Positions 1-64,000 of a stretch of DNA of 64,000 nucleotides are shown piece by piece. The translations under genes were made by a program, and so were the position numbers. How positions within the stretch are numbered: position 1 is the first letter of the stretch; each line of letters opens with the position of its first letter. The notes below the pieces were generated by a model. It did no database searches. It had not been told where the DNA came from and worked only from the letters and a program-made list of their open reading frames with translations. This DNA comes from Euglena gracilis (Eukaryota): assembly GCA_039621445.1 (NCBI GenBank), contig CP154954.1, positions 24,130,954 to 24,194,953 of the forward strand. The letters are read 5' to 3'.

Positions 1-1631
1 TTGAGCCTCCAGGGAGCCTCCCCTGATCTCCCAGATTCCCGCCCCTCCCCCCCTGGCACAATGAAACAACTGACAACAAGACGCTTTTGTCCTGCTGTAA
101 ACGGCAAAAAACGTCTTTGAACCACGCATTACATTGCATGGCGGACTTTGAAAACGACTCCGAACCACGGCATAAATAATTGCCCAATTCAATTGCCCAA
201 TTCAACACTGTATTTCGCTTCCTCGTAGAAATGATCTGCCACAAAACTGGTTATTGAGCTTATGTTAACCCCCCCCCCCAAATAATACCCCCCCGGGGTA
301 TTATTTTTTTTTCCCGAAGTCCCGGCCCCAGAGGGGGGGGGTAATATTTGGGGGGGGGGGGGGGGGGTTAGTTAGGGAGCCCCCCAGAGGCCTGCCTTTG
401 CACCTCCTTAGCATGATTCTGCTTTTGCGTTGAGCTGGTTTTTTCTTCAGATGGAGGGGGGATCAGGCTTTGTTGTCTTCGGGGTGTTGGAAGGTGGGGG
501 GGTCAGAACCCCCTTCGATCGGTCCGGGGGGGGGGGGGCACCCCCACCTGAACAGTGGCGCGGTCTGGGCGACCAATTTTCGGCCTGGCCAACACACCCA
601 CCAAAAATGCCATTTTGGTCACTTTTTGGGCAAAATTTTTGTCAAAAATCACAAAAAGAACAAAGCGACGGAAGGAAAAACTTGATCTTTTGGGGGATCC
701 CAGGAATCCTCTAAAAGTGGGTCTGGAGCCCGGACCCCCCGGAGGGTTACAACCCCCCCACCTAAACCCCATACACCCTCCTTTTATCGAACCCAGGTGG
801 TTTTGGGGACCCAATTTAGGGGTCAATTATGGGGTCAAAAAAACTGGGTGTGGGGAAGCACAGGCCCTTTGGGGTTGGATACTGTCCCCCATTACAGGGA
901 GCAAACCTGACCCTCATGCCATTCTGACCAGATGGCGGTGAACATCTTGTGATTTGCTTTCCAAACAACGTTGTCAATTGTTCACCGTTGCTGAACTCTT
1001 TGCGCATTTTCATGCTGAAATATAAAAAAGACCTCTTGAATCGGTTGGGGCAGGATTTTTTATTAACTATGCGTGCATCACCAATTTTTTTTGTGTAATT
1101 TTGTGTGTAACTACAAATGGATCATGTGCTAGCATTTATGAACTGGGTGTGATGGGGCGTGACGGACAAGTTTTGCCATTTTTTGCCATTTTTGGTCATT
1201 TTTATGGTTTTCTCGTAACTCCGTCTGGCCCGAGAAACGGCCATTTTTCGGCCATTTTGGGCCTTTTTGGACCTAAAAATTGCGAAATACCCATTTTTCT
1301 TCGGGAATGAAGCAGAAATTAAGCAAAAATTCCAAGACCTAAAGCTCTTGAAATAGCCCCAGATATGCCCAAACCCAAGTTGAAGGAGAAAGTGCACGAA
1401 AGGGCGGAGGCACCCAGACTCGAACCAGGATTGTCTGCATCAAACGCTAACTATGTGGGGGCAATTTTCTAGCTTGGCGCCAATTTTGCAACACCTCGTG
1501 GGGGGTTTGGTTTAATTTTTTGTGGGGGTTTGGGGGACACAAAAAAAGTTCTTTTTGGGGGGGGGGTTTGGGAGGGCATTTTTATTTTGGGTGGGGGGTC
1601 CCAGAAAATTTGGAATGCTCATTTTTGTTTA

Positions 1632-1727
1632 CCTGGAGCCTCCACAGAGCCTCCCTGGAGGCTGGTTACCTGAGCCTCCCTGGAGCCTCCCTGGAGGCTG
1701 GTTACCTGAGGAGCCTCCCTGGAGCCT
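1632..1727. repeat. Short GAGCCTCCCTG(GAGGCTGGTTACCT) satellite patch
   Basis: Repeated ggagcctccctggaggctggttacctgagcctccc units; same motif as the array at 42910-43620. Confidence 0.85.
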
Positions 1728-3776
1728 TTGTTTGACGTTGAAGGGTTTCATGACCATGTTTAAAAGAAAAATCCTTCCTGTTTCTTTTGAGCTCCATCCA
1801 GAATAATTTCTAAATAAAATTGATCTAATTTTTTTTTTTGCGGTGTCTTTTAACTCTCCCAAATCCTATTTTTTCCCGCTTTTTGAAACCCCAATTTTTT
1901 GGCACCAAATGCCGAATTTTTGTCTATTTCAGATAAACTCAATGGGAATTTGTTTGCGTCACAGTTTTAACCAATTGGAAAATTGCCTGGGTATTCTTCG
2001 GCATTGCCCCCCCAAAAAACAAAAAAAACCCTTTGTGCCCATTCAAGCTGGTTTCCCCCCTCGTGCATTTTCCGGGGCTCCCCATCCTGCTCGGGTGCCT
2101 ATCCAGGTCGATGATGATCCTGTATCAGAGATACGGCAACTCACGTTTATCCATTGCGTACTCGTCATGCATTCATCCATCCATCCATTTCCCAAAGAAT
2201 CCGATTTATGATTCCCTCTTGTTCCGCGATTCCTGATTCAGCTCGGAAATCATGGTTAGGTCGTGGCTTATCCGTATGTGTGTGATCCCATGTTCACCTG
2301 TTTGATCCTGTGTTTATATCCTGTCCTGTGTCAAAAATATTATTTTGATACATAAAAAATATCCTACCCCGTATATATAACAAATACCTGTCCTATTTTT
2401 TCTTACCACTGGTGTATTGATGCTATTATCATTATTTTTATTTTTTTGTCTGACAACCTATGCTTTTCGGCCTTTGCTATCTATCCCACTTGTCCCCCTT
2501 TGGGTTCAAAGCCATATGCATCATCACCGATCAGAAGCGTCCTGCACTTGGGATGTAGGTTGAAAATTTCGGTGTTCACGGATCTCTGAAGGTAACCCAC
2601 TGCGGAACCAATTGCGGATGCATTATTTGGCGCCTCATTGTCATTTGATGCAAGTCTTGCGGGTGCAGAACAGTTTGCTCGCCAGGAGGAGGGGATGGCA
2701 ATGGGAGACGGCTTCTCAGACACGCAGAGTGAGTGTGCGGCCACTACAGTGACGTTTGGATTGACGCCACCACACCATGCTGCAACTATCACCACTGAAA
2801 GTCCCCCGAACGCACACGATGCAGAAGATCCAACGATCAGGACTGTGTGTCGCTGGGTTGTTGTGGACGATGCCGGTGCCACCACTCCGTGGGTAATGCA
2901 TTCCTCCCATTCCCAATATCCTCCTGCTCGCATGTGCAAAATCATTTAAAACTTTTGAGTCGGGCTGTGCAATGAATTTACGCCTGTTTGGGAACATGTT
3001 TTTGAGAGTGCTGCATATCCTAAGCCCCAGGACACTCGGTGCACGGGCTATGATGGCAGACCTTGTCGTTGGACCTTGAAAGGGTGGACTCGCCCTTACA
3101 CAGAGGTGGGCACGACCATGGTGCACGTTTTTCACTTTCAGAGGTCCATGTGCGTACAACATTCACGTCCAGGCAGCCCGCAAGTCTACCGTGCACTGGA
3201 TCCCACATTTAACGAAGAGATAAGTGATCCGCGTGTGCAAGTGTCATTCCCAGTGGTGGAGATTGGTTGCAAGTATTACACGTACGAGGTGTTGTTGTAT
3301 GTTCGCAACCTCGTCCTCACACACAAATATGGCGGTTCGCACATTCGGAATCTGTTGCACTCCTCTTGGGCAGCTGCCGCAGAAGCTGCGGCATTACACC
3401 ATCCGGGCACAGTCACTCTGGAGAAGCCGCTTGCAAAAGATATTCCTTGCGACCGCACACTGGACGCATTGGCGTTCTTCACCTGGCAGTCGCAATACAG
3501 TGCCAGTACCCTTGCAAAGGACTCCCTATTCGCGGAAGAAGCAATCTGTCTGCATCTGATGTGACCTACAAGGCGGGCAGTGGCATCTGGGTGCGGAATC
3601 CCGCAGGGGGAATGATCGAGCTGTCCTACATGGTTGCATCCATCCTGGGGTCCAATGGCGTTGCCTTGGCATACACGTTGATTCCCACTGAAAAGTGGGA
3701 GCACATTGCTCCGCTGTTTCGGCAAGTCTTCTAACTGTTGCATGGTATTTGCGAACCTCTGCAAATCTGGGTGGAT

Positions 3777-3970
3777 CAGCAGGCCCACGTGCACGTGCTC
3801 CCGGTGTTTTTTTTACTAGTTTTCCCGGCGACCTCTCTCACTGAGTCCTGTTTCCGGTGATTTTTTTGCTCTTTTACGGCCTTTCAAAACGGTCGCTATT
3901 TTTAACGCAGTCTTTCCTAAAGCATTTCCCATTTGGCGGGCTTCATTGCAAGGCAAACGGTCCTGGCGGC
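3777..3970 (+). other. Putative non-conventional (euglenid-type) intron 1
   Basis: No GT-AG. CAG at +4..+6 pairs with CTG at -8..-6 (CAGG/CCTG stem). Removal joins QIWVD to DYRKWH in frame. An alternative start at 3774 also fits. Confidence 0.6.
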
Positions 3971-4222
3971 GATTATCGGAAGTGGCACGTCAAGGTGTCC
4001 AACCTGGTGCATGAGTATTTTCCAGACACCACTTGCCAAGTGTGTCAAGATTACTGGCATTTCAAGCAGAATTTGACGAGTGGTTTGGACAAGACACATC
4101 CGTGGTATCGTGAATTCAATAAGGAGATGAGGCTGGTGCTGGTGCGCCTTCGCCTGCAAACCACCACGGACAGCGGACTCACTCCACTAACATCGGCCGA
4201 GGACTTGCGTGGCGCCTTGCAG

Positions 4223-4409
4223 ACTCACCATCTCGCTGCCGTGTTGCCAGCGTCATGTTTTTGGGTGAGGTTCCCTCTTGGGGTGATGATGGGATTTTTC
4301 TCCCTCTAATACGAATGCGCTCCTTCTCTGCCCTTGATAATAAGGAAGAAAACGCCCCTGAGTCGGGACCAGCTGTTGGGTTCCAAGGTAGACGCGAGGT
4401 GATGCTCAC
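4223..4409 (+). other. Putative non-conventional (euglenid-type) intron 2
   Basis: CACCATCTCGC from +4 pairs 10 of 11 (one G-U) with GCGAGGTGATG ending at -6. Removal joins LRGALQ to DLFQKY in frame with the downstream ORF. Confidence 0.6.
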
Positions 4410-4527
4410 GATTTGTTCCAGAAGTATTCCTGACCAACGGACCAATACAAGTTGGTGAGGGGGCCAGCCTTCCAGAGGCACTGTGATTTTTCCCTGGCTT
4501 CTGCGAAGGGTACCGCCTTGGACCTTG

Positions 4528-4955
4528 AGTGTTCGTCCAAAGCTTTCCCCTTTTTCCCTTTTTGGGACTTTCTGAAAAAGCCTTTCACTTTCGCCTTGGT
4601 GCGCAACCTACTTATGGTAGGGAAAAGTCTTTGGAGTAACAAAAAGTGGTTTTCCCCTTTTGTTCCCATTTCCCAAGAGGCAAAGCACAAGACAAAGACT
4701 TCAGAAGTTTTCGCTGAAGTCAAGTTCAGTTGTTTCGAGGGTTTTTCCCTCAGACAAAACCAATGGTGAAACTTTGGGACGATGACAGTAAAGAATAACA
4801 CCTGTGGGGGAAGGAGAGAAAAGTGCTGACGTGTCCAGGGGCAGATCCCAGAAGGGTCTGCCACGATCTTACCAACTGTGGTTTCCACAGTGGTGCGACC
4901 GTCACAGAACCCACTCTGCAGATATCCTACACAGCTGGGACGTGCCTGGTACACA
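4528..4955 (-). repeat. 3' LTR of element B1
   Basis: Direct repeat of 40297-40725 (roughly 18-20 differences by eye); preceded on the minus strand by PPT GGGAGGGGGA (4956-4965). Confidence 0.93.
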
Positions 4956-5978
4956 TCCCCCTCCCAGGGCTAGGCCCGATTTCCTTCATGGACCAGGGAT
5001 TCCCAGGGCCAGTCAGGATATCTGACGCTTCCTCGGTGGGGTTCACTTCTACTCCATTTGGTGTCTCTCCTTTCCGCACAGTGGCATCCACCCAAAGCCC
5101 AAAAACGTGCAAAAGGTTAGCCGCGTTTCGCGGTTACCTATTCGCCGTTTAGGCTTAGGTGGAGTGTGAAAAAGCCCACCGTAGGAAACGGGGCTGGCAT
5201 GTTTCCTGTCAAAGTATCCCATCCACCCACTTTGGGTGTGCCAAAGGCACGGGAGGTTGGTCAAGCGTATTCGCTGAAAACCCGAGGGGAGAGGTGTGGA
5301 AGGGGCGGGGGGCAGGCACCTATCCTGGTCATACCCGGATAGGGCTCCTAGGCGGTCATATCCGCACTAGGAAACAAAAGCCTACTTACAGAGCCGACTG
5401 CCGGCGACAGCTTTGCGGGGGTGGGGGGAAAGTAGGGAGGAGAGGGGGGCTGGCTTAGGCCAAAACAGAATTTTTGCTGTCTGGCAGCCTTAAGGGGCCT
5501 TAGGGCCGAAAAGTGACAAATTGGCCTATTATTACGGCGTGCGCGCTGTGTGCTGTGTGTCATTTAGAGGCTTGCCAAGTTTCCCGGCTGCCAAGGCCTT
5601 CACAGCAGCAGCTCCTTCACGACGTGATAAGAGGCGCTTACCTCCTGCAGACGGTTTCCGTCCGCACGGCCAATGTTGGAGGGGGGGGTGCTCATGGATG
5701 CTTCCATCCAGAGCTCGTGACAGACCTGGGTTCATCCCAAGGCTGCTTAGCGGTTTCCGCTACCAGTGTATTATCCTACAGGGGTGTCCAGGCTCCATGA
5801 ATGCGATTACCTTACATGGGGTCTGGTAATGCCGTTTCGGCATTATATCCTTTCCAACCGCCAGTAATCATGGCGGGAGTCCAAGGGATCTTCCACCAGG
5901 ACCATTCGGAACTGCTGTGGTGGTGGCCCGTCCACGAGCCAGGTTTCTGGCGATTCGTAGTCGAAGTCAGGTGCTACC

Positions 5979-6115
5979 TGCGGACTGTGCAGACTGCTGG
6001 CTCTGGTTATGTCTTTACATTGATTGTGTTACGTCTTTGGGGACAATTGGGATATCAAGAAAAATTGGGAATCCGAGGATTTCAATAAAAACAAAAGAAT
6101 ATTCTGAGACGTCCA
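5979..6115 (+). repeat. 5' LTR of element A (55-bp internal deletion)
   Basis: Matches 12764-12955 apart from loss of 12772-12826 and one substitution. Confidence 0.93.
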
Positions 6116-6119
6116 AAGT

Positions 6120-6131
6120 TGGTCGCAGAGG
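6120..6131 (+). promoter_or_regulatory. Primer-binding site, tRNA-iMet-like
   Basis: TGGTCGCAGAGG 4 nt after the LTR; one mismatch to the TGGTAGCAGA PBS of elements B and C. Confidence 0.7.
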
Positions 6132-6558
6132 TTTGTTGTTCCAATCGTCCAAGACGTCTTCGAGGAGATTCAACATTGTTTCACTGGTTATTGAAGTTCC
6201 AGAAGTTGGTGTTCCTGAAGGCAAGGTTAACCGAGTTGCTGGTACAGAACAACACCTTCAACAGGAAGTTGACATTGAGGCTGTGGTGAACAAGTTCACA
6301 GTGGAGAGTTTGTCAACAGTTGTTGTATTGGTTACTTGGTTGAGGAAGTTTGTAAGTGGTGCTGTTCACCTTGCTGTCCAGAACAAGATCCTGGTTGAGG
6401 CAAGATCTTCATCATCTTGCTGACCTGGTCCTGAACCCAGTGGTTGGTTTTCTGTTCTGGTTTCTTCAGTTTTTTGTGGGTTTTTGGGTTGGCCAGTGTT
6501 TCTGTTTCTCCCAGTTTTCAGAGCCAGTGGTTGAGTTTTTTGAAAGTGATCTGCAGAA

Positions 6559-7520
6559 ATGTCCTCCATTGAAGATTTGGAAAGAAGGTTGCAGGAATTG
6601 GAAATCAAATCAGCCAGCAGCAGTCAGTCTGTGTTTACCCCTGTGAACCCCATCACCCAGGTTGAAACATTTCTGAAGCAAATTGTGGAACCAAATTCCA
6701 GCAACCCCAGCCAAAGTTCAACCCAAAGTTCAAGATTACCCCCTGTGAAATTGCCTGAGTTTGATGGCACAAATTGGCCAGAGTTTTTGAAAGATTTTGG
6801 CAGATGGTTGAGGTTAACTGGTGCAGTTGCATTTGGAAATGTCCAGAAAAAGGATTGGCTGTTGGAATGTTGCACCCCCAAGGTGAAAAAACTGGTTGAA
6901 AAAGTGATGGATGAGAATGATGATTTTGAAAAAGTGCTGTTGGAAATTGCAAATTTGTTCCCAACACTGGAAAATGACATGACTTTGAGGTCTGCCATTG
7001 ACAAATTGCCAGCACTTTCCCAGAACCCTGAACCCCAAGACATCAAAAAACTTTTCATTGAATTGGACAATTTGTTGGCCAGGTTGAGCCCCCAGGCCAT
7101 GAGTGAACAAGAAAAGTTTTTGGTTTTGCTGAGGAAATTACACCCCAGAATGTATGCAGACATCAGGGCAGACAGATTTTACAAACATCGTTCTGAGACA
7201 TTCACAGATTTGAGAAAAAACAATTTTGGAGAAAAGTTCTGAAGATTGGTTGGAGAGGAATTTGCTGAAAAAAGAAAATCTCAGACCATTGATTGAAAGA
7301 CCCCCTGATCAATCTGAAAAAGTTGGTGAAAGTGTCCCAGAATCTGGAAAAGGTGGAAAATCTGGTGGAAAGGGGAAAGGCAAAGGAAAAGGCAAAGGCA
7401 AGGGTGAAAGAAAAGTTGATGACACCCCAGCCCCACGATTTGGAGCCACAATTTTCTGTCGATTTTGTCACAAAAAGGGGCATTATGAAGACAGATGTTG
7501 GTCAAAAGAAACGTTTGAAA
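6559..7520 (+). pseudogene. gag: Element A Gag (capsid-like region, KG repeat, CCHC knuckle); frameshifts in A-runs near 7215 and 7520
   Basis: VKLPEFDGTNWPEF gag motif; CRFCHKKGHYEDRC zinc knuckle. Confidence 0.85.
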
Positions 7521-7659
7521 AAAGAAGGCAGCAGCCCAGAAGGGGGCAGGCAAAGGGACCCCTTCGGTTCAACCCCAGGGAGTGCAAACCCAGGTTACCC
7601 TCCCGGGTGAGAACCCCAAAAAGAGAAAAGCTGATGCTTTGCAGTTGCTCCAGATGGTG

Positions 7660-7990
7660 TGTAAAACTTATCTTTTGCCAGTAAAGGTTTATGGAAAGGA
7701 AATTCAAGCTATTTTGGACACTGGGGCCACCATAACTGCAGTTTCTAAGAAATGTGTTCCAGAAAATAAAATTCAGCGAAGTGCTGCGGTACCCCTGCAG
7801 ATCGGCAACGGTGAGTACATCTTTTCCGAAGGAGTGTGTGAGGTGAGTTTGGAGTTGGGGCGAAAAACACTAAGACTTAAAGCGGTTGTGGTTGAAACAA
7901 ATGCCTTCGAGGCAGTTTTGGGGACTGACTTTACTGAAAGTGATTTTTTTGGTGGGTTGCTGACCAGACCCCCCAGAATCATCATTGACG
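7660..7990 (+). CDS. Element A aspartic protease domain
   Basis: AILDTGATITAVS and AVLGTDF motifs in ORF 7582-8358. Confidence 0.9.
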
Positions 7991-8059
7991 GTGAGGAGTT
8001 TTTACTTCAGAGCCATGATGGGGACCACACCATCAAAAGAATTTTCAGACTTTTCAAGA

Positions 8060-8500
8060 CAGAAAGCTACACTTTGGTGAAGCCAGTGAAGTCAAAAGCT
8101 TTGGATGAATTGAAGATTTCTGAGGGTCAGATTTGCATTGATCTTTTTACAAACCACCTGAACCACACCCAGTCTTTGTACATGACAAAAGGGAATTCAG
8201 CCTACAGGTATTCATGGGAAAGGTTGTTGTGTGACATTGGTGCTTCCAAGTTTCTGTGGGCAAACCCCCCCTTCAGCCAACTAAGCAAAGTGGTGACAAA
8301 GTTGTGCATTGAAGAAACAAAAATGGTCCTGGTGCACCCAGACTGGGTGGACCAGTAGTGGTCCCCCCTGCTGGAAAGGGTGACTGTGGCCAGGGTGAAA
8401 ATTTCAAGTGGGGTTCCCTTGTTTGTGGGTGACAGGTGCAAAAAGGTGCTGCCCTCCCCCCTGTGGAACACTTTTGTGAGTGTGGTGGACACTGTGCAAT
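8060..8500 (+). CDS. Element A DNA N6-adenine methyltransferase (Dam-like, DIRS-type) domain; in-frame TAG at 8356-8358
   Basis: IDLFT..LN, SAYRYSW, LWANPPF (NPPF at 8263-8274), KVVTKL, MVLVHPDW..Q*WSPLL: order and spacing of the DIRS/phage Dam motifs. Confidence 0.8.
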
Positions 8501-9189
8501 TCAAAGTGGATTTTGAGCTTTTGGACCCCAAAATTGTCAGTTGGCTCAGAAAAGTTTCAAGGAATTGGAGTTTGGATGAACTGAGAGGTGAGATCAGGAA
8601 GTATCCCACAGTGGATGATGGAATTCAAGTGGATTTCCCAGATGTTCCTGATGTTCCCCCCCTGCAGCAGGCAACCCAGCCTGCCAGCCCACCTGCAGAC
8701 AAGCAAGTTTTTGAAAGTCCAGGTTTTCCTTTGGAGAATGTTCCCCCCAAGGAATCAGATGAAAAGGTGAAAGAATGGTTGGACAATGTGGTGGTGTTTG
8801 AACCAATGAATGAGCATGAAAACATCAATTTTTTGGCTGAGTTGACCAAGGACATTGAAAGTGAGCTGAGTCTTTTTCAGGAGGTGAGAAAAGATGTGGA
8901 GGTGATGTTTTTCCAGCTGGCCCAGCCTGTGGAAGATGTTCAGTTTGCAAAACCTGTGAAAACTCCCAAGGCAACAATCAAGATGGATGAACTCAAAAGC
9001 ATTTCCCAAGTTTTGCATGAAAAGATTTGGACTTTGGAGGCCCAGAAAAAGGCTGATGAAAAAAGCAGCAAATTGTTCACTGAGAATCTGAGTGGAGAAT
9101 TTGAAAAAGAAGTTGAGAAATTCAGAGACCACCCCCGGGTGTATGAGCTTTTGGTGAAATTTTCTGATGTTTTTGGACCATTGCCCACA

Positions 9190-9900
9190 ATTTCTCAGTC
9201 CTCCCCCCTGCCAGTTTTGATGGACATTGAGCTAAAGCCTGAATGGGAAGGTAAACCCCTAAGGCAAAAGTGTTGGCCCATGCCCCAGGAGGATGAAAAA
9301 GAAATTGACCTTCAGTGTGAAGAATTGCTAAAGTCAGGGTTGATTGAGCAATTCCCAGTTGGTGAAATCCCCCAGGTGTGCAGCCCCACATTTTTGGTGG
9401 ACAAAAAAGGGTCAAGTACCAGAAGGATGGTCATCCATTATGGAAAATTGAATGCCAGAAGCAAGGCACATGCAGGTTATTTGCCAAGCATGGAGGTTTT
9501 GATTGAAAGTTTGGCCAAATGTCGCTGGAAAAGTACCCTGGACATGAGGAGTGGGTATTGGCAAATCCCAATCACAAAAAGAGCAGCAAATTTGTCTGCA
9601 TTTTGCATTCCTTCTGGGAGGTGTTTTCGTCCCAAAAGGATGATGTTTGGCCTAAGTAATGCTCCGGGAATTTTTCAGGAGCTGATGGAAATTCTAACCT
9701 CCCAATGCAAAACGGATTTGAGGGTGAGAGAGATTTTGAAGGATGGACACCTGGCTTCTTTTTTCGATGACACAGGGGTTTGTATCTTTTGGAAAAGTGG
9801 TTTGAAGTTTGCAGAAAGAACCAAGTGAGAATCAAATTGAGCAAATGTTCCTTTCTGAATCAGTCCATTGACTATTTGGGTTTCTCGTTGGGATGGGGAA
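9190..9900 (+). pseudogene. pol: Element A reverse transcriptase; small deletion and frameshift just after the catalytic motif
   Basis: SPTFLVDKK, RRMVIHYGKLN, LDMRSGYWQI, MMFGLSNAPGIFQ, FFDD, then KLSKC and IDYLG in the next frame. Confidence 0.9.
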
Positions 9901-12473
9901 TGTGGCAGGCAAACAAAAGAAACATTGAACCAATTCTGAGTTTTCGAGTTCAGAATCAAAGGGATTTGAGGCGAATTTTGGGAGCCATGAATTTCTACCG
10001 CAGACACGTGAAAGGTTTTACTTTTGACTCAGCCCCGCTCACAGATCTTCTGAAAAAGAATGTGAAATGGAGGTGGACTGAAAAGGAGGAGAGTTGTTTG
10101 AATGCATTGAAAAGGAAGTTGTCTTCTCTTGATGTTTTGGGTACCCCCAGGAGTTCAGGAGAGATTGTTTTGGTGACTGACAGTTCTGATTTGGGAGGTG
10201 GTTCTGCTTTGTTTCAGTGGCAAACCCTCCAACAAACACAAATTCCTGAGAATTTTCGAACAAGTGGTGTGAAGGTGGATGGGACCCTGAAAAACAACTA
10301 CCCCAGTGAAATGAGGTTGGTGCCCTTGGGCCACTACAACTGGAAATGGAGTGAGGCAAGAAAAAAATACACCACCTGGGAAAAGGAAATTTTGAGTGGT
10401 GTGCTGACCATTGCTTCACAAACAAGGATTTTGCAAAATCTGCCAATTGTGTGGATGACAGACAATGAGGCAGCCACCTCTTTTCTGAAGGGTGAACCCC
10501 CCCTCAACAAAAGGTTGAGAAGGATGTATGTGTTTTTGCACCAGTTCAAACTGAATATCGTTCACGTGGCAGGTTGCAAAAATGAATTGTGTGATTTTTT
10601 GTCTCGTGCTGATTTTGAGAACAAATTTGAAATTCATTTTGAGGAAGAAGCAAGGAACGCTTTTCAGAAAATGGATGTGCAGCTTGACCTGTTTTTGCAG
10701 AAGATTTTCAGTTTGTCCCACAGAGTGCAAGTGTCAGAAAATGATCATTTGAATTCAGAGCTGAAGGATTTTTGGGAAAAAGTGGAGGTTTCAAAACCCT
10801 GTTTCATTGACAATGAGTTTTGGTTCAGATCTGCCAAGGCCATGTATTGTGAAGGAAAATTGGTTGTTCCATCTCATTTGTTGAAGGTTTGTTTGGATGA
10901 ATGTCACAAGGCAAGCAACCATGTTGGTGCTGAAAGGACTTTGTTGTTCTTTTTGAGCCATTTTCAGTCCAAGGTTTCCAAGAAAGACATGTTGGAAATT
11001 TGCAAGGCCATTGTGATGACATGTGAAATTTGCACCCTTTCAAAACAAAACCGCCCCAGTGACCGTGGAAAGGTGGGTTCTTTACCGATTCCAACAGTGA
11101 GCAATGAAGTTTTGTGTTTGGATTTTGTGCAAATGGACCCCTACAAGGGTTTTGACTATGTGCTGACTTTGGTTGACAATTTGTCCCATTTTTGCCAATT
11201 CATCCCCACACAGAAAACGGTAACCGGAGAAGGTGTTTTGAGACTTATTTTGGACCGGTGGATTTCTGTTTTTGGAAAACCGTCCGTCGTGAGGTCTGAC
11301 AACGACGTGCGATTCAGACAGCCCAGTGGTTTTTACCAGACAGCCCTGAAAGCTCTCGACGTGAAATTATCGTTTTCTCTGCCCCGGAACCCCCGATCAA
11401 ACGGTTTGGTTGAAAATGTCAATAAAATGTTCTTGCAGAATATGCGAGCATTGAGTCTGTCTTCCAAGGACAAAAATTGGGTGCAGCTGATTCCGTATTG
11501 CACATTTTTGATGAATTCGCAGATTTCCCCCACAATAATGTTGTCACCCCATGAAATGTTTTTGGGCAGGCCAGCTTGGAGGTTGGAATTACCCCCAGAA
11601 CCGGTGACAAATCCAGAAACCCATTCTTGGCTTTTGACCCAGATGGAAATTCAAGAAAGAGCTTCCCAGAGATTGAAAGAATTGAGGAAAAAAGATTTTG
11701 AGAGTGCCAACAAAGGGAGGGTGCCAGCAAAAATTGAAGAAGATGACTATGTTTTGGTGCACAACAAAAGATGGCCAAACAAATCATGGCCCAAGCTTTC
11801 CCCCCCCTGGCAAGGACCTTTTCGGGTTCTCAAATCGAGGTTCAATTCAGTGCAAATTGCAATCAGTCCATCTTTGGAAGGGGTCATTGATGTCTCTTTG
11901 GGTTTGTGCAAAAAGTGGGAGGTTGCTTTGCATGAAGAAAGCCTTCTGGAAGAAGACCCAGACCTTTTGACCGGTGAAGTGGTTGTGGGAGACCCAGTGG
12001 AGGGTGACACCCCCATGCCAGACCAGGGAGGGGATCCCCCCCTTCCGATGTCAGAAGAAGAACAAGCACAATTGGGTTTTTACAATGTTTACAAGATTTT
12101 GAAGCACAAGTACCAAGGGGGATGGAAATTTTTGGTTTGGTGGGAGAATTTTCCGGCAAGCAGCAGTACATGGGAGCCTGTGGCTTCCTTTGTCCAACCA
12201 GGAGGCAGAATGAATGAGATTTTCAAGAATTATTGTGTGGATCACAATTTACAATCGATCCTACGCCAGGCGCTCAGAATGTTTTGCGACGTTTCAGAAT
12301 GTGAATGGGGGTTGGCATCGCAAGAGACAGCCTGGCCTCCCCCCAAATGTTTTGATCGTGCTTTCAGTCACGCGGGAGGAAAGTCAAGCCCCCCAGGGGG
12401 CCTTTTGGATGGTTTTTCGGGTCAGGAGACACCAACCCGCCTCGCCATGGGTGGATTGTTGTCTAACCTTTGA
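9780..12473 (+). CDS. pol: Element A Pol C-terminal part: RNase H, integrase (HHCC, DDE, GPF), chromodomain
   Basis: TDSSD, EKE, TDN, CDFLSR; CHKASNHVG..CEIC; LDFV, SDND, NGLVE; WQGPF; YNVYKILKHK..FLVWWENF..STWEP. Confidence 0.93.
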   Translation: MYLLEKWFEVCRKNQVRIKLSKCSFLNQSIDYLGFSLGWGMWQANKRNIEPILSFRVQNQRDLRRILGAMNFYRRHVKGFTFDSAPLTDLLKKNVKWRWTEKEESCLNALKRKLSSLDVLGTPRSSGEIVLVTDSSDLGGGSALFQWQTLQQTQIPENFRTSGVKVDGTLKNNYPSEMRLVPLGHYNWKWSEARKKYTTWEKEILSGVLTIASQTRILQNLPIVWMTDNEAATSFLKGEPPLNKRLRRMYVFLHQFKLNIVHVAGCKNELCDFLSRADFENKFEIHFEEEARNAFQKMDVQLDLFLQKIFSLSHRVQVSENDHLNSELKDFWEKVEVSKPCFIDNEFWFRSAKAMYCEGKLVVPSHLLKVCLDECHKASNHVGAERTLLFFLSHFQSKVSKKDMLEICKAIVMTCEICTLSKQNRPSDRGKVGSLPIPTVSNEVLCLDFVQMDPYKGFDYVLTLVDNLSHFCQFIPTQKTVTGEGVLRLILDRWISVFGKPSVVRSDNDVRFRQPSGFYQTALKALDVKLSFSLPRNPRSNGLVENVNKMFLQNMRALSLSSKDKNWVQLIPYCTFLMNSQISPTIMLSPHEMFLGRPAWRLELPPEPVTNPETHSWLLTQMEIQERASQRLKELRKKDFESANKGRVPAKIEEDDYVLVHNKRWPNKSWPKLSPPWQGPFRVLKSRFNSVQIAISPSLEGVIDVSLGLCKKWEVALHEESLLEEDPDLLTGEVVVGDPVEGDTPMPDQGGDPPLPMSEEEQAQLGFYNVYKILKHKYQGGWKFLVWWENFPASSSTWEPVASFVQPGGRMNEIFKNYCVDHNLQSILRQALRMFCDVSECEWGLASQETAWPPPKCFDRAFSHAGGKSSPPGGLLDGFSGQETPTRLAMGGLLSNL

Positions 12474-12763
12474 AGGCTTTCAGTCACAAACCTGCCATTG
12501 ATGCGAGGAGTTTCGCCCAGGTTTGTGTTACCTTTGAATGGCAAGCCAACCACGAAGTGAAGGGACCACGGTGAACGTCGGAAGTAACCTCTTTTACCTT
12601 CCTTTGTGTTGACATTTGTCGTTCTGAACCTTTTTTTTGTGTGGACAATTCGTGTTGAACACCATACATTCGTGCTTGAACCATAGTAAAGCCATTTTGT
12701 TTGTGGTGTTATGCCGTTTCGTCCTGTGCCTGTGGCGCCGCGTCCTCCGGCATGGGGGGCGTG

Positions 12764-12955
12764 TGCGGACTATTTACTAACCGCCTGAAACCGAATTTTG
12801 TATTCCTAATTCGAACCTTTCCTCCTGTGCAGACTGCTGGCTCTGGTTATGTCTTTACATTGATTGTGTTACGTCTTTGGGGACAATTGGGATATCAAGA
12901 AAAATTGGGAATTCGAGGATTTCAATAAAAACAAAAGAATATTCTGAGACGTCCA
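12764..12955 (+). repeat. 3' LTR of element A
   Basis: TGCGGAC...GACGTCCA, preceded by G-rich PPT at 12754-12763 and followed by TSD CTACC. Confidence 0.93.
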
Positions 12956-12960
12956 CTACC

Positions 12961-15900
12961 CAGTCCCGAACCCATCCTTCGGGGACTGTCTGCTTGGTTA
13001 CACTCGCTCTTTCCGCGAGGAACCACTGCAGCTTCTCCCAGAATTTCCTGGGCAGAGTGGCTGGCCAGATGAATTAGTTCATCCGTGGGTGGTTGGCTGA
13101 CACCTGCGGGGCATTCCCCGGGTGGGGGTCAATGGGCATGTGATGCGCACATTCCGCGCGGACTGTATGGGGTCGTAATACGGCCCCAAGCCAGTCTTTC
13201 CAGGTCAACCCGTGGTTTTCCGGTGGCCATTGTGGCAGGCACCAGCGACCGTTTTGGTCCTGGGTTTTGAAAAGACGGAAAAGTGTCCTTTCCCTGTCCG
13301 CAGTCTCCCAGAGGTAAGGTAATCTTACCCCTGCTTCCTCAGCAGCGAGGCGTATCGCCCCGCTGTCGATCTGCCAGCCACGGGCCGTTCCCCTGTGGCG
13401 GTAGTCGTCCAGCTTGAGGTTGGAGTACTTAAAAAATTCCTTGTACATTTTGTGAAAGGTGGAGTTTTCCTCCAGTGGCTTCTGGGCACTTGGCACGGTT
13501 GTGCGAACTGCGTCTTCCGCAGTTTGCCAGAAGGTACCTCGAAGGCAGTTGACACAGAGTAGTGGTACATTCGTATCATCTCGCTCCGTGTGGTGAAAAT
13601 TGTGCTTGTGGGTCCAACTGTCCACGCACTTGGCGCATACCAAGGCGGCACAGTTGGGTACGTATACATCCTTGTGGAACGTTTTCCGATCCACAGGATT
13701 GCACACGTGGACGAGGGGTAATCCCAAGTCAGGTGCACTGTTGTACATCTTGTGGCAGACAGTGCAAAGCCGCACAAAACGGTCTTCCGTCGTTCTGTCG
13801 ACGAGGAATTCCTCGCCGAAGTATTGGGCCAAAACGCGTGGGGATCTGGAATTGTAATAATTCCAGGACACGTTCTGATCAAAGGACCATTTTCAGCCTT
13901 GACAGAACAGTGGCTCAATCCATCGATTGAGACATTGATTTGTCCTCAGTTTGTGGTCGATCATCATGTACCTGTTTTTCAGGTCATGAGTCTCAGGATC
14001 ATCCTGAGTGATCGCGTTCCAGTCGATGATGACTTCGTCTTCCGAAGGTGTCTCAGCTGTGGAGGCGCTGGATTTTCCCTGCCCCTTGGGCTGAGGTTTC
14101 GGTTGTGAGGGTTTCCCATAGCCGGATGACGTGACGTGTGTGAATCCTGGTACCGAGGTTGCAGCCAGCCAGCAGCTCAAATCCAGCCAGCAGCCCAAAT
14201 TCGGGCTGGGAGCCCCCCCCCCTGGGGTGGACTGAAATAAAGTCGGGTCCAGCCCGGCCGGAGGCCGGGCCAGCCGGCCGCAGGCTGGCCAGCCAACTGG
14301 GCTGCCCTGCTCACCTATCCGCATGGACGTCAGCTCGGCCTGTTTTTCAGGCGCCGGTGTCCGTGTGCCTTGACGCTTCTGTGCTGTGATTGTGGCTGTG
14401 CCCTGAGGTGCGGGTTCATCCCGTGCATCTGGTGGCACTGCCGGTGCTGGTACAGGTTCATCCAGTACTGGCACGGTGGGTGTTGTCTCCACTGTCATTG
14501 CTGTATGTTTGCCCTCCGTCCGTGTCGCTTCCGACACTGGCGGTGGCGCCGCCGTTGGGGGAGGTTCATGCTCCACCATGGCTGCAGTGTCAGGTGTCTC
14601 TTCCGCCGGCTGGGCAGTTTCCGCCGCAGCTGTGGAAGAACTGGCCGCAGGGCCACGTGGAGTGACAACTGCGATCGGTGACCGCAAACCACCAAGTACG
14701 CGTCCGCCCAGCGAGGTGCGCCGCTCAGGTCCTTCACCTGCAGTGGGCTCCTCCGCTGGCTCCTCTGTCGACGGGGTTTCCCCGGAAACAGGGAGCTTGT
14801 GGCGTAATACCTCAGGCGTGTGGGGTACTGTCTCCGGCGGGTTTTCCCGCGGAGGAGTTGGTACACCTGTCGTACTCGGTGAGGTAGGTGACAGTGGTAC
14901 AGGTGTTATTTCACCTGCTGGCGCTGAGCAGTTTCTGCCACAGTGTCCAGCATCACGACAGATGGGCTACGGGTTTCCCGTGCCGGAGGTTCTGCTGGCT
15001 GAGGTTCATCCTCGGCCATGGGGACCGGTTCCTCCTCCTCCTCCTCCGCTTCCGGAGGGGATTCCTCTGTGTGTAGCTGTGCTGCAGAACGCGGACCTTT
15101 TCAGCTCCTGTAGCACCCTTGTGCGTCTGACAGGCGGTAAAAGCTTATACTTGTATTCCTGTCAGAGTCGGGGTATGGGGGCGGCCATGACGCTCTTACC
15201 CAGCTTCCGGGTAGAGGTTCTGGCTCGTCCTCGCTGATCATGCAGAGATCTTCCAACTGCATTCGACGGTTCCACCTCATGCCGTATTATCCTGTGTCTT
15301 CCAGGAAAGCGGGCAGCGGCAACGCATAACGTGGCTGTTTTTCCACGTTTGCCGCGAAAAAAGCTTGGAAGTCCTCCCAGATCAGGATATTCCCGAACTG
15401 GGTGTCGAGGTGCTCCCGTAGACCGATTTCGGCCTCCTGCCAGTCCGGTTGCATGTTCATCCTGCGTCGGTCTGGGTCATTTGGCCTGGCGTCTTCCTCG
15501 GTGTATCCCCGAGGTAACCACTTTCTGTGAATATTCACATCAGCGGTCATGTATTCCAGGAAATAGGTATAAACCTCCAGGACGTAGGTAATCCACGCCC
15601 TGTGCCAGTATTGTTGCAGCATAAATATTTTCTGCCGGTGTTGTTCAGCAACTTTCAGTCTTGCGTTCCGATCTGGGGGTTCCGGCACTGATGCAGGATA
15701 ACTCTCCTGGTCGGCTGGCTGCCGGCATTCTCGGCAGTCGGAGGTGGTTATCCGCGTTCTCCAAAACCCCAGAAGTCAACGATGTGTACTTCTTTGCAAA
15801 ACTGGCATTCCAGTTTGTACCGCTGGGGGTAGGCGAGGTCGACGTCCAGGACCTTGAACAGCGTGCCATACATGCTGTCCAAGTGCATTTGTAGATTGCA
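12961..15900 (-). pseudogene. Element B1 ORF3, C-terminal half including RING-like finger; remaining fragments at 19520-19812 and 30713-31129
   Basis: Collinear, highly similar copy of 57325-60433; ORFs 15287-15688, 13893-14687 and 13074-13871. Confidence 0.8.
14161..14316. repeat. Dispersed GC-rich repeat patched into ORF3
   Basis: Closely matches 54343-54520; absent from the B2 paralogue, which has ~400 bp of other sequence there (58475-58862). Confidence 0.8.
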
Positions 15901-18900
15901 GGATTATCGATGTGACCTGATTTCCGGACCCGAGAAGTTAATAGCCTATAGGTTAGGAGAGGATCCCTAGTTTCTCCAGAGCCCTCACTTTGCCCGCAAC
16001 TCCCCGCCAGTCCGGAGATATGGCTTGAGCAAAAAAGTTGTCTACCGTTTTTTTCCAAAGAAATTTTGTTGGACCGGCAAAAGGGCCATTTTTGGGGTCA
16101 AAAAATGGAAAAATTTAAAATATGTTGAAAACGCTGGGGAGTTGAGAAAAAGTAAAGAGTACCTCATTCCATAACTTTGGGACGCCCTATTCACCGATAT
16201 GCGCGGTTTGGGCCAACTCCCCGCCTGGGCCGAGATATGGCCATTTTGTGGTTTTGCCAAGGGGGGACTCTGCCATTTGGAGCCCAAAACGGGCCAAAAA
16301 ACCAGTTTTTGCAAAATATCTCAAAAAAGGTGCGGAGTTGAAAAAAATGTCCGGGGACCTAAATTGAAGCCCTTGGAACGCCCTATCTACTGGTGTATTG
16401 ATTTCCCCGCAACTCCCCGCCTGGCCCGAGATACGGCCGTTTTTCGGTCCAAATGGCCGTTTTGTACACTTTTCCCACTGTCGACTCAGCCGTTTTAGGC
16501 CAAAAAAGTCGAAAAAAATCGAAAAGAAATTTTTCGCCCAAAACCATGTTTTTTGGCCTCCCGGACACGGAAAAAGTGTTTTTGAGCGTTTTTCGACCCG
16601 CCAGCGCCCCGTTTTGGTTCGCCAACCTGTTGACTTTGGGTCAAAACCGGGTCAAAAAAGTCGAAAAAAATCGAATTTTTTTTTTGCCCGAAACCATGTT
16701 TTTTGGGCCTCCCGGACCCGGAAAAACTGTGTTTGAGCCGAAAATGAGCGTTTTTCGACCCGCCAGTGTCCCGTTTTGGGCCGCCAACCCGTTGACTTTG
16801 GGTCAAAACCGGGTCAAAAAAGTCGAAAAAATCGAAAAATTTCTGTTTCCCAAAATGATGTTTTTTGGCCGGAAAAACTGTTTTTGAGCCGAAAATGAGC
16901 GTTTTTCGCGGGCCGGGCCGGGGTCTCCCAAAGAGCTCAGCTCTACGTCACACCCTGGTCGCTGAGCTCTTATCTCTTTAGAGTAAGAGCGAAGCTTACC
17001 CCCCCGGTTTGGGCCCCCCCCTGCCCCCCCCCCCCCCCGCCCCCCCCCCCCCCTGGGTAGGCAGGGAGTCCAGCGGATTATCGATATGACCAAATTTCCG
17101 GGTCCCCAAAATGAATATCCTATAGGTTAGGAGACGGTCCCAGGTCGCTCAAGCACCCCCGCAATAGCCCCAACTCCCCGCCAGTTCGGAGATCGGGCCC
17201 GAGCAAAAAAGTTGCGTTCCGTTGTTTTTTTCCGGGGAAATTGCGGGTTTTTGGGGGGTCCAAAAATCGAAAAATTAAAAATATCTCGAAAACGCTGCGG
17301 AGTTGAGGAAAAGTGATGGCGACCTCATTTGACGACCTTGCAACGCCCTATCGATCGGTATGCGCGGTCTGGGACAACTCCCCGCCTAGCCCGAGATACG
17401 GCCGTTTTGCGGCTTTTGGGCCAGTTTGGCCAGTTTTGGCCAGTTCGGGGCCGAAACCGTAAATTGGCCGTATCTCGAGCTAGACGAGGAGTTGGGACCC
17501 AAACCAGGGGGTCAATCATTAGGTTTAGGGGGGGGGGTTTGACCGTTTTTTGGGGTTCCCGGGGCCTGGTTGTGCGATTTTGGGCCAGTTTTGGGTATTC
17601 GGGGACCCCACCGGGGGCCGTCAGGGCGGCTGGGTGAGGGGGGTCGGGTGGCAGGTAGGGACCCAGAATTTTAAAAAAAATTTTTTCACTCAAAAACACT
17701 TTTTTTCACTTCAGAACATCAAAAAAAGTGTTTTTGAGCGAAAAAAATTTTTCCGACCCGGACCCCCCCCCCCCACATGCCCCCCCTGGCTGGGGCCCGC
17801 CCCCTGGCCGGTGGACTTAGCCATTTTTGGGTCAAAAAGTCGAAAAAAATTGAAAAAGTTTTTTTTGCCCAAAACCATGATTTTTGAACTCCCGGACACG
17901 AAAAAATCGTTTTCGAGCCAAAAATGAGCGTTCTTCGACCCGCCGGCGCCCCGTTTTGGGCCGCCAACCCATTGACTTTGGACCAAAATCGGGTAAAAAA
18001 AGTCCAAAAAAATTGAAAATTTTTTTACCCCCAAAACGATGTTTTTTGGCCTCCCGGACCCGGAAAGCCTGTGTTTGAGCCAAAAATGAGCGTTTTTTGA
18101 CCCGCCAGCGCCCCGTTTTGGGCCACAAACCCATGACTTTGGGTCAAAACCGGTCAAAAAAGTCGAAAAAAATAGAAAATTTTTTTTGGCCCCAAAATGA
18201 TGTTTTTTGGCCTCCCTGACCCAGAAAAACTGTTTTTGAGCCGAAAATGAGCGTTTTTCGCGGGCCGGGCCGGGGTGGTCTCCCAAAGAGCTCAGCTCTA
18301 CGTCACACCCTGGTCGCTGAGCTCTTATCCCTTTAGAAAAAGAGCGAAGCTTACCCCCCCCCCCAAACCCCCCCTGACCGCCCCCCGCCCCCCGCCCCCC
18401 CGCCCCCCCCCCCTTGAGTAGGCCCGGGCACCCGCGGATTATCGATGTGACCTGATTTCCGGACCCGAAAAGTGAATAGCCTATAGGTTAGGAGAGGATC
18501 CCTAGTTTCTCCAGAGCCCGCACTTTGCCCCCAACTCCCCGCCGGTCCGGGGATCTGGCCTGAGCAAAAAAGTTGTCTACCTTTTTTTTTTTTCAAAGAA
18601 CTTTTGTTGGACCTGCAACAGGGCCATTTTTGGGGTAAAAAAAAATCGAAAAATTTAAAATATCTCGAAAACGCTGGGGAGTTGAGAAAAAGTAAAGAGG
18701 ACCGCATTTCACAACTTTGGGACGCCCTACCCACCGGTATGCGCGGTTTGGGCCAACTCCCCGCCTGGGCCGAGATATGGCCGTTTTGTGGTTTTGCCAA
18801 GGGGGGACTCTGCCATTTGGAGCCCAAAACGGGCCAAAAAACCAGTTTTTGCAAAATATCTCACAAAAGGTGCGGAGTTGAAAAAAATTTCTGGGGACCT

Positions 18901-19522
18901 AAATTGAAGCCCTTGGAACGCCCTATCTACTGGTGTATAGATTTCACCACAACTCCACGCCCAGCCCGAGATACGGGCGTTTTTCGGTCCAAATGGCCGT
19001 TTTGTACACTTTTCCCACTGTTCGACTCAGCCGTTTTCGGCCAAAAAAGTCGAGAAAAATCGTAAAAAATTTCTTCGCCGCAAACCATGTTTTTTGGCCT
19101 CCCGGACCCGGAAAAAGTGTTTTTGAGCCGAAAATGAGCGTTTTTCGACCCGCCAGAGTCCCGTTTTGGGCCGCCAACCCATTGACTTCGGGTCAAAACC
19201 GGGTCAAAAAAGTCGAAAAAAATCGAAAAAAATTTTTCGCCCAAAACCATGTGTTTTGACCTGTCAGACAGATCAAAAGTGTTTTTGAGCCAAAAAAGAG
19301 CGTTTTTTAACCGCCAGCGCCCCGTTTTTTGGCCGCCAACCCATTGTTTTTGGTTAAAACCGGGCCAAAAAAGTCGAAAAAACTCGAAAAAAATTTTGCC
19401 CCAAAACGATGATTTCTGGCCTCCCTGTCCCGGAAAAAATGTTTTTGAGCCGAAAATGAGCCTTTTCCCCGGGCCGGGCCAGGGTGGTCTTCCAAGGAGC
19501 TCAGCTCTACGTCACACCCTGG
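15901..19522. repeat. Tandem array of three ~1.1-1.4-kb units with internal A/T-tract subrepeats
   Basis: Units start ggattatcgat(g/a)tgacc at about 15901, 17075 and 18437; each ends near gagctcagctctacgtcacaccctgg; internal ~120-bp subrepeats (aaaaaagtcgaaaaaaatcg). Confidence 0.85.
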
Positions 19523-20501
19523 TTGAGGTGGATACACGTACTGGCACTGGTGCGTCCTGGGGATAATCCCCAGAGACGGTGTACTGAGACAATTGCTCCT
19601 GCGCGGGATAATCCCACCGTGGCATGCGCTCAGGGGACCGAAAATTACTTTCTTTCACACGTGGGTGTTCACTCCGAACAGGTGCTTCCCCTGTCTCTTC
19701 CTCGGGTAATCCGCGGAGTGAGCACAAAAATGTGCAGTGCAAGTGCCAACTGGTGGTACTTGCCGTGCTACCTGTGGCGGGACTTTCACGCCCAGGTCAC
19801 GCATGGTAATGTTGTGTACCAGGCAGCCGTAAGGCCATGGTACTGTGTATGTAGGTATAAGCCTACGGCCAGATATAGCTCTGAGCACCATACACAGTAC
19901 TATGCTAGGTGGTATTCCTAAAGATGGCCAACGGCCTGAATTAGGAATACCTAACCCTTATTCTGGTTCTCCTCTCCATAGGTGGTATTCGTATTCTTAT
20001 TCTTTTGTTTTCGTGTTTCATTAGCCCAAAAGGGCACATCAAGATTTGAAGATTTGAACTCCGAGTGGAGTACACTTGTGGAACTAGTTTCCCAAGAAAC
20101 CTTCTGGTTTGCCTTGTGCTCTGCATAAGCCCAAAGGCAATAAAAACTAATAGTTAAGTGAAAGACTTTCTTTTTTGTTACTCTCCTGGTTCTGTTCCCA
20201 CGGGAGGGTGTAAGTAGGCCGACAGGTAGTGGGAATAGAGTCAGGGGACGTACACTTGGTAGCAGATTCGGTTTCTTTCCTACGCCCCTTCTCCCCCTCT
20301 TCTTACCAGGTGACTTCAAACAGTGAGTGGTGCTGAGCCTATTGGCTACAAAGCATCCACCAGCGGTTTGGAGCCAACTTCTAAGCACAGGTACAGGCTT
20401 CAGCAGGTTGTGGGCAGTATAGGCTGCCACATCCTTCTAAGATTGTTTCTTTGCTTACCTTTTGGGGTTACTTGTGCTTATTTCTGCAAAAAAATAAAAA
20501 T

Positions 20502-23500
20502 ATGCAGATCTCAAACACCAACACATCAAAAGCTTTGATTAGTTCTTTGAGGAAGTTTGGTGAAGATTTGTCGCAGGAGTATATGCTCCAACCCAGGTGT
20601 GTGGCCCTATCTGGGGCAACTCCCAGCTCTCTTGAGCGTCCCCCCACCCAGTGGTTTCCAGCTCTATTGAGCACCCACCCGCCTCAGTTTTCAGCTCTAT
20701 TGAGCATCCCCTTACCGTAATTTTCAGCTCTACCGAGCATTCCCCCACCCCGCTTTCCAGCTCTATCGAGCATTCCCCCCACAGCTCTGTCGAGCAACCC
20801 GCAACCCAAAGGGTGCCACACCTAACGGTGTCCTGCTCTATCGAGCATCCCCCCACAGTGGCCAGCTCTATCGAGCAATTACCTCCAACCCCCAGCTCTA
20901 TAGAGCATTCCCCCACCGTTCCCAGCTCTATCGAGCATTCCAACGCCCAAAGGGTGCAACACCTAACGGTATCAAGCTCCATTGAGCATTTCCCCACCCA
21001 GGAGTTTCTGCACCTAACGGTGTTTGATTTAGGCGATAACCCCGCTGCGCAATGGGTGCAACGCCTATCGGCGTGTGGCTCTATCGAGCAACCCATCGCC
21101 CAGTGTGATTATCAGCCTTTGCTGCAAAGTCAGGCACCTTGTTGTACTTCCCTGCATCAGGATGTCTCAACGGTGCCTACAGGCACAATTGACAAACAAC
21201 CCAGCGATGTGGTGCACCGCATGCTGGCATGTCCCCCAAAGGAGGTCACACCCGCACAAAACTCTCAGAGACTGAGCGAAAAGTTGTGTGAGATGCAATC
21301 CAGCAATGATGCGGCATTTTTGCACATGCAACATAGTTTGCAAAATTTGTTTACAAAAGTGGAGCCAATAACGGCACTTTTTGAGCACAAAAGTCCTGAT
21401 ATGGGAGCTTTTGTTACCTTGAAGCAGTTCGATACCCTAGCTGCTGCATTCCAGGAAGCGCATCAGTGCAATATGCAACTGAGCCGTGAATCAGCACATT
21501 TTAACCATATGCACCCAACCTGGTGAAGGTTTCGCTTCCAGCATTTATGTGCAGCAATTGGAGAAAAGACTTTCCCGGTTGGAGCTAAAATCATGCAGGT
21601 GTGGTGAATATTCTGCTGAAATAACAAGTTTTTACGCCCATATCGCGAATATCGCAAGCAGGCAGGATGCTTCTCACCAACGGTGGCAGAATAACATTGT
21701 TGACATCCAAACCGCAATTGCGGAGTTGCAGAACCGCAATGCGGTACCATGTTCACATAATTTTGAAATTTCAACGATTTTTCCACAGTATGCGTGATGA
21801 AAATCACCAAGTCAGGAAAAATTTTTGTGACGGTCCGATACGGACCGAGGAAACAGTGCATCAGCAAGTCAAAAACTTGCAAAAAGATTTCTCAGCGCTA
21901 TCCGCGCAAGTTTCGGTGTTTTTGGAACAGCCAATGGCTGAAAATGTGCGGAATCCGCAAAATACCCCTCCTTCCAAACCATCTCCACAACTGGAGTCTA
22001 TTTCCGAAGCTGTGCACACTCTAGCTGTGCGACTACGGGAATTGGAAAGTGGTTTTGGAAAATTCTCGCAAGATTTCCGTTCTTTTTCTGACAAAATCCC
22101 TCTTCTGGACGTTATGTCCAAACACCGCAGGTGTATTAAGCGTTTGCAGGAAGAAATTGGTGCAATCACCGATCATCTGAAAATTCTCGAAATTTGGAGA
22201 AAATTTTTCGTGACCTTACAGAAAATTTGGATCAAGTACACGCACAATTGCGTTTTTTACAACAAAAACCCGATATGGGTGTTGTAGGCACACTTGCCGC
22301 AGATTCCAGCTCCAAAAGCGCTAAAAAGCGCACCTGTGGCAGAGCCTATTGGCACATTGCCACACAATTACAGTTCTGCTCATGCAGTCGTCCCTCCCCC
22401 AGCGGTACCAGTCCCAATGGACCATTCTTTGGATGATGGGGTTGGTTTTCAAGAGAAAGACAAGCGAAACCCTCAAAGAAATCGAAAAATTTGGGAATAT
22501 GAACTTTGTCGCGATATGAGCCGCACTCCCGCACATGGTATTTATCCTGAGAGGCATCATCATCACCATTCGCGCATTCGCCATTCACCAAGTTTGCAAG
22601 GTACCTATGGTACACCAAGTGGAATATTGAATGCGCATTCGCAAAATACACCCAAAAGTACACTTGGTGCAACCACCGAGGTACCCGCGCATGATGCGGT
22701 TTTGCGCCCAGGCCCATCCTCCTTGAATACCACCGAAGGGCCATGGGAGTCTCAGAAAGATATCAAAGGAATCATCGCTATCGCTAAAAAGGTGAAGCCC
22801 CAATGGGATGGTGACCCCACAACGTGGAAACAGTTTTGGCGTGATTGGGAATATTATTGGGATCTGAAAGGACCAACCCATAACCAAAACCCAGAGGTAA
22901 TCAAAATGGAATTCATAGATAGTCTACCAAAAGATGAAAATGAACGCGCCATACAATTGGTCATTCGCGGGCGCATTTCTTTCCAGGATTTGGTTGAGCA
23001 ACATGCTTCATCATGTTCCAGTTTGGTTACCAGATTAACTCTGGAGAAAAAACGGCAATATGCCCCCCATGACCGAAAATGGAGGTCGATAGACCTATGG
23101 TACTCAAAATGGCTTTCTTTGGCAGCTGAAGTAGACGAGGTAGGTGAAAACAAAATCAAAGAGCAATTTGACGCAGTATTAATGCACTTTATACCCAAAC
23201 TCATCAAAGATATTCACCGCGAGGAACTCGCCGGACATATTTTGACGCTCGATGAGCGGTGGAACTATGTTTCCAAACAGTTGAAGCTATCACAGCTTCT
23301 AGGACAAATCCAGTCGGCTTATACGAGCCACCCCACAGCAAGAATATCCGCTATACAAGTCAGTTCTGTGAAAAAAGTGTCACGCTTATCACATACCGCT
23401 ATAGCGGAATCCAAATTGCGCAATTCGCGCTCTTCAGAAGAATTTTCGGACAAATTTTGCTTTTTGTGTAACAAAAAGGGTCATATGTCTTGCCATTGTC

Positions 23501-23970
23501 CAAATCCCGCAGCGAGAAAGCGCAACACAAGCCCAAGAGGATCAGCCTCATCATGCAGTTCTCGTTTTTCACAAAATGCGCATTCGCAAAATTCAAAATA
23601 CCGATCACGATCAACGTGTTCACTGTGCGGATCCACCAACCACCACCCCTCACCCAAATGTCGCTATGCGACTCCTCCCCACTCAAGCCATAGCCATCGC
23701 GGTATGACTCGCAGTTTAAAAGATCATACTTCAGCCAAAATGCATAAGGTAGGTCAACGAACAACCTCTATTGAGGATTATCACCCGGCTTCGGGCAGGG
23801 AGGGGGATGATACCCCACGTAACCAAAGGGATCATCCCTGCTTTAGCGCTCATAAATTCAGAGACGTATATGCGTCAAGAAAGTCAATGGCTGATATGGC
23901 CACTGCTTCGGATTTTGATTTTGTCGGATTTTGTCCCCGCTCAAAATTCTGCCACATTTTTGACATATAG
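20502..23970 (+). pseudogene. gag: Element C long Gag-like ORF, broken (SSIEH repeats, coiled-coil region, capsid-like region, zinc knuckles)
   Basis: KPQWDGDPTTWKQFWRDWEYYW and CFLCNKKGHMSCHC; homologous to B1 gag at 36152-39307. Confidence 0.8.
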
Positions 23971-24180
23971 ATAGTTTTTGTTTTTAACGGTTGTTGATGC
24001 ACTAGGGGATACCCCATGTGTGTCACTTGTGGTTGAATGGATTTACGCTCCAAGAATGCACACAGCTCCGCAAACTTCTTTCCCCCCCAAATCTTCCACT
24101 ACTCATCATTTTTACATACCGTTTTCGATGACAGCAATACCGTTTTCTACAACACCAACACCGTTTTCAACTCAGGGGTA

Positions 24181-24657
24181 CAGTCCCTGGGCGTAAATTT
24201 CCCCCCCCCCCTAGGGAGGGGTTTTTGGGCTCTTGACCAGGGGGGGGGAAATATTCGGCCGTTTCGGGCACTTCGTCCCGTCCCTTCTATTCTTTGAAGC
24301 CATGAAGCCGACCGGGATTCGGAATTCATTTGCCGTATGTTGTGGGGTTGTTATGGTATATTCCCGAAAACCTCTGTTCAGGGCGGTGGGTCTTATTGAT
24401 AGATACATGCCGGGGATGGTTCAATGGACAAAAAAACCCAAAAGATGCCAAGTCCTCGACCCAGGGGCCATGCAAGTGGTGAAGCTGTGCAGCCCTTGGA
24501 TGTACAAAAAAAAAACCCACCTGCCTTAGCTGTTCCTCTGGGGCTGAAGGGGGGGGGAAAGTTTTCGCCCGTTTCGGAGCCTTTTGCAAAACCAGGAAAA
24601 TTCCCAAATTTCAGGGGGGGAAATTTTCGGGGGGGGACAATTTACGCAGAGGGACTG
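24181..24657. mobile_element. Tc1/mariner-pogo-type MITE
   Basis: TIR CAGTCCCT..GCGTAAATT / AATTTACGC..AGGGACTG, flanked by TA on both sides; homology to family B resumes directly after it. Confidence 0.85.
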
Positions 24658-26342
24658 TAAAAAGAAAGTGCCGCCCCCCCCTACCCACCGCATATCCACA
24701 AACGTTCCACATGCGGTAGGGGTAACAAGTAGCTTAACAACCAATCGTTTCACTGGGTTCCAAGACGAAAGCCCTAAGGCCTGAAATTAGAATGGTTTCG
24801 AGTAGTCTCCCAGCTGCTTTCATTTTTCGTTTTCCACCAGGTTTGTCGATTGCAGGCAATCCTGTACACCCCCCGCAGCTAAAATTCGCATACAAATTTT
24901 CTTACACACTCCACCCCCCCAGACCAACATGCGCGACAAGGACAACTACTCAGCACCTCACCCAAAGGTGTGCACTCTAGGAGAAATTTCCACACAACCA
25001 ACAACCAAACACAAAAGGAAATAACTGAAACTAAACTAACCACCACCCTCGCGCCCATGGCGCCCCCGCCACTCAAGCGCCTATGGCCCCCCCACACGCC
25101 TTTGGCGCCTGCCTGCGCATCAAATTGTGTATAGCACAGACGCTGCGCCTATGGCGCCACCCACCCTCGCGCATAGCACAAATCTTGCGCATAATGACCC
25201 CCACCCCCCCCCGCCCCATAAGGCGCCCCCCAAAAACCGCGCCGAGGTAGCTCACACCCCGCGCATATTGCGCTCCCCACGCGCATACCGCGCATCTCGT
25301 GCATATTGTATTGCACACCGCGCCTAGCGCACCCCTCCCCCCCGCGCATATTGCATTGCGCAGCCAGCAAACAACCCCCCCCCCCACAAGATGCGCCCCC
25401 CCGCCCACCCGCGCATAGTGCCAATCTCGCACAATTGCGTATATCTTACAAACGGGTATCTGCCAAACCCAACCATATTATTTTGGGAATAAGTCCCAAA
25501 GATGTTTGTGTACATATTTCACAATGGCATTTTTGTTGTTGATTTGCAAACCACATGCTCAAAATGCAGATTTGGTTTACTTAAGCAACAAAAGTAGCCA
25601 TCCCCCCTTCTTTGACCACGAACTTGTTGGTCAAATTGGCGAACACCAAATGTGTTTGGATCATTCAAGCACACAGTTGCGCTCACTTCAAAGTTATTTG
25701 CAAAAACACAAGGTGTGTGATAAGTTTTTGGGATACATTGCAAATACTGCATTTTTCCCATGAACTTGCACAGATTTGTGAAGAACAGCTATTTTGTGAA
25801 TAAAATTTCTTATTGCAAAAGTGAATCCAGATAGGGAAATAAGTTGAATTCCTTGAGAAAATCTGCAACATAGTTGCCCCCCCCCCAAAAAAAAAGAAGA
25901 AAATTCATTCAAACATGCATTTTTTGTGGACTTGACCACTTAGCCTTAGGTCTGTGTGACCAATACACCCGATGATGTGCAAGGCCTATGGGCCATTACC
26001 CACGTGGTCCATGGGTCCATAGGACCAATTTGCACAAATTGCAAGGACCAAAAGGACCAAAGGTCCACAAATCCATATTATAAAGTTTAAAATCCATAGG
26101 ACCTCAAAAAATGGCACAAAAAGCCATATTGCATTGCTGAAAGTGGCTGAGTTGGCTAAAACAAGCCAAAGAGGCTAGTTTTATGCAGATTTGCACAAGT
26201 GTCACTTTGGCATACCCTCAAAACCACCACAAAAAGCTTCAAAATTTCTGGCACCTCGTAACATGAGGTTTTGACTGTATGTAGTAGTGCCTATGAGATA
26301 GGAACCAAAAGTTGTCTTTATAGAATAAATTATGGAAGCTTA

Positions 26343-27946
26343 CCGGGGATGATCTAATTCCGGAGGTTTTTAATCCGGACGCTCAAATTCCGTTGGCCCA
26401 AAGGCCGGACCGGAATTTGTGATGCTGAACTTCGCGTTTTTTAAATTAGGCCTCGCCTGCTACAAAAAAAATGCCAGAAAGATGGGAAACAGAGACCAAC
26501 AAGGTTGAGCGTGGATTACATGTAACTAGTCTAAAGTTTCACAGAATGCTTCATCCCAGTTGATTCCTTCGTTAGGTGAAATAGTATTTTCGTGTTTCGG
26601 GCTGAGTGACCTGAGTCTGTTTCCCTGCCAGAACGATAGCCTGGGTGATTGAGGAGAGTTCAGAGTTGGTCCAGTTCACTGAAAGTCGATTTTGCAAATT
26701 TGAGTTTTTCGTCCTTTGCAGTGACAGGAAGCCAAGCTGCAGCCTGATACCAGTTTTAATCTGATTCCTCCCCAGTGAACCGCAGAAAACACCTCTGGTT
26801 GACCTTCCAACCTTCAAAGATCGAAAAGATATGGCCAGTTCAAAGTTATGGCATGTTGAGTGAATGATGCTCATTTAGGTTCATTTTTTGGTTGAGGAAT
26901 GTGAGCCACAGGCATTTAGTTAAGTTAATTTTCTCTCAGCCAATTCACTTGTTGACTTTAAAATGCAAGGGAGGAGACAGACTTGAGGGAGGAAGGTTTT
27001 CCTTCTTTTTTTCCCCACAGGACATTGAGATTGAGACAGAGTTAATTTCAATTGAAAGAGTTCACAACGTTGAATTCGAATGGAAAGAAGTTTTGAGAAT
27101 GACCAAATGTTTTGAGCACCTGAAACTTTGAAAAGTGGCAGTGAAGTCAATTGAAGGTGTGCCTTTTTTATTCGGCTGAGAAGCAAGTTCCGGCAAGCAA
27201 GGATTCCACCTTAATTGATTTGCGCGGCCTTGTGTTTTCTTCCTCCGTGTTTCTTTGTGCGTTAGTTTTAGTTTTTTGTAGGGTTTTCTAATGGACTTTT
27301 CCAAAAAATGAAACTTCAACTTCTAAGTCAACTCCCACAGGTTGAAATGGACTTTTTTGAAAACCCGGTTTTGGCGCAAGGAGGCCGAATGCCCGAAATG
27401 TTATGCAAAAACATCTGGCAAAAAAATCAGCTGTTATTTTTATGGGTGGTTTAAGCCTTTCAAAGGGAGGGGTGGGGGTTTTTGAGGTCAAGGAATCCCA
27501 ACAACCCTGTAACCAGCAGCCGAAACCAATTTTTTTTTGGATTCATTTACCCCCCCCCCCTAGTCGTATGACCACCCCTCATTTATGACCACCCCCCGGT
27601 CACAGGTTGCAGGTCATGGGGGTGTTATGACCACCCCCCCCCGGTCACAGGTTGCAGGTTGCGAAAAATTTAACAACACCTCACGGACAACCGCCGCCTC
27701 GTTTATGACCAGCCCCCGGTCACAGGTTGCAGGAACCCGGTCATACGACTAGGGGGGCGGCACTGACGACGAACTCGCGGGGGAACCAAAAAAATGTTCC
27801 AAAAAGGATGCCACGCTTTTTGCGGTCGTTTCACGAAATGCAAACCTGCGTGCTCTGGGCGGTGTAACATATCGGCGTCCGTTTGAAATGTCGACCGAAA
27901 TTAATGTCGTCCGGAATAAGAGCCGCCGGAATTAGGTCGTCCCCGG
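26343..27946. mobile_element. Non-autonomous TA-flanked TIR transposon (pogo/Tc1-like)
   Basis: 21-bp TIR ccggggatgatctaattccgg / ccggaattaggtcgtccccgg (2 mismatches), TA on both sides; faint INWDE remnant on the minus strand near 26560. Confidence 0.7.
27555..27757. mobile_element. Small MITE-like inverted-repeat element
   Basis: Perfect 19-bp IR cccccctagtcgtatgacc / ggtcatacgactagggggg; three internal ggtcacaggttgcagg repeats. Confidence 0.7.
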
Positions 27947-30900
27947 TATAGCCAAAGCTCACTCACACAGGCAAAAGATCAAAGACGTATCTCAGCGCAT
28001 GTAGCTGGCCGATAGGCCATGTTACCCCTCGTTCGAAAGCTCGTTCGATGAGCCGTCCAGCGGTGCAAACAGATCGCTGTAACTCTGCACGGTACTCTTA
28101 TTTGAGGAGATCGTGAAAAATTGAATTAAGCCCAGCCAATCCGGCCAAAAGCCAAATTATGGGCCAGATCTTGTACGATCGTGTACCAGACTGGCAAATC
28201 AGCCTGAAAGGCTTCTATACTGTTCCCCACAACGTTTCTGATGGCTAATTACCATTGGTTACCAGATGGGCTAATGGCCATTTTTTAGTACCTTTGGCAG
28301 CATTCTGCCCATTACCCCCTCTGTATGGGCTATTAGGCCTGGTACAGTTCAGAGGGCTATAGCCCACAATTTGGAGCCATTTCGACTCACTAGAATCATT
28401 TTTAGGATTACTTATGTGCAAATTTTCATTCAAATCATTGATTTTCTGCAATTTTTGGTGATTTTCCCCTATTCTGGCACTCATATCCCTAATGGGAGTG
28501 ATCTTGAGGCACTATGCCAGAGTGGAATGCAAAGGGATATGCTGATAATGGCAATTTTTTCTTTGCTCAAGATGTCATAGACATGTTTTACCTGTATTTT
28601 CAAGCGTATGTTTGCTTTTTTGCGATATTTTTGCACAATTTTAGAGCTTTTTGGGTGATGTGGTGTTATTAGACACCCAAATCCCAAAATCTATATACAA
28701 CAGCAAACATGCAGTGTTATTGGACACTCCAAACAAGCACTATGTGCACTTGGCACATTTACAGTCTTAAATGACTCAAAATGCAACAAAGTTGCACTTT
28801 TGGTTACAAAAATGCAACTCTCGACGCAGAATCGGCATTTATGCCCTAAATCCTGATAGGGATTTCCCTAAAAATCTGACAAAAGTCAGTATTTCTCAGT
28901 GGCATAGTCACTAATGATGAGATTTTGTCATGTTTGCAGTATTTTTTCCTGCTTACCACACCAATGGCATTCTTGCCCCACCCCCCTCCCCCCGCTTCAT
29001 TCAGTGGGATCCCCTTACCGATATAATTCGGAGGACCCAATGGTCATCATCTGCAGCACCAATGGTGTCATTCTGCAAGGTTTATAAGAACCATAGCTCA
29101 GAAATGGTGAAATCCAGCTTTTTTTTCTTGTGCGCAATATGGGGATACCCACAATTTTTCATAATCACACTTTGCTTTTGGAGGTATCATGGCTCTGATT
29201 TTACTGAAAGGTCCAGAGTGATGAATTTCACCGCACTGGAACCATGTCACATCCTTTTATGTGCATTCACAGTTCATTCATTTGCGGTTTTTCAAAGTGG
29301 TATAAGCCACTCCAACCACAGTTGTTCTGTGAATTGGCAGCAGCCTGCCACGACTCCGCATTTTTTCTGCGGTTGTATACCTCAGTATGATCTTTTGGCA
29401 ATATGCCGAATTTTTTTGATTCGGGTATACACCCAGTAGTATTTTTGTGCCATGCATATTCCGCAAGGCAATGTTTCTCGGCGATAAAGCCTACCCCCCC
29501 ATTATTTTTGGCTAATGCCAACCGTTCAGCCTACAGGCTGCACACCCAAGACACAACTGCCAAATCTACAGTTTTTATGGCTACTGCCCGCTATTATGAG
29601 GTATACGCCTCTGGGGATACCCCATCGACAACATCGTGCTCGCGCTGCATTGTGAAGACTTCACAGCGGTATATGCCGCAGTAAGAAGACGCACAGCGTA
29701 CAGCGCGCACACCGTAATAATAGGGCCAACTTGTTACTTTTCGGACTTAAGGCCCCCATAAGACTGCCAGACAGCAAATTTTCTTTATAAGGTCTTTAGA
29801 CCAGCCCCCCACTCCACTCCCCTTTCCCCCCCCGGGAAAAATCGCTGTCGCCGGCAGTTGGTTTTGTAAATAGGGTTTCTTCCCTGGTCAGGTATGACTG
29901 GCCAGGTGCCCCCTCCTTCCACACCCACCCGAGAATTCGTTTTCCGATCACGGAATACACCACCCCAAGTGCCATAGGCACACCCAAACCTGGGAGGATG
30001 GGATTTCTGGAAAGAAAACCTTCCAGCCCCACTTTCCAAGTGGGCTCTTCCACTTCCACCCCTTTGCCGCAATAAGTAGACACCGCATAAGCGGTTAACT
30101 ACTTTTGCGCGTTCCTGCGTTATTTCGCACTTTCCTTCCCACACCCCTGGTGACAGGAGAACCAAAAGCCGCATACGGCTCTGTGACAGGTCCCCGTCCC
30201 CAGGACTGTGTCCGGCATTCCGACTGGCCTGGTCCAGTAGGGAAATCAGGCATAGCCCTGGGAGGGGGATGTGTACCAGGCAGCCGTAAGGCCATGGTAC
30301 TGTGTATGTAGGTATAAGCCTACGGCCAGATATAGCTCTGAGCCCCATACACAGTACTATGCTAGGTGGTATTCCTAAAGATGGCCAACGGCCTGAATTA
30401 GGAATACCTAACCCTTATTCTGGTTCTCCTCTCCATAGGTGGTTTTCGTATTCTTATTCTTTTGTTTTCAGGTTTCATTAGCCCAAAAGGGCACATCAAG
30501 ATTTGAAGATTTGAACTCCGAGTGGAGTACACTTGTGGAACTAGTTTCCCAAGAAACCTTCTGGTTTGCCTTGTGCTCTGCATAAGCCCAAAGGCAATAA
30601 AAACTAATATTTAAGTGAAAGACTTTCTTTTTGTTACTCTCCTGGTTCTGTTCCCACGGGAGAGTGTAAGTAGGCCGACAGGCAGTGGGAATAGAGTCAG
30701 GGGACGTACACTAATGTCCGTGTAATACACCAAACCGGTCATCATCGCCTGGGTGCACATACACCACAGGGCTGGAGGGGTATTCGCGATGTTCAAAATT
30801 TGACGACAGTGGTCATCCCACAATACCTGTGTGAGGTGGTGTGGTGCCGGGTTTGCGCTCATACGCGTCACCCGGTTCATCTTCTCCGCCGTGCGGTGGA

Positions 30901-31292
30901 ACATCACACCCGCATACGGTGGGAGGCGACGAGAGCCTGATGGCTGAGATGATCGCGCTTCCGCGGGCATCGGGGTCAACCTGGTACTGCTGCTGGCTTC
31001 AGGGTTTCCCTGAGCCGCAGTCCGTGCAGGTGGCTGCGTACCGTATCGGTACGCATACTGGTCAGGTGGAGGGTGAGTGGTGGGGTGGTAAGGCGGTCCT
31101 CCGCCTGGCTCCCTTCCACCGGGCAGCATGATACTGCCCGGGGTCGGTGCGGTGGGATGGTTAGGTTGTTGGTTGTGAGGTGGTAAGGGTAACCGCTGGA
31201 CTATTGTCTGGTGAAAAGAATTCTGCGGAAAGAAAGAATGATAAGGATCAATAGTAAAAGAAAAGAAAACAACATGGGTTTCCCATGCGTTC

Positions 31293-32400
31293 TCAAAAAC
31301 TTGTCATGGAAACATCAATGTTATGCTTCTTGTTCCACAGCTTCCAATCTTGCTGGACATACCCAACAAACCTGGTTCCTGGCTCCCAAGGGTCCTCCTC
31401 GGGCCCATACCCTTTCCAGCGGACCTTCCAAAGGTGCATACCTTTGTCGATTTTGTGATCGAAAGTTTTATCGACTACAAAGTCGTCCGTCTCAGGTAAT
31501 CTGGAACGGGGCTGGAAGTGTAGGCACGGGATGGGTTTCCCATCCGGCGGAGACAAGTGTGGCTTGAAGTCGTCCATATGAACGTCCTCAACACCATTCG
31601 GTAATGCAATCTTGTATCGCCCGCTGGTACCTAGTCTTTCTAGGATTTCACAGGGGCCGAGCCAAAGGGGGTCCAGTTTGGAAGACTGCATGCGAGTACG
31701 GCTATTCCGCACCCACACGCGGTCACCGGGACTATACACAGGTGACTTGAAAATTTGCAAATACGATTTCCGTTTAGTTGCATGAATATCAGTGACTCGC
31801 TTCTGGACTGCAGAACGTAGATTTTCTACTTCCGCAAACCAGGTCTCGCAACTGACACTCGTTCGGGCGGGTCTCTCCAAAGGGAGATCCCCTATGGCCG
31901 GAGGGTCCCGTCCGAAAACTAATTTATAAGGGGAGTGGGGCAAAACCAACCGTGTTAAGGTATTGATATAAAACAAAGTCCATGGTAGCACTGATATCCA
32001 GTTGCTGCGCGAGTCAGCCAGTGAAAGGCGAAGCATATTCACGACGGATTTCACGGCTGCCTCGGCTCTACCATTGCCTTTGTCGGTATATAATGGAAAC
32101 ATGTTGCTCAATTCCGAGTAAACCGCACAAAGTGGTGAAAAACCTTGAAGAAATCAAATGGTCTTGATCACTCACAATTTCATTCGGTAAACCCATCAAA
32201 CAGATACATTTCTCCAAAAATGTAGTTGCCAAACTTTGGGCAGTCAACCCTGACTTCTGGCATGGAAAGGCTACAATGTACCCACTCAGCCTGCAGACGA
32301 CAACAAAAACGTAATCGTAAATTTTGTCGTCCGTTCCTTTGCACGGTTCTAATTCCAGAAAATCCATGCAGAGGTCCTTGCTTCCACGTCGGCATCTTCC
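31293..32400 (-). pseudogene. pol: Element B1 integrase core plus chromodomain (HHCC region deleted)
   Basis: CMDF, SDQD, GNGRAE; WLGPC; FVVDK..WKVRWKGYGPEEDPWEP. Confidence 0.9.
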
Positions 32401-32539
32401 ACGCCCTGGTGCGACCAGGAATAGTTGTGAAACGGGAAAAGAATCCAAAAGATTGCCCGCACCGTCGTTTCGACGTGCGTACTCGTCAGCTTCATGACTT
32501 CCATGAAAAGTCGTGTCTCCCTCATTCGGGTTCCCAGGG

Positions 32540-33950
32540 AAATACCAAGGGGCCCGACTGAGCGAATCCGCTACTTTCTGTGTGTGACCAGGGGTATAAA
32601 TAACCAAAAGGTTGAATTAACTCAAGAACTCATGCCATCTGCAACGCCTTCCGACCGATGACATGGCCTTGTTCAAATCCTCGGTGTACCAGTGTTGGAG
32701 ACTCTCATGATCGGTCTTGACGAGGATCTGGACGAGGCTGCTGCCGACCAAGCTTCGAAATTTCTGGAGTATAAGCACGATTGCGTAGGTTTCCTTCTTG
32801 CGTATACTTCACTTAACTTTACCTTTACCGTCGTCGCCCTGTAGCTTTCTGCTGAATAAAGCCACAGGTCGGAGTTCGTTCGCCGCGTTTTGCTGGCTAA
32901 GAACTCCGCCAACAGCGTAATCGCTGCTGTCGACTTCCAGGACATATGGTTTGCACGGGTCCGCGATTTCGAGGACAAAATTCTCTAAAAGCAACACCTT
33001 GATTCTCTCATGGGCGTCGCGCATTTGGTCATTCCAAATGACTTTGGTGTTGTCAACAGCCCGTTTTTGAGCTGTTTGGTGAGGGGCACCACGATTTTGG
33101 CGAAGTCCCTGACATGTATCACGTAGTAATGGGCTAATCCCAAAAATCCTTTGAGGTGAGTAATCGTTTTGATTACCTCAGGGGTCCATTTCTTCGTGGC
33201 TTCGAGTTTGCTCGGAGCGGCTTTCCGCTGTCCATTGCTGAGGATGTGGCCGCAAAATTTTATAATCTCGCGAAACAAATGCATTTTCGCGCCTTTCGCG
33301 AAAAGCACATGTTTTTCAAAAGAGGTTAATACCGCGCAAACATGGTGAAAGTGTGTGTCGAGGACATCCTCGCTTGATTTTGCGGATGATGGTGGTGTTC
33401 CCACCAGCACATCATCAATGTAGACAATGGCACACGGTAAGTCGCGTAAAACCCATTGAATCATGCGTTGAAACATGCCTGGGCCATTCTTAACACCCAT
33501 GGGGAGTACCGTCCATTGGTACACACCCTTGGATCTCACGAATGCCGTGTATGCTTGGGAGTCAGGGTGTAAGTGCATTTGATGAAAACCGTCCTCCAGA
33601 TCGAAAATTGACCACAACCGGTTTTCTGATGGTTTGGTGATCAAATCCTCGTTCAGGGGGAGCGGGAAGGCACCATCCCTTGTCTGGGAGTTCAGGTACC
33701 GGTAATCCAGCACCAGTCTCCATTTCTCCGGACCTGAGGGGTCTGGGGGTTTAGGAACACCAAATGCCTTGGATGTCCACTCGCTTTTTGACGGTACAAT
33801 CCACTTGCGCTGAAGAAGCTTCTCAATCATTTCATTGAGAGCTTGTTCGCCTTCTCCCGAACAACGAAAAAATTTTCGGTGCATTGGTTTGGCTCCTTCC
33901 TTAAGCTCAATTTTGCAAACACCGAACGGACAGCGTCTCGCGGGGTCATT
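32540..33950 (-). pseudogene. pol: Element B1 reverse transcriptase and RNase H, frameshifted
   Basis: WRLVLDYRYLN, DLEDGFHQ, PMGVKNGPGMFQ, YIDD; EVDSSDYAVGGVL, ADSLSR. Confidence 0.92.
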
Positions 33951-34119
33951 GTCGCACGCGTATACTGGACTTTCCAGCACACCGTGAAATTCACGGGTAA
34001 TACGCGAACAGAATTCTTCTGACTTAGGATGCTGACCTGCACTCCCGATGACCACGGAAACCGCCAGGGTTTCCCTGGGGTTACCGAGCTTCCTCGTCAC
34101 CGCGAATGCGGACGTTCCG

Positions 34120-34540
34120 AATGCATCGAAGAAGTATACGCGAAAAATGATTTCTTGCAAAGGTGGTAATATTTTACCACAAAAAAATTCAAAAATCGGT
34201 ACATTGGTGGGTAAATCCCACCAATGAAAACAGACGGACGATAATTGGGTGAGCCATTCCGCTTCCGGAATGATGGGTATGAGAATAACTCCACGGGATT
34301 CATCCCGCAGAATTTTCTCAACCGCACATTCGATAAGTTTTGGAGGGGGGTGCATCCATAACACCGTATCACCCCAAATTTATCAAATGCGTTGGAGTGT
34401 TGTGACCAATGACGTGGCAAACGGGCTTGTGCATTGGATGAAAAGGCATCGATTTCCAATGCCAAATCAAAGGAATCAGCCAATGTCGCGATTTTGGAAA
34501 ACCATCGTTCCAAAATGCGATATTGACCAAAATTGAAAGC
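34120..34540 (-). pseudogene. Element B1 Dam-like methyltransferase domain (frameshift near 34375)
   Basis: EIDAFSSNAQARLPRHWS..SNAF, then LWMHPPPKLIECAVEKILRDESRGVILIP..EWLTQL; same motif series as element A, with HPPP at the NPPY/F position. Confidence 0.75.
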
Positions 34541-35359
34541 ATTCCATACGCGTTTCGCGTATTCATGCACCCGATTTCCGGGTTGTAGTGAAGAAACACA
34601 ATGAATGGATCCACAAACATGCGGGCTGTGTTCCACTACCTCAGTCTGGGGTTTTCCCCATTCCGCATCAAATTCGTACCAAGTGTAATCGGGATGGTGG
34701 TTGGGAATAACGCTTTTCGCGTTTCCAAACAACGAGGCTAATCCGCGTTGTTGGAGTACTCGGTGTATCTCCGCGCATTGCGGGCTACAACCAAGTGTAT
34801 CCTGGGGCGTGGATTCCGTTTTCGGAATTGTGATTAGTGTCGTTTTTTGAAATAAACATCCACAATCGAAATCCGATTGGGTGGAAATTATCCTGCAGTG
34901 CACACACTGGAAGGAAGTGTGGTGGTGTGACGGGTGTGCGTGTAAGTGGCTGTCGGTGGCATTAGCCGATGCGTCTTGTACAGGTGTGCCTGGATTCGGC
35001 ACAACTGGTGGGAAACAGAGTTGTGGTGTTGCTGGGCGACTACTCGACACCGTGATCACTGCAGGCCTTTGGGCTTTCGTCTTGTAACCCAGTGGAACGG
35101 CGGGGGTACCGCTACTCGCTTGCCCTACCTCATGTGGAACGCATGTAGGTGTGTCATTGGGTAGGGGGGAGGCTTTTTTCCGTACCCCGGGTGTGGAAAA
35201 CGGTTGTTGGTGTGGTGGATAACGGTGTTGCCATTGTGGGTAACGGTGTTTGAAAAGTGGTGGTCATCATAGTGGATTCCAACGGTGATGGTGGTTTGGG
35301 TGGCATTGAAGTGTTGTGTGCTGTGCGCAAACCGTGGGAGTGGCAATCCACAACCAATC

Positions 35360-35720
35360 GGTGCTGGCGTAACAGTTGGTATCCCAAAATTACGTCAGAC
35401 CCGTGAATTACGGACTCGTAACCCCAAATATTGGTGAAGTGTTGTAATTGCGGGGGGTGTGTGAGTGATGCTTGGGAATGATGGGCAAGAGTATCTCGAG
35501 CACACGTCCCAAATCACCACCGCACATGGGGGTATTATCCGCGGTTGTAATTTTGATCTGTTTCTTGGCGCTTACCAAGAGAGGGGTCGATATCAACCCC
35601 AACCGAAAGAGCAGTGCAACGCGACAACCAGTGTCAATTAAAATTTTAACTTTGGTTGAGAAATTTTGAATGCGGATTTCCGCTTGGACGAGTAATTTCA
35701 TTGGTGGTACGCAAAGTGAA
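35360..35720 (-). pseudogene. Element B1 aspartic protease
   Basis: KILIDTGCRVALL; DVILGY after a frameshift. Confidence 0.85.
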
Positions 35721-35999
35721 GGGTCTGGCGGAAATACGTTTGCATGCCAACTTTCCATGAACCCTTTCCTACTTTGCTCAGCCTTCCGATCGGTACTGTG
35801 GAGTGGGGGGTAGGGGACCCGAAATAATTCCGGGTACCGACCGTGAAGGCGGATGGGCAGGGGGAGCAAGGTTGATCAGGTCTTACCTCCATCTGTTCAT
35901 CAGCCCAGAGGTCCGTGCCCTCGGTCCTCGGGCTCCCCTACTCCAAGTCAGAACCGGCCGCATAGCCGGCAACGGACTTTTTGGTCGAATAGATGGAAT

Positions 36000-38900
36000 T
36001 CAATGAGCGCACCGCCATTCGGGCCTCATTAAATTCACCGTCCGAGGTCTCATCCCCCTCCCTGCCCGAAGCCGAGGTGTCCTCCTCCAAACAAGAAATC
36101 TTGAAAGCGACTTTTTGCCGGTTGGAGGAGTTACCACGGTCCTCGCGGCGCTTACCGCGATGTCCATAGCCGGGCCGGGGGGAACGAGATCAGGGACATT
36201 TGGATGAGCGGTGGTCTTTGGAACCGCAAAGTGAACAACGGGATTTGTGGCGGGATTCCGCATAAGGGGGGAACGGTACTCCGCTCTTCCGTCAAACCGT
36301 CGTGGAGAACGGGTTTCCCGTCGACCATGACCGGTGTACCGGGGTTCCCTCGCTGACTCGCGCGAAGAGGGTGATCCACTTCGCGAACGAGATCCTGAAG
36401 AATGGCGATTGAAATCCTGTTTCGGGTAGGGGGACCAGGTGACCGACCGCGAGAAGGACGGGTTTCCCGACCATCACGTGATGGTGACTTGGACCTACTA
36501 CCGCTAAAACGGTTCTCCGAAGTAGGTGAAACTCCCGATTGACGTGGAAATGCCGAGGAACCCGATCCCCGTGAGGAGGTCGAGCCCCTTGGGCTTCCAA
36601 TACGCTTTCGCGCGTCGGGATTCGGGCATTCCCAAGACACGTAACCAGATTTGTTGCACAAAAAGCACAGTTTATCCGTGCGTTGGTCCGAACAACGCTG
36701 ATTCCGCGTCTTCGGTCCCGTGGTGGGTGATCTCGGTGACATGGGTGCTTTTTTCAACGCATCGGCCGCACCCGCGGGGATTCCCGCGGTGGGATGCGTT
36801 TGGAAAGCGGACTGTATTTGTCCCAAAATTTGTGTGAGCTTGAGTTGCTTTGACACATAATTCCAACGTTGGGCAAGGGTCATCTCATGCCTCACCAACT
36901 CCTCGCGATGGATATCCTTCACGAGAGATGGTGTGAAATGCAACAAAACCGCATCGAATTGTTCGCACATTTGCTTCTCGCTAAGTTCATCAACTTCGGA
37001 AGCAAGTGCTAACCATCTGGCATACAAAAGGTCAATGGATTTCCATTTGCGATCCGATGGCTCGCATTGTCGCCATTTCTTCTCCAGGGTAATCCTGGTG
37101 ACCAGACTTGAGTTGGTTGAAGCGTATTGCTCAACCAGGTCATCGAATGACATGCCATTACGTATCACCAAACTTCGTGCGCGTTCTCGCTCCTCCCTCG
37201 GTTGCTAATCGATGAATTCCATCTTGACTACCTCGGGATTTGGGTCTTGGGTGGGTCCCTTAAGTGCCCAGTAGTACTCCCAGTCCCGAAAAAATTGTCT
37301 CCGTTTGGTTGGATCCCCGTCCCATTGGGGTTTCACCTTGTTCGCGATTACCATGGTGCCCTTGAAGTCTCTCTGAGTAACCCGCTGACCCTCGGTGGTA
37401 TTCCAGGGGTTTGGGTCCGGGTAATTCTTAACACCAAACGCGTTTCGCGGATTTACCGCTCCAGCTGTACCCCGTGCAGGATTTCCCGCACCAAGTTTAG
37501 GGGTGACAGTATTTTCCTGCTGGAATTGCGGAAAAGTGGTTAAATTCTCCCGGTGGGGCGGGTTTCCCACCGAAAACCCGATGGGTGATCTGGTATTCCA
37601 GAACCCGTTGGTGGTTGGTATGATCGCGAATGCGACACATGACCAATACCAGGTGTGGGGTGTTGGCTCATTCCTCGCACAAGGTTGGAATGTTGAATTT
37701 CTTGGTGGAGACTCGAATTTTCCAGCGGTGGATCAATTTACTTGTCGGAAATGTCCTGTGAAAAGTGGGTTTGTGATGTGGGCAAATACAAAGATGGTAC
37801 AATTCGAGTTTTCGCGGGTGGTTGTACCAAATTCGCGGTGGATGTAGTAATTCCTACTCCAGAAACGGTAATTTGATAACGCCATTCCGGGACATTTGGA
37901 ATTCCAACCGCAGCGCTTACCGCGGTGGGTGGTGGCACAACCGGTACCGGAGTGGATATTGTATCCAAACTCGCAGACAAGTCATGCACCGTTTCTTCCA
38001 AATGTTCCACCAACTGGAGTTGACCGCAAATACGGTCAACCTCAGTTTCCAAATGCCGAATGCGTTTGCGGTACCGGGAAAAATCTTCCAAGTGTGGCAA
38101 CTTTTCAGAAACCAAGTGTAAAGCTTGGACAAGCTTTCCTTGGGACTCCTCCACATTGCCCCGCAAGCGCTTTTACCGCATTTGAGACTGTTTGCATTTG
38201 GTGAGGTGGCTTGGTGGAGGTTTCCGCGGTGGTTCGCGAATTTTCCGCGGTTGGCTTTTCAAACAACGCAGAAGTTCGTCCATCCAACCGTGAAACCTCA
38301 TCTTGCATGGATCGCGCATTCCGCTTCACAGATTCCTCAAGTTGGAGCAAACTTGTGCAAAATGCTTGCAAGGTTTCCTTGTTGTCACCAAGCATTTTGT
38401 CATAAAATCAACGAAATTCCGGTGACTCGGATATCCGAGTGCGCGAAACATTGGGAAGTGAGCGAATTTCCGCTAATGTGGTGGACAAGAAGGTACAACG
38501 GGTTTGCAATTCCTAAATAGCGGCTTGAACACCACTAATGTCGGGAATTAGCTTGGAATGTGCGGAAATGTGCTCCTGCAAACCGACAACGGTGGCATTA
38601 ATACCGCCAATGTCCGTTTGCATTTGTTGTTGCGCGAAATCGAACCGTTGTGCGCAATCCGCGATTTTCGCGTTCAAGGGGGGTAATGCATCCTGATTTG
38701 CGGCACAATGGCAGGACTTCTGCTCCAAGTGTAGGATTCGTTCCTCTAAAAGCTGGATTTGCGTACGGGGAACAAACTTTTCTTGCACTTTCGGCTGAAA
38801 TTGCGTCAAATGCTCTATTTCCGAGCAAAGAGGCAAAATCCGTTGTTGGGCTTCTTGGAAGGAAGTGGTGAGTGCGGCAAAATGCTCAACCGCAACAAAG

Positions 38901-39980
38901 TTACCGATTTCCGGCACTTTGGGGGTGGCATTTTGCGCGTGTAACTGTTGCTGCAATTGCAGTAGCATTGTTGAAAAAGATTCCACTTTGGCAAAAAGAT
39001 GGCTCATACCATCTTGCACGTGCAGAAACTTGGAATCATTCCGTGTTTCCGCTTCATGCAGTGTTTCACTGATTTGTTGGAAATTTTGTGGAAGCTGGGT
39101 GCGCAAAATACTGTCAACACTTTCTCGAAAATGCTGAAGGTCTTTCCCCGCATTTCCAAAATTGTGTTGGCAATGTTTGCCGATTTTCTGCAGATAATTC
39201 CAGCAATATTTCAGTTTGGTGTTGACAACCCTTTGATTGTCCTCATCAAACTGCAAAACATTGTTGATCATGGTTGCATATTCCGCAACGCATTGGTGGA
39301 CGTGCAAAATTTGCTTGATCAGCAGGTGATCCTCTGGGAGTTGACGAGAATTCGGTAAATATCACCGGGGGTGAGGTTATCCCTCAAATCATCCTCATAG
39401 TCCTCCATAACGGAAACGGCACCCGGGAATTCTGGCACCACCAGACACATATCTGGGTTCCGGGGCAAAGCAGGGAAAACCGCAGTTTGCGCGGGTAATC
39501 CCGGCAATGCGCGAAATGGTGTGCGGGTAGGTAATTGAGGGGGGGGGTTGGAAAAAACACGGTGTTTCCACCGAGTTGCACTCCAAAAGGCCCACCGGTT
39601 CTTCCGCCGGGGATCTTTTGGGTGTGAACAGAGCAAAGGGCAAATACCCCTCACTTTGTTCATGGGTAACCAAGTGTAAAGGCAAACGGGGTTCATCCCC
39701 ATTGTCCTTGTGATCCAAATGGGCTTGGGCAAGGGGCTAATCCCCTCGCCGCATTAATGATTGGTGGACCGGGATGGAGGTAGGCATTTTGTTACGTACA
39801 TCCCGCACAATCAACGACAATGGCGATGAAGAGGGTTCATTACCTCCTTGCAACAATAAAGGCGTTTCGCCTTGTGACAATGACAATTGGTGCAATTTGT
39901 CTTCTTGTTGTCGGGAATTTTTTGGAACTTGTTTCCATCGAACCGTTCCAATCCCCGCCGTCTTCTTCAAGATTGCTCAA
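36000..39980 (-). pseudogene. gag: Element B1 very long Gag-like ORF, broken
   Basis: Successive minus-strand ORFs: helical/coiled-coil region (38513-39307, 37738-38395), KPQWDGD..FFRDWEYYW, CFLCNKSGYVSWEC. Confidence 0.8.
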
Positions 39981-40286
39981 TGAACTCATCACCAATTCAT
40001 AGTCAAATTTTTGGTTGTGTGTTGTGCTCTGAATATTTTGAGATGGGTAAAAAGGTAAAAACCCAAAAACTCATAAAAATAAGCAGAGAAACAGGGACCA
40101 GAAAGGTTGTATCGGCGACTACCGAACAGAGCCTTCTGAGACCTGTATCCTTGCTTAAAGGTTGGCTAGGGGCCAGGAATAGTAATTTCACCGTGTTTCA
40201 CGGCGCAGTACGATCCTCACCACCAGTCAACCACAGAGTTTCTTTGTGTGGAACGTCTGTATGGGATATATGGATCGTTGCCTAAA

Positions 40287-40296
40287 TCTGCTACCA
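40287..40296 (-). promoter_or_regulatory. PBS of element B1, tRNA-iMet-like
   Basis: TGGTAGCAGA directly after the 5' LTR on the minus strand. Confidence 0.8.
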
Positions 40297-40725
40297 AGTG
40301 TACGTCCAAAGCTTTCCCCTTTTCCCATTTTTGGGACTTTCTGAAAAAGCCTTTCGCTTTCGCCTTGGTGCGCAACCTTCTTATGGTAGGGAAAAGTCTT
40401 TGGAGTAACAAAAAGTGGTTTTCCCCTTTTGTTCCAAATTCCCCAAGAGGCAAGGCACAAGACAAAGACTTCAGAAGTTTCCGCTGAAGTCAAGTTCAGT
40501 TGTTTTGAGGGTTTTTCCCTCATACAAAACCCATGGTGAAACTTTGGGACGATGACAGTAAAAAATACCACCTGTGGGGGAAGGAGATAAAAGTGCTGAC
40601 GCGTCCAGGGGCAGATCCCAGAAGGGTCTGCCACGATCTTACCAACTGTGGGTTCCACAGTGGTGCGATCGTCACAGAACCCACTCTGCAGATATCCTAC
40701 AGAGCTGGGACGTGCCTGGTACACA
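40297..40725 (-). repeat. 5' LTR of element B1
   Basis: Minus strand TGTGTAC...GTACACT; repeat of 4528-4955. Confidence 0.93.
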
Positions 40726-41365
40726 CCTTGACACCACCCCGCACCTGGACGTGAGTCATTTGATGGTCCATGAAACACACACTGGTCTGCTGCAGCCTGA
40801 GCACATCAAGAACGTCTGGAACTTCTACTGCGATGCCGGTGCTGATTATTTGGATGCCGTTGTTGCGCTTCGTAACACTCCTACAGACCACTCTCCAGGG
40901 ACAAACATCTGCGGGTTCTTCCACGCGCAACTGCGCAAGCATCATGGACTGACGGGCCGGAAGGATTTGGACAAAACCGCCATGTGGTTGGACCTGATCG
41001 CGCGCTCGTGGGATTACTCCATCCTGGAGTTCCCAATGACTCCGGCTGTCATGGACACACGAGGCCCTGAACCACAACAGGTGCAACGTCTCCGTACGGT
41101 ACAGCAAACGGAGTTGCTGCAGCGTATGGAATCCCAGTTCCTCAGTGAGGCCCATTCCATGACGAACGAACAGCGGTGGAACACGTACAAGACGTTCCTC
41201 GGTGCTGGTGGCACCTTCCAAATGCCGGATCACACGGTTACCGGACTGGCACAAAGGGGATTCGTCACAAGACGCTCAGCACAAACCAAATTGGGGAAGG
41301 ACGAGCTCAAAGTCATCAAGAAGGCACTCACCTCTTTGGCAGCAAAGGGTTCCTCCCAAAGTTGA
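40726..41365 (+). pseudogene. Mutator-like transposase, 3' part
   Basis: In-frame continuation ALDL-DTTPHLD; GTNICGFFHAQL fits the TNxxExxH motif with G in place of the catalytic E. Confidence 0.65.
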
Positions 41366-42909
41366 CAACGTTGTTGGTGATGCTCCAACAACAGCTAGGG
41401 GGAGGGATGGGATTGAATGTCAGGACAAATTTTCTTTCACAACAAATTTCCAGTGTAACAGCCAGATTTCTTGTGTGTGCAAACTGGACTGTTTTATTAA
41501 ATGCTGCAGCTAGCTATGGTCTGGGGGGGGATGTCTGGTCAGCTTTGCCGACATGGTCATGGGAAGATTCCGGAACGTTCCACGCTGGATCGCCATTTGC
41601 AAGCTGGGAAATGCCCGCACTGCGGCATGGGTGACCCGTGTGCTGAGGGCTCTGCTGAAGGGCATGCATCGTGCAGCTCTGCAGCAAGGAACAACCACAG
41701 AAGCCCTGCCGGTTAACTTCAGCCAATTTAAACAGGAGGAGACCACGGCCGAAGAGGCAGACTCCGAGGGGGCTCTGAATCCACTGTCTCCTTGCCAAAC
41801 TAATGCCTCACTATACACTATACACTATACACTATACACACCCCTATCTTCTTTCGGTCACAGGAAACTCAACGGTACAGTCTCCTGGACAATTATGTGC
41901 CACTTGCACAACGGCCGCCGCCGGTGGAGTTGGACGTGTCCCCCCAGCCAGTATTTGCAACCCCAACAGGAAACACTCCAATAAATCTCCTCCTGGAGCG
42001 CCGAAGGCTGCGGGATTTGGTGTCTCAGGACCAGGCGTGTGCTTAGTCGGCTTGCCCCCCCTTCCTCACCCCCCCCGGTCAGTGAGCACAAGCATACACC
42101 GGACGTGATACAACCACTACCTCAACACACTGACAGCGTGCAGGAACAGCAACCCATCCCCCCTCCCAAAAGTGACCGGAAGAAGCGTAAGCAGAAGCGC
42201 CCCGTCAAGGGCTCCCAGGTCTCCTTCAACGGAGTCCATATCCACTGTCCAAATTGCGGTTGGGGGAGTTACTCTCTGTGGGTGGTCATTTCATTCAAAG
42301 CTTTAACACAAGATGAATATGGTAAAAAGCACATGACCACTAATTTTTCGTTTAAATGAGGAACACCGGCCGCAGTTGCATCACACCGTTTACCCGTCGA
42401 TTGTTGACGCGTTGTTGGCCAAAATTTGTCCACGCAAACGATTTTGTTATTGGGGAGCTGGGGGAGTGGGGGGTGAGGGGTAGGGGGGTGGGGGAGGGGG
42501 GTGGGGGAGGGGGGGGTCTGGGGGGGAGGGGGCCGGGGGAAGGGGCCCGCCCTCTACCGCCCCCCTCCTCCCTCCCCCATCCCCCTGCCCCCCTCCCCCC
42601 CGGGCACACCAGAAGGTTTAACTCTATTCGGTTGCATCTATCTGAGAGCATTTCCCCCCCTCCACTCTGTCGTCTTGTTGCGCGATTGTAGTTTTCTAAT
42701 TGCAGAAGTCCCCTAAGTGTCCCTCCCACCCTCCCTTCATCACCACACACAACTAGCCAACACTCCAGATGTTTCACATGTCTTCTTCTTGTGCGTTGCA
42801 GTGCCTGTAATAAGTAATTCTGTAACTTTTGTTGTTCGAATGGGCAGCACCACGCACTGCATGACTACACTCCACCTGTCCCACTCTCGGCCTCTGTACA
42901 AAACTGGTT

Positions 42910-43620
42910 CCCTGAGCCTCTATGGAGCCTCCCTAAAGCCTCCCCTCCAGGGAGCCTCCCTGGAGGCTGGTTACCTGAGCCTCCCTGGAGCCTCTCTGGA
43001 GCCTCCCCTCGAGAGAGCCTCCCTTGAGGCTGGTTATCTGAGCCTCCCTGGAGCCTCCCTGGAGCCTGCCATCCAGGGAGCCTCCCTGGAGGCTGGTTAC
43101 TGAGCCTCCCTGGAGCCTCCCTGGAGCCTCACTGGAGTGGGGCCTCCCTGGAAGCTGGTTACCTGAGCCTCCCTGGAGCCTCCCTGGAGCCTCCCTGGAG
43201 CCTCCCTGGAGCCTCCCTAGAGCCTCCCTGGAGCCTCCTTGGAGCCTCCCTGAATCCTCCAGTAGGTAACCTCCAGGGCAGGATTCCATTTTTTCGGTAG
43301 AACCGGTGGAGGGGGACGTTGTGTAATTTTTTCTGTTCGAGTCGGCAGCACCACGCACTGCATCACTACACTCCACCTGTCCCACTCTCGGCCTCTGTAC
43401 AAAATTGGTTATATGGGCCTCCCTGGAGCCTCACTGGAGCCTCCCCTCCAGGGTTCCTCCCTGGAGGCTGGTTACCTGAGCCTCCCTGGAGCCTCCCTGG
43501 AGCCTCACTGGAGTGGAGCCTCCATGGAGGCTGGTTACCTAAGCCGCCCTGGAGCCTCCGTTGAGCCTCCCTGGAGCCTCCCTGGATCCTCCCTGGAGCC
43601 TCCAGTAGGTAACCTCTAGG
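42910..43620. repeat. GAGCCTCCCTG 11-bp satellite inside a larger duplication (42810-43320, 43320-43661)
   Basis: Many tandem gagcctccctg units interspersed with gaggctggttacct. Confidence 0.92.
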
Positions 43621-43660
43621 GCAGGATTCCATTTTTGCGGTAGAACCGGTGGAGGGGGAC

Positions 43661-45300
43661 GTGAGAAATCGGACGTTTTTCGCAGCCCGGACTCACACGA
43701 CACATGAAGGGGGAGGAAGGGAAAAAGAGGGCGGAGCACAAGAAGATGGTGACGTCCTGCTTTACTTTCCCGCTGTTCTGTTCTGGTGTGTTTGTGTGTG
43801 CGCGGTGGATGCTTCTTACTTGCTGCGCCTTTGTGTCCGGAGTTGGCGACGATGAGGCCTCCCCCGACACCTTGGCGAAGGTGAACCAGCGTGGCCCCCT
43901 TCTTGATGGTGAGGTAATGTGCAAACCCCTTAGGGCCATAATGTTTTCAATTTTTGGTACGACTCCCAGCCTCAAATAATGGGCCTGAAAAGCTCCAAAT
44001 GTTTTCCGCTGGCCCAGCTGCTGGACTTCTTCCACTGCATACCAGCATTCTTCAACCATAAAACCCCAGGCCGTTTTGGTACTGTGTGGTTTCCAGTGGG
44101 TGGTGTCCCTCTTGCAGAACTTCTTTGGTGAGGGAATTCACTCTGTCTGAGGTCAAAGGTCTTGACCATCCAAAGACCATAACAAATTTTTTGTGTCCAA
44201 CCATGCGGGCCGTCCTTTCCAAATGCCCTTTCAACAAATGCCAGGGGAGTAGGCTTTGTGGCAAACTCAGAATCTCTGCCCACCTGGGGTACTGCCACCC
44301 TTTCCTTTGCAACAAAAATGAAAATTTTCCTCCCACGAAACTGATTTTTCGCTGGGTTCTGGCTCGGTCAACCGCCCTGTGGAGGGCCAACAGCCTCCAG
44401 CAAATTATGAGTTTGCTTCTGAGCTCTTTGAAAGACAATTCAGACAGACGTTTCGAATTGCTACTGATGTTCTCTAGAAATTCAGTGGGGTCCAACAATG
44501 GGCACACCTGCAGACATGGGAATTTAATTTTCTTTTCAATGGAGCCAAAAGAGGGGAGAATCTCAATGAACCAAACCCTGGGAGTAACAAAGCTGCTGCA
44601 TATGCATTTCTTGCAGTGTTGAGGCTGTGAACAGCAAGATCAGGGATAGCCTCGGCCTTCTCGTGGTCTGTGCAGTCCTGCAGGGGCACCGCTTTGTGCA
44701 AAAAGTGGCCCACCAATGCCCTGAAGGCTGAGTCATATCTTTCGACATTTCCCAGTTTTTTTTATGTAAGTGTCGATGCTGGACATCGAAACTTCCTGGG
44801 ATTGTAATATTTGCCTGACACAATCAAGCAGGCCCAATTCCACCTTGGGGGGGGCATATCTTCCCCCCAGCAGTTGGTGAACATACCCCACTGGGGGGGG
44901 GGGGTACCAGCAAAACTTTGCTGCCTGGCTGCCTTATTGACATTAATTGGCGCCACCATGATCTCGAAACCCAGTGGGGTTCAGCATTAATCTCTTGACG
45001 CACTGGGGGATGATATGGAGGGTTTGCATAAACTGAGGGGAGAGCCGACCCGTTAAATCTGCCTTCAGAGCATCCACCAGCAAAGCCCCTTGGTGGGGGT
45101 ATCGAAAAATGAACTTGGGGTTTTTTTGTTGCTGGGTTTGCAAAACATGTCCACCTCTGGGGTGGCTCAAAAGAAAGGCTTTCTCTTGTTTTTGAAAGAT
45201 GGGGGAAGGTTTGTCTGCAGTGGGGAGGTACATGTATGGCTGGGGTGTGTGGGCTTGTTACCTTTTGGGAGGGCCTCCCCCCCAATGGCTGATGTTATCA
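43661..45300 (-). mobile_element. Decayed DIRS-like retroelement: Dam-like MTase followed by tyrosine recombinase
   Basis: EVDMFCKPSNKK..DALKAD..YANPPY (about 44980-45170); SKLIICWRLLALHRAVD (R), WKPHSTK, QQLGQRK..FQAHYLRL (catalytic Y). Many frameshifts; no RT seen. Confidence 0.75.
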
Positions 45301-45430
45301 TCTTGAATGCAGTGGCATCCACTGGCCTTCAGACTTTGAATCATACACTGGCCTCCATTGGCCTCTTGTTTTTGATTGAAATGGCCTCCAGTGGCCTTGA
45401 GATCTTCATGCTTCCCCCGGCCTCCATTTT

Positions 45431-45600
45431 GAGTGCCCATTTTGGCCTGGACCCAGTGTCTCACTTTTGAACTTTCTGGCATTGAACTTTTCAAAAGTTC
45501 CAGCACAGCACGAGCAAAGACAGGATTTCCTGAAAGTTCATTCAGTGACTCACGCAATCAGTGTAAGCATTTTGCTCCCTATAAAACAATTGGCGTTCTT
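45431..45600. repeat. ~170-bp direct repeat, second copy at 48098-48260
   Basis: gagtgcccatt.ttggcctggacccagtgtctcacttttga... in both places. Confidence 0.8.
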
Positions 45601-48600
45601 CAGGTTTTTGGGGGGGGGCTTTAGTGGAAACACCCCAGAATCACGGTGGATTTGCAACCTTGAAGTAGGAATTGCGGACTGGGCGAATCCTGCACCCCCT
45701 TCCTTCAGAACATTCCTTGGAATGTCATTTGGCATTTCGCAGGTCAAATTTGCCAAGTCGAAATTCCAACCTCGCCCTGATCTGCCCTCCCCCCTCATGT
45801 GCCCAAATTATCACCCCCCCATGGGAAGTCATCCCTGGGCCCTTGGGCGGGGCCAAACAAAGATGTACCTCGGAGGTAATTCGGGCAGTCATGAAAAGGG
45901 GTTCCCGATTTTTGTGCCCAAAATTAGGCAGCCCAAAAAAAGGGACTGTGGGCTAAAATCTGGCCAAGGCGGAAAATCTTCAGCTCCAAATGCCTTTATC
46001 CACTGGGCATTTGTGTGCCCCACCGTACTTCTGTGCCCGTGCGGGCAAAACAGAGTACCCCCCCCCATTGTGCCCTGAACCTCCCCCAACTGGGCAATGA
46101 CATCCATCTCTTTGGTGTCTGCCCTGTTTAAGGGTAATTCTGGGCAAATCAAAAGGGGAAAACCCAAAAGCAAAGTACCCCACAGGGCAAATCTCCACAA
46201 ATGGGGCTGGGCAATCACAAACCAAACCAGGAAAATGCTTACACTTGAATTGCAATGAAATCGCAGCAAACAAACAAGGATCAACGCACAGGGAAGGCTT
46301 CAGCGGCTCCTCCTTCTTCCTTTTCTTAGACTGCAATCTTCTGATTCGTTTTTCATTGGATGTCTCCTTTTGTTTCATCTTGTCTTCAGATTGGTTCTGC
46401 CGTTCTTCAGCAGCTTGCACAGCAACTTCCACTCGTGGAATGATTGCAATCTCCTCCACTTCAGCCGCCTGAACACCAACAGATTGCACAGATGAAATTG
46501 TCATGGCAGGGCACTTCTGCTTCTGCAGAACATCCAAAGCCCTGTGTTGTTGGGGCCTGCCCGTGATATTCCATTTTCTCGGGGCCGGCACGCCTTTGTG
46601 TTGGATCTTTTACCCTGCACGGGGTGTTTTCAATTCCCCTCGCGGCTCGTTTCAACAATTGCATTTTCTTTGGTTTTTTTTGAGGGTTTTTTGGGTGAAA
46701 ACAGGTGGGTTGGCTCAATGACCAATCAGAATTGCGGAGGTCGAGAACAGGATTACAAATCGCCTGTGCACCCGCAGCATGACGAGATCTTTTCGCTAAG
46801 ATCACCCCTCTTACCTGCCCCCGCACCTCGCGCCTTATACTATTCTCTAAGCTCGCCCCTTTTACCTTCCCTCCCTTCACCAGCGTGCAAAGACTGTTGC
46901 CTCTGTACATAGCCTTACTCCCCTGAACTCTTCAAATCCAGTAGGCTGTGCCACTGGTCGGTCAACTGACTCCATCTATCCCTGTTCAGGGCTCTGTCAC
47001 ACCGTCAGTTGGTTCGTTCAAGAAATATCTGGGAACAATTATCTGGAACCAATGATTATCTTACCCTTGGTTTGGACTTTGGTACTTTCTTCCTTTGTGG
47101 TTTGCTTGTATTGTGCTGTGTGATGTGGATTGGGTGGACGGGCCCTTCGTTTCCTACTGCACCAGGTTCGGGTCAGGAGGTGCGCTTGAAGAGGTTGTAT
47201 GGTGGACGTGGCTGGCACTTGGCTTGAGGTCCCTACACGGGGGTTCAGCCCCCCTTCGATTGTGTGCGACTTCTGCACCTCCATGGTGGACGTCCGGTAA
47301 TCCGGTAATCCGTAATCCGGTAATGGTTGAGTCAGTAATTTGTAATTCCTAATAAGATTTTCCTAATCCCAGCTAAGGAGTCATCCGGTTGGGTAGGGTC
47401 AGGTTATGTTGTTTTGGGCACTCAGCAACCACCCCCCCCCCACTTATAAACCCCCCGGGGTTAGAAGGATCCGGTTTGGTTGGTCGGCCGAAGGGGGGGG
47501 GTTAGTAAGTGGGGGGGGTTTATAAGTCCCGGAAATCGTGGTGAAAGTCCGAACCCCCCAAATGGCCCCGAAACCCCCCCAAAATGACAATTTTTGGCAA
47601 ATTTGGTCATAAATGGCATTTTTTTTGATGATGGTCGATCTCAAATAAGGGCCAAAAATCAGTCTTTGGGCGGTTTGCGGCGCAAAAAAATCGTCCCCGG
47701 TGGCTTTGATTTTTCTTCCCCAAAGGGGGGGTTTATAAGTCCCGGTTTGGTTGGTCGGCCCGAGGGGGGGGGGGTTAGTAAGTGGGGGGGGTTAATAAGT
47801 GGGGTGGTTAGTAAGTGGGGGGGGTTACCCCTGACTCACACCTGAAAACATACTCTTGCGACACAGGATGTGCATGGTGATCAGCTTCACCTTCAATCAG
47901 AGTCCTTGGACAGCAGTGGACGCCAATCTGTCAACATCTGCAGCTGCTGGATTGCATCTTCTGTACCCATTCTGTCATGGATGTGGTCCATCTTCCCAGA
48001 CCATCTTTCAGCATCTTTCTGGACAGTTCCTTAATGACATCTGGGCTGACCAAGCCCGGGAGCTGACTGATTGTACAGGGTGTACACTGATTGTTCGAGT
48101 GCCCATTATTGGCCTGGACCCAGTGTCTCACTTTTGACCTTTCTGGCATTGAACTTTTCAAAACTTCCAGCACGAGCAAACTGGACTTCTTGAAAGTTCA
48201 AACAGTGACCCACGCATTCAGCGTAAGCATTTTGCTCCCTACAAAACAATTGGCATTCTTCAGTGGCTTGGGGAACGGTGGTGGGGCGAAACGAGTACAC
48301 CGACCAGTGGCACTGCCTACTGGATTTGTCAGTCTGGGGTTGAGGACAAGTACAGATGGGCTGGGCCCATGGTCCGAGGAGGTGAGAGGGTCAGGAGATC
48401 CCGCAATTGGTCACGAAATGGCCAGGGTGCTAGCGTGCGGTCCTGGGTGAGTGGCGGCTGCCCTGAGGGCGTGCCGGTCCGTACTCTGATGGACTGAGGT
48501 TCCGGGGTGTCAGCCCTCAGGCTCCTGCTCGCGGCGTGCTTCGTTTGCGCTGCGTTGGGGTGGCTTTGTGGGCCACCTGCCTCTCGGCTGGTTTTTTGGG

Positions 48601-50898
48601 TGATGTGGCGATAGACGGGGATTGCCACGTTTCCGGCGGTGCTTTCATGGAGGTCAACGAAAGTGCTTCGGGCGCAGCATATGCTACACTTGGCGGAGGA
48701 GGGCCAGTGCCAGCATGTGATAGTTTTTGGCCTGTCGTGTGGAGCTTATATCGCCCTGATCCCAGGCGGTGGTCCGTTTCACCATCCTGGTAAGGATCTT
48801 GGCCCTCTCCGGGCCCAGTCCTCGCCACGTGCCCATGGCTAGCTTGGCGAACGACCAGCCGCCGTTGCGACATGGGACTGTCGTATTTGGTGTGCTTGGC
48901 CTGTTCCCGTCTTTTAAAAAAGGTCCTCCGGCGTTCCCTCGAGCCGCTCCTTTCTGCTGCTTGCCAGCCGTGCGCCACGGTGAGGTCAACCGCTGTAGGC
49001 TTACCATCCTGCCACGTGGCGAGTAACAGGTCGGCTGGCCGGAGAGAGGTGTCTGGTTGGTTGGGCACCGGGCCTTCGCGTTGGACAGTTTGGCCGTTTG
49101 CGGACAGAAGGTTAAACGGAGCGTTCTGGACGGCGTTGTGTCTTTTGGCGAAGTTGTTCCGAATGCAGCACATGTCGTGGTCACCGTGCACGTCGGTAAC
49201 GTTCTGGCAGCCCGCACACGTCCCAGCGGAGTCCGCTAGGGGCAGTCACAGCCACCAGTTCAGCCCGAGGGGGTAGTCTGCCGCATCGACTCTGATGTGG
49301 AGGGCCTTGTTGGGTGCCACTGCCATCCATCCGTGACCGATGCCATGTGCATGTTCCATTAGGCGCGCCTGGTCTCTTGGTGGTATTCGGTTCAGAAGGC
49401 CATACACCGTGGTGCGGTACAGCTGGGTTTGCCACCATCGCTGCGAAGTGTCATTTCAGGAGGCGGAGGCAAAGGACTCGGTGGTCAGCAGCCGTTGGCT
49501 CTCGTGTTGCTGTCGCCCTATCGCGGAGGAGAGGTCATGGCAGGCTGCTGGCATACTCTCTCGGACAGGGCTGCTGCGTATGTGGGGCATGCCACTTTTC
49601 TTGTGTCCGTGGGTGTAGTACTGACACAGAGCCGCAGGGCGGGCAGCGCCCTGACAGGCAGCTGGGATGCGGAGCCCGCATCCCCCATTGGAGAGAGGAA
49701 GGGCCGTTTGCTGTCGTTGTTCTGTGCTGAGCGCCTGCCCAAGGATGTCTTCAAAGGCACCGAAGATAGTCTCCCCGCATCGGGTTACCTCCCCCTGGGC
49801 CCCGTAGGAGTCGGGTGCTCGCCGGAGGTGGTTGACTTTATAACCATCCAGGCAGGACCGGAGGAGGTGATGAGCGAGCTGGGGGTGTGTCACCGAGGTG
49901 ACCAAGTCTGCAGCTTTCTCAATCCTGGCCGTGGCCTCTGCCCAGGCCGCCGCGGTGTGGCCGGTGGTGGTTAGAAAGTCAACCGGGCAACCGAGAACGG
50001 TGATGCCGGAGTCTACGGCCAGGGGCACGTGTTGGAGGTGCTCTCTGTCTGGTATGGCTCCGGCGGCAGGTCCCCAGGCCACGCGTTTGGCCAAGTTCAG
50101 TTGGACCCCCGTTCGTTCGCCCTCCACGCGGAGAAAATCCAGGCATTTCTGTAGCACCGTACGTTCGCCGATCAGTAGCCCGTCGTCGAGGTACCAGGAG
50201 GACCAGAGCAGTTCGGCCGGTTGTGCGATTGTTTCGGCTATGGTGTGTAGCCCAGACGCGAAGCCAACGGGCCCCAGAGGACAACCTTGGTGCGTGCATC
50301 TTGTGGACGACAGCACCCGCCCCTCGCTGAACAAGTGTGCCGGTTGGCCATACGCAAACCGAAAATAGTTGAAAAGGGCGGGTGTGCACGTCTGCGCCTC
50401 TTGGTGTATGACGGTGTGGTCGAGGGTATTGAAGGCGTTCTTCAAATCTACCTGAAGAACCTCCCAGTTCCCCCTGGGGTCCAGCTTCCTGACCAGGTTT
50501 TGGACCGTGATGGCGATGGATTCAGACGCATTGGAGACTCCGACCCCAAATTGGAGGGGGCTTAGCCGAGCTACTTGATCCTTGGCGGCTCCTGTGTGAA
50601 GGAGTGCTTTCCCCACCAATCGGCGAAGGGTTTCGCCCACTGCGATGGGCCGGACGCCGTCGACTTTTTTTCCGCAAGGGGGTCAGGTTTGCGGAGCACC
50701 AGCTGGGGGCATGCTCTGCGGGCAGGTTGCCTTCCACCCATGCGGCAGCAAGCTGGCCCAGTGCCGTGAGAAGGCGGGCGTCATGGCCAGGGCGGCGGAC
50801 AGCGTCTTGCAAGTGGCATGGGCGCAGGCGTGAGGGGGCGGGGGACGACGTGCGCGGGAAGCGGAGGATGGCTTCACGCAAGAGTTCTTCCCATCGAA

Positions 50899-51301
50899 CA
50901 TAGTGGGCATTTTTTAAAAAAAACAACAAAACAACGTGTTTTTTTAAGAAAAACAATAAAAAAACATCAACAAAGACAAAAGGAAAATTTCATTGAAAAG
51001 AACTCGTTATGAAACTCCCAAACCATACTTTGAATCCTACTCAGTTCAAGAACTGCCAAAAATGGTCAAAAACATCCCAAAAAGCAACAAAAATGGAATT
51101 TTATGACTTTTTTCATTTTTTGTGGAAGGAAGTTTTTGGCAGAAATTACCCAGAAGTTGCCAAAATGATTGAAAATGTTCATTCAAAAAATTTTCCATGC
51201 AAAACCCAGTGGGCGTTTTTTTTTAAAAAAAAGCAACGTTAGTATTAAAAAAAAACAAAAAAAACAACGTAAAAAAAAAACAGGCCGGCCGGCCCACTAT
51301 G
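50899..51301. mobile_element. hAT-type MITE inserted in the CRE ORF
   Basis: 10-bp TIR CATAGTGGGC / GCCCACTATG; 8-bp TSD CCATCGAA / CCACCGAA. Confidence 0.85.
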
Positions 51302-52022
51302 CCACCGAATGCGTTGTCCGTCTGGGAAAGGTGGCAGCTTCAGAGGGAAGTTGTTGGGGTTGACCGGCCGGCCCGCCGGGTGTAAGTCTTGCAGTTTGGC
51401 CCAGACCGCGGGGTCGCTGATGCGGTGCGTTCCCTCAGACAGTAGGACCTGCAGGGCTTTGGCTGGGGTTCCTTCCCCGACCAGCGTGCGCGCCCGCCGG
51501 AGCACTGCGTCAGGTACGAACGACGGTTCAGTGCGCACCTTTTTGGCTGTGCGGGTCTCGACTGAGGAGGCGGGCAGATTCGTGGCCTTCCGAAGCTTTG
51601 TCATCAGTGTCAGGTATTGGCCCTGTCTTAAAACCTGTATTCGGCCGCTGCTCGCGACAGTGCGCAGTACCATTTTGGGGAAGGCCATGACCGCGAACAT
51701 GGTGTTGGCGACGTACTCGGTGATAATGTCAGTAAGGGTTTCCGTCACATCGCCCTGGTTCGTGGCCGGAACGTGGAGAACTGTGTTAGCCCGGCAGAGG
51801 AGGATGTCCTGCAGATTGGCCGGCTACGGCTGAATGATGAGGCGCGGGGCACGACCTTGTCGGAGGTCTGAGCCGTTGCCGTTAGGGTCGACGACCATGA
51901 CCGTGGGCATGTCGTCTGTGGGGTATGCCAGGTCCGGAATAGACTCGTGCGGTGAGGGTCTGCTGGGACTGGGCGGCGCTGCGGTGCGCTTCTTACCGAC
52001 GGGGTGCCTGTCGACCTGCCGG

Positions 52023-52202
52023 GGGTCCAGGGTTGCTTTCGATATCGCCACAGGACAGGAGACTCCCTCGGCCCGTCCGGAGGGTTCCCTGCTCGACATG
52101 GTGTCGGTCCGGGAGTGAGTGATGGGTGTGGCGTGTCGCAGGAGTGCACGGAGGTCCGGGGGGGAGGTGGACGTCGCCGCACGTCAGTAAGCTTCTCCTC
52201 CC
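52023..52202 (-). other. Two in-frame 2A-like (StopGo) peptides
   Basis: GRRSLLTCGDVHLPPGP (52152-52202) and GRGSLLSCGDIESNPGP (52023-52073) in ORF 51993-52328. Confidence 0.85.
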
Positions 52203-53932
52203 CGCCAAGGCTGAGCAGACAAAGCATCGGCGGGACTGCAGTAGGGAGTTGCGGCAGCGGGACGCCACGCGGGTGACACGGATTGTGGGTTGGCTCATGA
52301 CCAGCCGTGTGTCGCCGGCTTCGGGCAAGAGGCAGCAACGTTCCCAAGGCCAGTGGGATCCCTTGCAGAAGGGGCATGGATCTTCCGGTGGGAAGCGGGG
52401 GTCCCAGAGCCTATCGCCCCATACGAAGAATCTCCGACCACCTATTACGAGTTCGTATGGCTGCTCAGGGACGGAATTGTCGTGGTCCCATTCGTTGAAG
52501 GGGGGAAGGTCGCGGGAGGAGAGATACGGGACGTGCCGATGCGGGGGTTCAACGGATGGGAGGAGGGAGGGGTGCCTCTCCCCCGTACTCCTGCGTGGAA
52601 GTTAGAGGTGGCGGGTCAATGCACGTCCGCCAGCGGGGTTGGGGCAGGAGCGCGGTGCCGCAGACGCGAAAAAGGGGTGCCCTCGGTGGCAACGTGGAGC
52701 GCAGGGCTACCGTCTGCAGGCAGGGTAGGGGACCAGAGTGTACGTCGAAAGCTTTCCCTTTTCCCCTTTTTGGGACTTTCTGAAAAAGCCTTTCGCTTTC
52801 ACCTTGGTGCGCAGCCTACTTATGGTAGGGAAAAGTCTTTGGAGTAACAAAAAGTGGTTTTCCCCCTTTAACCGAGTTCCACTCCCTGATTCAATGGAAT
52901 GTCGGCCCAGCACGGCAAAATGCACAAACCGAAAAAACGCTCATTTTTGGCGCAAAAACAGTTTTTCTGGGTCCAGGTGGCCCCCAAATTTGAAAAAAGT
53001 TTTTAAGGCCACATCTAAGGCGCAGCACTCAGGACGGAGTCTGCGTCTGAGAGGGCATGACGAAGTCTGTGCACCAATATGGTCCATTGTCGCGCAGTGG
53101 CAGAGCACAGGAAGTGGTGGCAACACAGTGCAGTGGCCGACTTCCCTTTTGCAAGGCTGCAAGTGACCCATCCTACTCCAAGCAGTGGCATTATGGTGGG
53201 GTGCAAGGTGCTGGTGTTTGCTAGTCAGGGACAACGTGGGATGAACCTGCCCAGCCAGCTCATTGTTGAAAAGTGCGACAGGTTCAATTCCAAAGTCCGT
53301 TTGTTTTTTTCAAATGATGTGTTGATGGAATGCTGTGTGTCATGGAATGCTCGCTGCTCATTTTTTCATTTATTCAGAGAGCTTCTTTGGATATCCTGCA
53401 TCCCCCAACAATGTGTTGCACTGGCGCTTCGAAGATGGTGAAGGTATCCGAACACATTGTGGTTGCAGACGTTGACACTGGCATCACTGACCACCCAGAC
53501 ATTTCAGACATCTCAGACAGACATTTCCCTGAATGCCGGCTGGTGATGGTCGTGACCCAGACCTCTGACTTGGGCGGTGTCTGTGGTGGGGATTCCTCCT
53601 CCTGGACAGGCTGGCCCAGTTTGCACCTCCACATTGCCAGAATGCCATGGGATCACCAGCCTGCTTTCGGCACGGGGCACAGTCATTGGTGCCATCAACG
53701 CCCGAACCAACAATGGTGTCGGCGTTGCCTCAGCTGGTTGGGGCAGCCAAAGAGCTTCCTGAACAGCGGGTGCTGGACGATTCCATTGTAAATCACTCCC
53801 CCCCCCCCATGCAACACCCCCTCCAAATCATGAAAGCTGGATTTTTCCACTATTGCAGGCCAGGCTGTATTTTAGTCGGGTTTTGGCCGTGTGCCCTACC
53901 CGGGGGGGGCGGATCAGCAGTGCCTTGGAGTT

Positions 53933-54122
53933 TCATGATGGCCATCTTGGGTCATGATGTCCATCATGGGTCATGATGGCCATCATGGGTCATGATGGCC
54001 ATCAGGGGTCATCATGGGTCATGATGCACATCATGGGTCATGACGGCCATCATGGGTTGTGATGGCCATCGTGGGTCAGGATGGCCATCGTGGGTCAGGA
54101 TGGCCATCATGGGACATGATGG
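53933..54122. repeat. ~19-bp minisatellite (catgatggccatcatgggt)
   Basis: About 9-10 degenerate tandem units with a palindromic core. Confidence 0.85.
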
Positions 54123-55329
54123 GCCTGCCTAGGGAGCCCACCCCCCCGGGTGGGGTTGGCAGCACAGACCCTGGCGCCTTTGGCGCCAGGGAGCCAAAAG
54201 AGCTTTTCAAAGGGATGTTCCTGGGCACAGGCCGAAATCTGACCCCCCGGGGGGTCGTGCCTGCCTGGGCAGGCACCCCAAGGCACTCCGGACCAGGAAA
54301 TTTCTTAAGCCGGAGGGTACCCTACCCCCCGGGGGGGCGTTCCAGCCAGCCAGCAGCTCAAATCCAGCCAGCAGCCCAAATTCGGGCTGGGAGCCCCCCC
54401 CCCCCCGGGGGTCAAGTGAAATAAAGTCGGGTCCAGCCTGGCCAGAGGCCGGGCCAGCCGGCCGCAGGCCGGCCCAGCCGGCCGAAGGCTGGCCGGAAAA
54501 CTGGGCTACCCAGCTCACCTGTCCCTTCATTTTTTCCATCACGGCCCCCCAGCCTTGACCTAGCTCCACTCATCAAAATGTCGAAAATGGCAAAAATGTG
54601 TTAGAAAATATTGTTTTCGTCGACCCAGCCGAGCCCAGCCCCCTCCAGCCCCGGACCCCCCCCCCCCCCCCCCCCCCACCCCCGGGGGGCCCGGTCCAGC
54701 CAGCAGCTCATATCCAGCCAGCAGCCTTTTTGCCAGCCGGAGGCTGGACCCCCCCGCCCCCGGGGGGGTCCTCAAGAAATTCCCTGCTCCGGACCCCCCT
54801 TGGGGTTGGTAAAGAACAGCCTGTTGCGGGCGCGCCGTGGCAGCATTTGGTGAAGTGTGGATTCATGAGCATGGAAGCGTGTGTTACCCACCTGAAGCAA
54901 AATTCTGGGTGCATGTCATTGGGAGCGCCCTCAATATCCTTCCTCAAGGAAAGCCTTTTGCTGACATTGCGGCGTTGGGAGTTGGTGGTGGATACCAAGC
55001 AGACATCAGATGCTATACGCTTGGCAGCAGGCCCCAAGAGGCAAAGCAGAAGACAAAGACTTCAGAAGTTTCTTCTGGAGTCAAGTTCGATTGTTCTGAG
55101 GGTTTTTCCCTCTGACAAAACCAATGGTGAAACTGTGGAAGCTTGACAGTTGAGAATACTACCTGTGGGGGAAGGATAGAAAAGTGCTGACGTGTCCAGG
55201 GGCAGATCCCAGAAGGGTCTGCCACGATTTTACCAACTGGTTTCCACAGTGGTGCGACCGTCACAGAACCCACTCTGCAGATATCCTACAGAGCTGGGAC
55301 GTGCCTGGTACACATCCCCCGCCCAGGGG

Positions 55330-56273
55330 GTTGAGCCCCCGCGTCCCCCCCGCGTCCCCCCCCGCGTCCCCCCCGCGTCCCCACCAAGTGGCTTGGTGTC
55401 CTTTTTTTGTAGAGGCTTTTCGATGAAACCGTCTGAGATTTAGGATTTTTTGTGTGAAAATGTTGGACTACCAGTCAAGCAACCCCTACTGGTTTTGCAA
55501 AGAGTGCCCATTTGCTTCTTCTTTTTTGTTCGGCATAATCAATGCTATTCGTAGACTGTCCCCCCTCAACCATTGCGCACACTTCCATTTTGTATCCTTT
55601 TTTTGTGGACACCGTTCCCATCACCCGTTTTGGCGGATCCATTCCCAAAAATTACCAGCCAAAGTATGCGGGGAACGTTTGTAAAATGCAAGTTTGTCTG
55701 GTTTTCTGGGCCAACGGCTCCGGGAGCGAAAACACCCCATGGAAAAGACATTGCCCCACAGAATTTTTAGGCATGAGTTTGGCCTCGTGGATGGGGCCCA
55801 CAATAAAATTGTCAGCTTCATTGCACCATTTGGATTCATGCATTATTTTTTTAAAAAAAACCCAACTTCACGTTTGGTTTTGATTGAATGAGGGGCTAAT
55901 TCTTAAGAAGGGTGGAATCAACATCAACACAAATACAATCCTTGTCCGAAACTGCACGAGGCAAATTCCTATTTTTATGATATGCCGACAAATTTGGAAT
56001 TTTTTTAGGATGGGGCACTACCCCCCCCCATTTGAACCACCCGAGCATTTGGGTTGGTTAAAAAAAATTTCAGGCACTGAATTTTTTTTGCCCTTGAACC
56101 AATTTACACGTGGCGCGAAGCGCCGAAGGAAAAATTTCAGCGTTTTTGGGTACCTGGAAAATGCGGGCCCGGGTCGGTCAAAAAAATGTTATTTCATGGT
56201 ACCCAGAATGGTGGTGCCCCCGCGTCCCCCCCCGCGTCCCCCCCCGCATCCCCCCCGCGTCCCCAAAACCCCC
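55330..56273. mobile_element. ~0.95-kb insertion next to the B2 PPT, unclassified
   Basis: Absent from B1 (4956-4980 is contiguous); cccccgcgt repeats near both ends. Confidence 0.6.
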
Positions 56274-57312
56274 CCAGGGCTACGCCCGATTTCCTTCATG
56301 GACCAGGGATTCCAATGATGAAATGGGCCAGTTAGGATATCTGACGCTTCCCCGGTGGGGTTCACTTCTACTCCATTCGGTGTCTATCCTTTCCGTACAG
56401 TGGCATCCACGCAAAGCCCAAAAACACGCAAAAGGTTAGCCGCGTTTCGCGGTTACCTATTAGCCGTTTCTGCTTAGGTGGGGTTTGAAAAAGCCCACTG
56501 TGGGAAACGGGGCTTGGCAGGTTTCCCGACAAAATGTCCCATCCACCCACTTTGGGTGTGCCAAAGACACGAGGGGTTGGTCAAGCGTATTCGCTGAAAA
56601 CCCGAGGGGAGAGGTGTGGAAGGGGGGGGGGGCAGGCTCCTATCCTGGTCATACCCGGATAGGGCTCCTAGGCGGTCATATCCGCACTAGGAAATAAAAG
56701 GCTACTTACAAAACCGACTGCCGGCGACAGCTTTGCGAGGGTGGGAGGAAAGTAGGGAGGAGAGGGGGGCTGGCTTAGGCCGGAACAGAATTTTTGCTGT
56801 CTGGCAGCCTTAAACAGCCTTATTAGCCGAAAAGTGACAAGTTGGCCAATTATTACGGCGTGCGCGCTGTGTGCTGTGTGTCACTTAGCGGCTTGCTAGG
56901 TTTCCCGGCTGCCAAGGTCTTCACAGCAGCAGCTCCTTCACGACGCAATAAGAGGCGCTTACCTCTTGCAGACGGTTTCCGTCTGCATGGCCATTGGTAG
57001 AGGGGGTGCCGGGGGGGGGGGTTCTTGGATGCTTCCATCCAGAGCGCAGAGTGTGTGACACAGACCCAGGTTCATCCCAGGGCTGTTTAGCGATTTCCGC
57101 TACCAGTGTACGGTGTATGAATCTCCTGGGGTGTCCAGGCTCCATGAAGGCGCTTACCTTACATGGGCCTGGTAATGCCGTTTCGGCATTACATCCTTTC
57201 CAACCGCCAACAATCGTCGCGGGAGTCCAGGAGATCTTCCACCAGGACCATCTGGAATTGTGGTGGTGGTGGCCTGTCCATGAGCCAGGTTTCTGGCGAT
57301 TCTTAGTCAAAG

Positions 57313-60300
57313 TCAGGTGCCACACAGTCCCGAACCCATCCTTCCTTTGGTTGCACTCGCTCTTTCCGAGAGGAACCACTGCAGCTCCTCCCAGAATTTC
57401 CTGGGCAGAGTGGCTGGCCAGATGAAGTGATTCATCCGTGGGTGACTGGCTGACACCTGCGGGGCATTCCACGGGTGGAAGTGAATTGACATGTGATACG
57501 CACATTCCGTGCGGACTGTATGGGGTCGTAATACGGCCCCAAGCCAGTCTTTCCAGGTCATCCCGTGGTTTTCGGGTGGCCATTGTGGCAGGCACCAGCG
57601 ACCGTTTTTGTCGTGGGTTGTGAACAGGCGGAAAAAAATCTTTTCCCTGTCCGCTGTCTCCCAGAGGTAAGGTAATCTTACCCCTGCCTCCTTAGCAGCG
57701 AGGCGTATCGCCCCACTGTCGATCTGCCAGCCACGGGCCATTCCCCTGTGGCGGTAGTCGTCAAGCTTGTGGTTGGAGTACTTGAAAAAGTCCTTGTACT
57801 TTTTGTGCAAGGTGGATTATTCCTCCAGTGGGTTCTGGGCACTTGGCACGATTGTGCGAACTGCGCCTTCGGCAGTTTGCCAGAAGGTACCTCGAAGGCA
57901 GTTGACACAGAGTAGTGGTACATTCGTACCATCGCGCTCGGTGTAGCTAAAATTGTGCTTGTGTGTCCAACTGTCCACGCACTTGGCGCATACCAAGGCG
58001 GCACATTTGGGGAGGATTGCACACGTGGACGAGGGGTAATCCCAAGTGAGGTGCACTGTTATACATCTTGTGGCATACAGTGCAAAGCCACACAAAACGG
58101 CTTTCCGTCGTTTTGTCGAGGAGGAATTCCTCACCGAAGGATTGGGCCAAAACACGGGGGGATCTGGAATTGTAATAATTCCAGGTCACGTTCCGATCAA
58201 AGGACCATTTTAGGTCCTCACAGAACAGTGGCTCAATCCACCGGTTGAGGCACTTATTTGTCCTCAGTTTGTTATCGATCATCATGTACCTTTTTTTCAG
58301 GTCATGAGTTTCAGGATCATCCTGATTGATCGCGTTCCAGTCGATTACAACTTCGTCTTCCGAAGGTGTCTCGGCTGTTGAGGCGCGGGATTTTCCCTGC
58401 CCCTTTGACGGAGGTTTCGGCTGTGAGGTTTTTCCATAGCCGGATGACGCGACGTGCGTGAACCCTTGTCCCGAGGGTAATCCCCGAGAAGAGGATGCAG
58501 CACCCTGGCCGCCAGCACCACCACCGCCTTTCGGTGGGGGCTGATCACCAGATTTCGGTGTCGGCTTGCAAGGGGCGGCGCCTGGCTTTGTTTTCGCCGG
58601 GGCCTTCGGACTTCCGGTTTCCGGAGTATCCGAGGGCCGGCGTCCGGTGTCACGCTTGCTCGACCAGGTGCGTGCTGACGCTTGGGACGGGGGTCTTCTC
58701 CCCGACGCCGGGCGTTGTGGACCTTCAGCAGGGGTTTCCCGAGCTGATGGTCGTCCTACACGTTCCTTAGTGGCTTCCGTGGGTTTCCCAGGGGTAGCCG
58801 TGGGGGATGGTGTTGGTGTAGGCTTGGCCGGCGCACTTCGCGCTGGTTGAGCCTGTGGTGGAGGCATGGACGTCCTGTTTTTCAGGCGCCGGTGTCCGTG
58901 TGCCTTGACGCTTCTGTGCTGTGATGGTGGCTGCGCCCTGAGGTGCTGGTTCATCCCGTGCCCCTGGCGGCACTGCTGGTGCTGATACAGGTTCATCCTG
59001 TACTGACGCGGTTATTGTTGTCTCCACGGCCATGGCGGTCTGTTCGCCTTCCGTCCGTGTCGCTTCCGACACTGGCGGTGGCGCCGCCGTTGGGGGAGGT
59101 TCATCCTCCACCATGGCTGTAGTGTCAGGTGTTTCTTCCACCGGCTGGGCAGTTTCTGCCGCAGCTGCAGAAGAACTGGCCGCAGTGCCACGTGGAGTGA
59201 CAACTGCAATCAGTGACCGCAAACCACCAAGTACGCGCCCGCCCAGTGAGGTGCGCCGCTCAGGTCCTTCACCTGAAGTGGGCTCCTCCGCTGGCTCCTC
59301 TGTCGACGGGGTTTCCCCGGAAACAGGGAACTTGAGGCGTAATACCTCAGGCGTGTGGGGTACCGTCTCCGGCGGGTTTTCTCGCGGAGGTGTTGGTACA
59401 CCTGTCGTACTCAGTGAGGTAGGTGAGAGTGGGACAAGTGTCATTTTACCTGCTGGCGCTGAGCAGTTTCTGCCACAGTGTCCAGCATCACGACAGATGG
59501 GCTACGGGTTTCCCGTGCCGGAGGTTCTGCTGGCTGAGGTTCATCTTCGGCCATTGGGACCGCTTCCTCCTCCTCCTCCGCTTCCGGAGGGGATTCCTCT
59601 GTGTGTAGTTGTGCTGCAGAACGCGGGTCTTTTCAGCTCCTGTAGCACCCTTGTGCGTCTGACAGGCGGTAAAAGCATATACTTTCACTCCTGTCAGAGT
59701 TGGGGTATGGGGGCGGCCACGACGCTCTTACCCAGCTTCCGGGTAGAGGTTCTGGCTCGTCGTCGTCGATCAGGCAGAGGTCTTCCCACTGCTGTCGACA
59801 ATTCCCGCTCACGCCGTATTCTCCTGTGTCTTCCAGGAAAGCGGGCAGCGGCAACGCATAACGTGGCTGTTTTTCCACGTTTGCCGCGAAAAAAGCTTGG
59901 AAGTCCTCCCAGATCAGGATATTCCCGAACTGGGTGTCGAGGTGCTCCCGTAGACCGATTCCGGCCTCCTGCCAGTCCGGTTGCAGGTTCATCCTGCGTC
60001 GGTCTGGGTCATTCGGCCTGGCGTCTTCCTCGGTGTATCCCCCGAGGTAACCACTTTCTGTGAATATTCACATCAGCGGTCATGTATTCCAGGAAATAGG
60101 TATAAACCTCCAGGACGTAGGTAATCCACGCCCTGTGCCAGTACTGTTGCAGCAGAAATATTTTTTGCCGGTATTGTTTCAGCATCTTTCGGTCTTGCGT
60201 TCCGATCTGGGGGTTCCGGCACTGATGCAGGAGAACTCTCCTGGTCGGCTGGCTGCCAGCATTCTCGGCAGTCGGAGGCGGTTTTCCGCGTTCTCCGAAA

Positions 60301-62511
60301 CCCCAGAAGTCAACGATGTGAACTTCCTTGCAAAACTGGCATTCCAGTTTGTACCGCTGGGCTTACGCGAGGTCGACGTCCAGGACATTGAACAGCGTGC
60401 CATACATGCTGTCCAAGTATACTTGGAGATTGCATGTGAACATTACCGCGTCCTGCGCCTGGAGTTTCTGCGGCAGGGGGTAATACTTCCACTGGATTCC
60501 CAGTGCTCCGACGGAATACATGTGCGTGAAGATTTCCTTCAACTGTGCGACGAACGTTTCGCCGTCTTCACATGCAGGCATACAATCGATGTACGTTGGA
60601 CGGTTTCGGTCGGTAAAAATGTCGAAATTCTGGCAGGGGTATCCTAACCAGAACCACAGCTCCCAGAATCCGGGCATCCGGTCCAGGATAACTTCATTCG
60701 AATGAGGGTATCACTCAAAAGCATGAAGTTCGGAACTGTAGAAAAAACGTTTGCAGTGATCGCTAATACGATTCTGCACCACTTCGAGCACCGCATCCGG
60801 TGGTCGGTGGATCACGTTACCTGCTTTTGTGAACTTTTGGAGATCTTCATCGATTTTTGGCCAGATCCCCTCAAGGTACTTGAACACCGAGGCAACGTCG
60901 TAGTCCTTCGTTTTCGAAGGTTCGGCGGCTTTTCCGCCTTTTCCTGCTGGGGTTCCGGCAGATTTTCCGCCCTTGCCTGGAGCTGGCCACCTTTCTCCTG
61001 GCCTTTTCCTTTCCCCTTACCCTTGCCCTTTCCTTTCCCCTTACCCTTTGTGTTGAACAGCCATTCGAATGTCGCCTAGTAATCCCAGTATTCTGGGTTT
61101 TCTGGTGTAAACACAGGGTAAGTCACGGATTCCGTGCTGGACGTTCGAGCAAATTCCTGCTCAGCGTCACCACGATTCGAGTAAACCAGCGCGACCGGGG
61201 GTGGTCGGGTTTCCCGACGTGCCTGTTCTGCCGTCACATCTGGCGCTGGCGAAGCTTCTTCCTCAGCGTCGACGTGCATCGCTGCGGGCGGATTTTCCGA
61301 CCTCGGTGAGCGGCGCTGTGGCTGCGGCGTCAGATTTTCCGGGCCGCGGTCACGCTTGCCGGCGGCAGCGCTTGTGGGTCGTGCTGATGGCGCTTCCGCC
61401 ACAGCAACGTCCTGCTGTCGCGCTGGTTGACGTGATCGTGATGGAGCTGGGACTCCCGTGAGAGCCGACACAGCACCATCATACTGCTGGCGCTCTTCTC
61501 TCGTCATTTCCGCCCGGGCAGGATATCCCTGGCCAGCGGAAACAGGGGGGCGACGTGCGATTTGTCGTTGGATCGTCACAGCATATTCATACTGTTGACG
61601 TTCCTCCTCGGAATTGAACGGCGGCCAGTCCACGGGTTAACGGGTTCATCCCGAAGCGTAGGCACTGGCGCCGCACGGCTTCCCGCGGACGAGCGCTTCG
61701 GGCAATGTCAGACGTCGGGGGAGGGTTTCCCTCCACAGGACGTCGTGGCATAGGGTCAGGTATGGTTGGGTGGGGTTGAGGTGGATACACGTACTGATCC
61801 CGTGGCACTGGTTCCTCCTGGGGATATTTCCCAGAGACGGTGTACTGAGACACATGCTCCTGCGCAGGATAATCTCGCCGGGGCATGCGCTCAGGGGATC
61901 GAATAATACTTTCTTTCACGCGTGGGTTTTCACTCCGGACAGGTGCTTCCCCTGTCTCTTCCTCGGGTAATCCGGGGGAGTGAGCACGAAAATGTGCGGT
62001 GTAAGTGCCAACTGGTGGTACCTGTCGTGCTACCTGTGGCGGGACTTCCACGCCCAGGTCACGCATGGTAATGTCCGCCGCGAATCCCGATCTGTCCGAG
62101 TCGGTGTAATACACCGAACCGGTCATCGTCGCCTGGGCACTCATACACCACAGGGCTGGAGGGGTGTTCGCGGTGGTCAAAATTTACGGCAGTGGTCATC
62201 CACAACGCCTGGGTGAGGTAGTCTGGTGCCGGGTTTGCGCTCATACGCATCACCCGGTTCATCGTCTCCGCCGTGCGGTGGATCATCACACCCGCGTACG
62301 GTGGGAGGCGACGAGAGCCTGATGGCTGAGATGACCGCGCTTCCGCGGATATCGGGGTCATCCTGCTACTGCTGCTGGCTTCAGGGTTTCCCTGAGCCGC
62401 AGTCCGTGTAGGTGGTTGCGTACCGTATCGATACGCATACTGGTCAGGTGGAGGGTGAGTGGTGGGGTGGTAAGGCGGTACTCCTCCTGGCTCCCTTCCA
62501 CCGGGCAGCAT
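57313..62511 (-). pseudogene. Element B2 ORF3: ~1700-codon accessory ORF with C-terminal RING-like finger; several frameshifts and stops
   Basis: Chain of same-strand ORFs (62059-62511, 61587-62180, 61076-61633, 60363-60677, 59633-59992, 58767-59444, 57947-58996, 57817-58155, 57313-57810) between the pol stop and the 3' UTR. Confidence 0.72.
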
Positions 62512-62672
62512 GATACTGCCCGGGGTCGGTGCGGTGGGATGGTTAGGTTGTTGGTTGTGAGGTGGTAAGGTTAACCGCTTGAGTATTGTTTGCTAAAAAA
62601 TCTGCGGAAAGAAAGAATGATAAGAATAGATGATAAAAAGAAAAGAAAACAACATGGGTTTCCCATGCGTTC

Positions 62673-64000
62673 TCAAAAACTTGTCATGGAAACATCAATG
62701 TTATGCTTCTTGTTCCACAGCTTCCAGTTCTGCTGGACAGACCCAACAAAACTGGTTGCTGGCTCCCAAGTGTCCTCCTCGGGCCCATACCCTTTCCAGG
62801 GGACCTTCCAAAGGTGCATACCTTTGTCGATTTTGTCATCGATAATTTTATCGACTACAAAGTCGTCGGTCTCAGGTAATCTGGAACGGGGCTGGAAGTG
62901 CAGACACGGGATGGGTTTCCCATCCGGCGGTGACAGGTATGGCTTGAAGTCGTCCATATGAACGTCCTCAACACGATTCGGTAATGCAACCTTGTATCGC
63001 CCGCTGGTACCTAGTCTTTCTAGGCTTTCACAGGTGCCGAGCAAAAGGGGGTCCAGTTTGGAAGACTGCATGCGAGTACGGCTATTCCGCACCCACACGC
63101 GGTCACCGGGACTATACACAGGTGACTTGAAATTCTGCAAAAACGATTTCCGTTTAGTTGCATGAATATCAGTGACTCGCTTCTGGACTGCAGAACGTAG
63201 ATTTTCTACTTCCGCAAAACAGGTCTCGCAACTGACACTCGTTCGGGCGGGTCTCTACGAAGGGACATCCCCTATGGCCGGAGGGTCCCGTCCGAAAACT
63301 AATTTATAGGGGGAGTGAGGTAAAACCAGCCCTGGTAGGGTATTGATATAAAACAAACACCATGGTAGCAATGATATCCAGTTGCTGCGCGAGTCAGCCA
63401 GTGAAAGGCGAAGCATATTCACGACGGATTTCACGGCTGCCTCGGCTCTACCATTGCCTTTGGGTCGGTATATAATGCAAAAATGCTGCTCAATTCCGAG
63501 TAAACCGCACAAAGTGGTGAAAAACCTTGAAAAAACCAAATGGTCTTGATCACTCACGATTTCATTCGGTAAACCGATTAAGCAAATGCATTTCTCCAAA
63601 AATATATTTGCCAAATTTTGGGCAGTCAACCCTGACTTCTGGCGTGGAATGGCTACAATGTACGCACTCAGCCTGCAGACGACAACAAAAACGTAATCGT
63701 AAATTTTGTCGTCCGTTCCTTTGCACGGTTCTAATTCCAGAAAATCCATGCAGAGGGAGGTAAAAATGTCAATGGTACGGGGAAAAAGTCCATCGTACCA
63801 GGGGGGGTGCCTCTGCGGAGTTTTACCGCTTGACAAATTTGACACCGTTGCGCTATTCGTAAACAGCGTGAGTAAAGCACCTTCTCGCTCAGGGTTGTGC
63901 AACACCTGCGGCCCACCAACGAAAGAAGTTTGGGGGCCCCAGGGTGACCGTGGTTGTGAGCACAAAATCGCATCATCAACCAGGTCCTGGGGGATACAAT
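62673..64000 (-). pseudogene. pol: Element B2 integrase (HHCC, DDE) plus chromodomain
   Basis: AHNHGHPG..RCQICQ; CMDF, SDQD, GNGRAE; FVVDKII..WKVPWKGYGPEEDTWEP. Confidence 0.92.

What the first reader, a model, noticed from the sequence alone, without database searches (positions are those of the whole stretch)
34120..34540. A second, highly divergent chromovirus family has the same MTase domain in the same slot, with HPPP for NPPF
Seen: family B shares no visible nucleotide similarity with element A (different LTRs, gag and RT motif) yet has IDAFSS..A.LPRHWS..NAF..LWMHPPP.LI..AVEKI..GVILIP...W between protease and RT. Inference: an old, retained lineage feature rather than a one-off capture. 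The altered motif IV suggests a non-catalytic nucleic-acid-binding role or changed specificity.
Basis: partly seen in the sequence, partly recalled or inferred. Interest (0 to 1): 0.8.

Follow-up and report, generated by a model that had tools for sequence, protein, structure and literature searches.

The report
Degenerate Dam-like domain in a chromovirus
A decayed copy of a chromovirus-type jumping gene carries, between its protease and reverse transcriptase, a domain descended from bacterial-type adenine DNA methyltransferases whose catalytic motif is lost in its whole sub-lineage; the kind of element was described in 2026, but this looks like an inactive, repurposed version of it.

Summary
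On the minus strand at 34112-34555 a Ty3/gypsy chromovirus ("B") encodes a ~145-residue Dam-like (Pfam PF05869-type) domain between protease and RT. It is split over two frames by a break near 34376-34384, and motif IV reads HPPP (34341-34352). A profile built only from outside relatives finds both halves (E 1e-30, 2e-19) and also element A's NPPF domain (E 3e-7). The hhalign probability between the B-type and A-type groups is 99.8%.

The domain lies upstream of RT in 36 of 36 relatives that have both. Its tree and the RT tree agree in most subclades, so it is an inherited lineage feature.

None of the 20 nearest relatives has a canonical [ND]PP[FYW] motif (17 of 20 lack the aromatic residue, 7 of 20 start with His), whereas more distant relatives are mostly NPPF/Y. 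Contigs from four sequencing runs show HPPP as the majority state in this family. They also show the frame break in most copies.

Best reading: a Dam-derived pseudo-methyltransferase kept for a non-catalytic role (inference, about 0.55).

Dam domains in chromovirus-like LTR elements were published as a preprint in May 2026, so this is a new variant of a known kind.

The parts
34112..34555 (-). Dam-like (PF05869-type) methyltransferase-derived domain of element B, read in two frames
   Evidence: A1 profile hits to both halves. Blastp of both halves to 20 and 66 relatives. Alignment.
34385..34555 (-). N-terminal half of the domain (helices plus the 'IDAFSS' strand at 34436-34453), in the frame of ORF 35263-34097
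   Evidence: E 1.7e-19, profile positions 1-58; 63.6% identity to P0001 residues 260-336.
34376..34384 (-). Place of the -1 frame break inside the domain
   Evidence: In four runs only 18-27% of the laid contig depth shows a one-base length difference here; the rest shares the window's broken state (table 4).
34112..34376 (-). C-terminal half of the domain (motif IV strand, helix, 'GVILIP' strand, 'WWDLP', 'FRVYFFDAF'), in the frame of ORF 34379-32985
   Evidence: E 1.3e-30, profile positions 58-144; 70.5% identity to P0001 residues 340-427.
34341..34352 (-). Motif IV position, reads H-P-P-P where canonical relatives read N-P-P-F/Y
   Evidence: In laid contigs the only listed majority differences in these codons are at 34344 and 34347, both synonymous Pro (table 3).
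34556..35263 (-). Poorly conserved spacer between protease and the Dam-like domain
   Evidence: The 100 residues upstream of the domain average 11.6% identity among 9 B-clade proteins.
35408..35875 (-). Protease-like ORF (contains L-I-D-T-G-C)
   Evidence: Translation. tblastn of the N-terminal parts of P0002 and P0003 (35758-35468). No Pfam hit at E<=1, so the assignment rests on motif and position.
36152..37204 (-). gag-like ORF with a CX2CX4HX4C-type zinc knuckle region
   Evidence: Translation. 66.5% nucleotide match to the gag-like ORF of the nested element at 22707-23553.
33240..33758 (-). Reverse transcriptase core
   Evidence: Pfam RVT_1, E 8.2e-22, residues 208-380 of ORF 34379-32985.
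32383..33069 (-). RT connection / RNase H region, in a new frame and with in-frame stops
   Evidence: tblastn of P0001-P0003. ORF boundaries.
32077..32475 (-). Integrase core
   Evidence: tblastn of P0002 and P0003. The relatives carry precomputed PF00665 and PF17921.
31296..32141 (-). Integrase C-terminal SH3 plus chromodomain (chromodomain about 31377-31481)
   Evidence: Pfam SH3_Tf2-1, E 9.7e-8, and Chromo, E 4.2e-6 (27.0 bits, cutoff 25.1).
19813..30712 (+). Younger LTR element (444-bp LTRs, 98.2% alike) nested in the 3' end of B. It has gag-like ORFs but no pol and no Dam-like domain.
   Evidence: Self-blastn. Only a 71-residue match to P0001. No profile hit.
19521..19812 (-). Continuation of B's 3' end beyond the nested insertion
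   Evidence: 19521-19812 plus 30716-32374 are contiguous in the second B copy at 61774-63756.
8041..8355 (+). Element A's homologous domain (NPPF), for comparison. It is followed by an in-frame stop at 8356-8358.
   Evidence: Pfam Dam, E 0.001, in the same ORF as a Pfam protease. A1 profile E 3.2e-7. hhalign.

Best explanation
Element B is a dead, nested-into copy of a Ty3/gypsy chromovirus. Its pol polyprotein carries, between protease and RT, a ~145-residue domain descended from the prokaryotic/phage Dam family (Pfam PF05869). This is the same module known from DIRS elements and from the 'DAM-LTR' retrotransposons described in 2026.

Shown here: homology, the class I adenine-N6-methyltransferase fold (modelled on the nearest intact relative), the conserved slot, and co-inheritance with RT.

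In B's sub-lineage the catalytic tetrapeptide (N/D)PP(F/Y/W) has become [N/H]PP[I/L/V/A/S/P]. A second conserved Asn has become His, and the domain evolves about twice as fast relative to RT as in canonical relatives. It still stays far more conserved than its flanks.

Inferred: the aromatic residue that stacks on the target adenine is gone, so the B-clade domain most likely no longer transfers methyl groups. It is kept as a pseudo-enzyme, as METTL14 (EPPL) is beside METTL3. The retained role could be a nucleic-acid- or partner-binding or structural module of the polyprotein during reverse transcription or integration.
For: Homology:
- The A1 profile (10 outside relatives) hits both halves at E 1.3e-30 and 1.7e-19.
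- All 10 of 10 A1 members hit PF05869 (best E 2.2e-7; P0001 2.7e-5, 24.3 bits).
- 16 of the 120 listed RT relatives carry a precomputed PF05869 hit.
- hhalign of the B group against the A-type NPPF group gives 99.8%, E 7e-29.

Fold (AF2 model of the P0001 domain, pLDDT 95.1, pTM 0.89):
- Best structural neighbours are PCIF1/CAPAM cap adenosine-N6 MTase (Z 10.8, rmsd 2.8, 127 aligned), a METTL5-like protein and METTL5 (Z 10.3, 9.4), KsgA/DIMT1 and T4 Dam (Z 8.6).
- Foldseek's top hit is PCIF1, E 1.7e-3, prob 1.0.

Slot and inheritance:
- The domain lies 66-272 residues upstream of RT in 36 of 36 proteins.
- The B clade is monophyletic on the RT tree (10 rows, SH-aLRT 95), nested among rows with an aromatic fourth residue.
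- B-clade monophyly is not rejected on the domain tree (p-AU 0.748).

Motif:
- Among the 20 nearest sequences, canonical [ND]PP[FYW] occurs in 0 of 20; 17 of 20 are non-aromatic and 7 of 20 start with His.
- The 10 of these that were not used to build the profile give 0 of 10 canonical.
- More distant bins give 32 of 60 and 59 of 110 canonical.
- Column 41 is His in 17 of 20 nearest, against Asn in 45 of 60 in the next bin.
- His at the first position goes with loss of the aromatic residue: 25 of 31, against 29 of 138 for Asn.
- There are at least 6 changes of the aromatic state on 38 tips.

Constraint:
- Among 9 B-clade proteins (36 pairs) mean identity is 11.6% upstream, 48.1% in the domain, 40.4% in the linker and 74.8% in RT.
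- The ratio of domain to RT divergence is 2.15 in the B clade and 1.27 in canonical relatives.

Family level:
- In contigs of 4 runs laid at 80% or more likeness, the only listed majority differences in the HPPP codons are two synonymous ones.

Precedent:
Against: - No biochemistry exists. According to the 2026 preprint (Results read), even canonical NPP-bearing retrotransposon DAMs gave no 6mA in E. coli, so 'loss of activity' has no positive control.
- Asn is retained in 12 of 20 nearest relatives and an aromatic residue in 3 of 20. Changed specificity is therefore not excluded.
- The structure is of P0001 (about 67% identical), not of the broken window copy. SAM-binding residues could not be mapped.
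- The window copy is a pseudogene. Most laid copies share the frame break inside the domain (73-82% of depth), so current selection on the domain in this genome is doubtful.
- Identity ratios use non-independent pairs.
- The trees are 'quick' searches with many open forks, and element A sits on a very long branch.
- Read laying showed only the 40 best-supported of 87 variant rows, so minority variants at the His codon cannot be excluded.
Confidence: 0.55

Rival explanations
1. The B-clade domain is still an active methyltransferase with a non-canonical motif IV and altered substrate or specificity, for example RNA:DNA hybrids during reverse transcription or another exocyclic amine.
For: The fold and most conserved columns are kept: 23 invariant columns among 10 sequences, of which the window copy keeps 22 (by eye). 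The Pro-Pro core is kept in 17 of 20 and Asn in 12 of 20 nearest relatives. The domain is clearly constrained (48% identity against 11.6% upstream).
Against: The stacking aromatic residue is missing in 17 of 20. The one precedent checked for its loss is an inactive enzyme, METTL14 (PMC5023411). The domain evolves faster relative to RT than in canonical relatives (2.15 against 1.27), which looks like relaxed constraint.
Confidence: 0.2
2. The domain has no function of its own in this lineage. It is a decaying relic carried along, or a mere spacer in the polyprotein, and HPPP is neutral drift.
For: The motif was lost repeatedly, with at least 6 changes of the aromatic state on 38 tips. The domain diverges faster than RT. 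Most copies in the runs carry a frame break inside it. The window copy has several further frame breaks and in-frame stops.
Against: A functionless stretch would be deleted or become unalignable like the upstream spacer (11.6% identity), yet the domain keeps 48% identity and 23 invariant columns across proteins whose RTs are 62-88% identical. It is present in 36 of 36 relatives. The AF2 model is very confident (pLDDT 95).
Confidence: 0.2
3. The similarity to methyltransferases is a chance motif resemblance, or HPPP is a private mutation of this one dead copy.
For: The raw ORF halves give no Pfam Dam hit. A PDB sequence-profile search gives only chance hits.
Against: Profile E-values of 1e-30 and 2e-19. 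hhalign 99.8%. 10 of 10 members hit PF05869. The fold search is led by adenine-N6 MTases. The nearest relative has HPPL, and the majority of laid copies agree at the HPPP codons.
Confidence: 0.02

Closest known systems
[quoted passage not shown]
   Same: A Ty3/gypsy-type LTR element with a chromodomain and a prokaryote-like Dam (PF05869-type) domain inside pol. The domain is a small five-strand MTase core. It is inherited within LTR lineages.
   Different: The preprint states that the Asn-Pro-Pro triplet and the following aromatic residue are conserved in almost all DAMs. Here the whole B clade lacks the canonical motif (0 of 20).

Their screen used hmmsearch at E<=1e-5. B-clade domains score near or below that (P0001 2.7e-5 against Pfam alone), so such elements may have been under-sampled.

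The text I read does not give the protease-to-RT slot ('protease' occurs 0 times). Which of their five lineages, if any, B belongs to could not be tested: no named sequences were available and the supplements are closed.
DIRS1-like retrotransposon MT domain (PMC3266345 and PMC3783388, passages read)
   Same: The same Pfam family (Dam, PF05869), and function unknown in both.
   Different: In DIRS elements the domain follows RT-RNase H, and the element uses a tyrosine recombinase. Here it precedes RT, and the element has a DDE integrase with a chromodomain.
METTL14, the inactive partner of METTL3 (PMC5023411, passage read)
   Same: An adenine-N6 MTase fold whose motif IV lost the acidic/amide-PP-aromatic signature (EPPL; compare HPPL, NPPL, HPPP here) while the fold is kept. 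It works as a scaffold rather than as an enzyme.
   Different: A different MTase family (MT-A70). This is an analogy of mechanism only. No partner subunit is known for the retrotransposon domain.
PCIF1/CAPAM cap-specific adenosine-N6 methyltransferase (PDB 6irw/6irx)
   Same: Best structural neighbour of the modelled domain (Z 10.8; Foldseek E 1.7e-3). That PCIF1's own motif IV is NPPF is recalled and comes from no call.
   Different: 9-13% sequence identity. PCIF1 is a 480-residue, RNA cap-specific cellular enzyme. Fold similarity alone shows no shared function.

Membership tests
Dam-type N6-adenine methyltransferase domain (Pfam PF05869) | Profile match at or above Pfam's gathering score | tested here: not met
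   The window's two ORF halves give no Dam hit at E<=1. The nearest intact relative, P0001, scores 24.3 bits against a cutoff of 28.1. Sub-threshold hits are nevertheless consistent: 10 of 10 members, best E 2.2e-7.
Dam-type N6-adenine methyltransferase domain (Pfam PF05869) | Homology to bona fide family members through intermediate profiles | tested here: met
   hhalign of the B group against the NPPF group gives 99.8%, E 7e-29. 16 of 120 RT relatives have precomputed PF05869 hits at the aligned position. The A1 profile finds 3656 representatives at E<=1e-3, mostly NPPF/Y.
Dam-type N6-adenine methyltransferase domain (Pfam PF05869) | Class I SAM-MTase fold of the adenine-N6 type | tested here: met
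   Tested on the model of the P0001 domain, not on the broken window copy. pLDDT is 95.1. Neighbours are PCIF1 (Z 10.8), METTL5 (9.4), KsgA (8.9), T4 Dam (8.6) and E. coli Dam (7.8).
Dam-type N6-adenine methyltransferase domain (Pfam PF05869) | Catalytic motif IV (D/N)PP(Y/F/W) | tested here: not met
   HPPP in the window. 0 of 20 nearest relatives are canonical.
Dam-type N6-adenine methyltransferase domain (Pfam PF05869) | SAM binding and methyl transfer to adenine | not testable with these tools
   Needs biochemistry. The preprint reports no 6mA gain in E. coli even for canonical eukaryotic DAMs.
Chromovirus (Ty3/gypsy with chromo-integrase) | gag - PR - RT - RNase H - IN order, with a chromodomain at the C-terminus of IN | tested here: met
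   RVT_1, SH3_Tf2-1 and Chromo (27.0 bits, cutoff 25.1). Colinear tblastn of P0001-P0003. PR is assigned only by the D-T-G motif and position.
Chromovirus (Ty3/gypsy with chromo-integrase) | Flanking LTR pair | tested here: not met
   No repeat of B's 3' end (19300-19812, 30713-31400) was found in 37000-42500. The copy is 5'-truncated or interrupted, so LTRs of family B cannot be defined from this window.
DAM-LTR retrotransposons (2026 preprint) | Dam domain encoded inside the pol of a non-DIRS LTR retrotransposon | tested here: met
DAM-LTR retrotransposons (2026 preprint) | Placement in one of the five named DAM-LTR lineages; host encodes AMT1 | not testable with these tools
   No whole genome is held for the window. 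The host was not identified. No named reference sequences were available and the supplements are closed.
DIRS retrotransposons | Tyrosine recombinase, with the MT domain after RT-RNase H | tested here: not met
   The domain precedes RT in 36 of 36 relatives. The element has DDE-integrase and chromodomain parts.

The most novel reading that the evidence does not exclude
The selected function of Dam-derived domains in LTR retrotransposons is not methyl transfer. In this chromovirus group the catalytic motif was abandoned repeatedly (at least 6 changes of the aromatic state on 38 tips), while the fold, its slot before RT and its sequence constraint were kept. The B clade would then be a retrotransposon-encoded pseudo-methyltransferase, a binder of nucleic acid, of 6mA chromatin or of the host 6mA machinery. 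This would also explain why canonical retrotransposon DAMs were inactive in E. coli.
Probability: 0.3. Interest if true: 0.7.

Novelty: new variant of a known kind. Interest (0 to 1): 0.45.

Why it matters
Retrotransposon-borne adenine methyltransferase domains were proposed in 2026 to let LTR elements write 6mA on themselves and exploit permissive chromatin, but no activity has been shown.

This is a sizeable, conserved sub-lineage in which the catalytic tetrapeptide is gone while the domain persists. It offers a natural contrast set: canonical NPPF relatives against [N/H]PP-aliphatic relatives, both within one RT clade. That set can test whether catalysis matters at all for these domains.

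It also shows that Pfam-threshold screens under-count such elements. Only 1 of the 10 B-clade proteins had a precomputed Dam hit.

Tried and rejected
- No whole genome is held for the window, so a copy census by tblastn was impossible.
- Pfam on the raw ORF halves gave no Dam hit.
- A PDB sequence-profile search gave only chance hits (arylphorin, apolipoprotein).
- The metagenome locus scan with A1 gave one distant locus (L001, 32% identity). It was not used, so no DNA-level dN/dS could be computed.
- The protein atlas gave scores of 0.86 or less, which are leads only.
- Earlier scan findings: nothing by place, sequence or words.
- The search for homologous proteins on residues 1-120, near lengths, found none. 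No close family-B ORFs were therefore available to count HPPP directly.
- Host identification failed. Rfam and tRNA scans found nothing. A LINE-RT search gave only unnamed metagenome relatives nearby, and the named hits (plants) were at about 30% identity.
- A programmed -1 ribosomal frameshift at the break was considered. The sequence there is not a canonical X XXY YYZ heptamer in the zero frame, so I read the break as a defect (inference).
- No 5' LTR was found for B.

Full report
**What is there**

The window at 31.3-39.4 kb holds, on the minus strand, a decayed Ty3/gypsy chromovirus ("B"). Its parts, in order:
- a gag-like ORF (37204-36152);
- a protease-like ORF with L-I-D-T-G-C (35875-35408);
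- a poorly conserved spacer;
- the domain in question (34555-34112);
- RT (Pfam RVT_1, E 8e-22);
- an RNase H region and an integrase;
- a C-terminal SH3 plus chromodomain (Pfam Chromo, 27.0 bits, cutoff 25.1).

They lie in two reading frames, however. '..IDAFSS..LPRHWS..NAFDKF' ends ORF 35263-34097, and 'WGDTVLWMHPPPKLIECAVEKI..GVILIP..' opens ORF 34379-32985. In the nearest intact relative the two halves are contiguous. The copy therefore has a -1 break near 34376-34384.

By the coordinates of the tblastn pieces and ORFs, pol has further frame changes near 35.45, 35.25, 33.06 and 32.1 kb, and in-frame stops near 32.8 and 32.6 kb. Its 3' end is split by a younger LTR element at 19813-30712. 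No 5' LTR can be found. This copy is dead.

**Is it a methyltransferase-derived domain?**

A search with the RT-containing ORF found 124 longer relatives, nearly all unnamed metagenome or assembly proteins. Of the 120 listed, 16 carry a precomputed Pfam Dam (PF05869) hit, and those hits align with B's domain.

I built a profile (A1) from 10 of the closest outside proteins.
- It finds B's C half at E 1.3e-30, B's N half at 1.7e-19 and element A's NPPF domain at 3.2e-7 in the six-frame window, and nothing else.
- All 10 of 10 A1 members hit PF05869 at E<=1. The best is 2.2e-7; P0001 scores 2.7e-5 and 24.3 bits, below the 28.1-bit cutoff.
- Profile-profile comparison of the B group with an A-type NPPF group gives 99.8%, E 7e-29.

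An AlphaFold2 model of the P0001 domain (31-row alignment, pLDDT 95.1, pTM 0.89) has as best structural neighbours adenine-N6 methyltransferases:
- PCIF1/CAPAM (Z 10.8, rmsd 2.8, 127 aligned);
- a METTL5-like protein and METTL5 (Z 10.3, 9.4);
- KsgA/DIMT1;
- T4 Dam (Z 8.6) and E. coli Dam (Z 7.8).

Foldseek's top hit is PCIF1, E 1.7e-3.

PF05869 is the family to which the DIRS 'MT' domain is assigned (PMC3783388, passage read). That domain's function is called unknown (PMC3266345, passage read).

**Lineage feature or one-off capture?**

In 36 of 36 proteins that have both a long domain match and an RT match, the domain lies 66-272 residues N-terminal to RT.

I built 'quick' IQ-TREE trees of the domain (145 columns) and of RT (254 columns) for 38 rows.
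- They share most subclades: P0013+16; P0014+17+18; P0015+19+20+21+23; and the P0026-P0057 group.
- win_B pairs with P0001 in both trees (100 and 95).
- The B clade (10 rows) is supported on the RT tree (95).
- On the domain tree it is not rejected (p-AU 0.748; the constrained tree is even better).

This supports co-inheritance of domain and RT.

Element A sits on very long branches in both trees. A and B share the slot and are homologous, but a single capture for both is only consistent with the data, not shown. A and B share no detectable nucleotide similarity.

**The altered motif**

The exhaustive profile search found 3656 cluster representatives at E<=1e-3, 384 at E<=1e-10 and 30 at E<=1e-30. 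190 sequences covered motif IV.

| Bin by score to the A1 profile | n | Canonical [ND]PP[FYW] |
|---|---|---|
| Nearest, 175 bits or more | 20 | 0 |
| 100-175 bits | 60 | 32 |
| Under 100 bits | 110 | 59 |

- Of the nearest 20, 10 were not used to build the profile, and 0 of those 10 are canonical.
- In the nearest 20 the fourth residue is non-aromatic in 17 (I, L, V, A, S) and the first is His in 7.
- A second conserved position (column 41) is His in 17 of the nearest 20, against Asn in 45 of 60 in the next bin.
- His at the first position goes with loss of the aromatic residue: 25 of 31, against 29 of 138 for Asn.
- On the RT tree the aromatic state changes at least 6 times among 38 tips.

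HPPP itself is not the clade's state: P0001 has HPPL.

I laid contigs of four runs of coded 'organism A' on 33900-34800 at 80% or more likeness; 3,500-7,100 were laid per run. In the four motif codons the only listed majority differences from the window are at 34344 and 34347, both synonymous for Pro. HPPP is therefore the majority state of this family there. The caveat is that only the 40 best-supported of 87 variant rows were shown.

The same call shows that only 18-27% of the depth has a one-base length difference at the break. Most copies therefore share the frameshift.

**Constraint**

Among 9 B-clade proteins (36 pairs), mean identity by region is:

| Region | Mean identity |
|---|---|
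| 100 residues upstream | 11.6% |
| Domain | 48.1% |
| Linker | 40.4% |
| RT | 74.8% |

A1 has 23 invariant columns.

The ratio of domain divergence to RT divergence is 2.15 in the B clade, 1.27 among 10 canonical relatives and 1.49 in a second degenerate group (pairs are not independent). The domain is kept, but under looser constraint than where the motif is canonical.

**Mechanism**

Shown: a Dam-derived adenine-N6 MTase-fold module inherited in pol before RT, with motif IV degenerate across the sub-lineage.

Inferred (about 0.55): it is a pseudo-enzyme with a non-catalytic role. [quoted passage not shown]

Rivals are an active enzyme with changed specificity (0.2), a functionless relic or spacer (0.2), and chance or a private mutation (0.02, refuted).

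**Comparison with what is known**

A May 2026 preprint (10.64898/2026.05.21.726589; abstract, Results, Discussion and the screening Methods read) reports the following:
- Dam domains occur in DIRS elements and, for the first time, in Ty3/gypsy 'DAM-LTRs', including chromodomain-bearing ones (30.9% of DAM-TEs).
- Asn-Pro-Pro plus a following aromatic residue is conserved in almost all DAMs.
- No 6mA gain was seen in E. coli.

The kind of element is therefore already known. I did not find in the text I read a sub-lineage with a degenerate motif ('inactive' occurs 0 times) or the protease-to-RT slot ('protease' occurs 0 times). The supplements were closed and may bear on this. Their screen threshold (E<=1e-5) would miss many B-clade domains. 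Searches for earlier reports returned nothing else on non-DIRS LTR elements.

**Verdict**

This is a new variant of a known kind, of moderate interest.

The host was not identified.

Noticed in passing
34376-34384 (runs X1, X2, X3, X5): The frame break inside the Dam-like domain is not private to this copy. Only 18-27% of the laid contig depth shows a one-base length difference there. The bulk of family-B copies in 'organism A' therefore descend from, or were copied from, a broken template.
   Followed up: partly
5985-12955: Element A has short LTRs of 131 bp (5985-6115 and 12825-12955), 99.2% alike. It is inserted into another repeat that is contiguous at 56269-58476. Its Dam-like domain is cut by an in-frame stop at 8356-8358, and its RT by a frame change near 9771-9828.
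   Followed up: partly
19813-30712: A nested LTR element with 444-bp LTRs 98.2% alike. It has gag-like ORFs related to B's gag (66.5% nucleotide identity) but no pol, only a 71-residue match to the spacer of P0001. It looks like a young non-autonomous derivative.
   Followed up: partly
37738-39361 (-) and 20636-22287 (+): Long ORFs upstream of gag in B and in the nested element (282, 144, 296 and 220 aa). They are rich in Q, L and E and look coiled-coil-like. No family was assigned. They may be an extra 5' ORF of this group.
   Followed up: no
P0056, P0060, P0064: RT relatives that also carry a cytosine-5 DNA methylase domain (PF00145), one of them with a PHD finger. They resemble the dual-methyltransferase 'EpiLTRs' and the retrotransposon DNMTs mentioned in the 2026 preprint.
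   Followed up: no
P0043: The only named protein with the NPPF domain is labelled Genlisea aurea, a flowering plant. The preprint reports no DAM-LTRs in Streptophyta. This is either contamination of that assembly or an exception.
   Followed up: no
49456-52600 (-): A LINE-like RT ORF. Its close relatives (79% identity and lower) are all unnamed metagenome proteins, and the named hits are plants at about 30%. The host lineage seems absent from named protein sets.
   Followed up: partly
15901-19523 and 42818-43662: Two blocks of tandem or nested repeats. The first has units of roughly 160-1200 bp, 80-88% alike. The second is an array with an 11-bp register.
   Followed up: no
61774-63998: A second, partial copy of family B (integrase and chromodomain end only), 93.7% identical to 30716-32374. 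It runs off the window, so its Dam-like region cannot be seen.
   Followed up: no

Follow-up and report, generated by a model that had tools for sequence, protein, structure and literature searches.

The extra region and its host element

The window (the whole stretch of DNA analysed, 64 kb long) holds two copies, B1 and B2, of a ~16-kb Ty3/gypsy chromovirus, element B. B1 is a complete LTR element, its two LTRs (at 4528-4955 and at 40297-40725) matching at 95.3%. Profile matches to RVT_1 (E 8e-22, B1 32985-34379), to the integrase core rve (E 1.7e-8, B2 63998-63258 on the minus strand) and to Chromo (E 4e-6, 27.0 bits against a cut-off of 25.1, B1 31296-32153, with SH3_Tf2-1 in the same stretch) place reverse transcriptase, integrase core and a C-terminal chromodomain in one sense-strand pol, which makes the element a chromovirus; the LTR ends TG..CA and the 5-base target duplication, both read from the sequence of B1, mark it equally as an LTR element. 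The window gave no matches to Rfam and none in a tRNA scan.

In each copy the extra region is inside the element. In B2 it extends along the minus strand from 62511 to 57313, in the same direction as pol, between the pol stop codon and the 3' UTR (Table 1). The sequence-only reading had proposed here a ~5.2-kb extra sense ORF in the env-like position, present in both B copies. The minus-strand, pol-sense coding sequence past the pol stop is borne out, but neither copy holds it as a single continuous ORF. Its presence in B1 is partial: B1 matches B2 at 62100-62600, 61774-62074 and 57347-60434, but it lacks 60435-61773 (1.34 kb), to which there is no second match in the window, and its extra region is interrupted by three insertions.

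Table 1. Features of the extra region and its surroundings, in window coordinates.
Feature	Position	Strand	Remarks
pol (integrase-chromodomain) stop codon, B2	62672..62674	-	same place in B1
Pyrimidine-rich tract ending in CAG	62602..62652	-	~70 nt past pol stop, ~90 nt before ATG; kept in B1 and B2
First ATG of extra coding region	62509..62511	-	conserved in B1 at 31129-31127
N-terminal P/R/A/S-rich, Tyr-dotted low-complexity part	61079..62511	-	dN/dS 0.53, 219 aligned codons
Lys-Gly (KG) repeat	60990..61075	-	B2 stop 61078-61076 just before; frame switch inside repeat
Block G, globular, aromatic-rich, ~420 aa	59636..60905	-	dN/dS 0.51, 260 codons; 0.23 for 60434-60044
Conserved C-x2-C ... 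FWGFG ... H-x-C motif	60219..60341	-	sole part with relatives elsewhere (P0001-P0003)
TGA common to B1 and B2	59633..59635	-	possible true end of first cistron
Overlap of two open frames	59444..59501	-	shared frame switch: both copies move to another coding frame here
P/E/T/A-rich acidic 'linker'	58872..59632	-	open in both copies; dN/dS 0.33, p 1e-4
Block C: basic P/K/S/T tail, then Cys/His/Trp-rich globular end	57316..58487	-	dN/dS 0.42, p 4e-5
Terminal stop of last open stretch, B2	57313..57315	-	read from sequence
B1 counterpart of B2 57347-60434	12994..15900	-	90-94% identity
B1 counterpart of B2 61774-62074	19521..19812	-	89% identity
B1 start of extra region (ATG 31129-31127)	30716..31129	-	open as far as nested insertion

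Frame state of the two copies

Both copies in the window are dead. The stop-poor path through B2 requires eight frame switches (~62200, 62184, 61622, 61000, 60043, 59470, 58880 and 58014) and meets five internal stops (61078, 60713, 60365, 59635 and 57819). Half of the switches are private to B2, B1 being continuous near 62200, 62184, 60043 and 58014; one is shared, and the other three are in parts not comparable with B1. Of the five stops, B1 has sense codons in place of two and shares one, and the remaining two fall in the stretch present only in B2. The private lesions of B2 include two single-base gaps, near 62200 and near 62184, a gap of 35 bases at 58014 and the stop at 57819-57817. Its block G has two stops, 60713-60711 and 60365-60363, as well as an additional base at 60043. 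B1 carries stops and gaps of its own, and its block C (13892-13077) is open for 272 aa.

Most lesions belong to one copy only. Every contig of DNA run X1 that covers 60713 and 57817 differs from B2, the extra base near 60039-60043 is missing in 107113 of 126789 depth units of that run, and at three B2 lesions the majority of its contigs differ from B2. B1 and B2 (two of two copies) have two lesions in common, namely the TGA at 59635-59633 and the frame switch at 59501-59444. We considered a programmed -1 frameshift past this TGA but rejected it, since the -1 frame is closed by stops before and after it.

Coding constraint

We compared B1 with B2 codon by codon along the stop-poor path and obtained a pooled Nei-Gojobori dN/dS of 0.46 (bootstrap CI 0.34-0.60; 1106 codons), against 0.93 and 1.42 in the two other frames and 0.53 for the integrase/chromodomain control, on a base of two copies and ~240 substitutions; 60435-61773, held by one copy only in the window, is outside the comparison. 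In the four sub-regions for which Table 1 gives a value, Fisher p ran from 0.045 down to 4e-5, and off-frame ratios were 0.81-2.74. A comparison of the two copies by dN/dS had been proposed in the sequence-only reading, and its outcome is not neutral. Codon usage agreed: of 14 pieces, 13 were fitted better by a model of pol codon usage in frame than by either off-frame version. Along its 1727 codons the path meets 6 stops, where the other frames have 46 and 58 and 200 shuffles give 61 +/- 7, although the path was picked for having few stops, so that this count by itself overstates the case. The extra region is a decayed coding sequence, on which purifying selection has acted as strongly as on the integrase.

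That the region is instead a non-coding 3' stretch, its open frames arising by chance in G+C-rich, low-complexity sequence, is disfavoured and very improbable. Its G+C of 0.55-0.59, the low complexity of much of its translation and the occurrence of long open frames on the plus strand as well (for example 58942-60063, 373 codons) would all suit that explanation, but it does not account for a dN/dS well under 1 in the path frame only, for codon usage like that of pol, for a stop count about one-tenth of that in the other frames, or for a motif kept at 47-60% protein identity in unrelated contigs.

The same plus-strand frame (58942-60063) raises the question of an antisense additional ORF like those of the plant elements Grande, RIRE2 and Retand, which belong to non-chromovirus lineages. 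We regard this as very unlikely here. Over 58942-59440 neither copy interrupts plus frame 1, whose ratio there is 0.48, and the available text of PMC7264820 records antisense additional ORFs in this interval between pol and 3' LTR. However, the ratio in that frame rises to 1.45 over 59441-60063, the remainder of the ORF, and the flanking blocks are constrained in the sense direction. The 0.48 arises because the wobble positions of this antisense frame in the linker coincide with those of the sense frame, so that dN/dS does not separate the strands there.

One protein or two

The shared TGA and frame switch bear on the number of products. As constraint is still present downstream of them, two cistrons are as likely as one ORF, and the module may have encoded either one very large protein or two, protein X1 from 62511-59633 and protein X2 from ~59500 to 57313, with about equal likelihood. 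The shared lesions suggest either two cistrons or an ancestor that was already broken. The latter of these, in which the single 5.2-kb ORF first proposed was damaged in a defective common ancestor, or in which the TGA arose by parallel change of the CpG type, is possible, and we incline against it only somewhat. In favour of one ORF, coding constraint is present on both sides of the shared lesions, the two frames openly overlap by 57 nt (59501-59444), so that one small indel would explain the switch, and CpG transitions make up 15% of the B1/B2 differences. On the other hand, an ancestor truncated at 59635 predicts neutral drift downstream, where dN/dS is low in both linker and block C (0.33 and 0.42), and both lesions are found in each of the two copies.

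Composition and domain content

The products would have been mostly disordered, consisting of a P/R-rich start, a Lys-Gly repeat and acidic P/E/T/A and basic P/K/S/T stretches, within which are two compact blocks, G and C, rich in Cys, His and aromatic residues. The start is P/R/A-rich, with a Pro/Gly/Arg-rich N-terminus, and the Cys/His/Trp-rich end has 10 C, 15 H and 10 W in 272 aa (B1 13892-13077), with paired C-x2-C and H-x-C/H-x-H spacings in block C. The composition described in the sequence-only reading (P/R-rich start, KG repeat, an aromatic block with a Cys/His motif, now placed at 60341-60219, a P/E/T/A stretch and a Cys-rich end) was thus confirmed.

The 13 pieces of translation are free of hydrophobic segments, with a 19-residue Kyte-Doolittle mean that peaks at 1.08, and no signal peptide or transmembrane helix was found in the translated extra region. 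An Env-like glycoprotein, which would be expected to have a signal peptide and a membrane-spanning or fusion segment, is therefore rejected, in agreement with the original view that the region does not look like Env. A nested unrelated transposon was also rejected, there being no reverse transcriptase, transposase or recombinase domain in the region.

Pfam searches with ten pieces of B2 gave no family at E<=1. Four of five further pieces (four from B1, one from B2) likewise had none at that level, B1 block C giving two sub-threshold rows only, and P0001-P0003 with two more pieces gave none at E<=5. Against zinc-finger profiles, block C reached E 0.24 with FYVE (12.0 bits against a cut-off of 27.8), and no RING or PHD model was among its matches. 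An extra sense coding sequence in the env-like position, lacking both Env features and known domains, is fairly called an uncharacterised accessory protein, as had been suggested; the anti-silencing role raised in the same reading is conjectural.

Relatives and predicted structure

A search of 1.84 billion proteins gave three matches, all of them short fragments: P0001 (60% identity, E 9e-22), P0002 (47%) and P0003, which apparently leaves the frame partway relative to the window copy. The C-x2-C/FWGFG motif is kept in all three. B1 block C (272 aa) found nothing among proteins of near, shorter or longer length, the result for 'longer' being weak evidence, and when block C, block G and profile A2 were compared with PDB sequences the best E was 0.24, which is noise. 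Scans of metagenome contigs with A2 and a B1 block-G piece, and a scan of viral contigs, found nothing. Within the window there is no internal paralogue of the module (tblastn of all pieces against the rest; best E 0.12).

In the ESM Atlas, where scores below 0.9 count as leads only, block C reached 0.83 and block G 0.79, both below the counting level; the neighbours of block C were RING-bearing clusters at 0.80-0.83, which are accordingly leads. AlphaFold2 models of block C (pLDDT 33.4, from the single sequence) and block G (pLDDT 44.9, from a five-row alignment) were too poor for a fold search.

Abundance, transcripts and origin

The extra region is a family-wide part of the element, carried by most copies rather than by one or a few. 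Over 55000-64000 (9 kb, the extra region included) we placed 37,756 short contigs from DNA run X1, which cover 18 of 18 bins of the extra region, and the summed depth there is similar in order of magnitude to that over the integrase and the UTR, depth not being equal to copy number. A set of 17 DNA runs with the same organism label contained 34-44% of the sampled words.

Three RNA runs, sampled at 5-6%, gave only 85, 106 and 201 reads on these 9 kb, on both strands and mostly at 90-95% likeness, which is too few to judge expression or splicing; among them there was no joint near 62602, and no dedicated transcript of the extra region was found in the sampled reads. Most reads from X21 and X22 come from another transcript that shares the KG repeat, as shown by their unlike flanks; the small-share RNA rows X18-X20 are outside these counts. 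A short spliced-leader motif is absent from the window.

These observations also bear on where the module came from. It may be one or two fragments of host genes that were transduced into the ancestor of the family and have been carried by all its descendants, an origin that we think rather unlikely. It would agree with the higher third-position GC of blocks G and C (0.62-0.69) than of the pol pieces (0.46-0.55), and with the lack of any counterpart of the module in the window's two other LTR elements; transduced as well as family-wide additional ORFs appear in the available text of PMC7264820. Set against this, the 1.84 billion proteins hold no host-like homologue, only the three short fragments described above, of which P0003 is apparently out of frame partway. 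The sequence-only reading had foreseen the case of a captured host gene found only in these two copies; the contigs of DNA run X1 cover the region, which is thus not confined to them. As capture concerns origin, it is compatible with the explanation that we favour, namely that the stretch is a decayed copy of a lineage-specific additional coding module of a very abundant ~16-kb Ty3/gypsy chromovirus family (probability roughly 0.7).

Comparison with known systems and possible role

Additional ORFs are known in LTR retrotransposons and, to our knowledge, almost none has an assigned function. Those in the sense direction between pol and the 3' LTR are termed aORF-3S (PMC7264820), and in place, strand, family-wide presence and coding evolution the present module agrees with this class, both window copies being broken. 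It shares with them position, orientation and presence throughout the family, but the sense aORFs described in the available text of PMC7264820 are mostly Env-like with transmembrane features, whereas our module has no hydrophobic segment; moreover, its host is a chromovirus and it has ~1700 codons, probably in two cistrons.

Other LTR elements have fixed extra protein modules beyond gag-pol, judging from partial sources: LTR retrotransposons of bdelloid rotifers have captured extra ORFs (PMC5408684), and orchid Ty3/gypsy elements carry an ALKB-type demethylase domain (PMC9289625). By the titles of those reports, their modules have a named domain or are shared among element types, whereas blocks G and C match no Pfam family. 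Block C resembles the cross-brace zinc fingers of the RING, PHD and FYVE type in its paired spacings and in its RING-bearing Atlas neighbours, but it differs in that no Pfam zinc-finger model reaches the cut-off.

Like the env gene of retroviruses and errantiviruses, the module is a third coding region after pol, and the pyrimidine tract could serve a spliced subgenomic mRNA. It differs from env in lacking a signal peptide, a membrane anchor and a segment like a fusion peptide, and in that no spliced reads were among the few sampled. Going by its sequence, the tract ending in CAG is a possible candidate 3' splice site. A subgenomic mRNA would be spliced onto this conserved site just past the pol stop, and the product made from it would act in trans for the family. 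As a doubtful reading of the function, the putative product of such a message would be an accessory factor dependent on zinc, with nucleic acid or chromatin as its binding partner. It is more improbable still that blocks G and C represent an undescribed family of retrotransposon accessory proteins, with a putative zinc-binding C-x2-C...FWGFG...H-x-C core embedded in long tails that are disordered and charged; such a family would have a subgenomic message of its own and would act in trans, for instance by weakening silencing by the host or by directing integration. Were this so, it could help to explain the very high copy number of a 16-kb chromovirus in a large genome.

An intact natural copy, if one exists, would be a tractable case for the role of an accessory protein in runaway retroelement amplification. 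The element family fills a large share of the repeats of its host, and the module accounts for ~5 kb of 'unknown' sequence in each copy of this major repeat family.

Position of the extra region within element B

Self-comparison showed the window to be a nest of retroelements and, with a reading of the ends, placed element B on the minus strand. The complete copy is B1, whose LTRs are 95.3% alike, with TG..CA ends and a 5-base target duplication at the flanks; it is split by three insertions, whereas copy B2 is truncated by the window edge at 64000 and ends on the other side in an LTR. Once the inserts are removed, B measures approximately 16 kb. Its Pfam domains (RVT_1, rve, and SH3_Tf2-1 with Chromo) identify it as a Ty3/gypsy chromovirus. 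The extra region lies on the pol strand, between the pol stop and the 3' UTR.

Features of element B and of neighbouring elements (window positions)
Feature	Position	Element	Strand	Source or remark
5' LTR	40725-40297	B1
3' LTR	4955-4528	B1
LTR	~55328-55033	B2
RVT_1	32985-34379	B	-	Pfam
SH3_Tf2-1 + Chromo	31296-32153	B	-	Pfam
rve	63258-63998	B	-	Pfam
pol stop	62674-62672	B2	-
Extra region	62511-57313	B2	-
3' UTR	57320-56269	B2	-	matches B1 5974-4958
Primer-binding-site-like sequence	40296-40280	B1	-	directly after 5' LTR
Coding-like sequence	40250-36150	B1	-	~3 kb extra
Open stretch	39361-38516	B1		282 aa
Nested LTR element	19813-30712	in B1		444-base LTRs
Repeat insertion	15901-19520	in B1		3.6 kb
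Chromovirus A	~5975-12993	in 3' part of B1	+	also delimited as 6550-12473 (+)
B2-specific sequence	55329-56268	B2		~940 bases between 3' LTR and UTR
RT-bearing open stretch	49456-50682	between B1 and B2	-	RVT_1, E 7.5e-11

Composition and coding constraint

The composition is as the sequence-only reading described it: the region starts rich in Pro, Arg and Ala and continues through a Lys-Gly repeat to an aromatic block containing C-x2-C...H-x-C (60341-60219) and an acidic P/E/T/A stretch, followed by a basic P/K/S/T stretch and a Cys/His/Trp-rich end. The module also lacks Env features, as proposed there, having no hydrophobic segment (highest 19-residue mean 1.08). The continuous ORF is absent; the stop-poor chain of frames that we followed through B2 (the path) includes 8 frame switches and 5 internal stops. 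This path has 6 stops in 1727 codons, whereas the two alternative frames have 46 and 58, and shuffled sequences 61 +/- 7. The low count is only a first hint, because the path was selected for avoiding stops.

B1 and B2 were compared per codon by the Nei-Gojobori method, the frame of each ungapped block being set by stop count and not by outcome. The resulting dN/dS, which had been suggested as a check, was 0.46 in the path frame (bootstrap CI 0.34-0.60; 1106 codons pooled) and 0.93 and 1.42 in the two others. The constraint on the module is as strong as that on integrase: the identical method gave 0.53 for the integrase/chromodomain part of pol. Values for the sub-regions were 0.53 (N-terminal part), 0.51 (block G), 0.33 (linker; p 1e-4) and 0.42 (block C; p 4e-5), with off-frame values of 0.81-2.74, and a codon model trained on B pol favoured the in-frame reading for 13 pieces out of 14 (all but the first 104 codons). 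Over 58942-59440, a plus-strand frame whose wobble positions are common to the sense frame gives 0.48, so that dN/dS cannot settle the strand there; an antisense gene spanning this stretch and the rest of that ORF is nevertheless argued against by a score of 1.45 for the same frame across the remainder. We consider it probable (roughly 0.7) that the extra region is an additional sense-strand coding module of chromovirus B.

Distribution in the family and interruptions of the reading frame

The module is present across the B family and is not confined to the two copies in the window, which eliminates that refuting case of the sequence-only reading. The family is very abundant: in 17 DNA runs with one organism label, 34-44% of sampled words were present. 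DNA run X1, possibly the source sample of the window, yielded 37,756 short contigs on 55000-64000, covering every bin of the extra region at a summed depth (which is not copy number) of the same order as that of the integrase and UTR.

Of the two copies said to carry the region, B1 does have a counterpart, but the equivalent of 60435-61773 is wholly missing from it, and the remainder is interrupted by the three insertions and by small gaps and stops of its own. Its block G contains three stops and one gap of 1 base, its N-terminal part has gaps of 8 bases and 1 base, and the counterpart of 58872-58490 is rearranged and has a gap of 190 bases. Comparable lesions are mostly private to one copy. 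The B2 gaps near 62200, 62184 and 58014 and its extra base at 60043 are not in B1, which also has sense codons where B2 has the stops at 60365 and 57819; in DNA run X1, all contigs over 60713 and 57817 differ from B2, and the extra base near 60039-60043 is missing from most of the depth.

Common to both copies are a TGA at 59635-59633 and a frame change within 59501-59444. Because constraint, as measured by dN/dS, persists downstream of both, the simplest reading would be two cistrons, X1 (a label unrelated to the DNA run) ending at 59633 and X2 beginning in the next frame. Alternatively, there may have been a single ORF, already damaged in the common ancestor of B1 and B2; the shared TGA, for its part, may be the product of two independent changes at a CpG, since CpG transitions make up 15% of B1/B2 differences. 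This comparison covers two copies only.

Relatives, expression and possible function

To judge by sequence, the extra region resembles nothing known. No Pfam family reached the cut-off for any piece of either copy, and no match for the region was found in PDB sequences, two metagenome scans, a viral scan or the remainder of the window. An exhaustive HMMER search of 1,835,955,588 proteins with block G returned three matches, all short fragments centred on the C-x2-C...FWGFG...H-x-C motif (P0001, 60% identity, E 9e-22; P0002, 47% identity; and P0003), and the protein search found no homologue of block C in any length class. The Atlas neighbours of block C are RING-bearing clusters (0.80-0.83), at the level of a lead; AlphaFold2 models were unusable (pLDDT 33 and 45).

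Three RNA runs with the same organism label, each sampled at 5-6%, gave 85, 106 and 201 reads on the 9 kb of 55000-64000, on both strands and mostly 90-95% alike, with no joint near 62602, the possible splice site. Reads of runs X21 and X22 stack on the Lys-Gly repeat (61001-61049) with flanks unlike on both sides; they derive not from B but from a different transcript, itself well expressed, that contains a similar repeat. The RNA data thus speak neither for nor against a dedicated message.

From the sequence and from what is generally known of retroelements, long charged disordered tails with two Cys/His-rich blocks would suggest a zinc-dependent, trans-acting protein that binds nucleic acid or chromatin. 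The pyrimidine tract at 62652-62602, which has CAG at its end and is kept in B1 and B2, is a putative acceptor for a spliced subgenomic mRNA, proposed by likeness to env genes, which use such a message. We regard this mechanism, taken as a whole, as speculative and rather unlikely. The anti-silencing role put forward in the sequence-only reading would be a further conjecture.

Sense-oriented extra ORFs located after pol and before the 3' LTR are a known kind (PMC7264820), and there are other elements with fixed extra modules (PMC5408684, PMC9289625). The B module differs in its chromovirus host, in its length (~5 kb) and probably bicistronic organisation, in not being Env-like, and in its two globular blocks without any family. 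Among the papers listed by literature searches, none was described as reporting such a module.

Other sequences in and beside element B

The window seems to be without an ordinary host gene. The nested LTR element is the younger, its LTRs being 98.2% alike, compared with 95.3% for B1; its plus-strand ORFs (20636-23970) matched no Pfam family. The repeat insertion, which occupies the place equivalent to B2 60435-61773, consists of imperfect repeats mutually 80-88% identical over a few hundred bases. Chromovirus A encodes protease, RT, RNase H, integrase and chromodomain, with no extra ORF following the last; its CpG observed/expected ratio is 0.22 (8001-12000), compared with ~1.0 in B pol. The B2-specific sequence, not present in B1, is delimited on one side by an (CCCCCGCGTCC)n array at 55336-55382 and on the other by one at 56217-56264, and DNA-run depth falls approximately tenfold or more at 55602-55902.

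The coding-like sequence in B1 precedes the zinc knuckle of gag (~36600) and the D-T-G motif of the protease (~35700), and B therefore appears to carry accessory sequence at both ends; the open stretch within it is Gln/Leu-rich and coiled-coil-looking, without a Pfam match. The primer-binding-site-like sequence reads TGGTAGCAGA, which we take to match the 3' end of initiator tRNA-Met.
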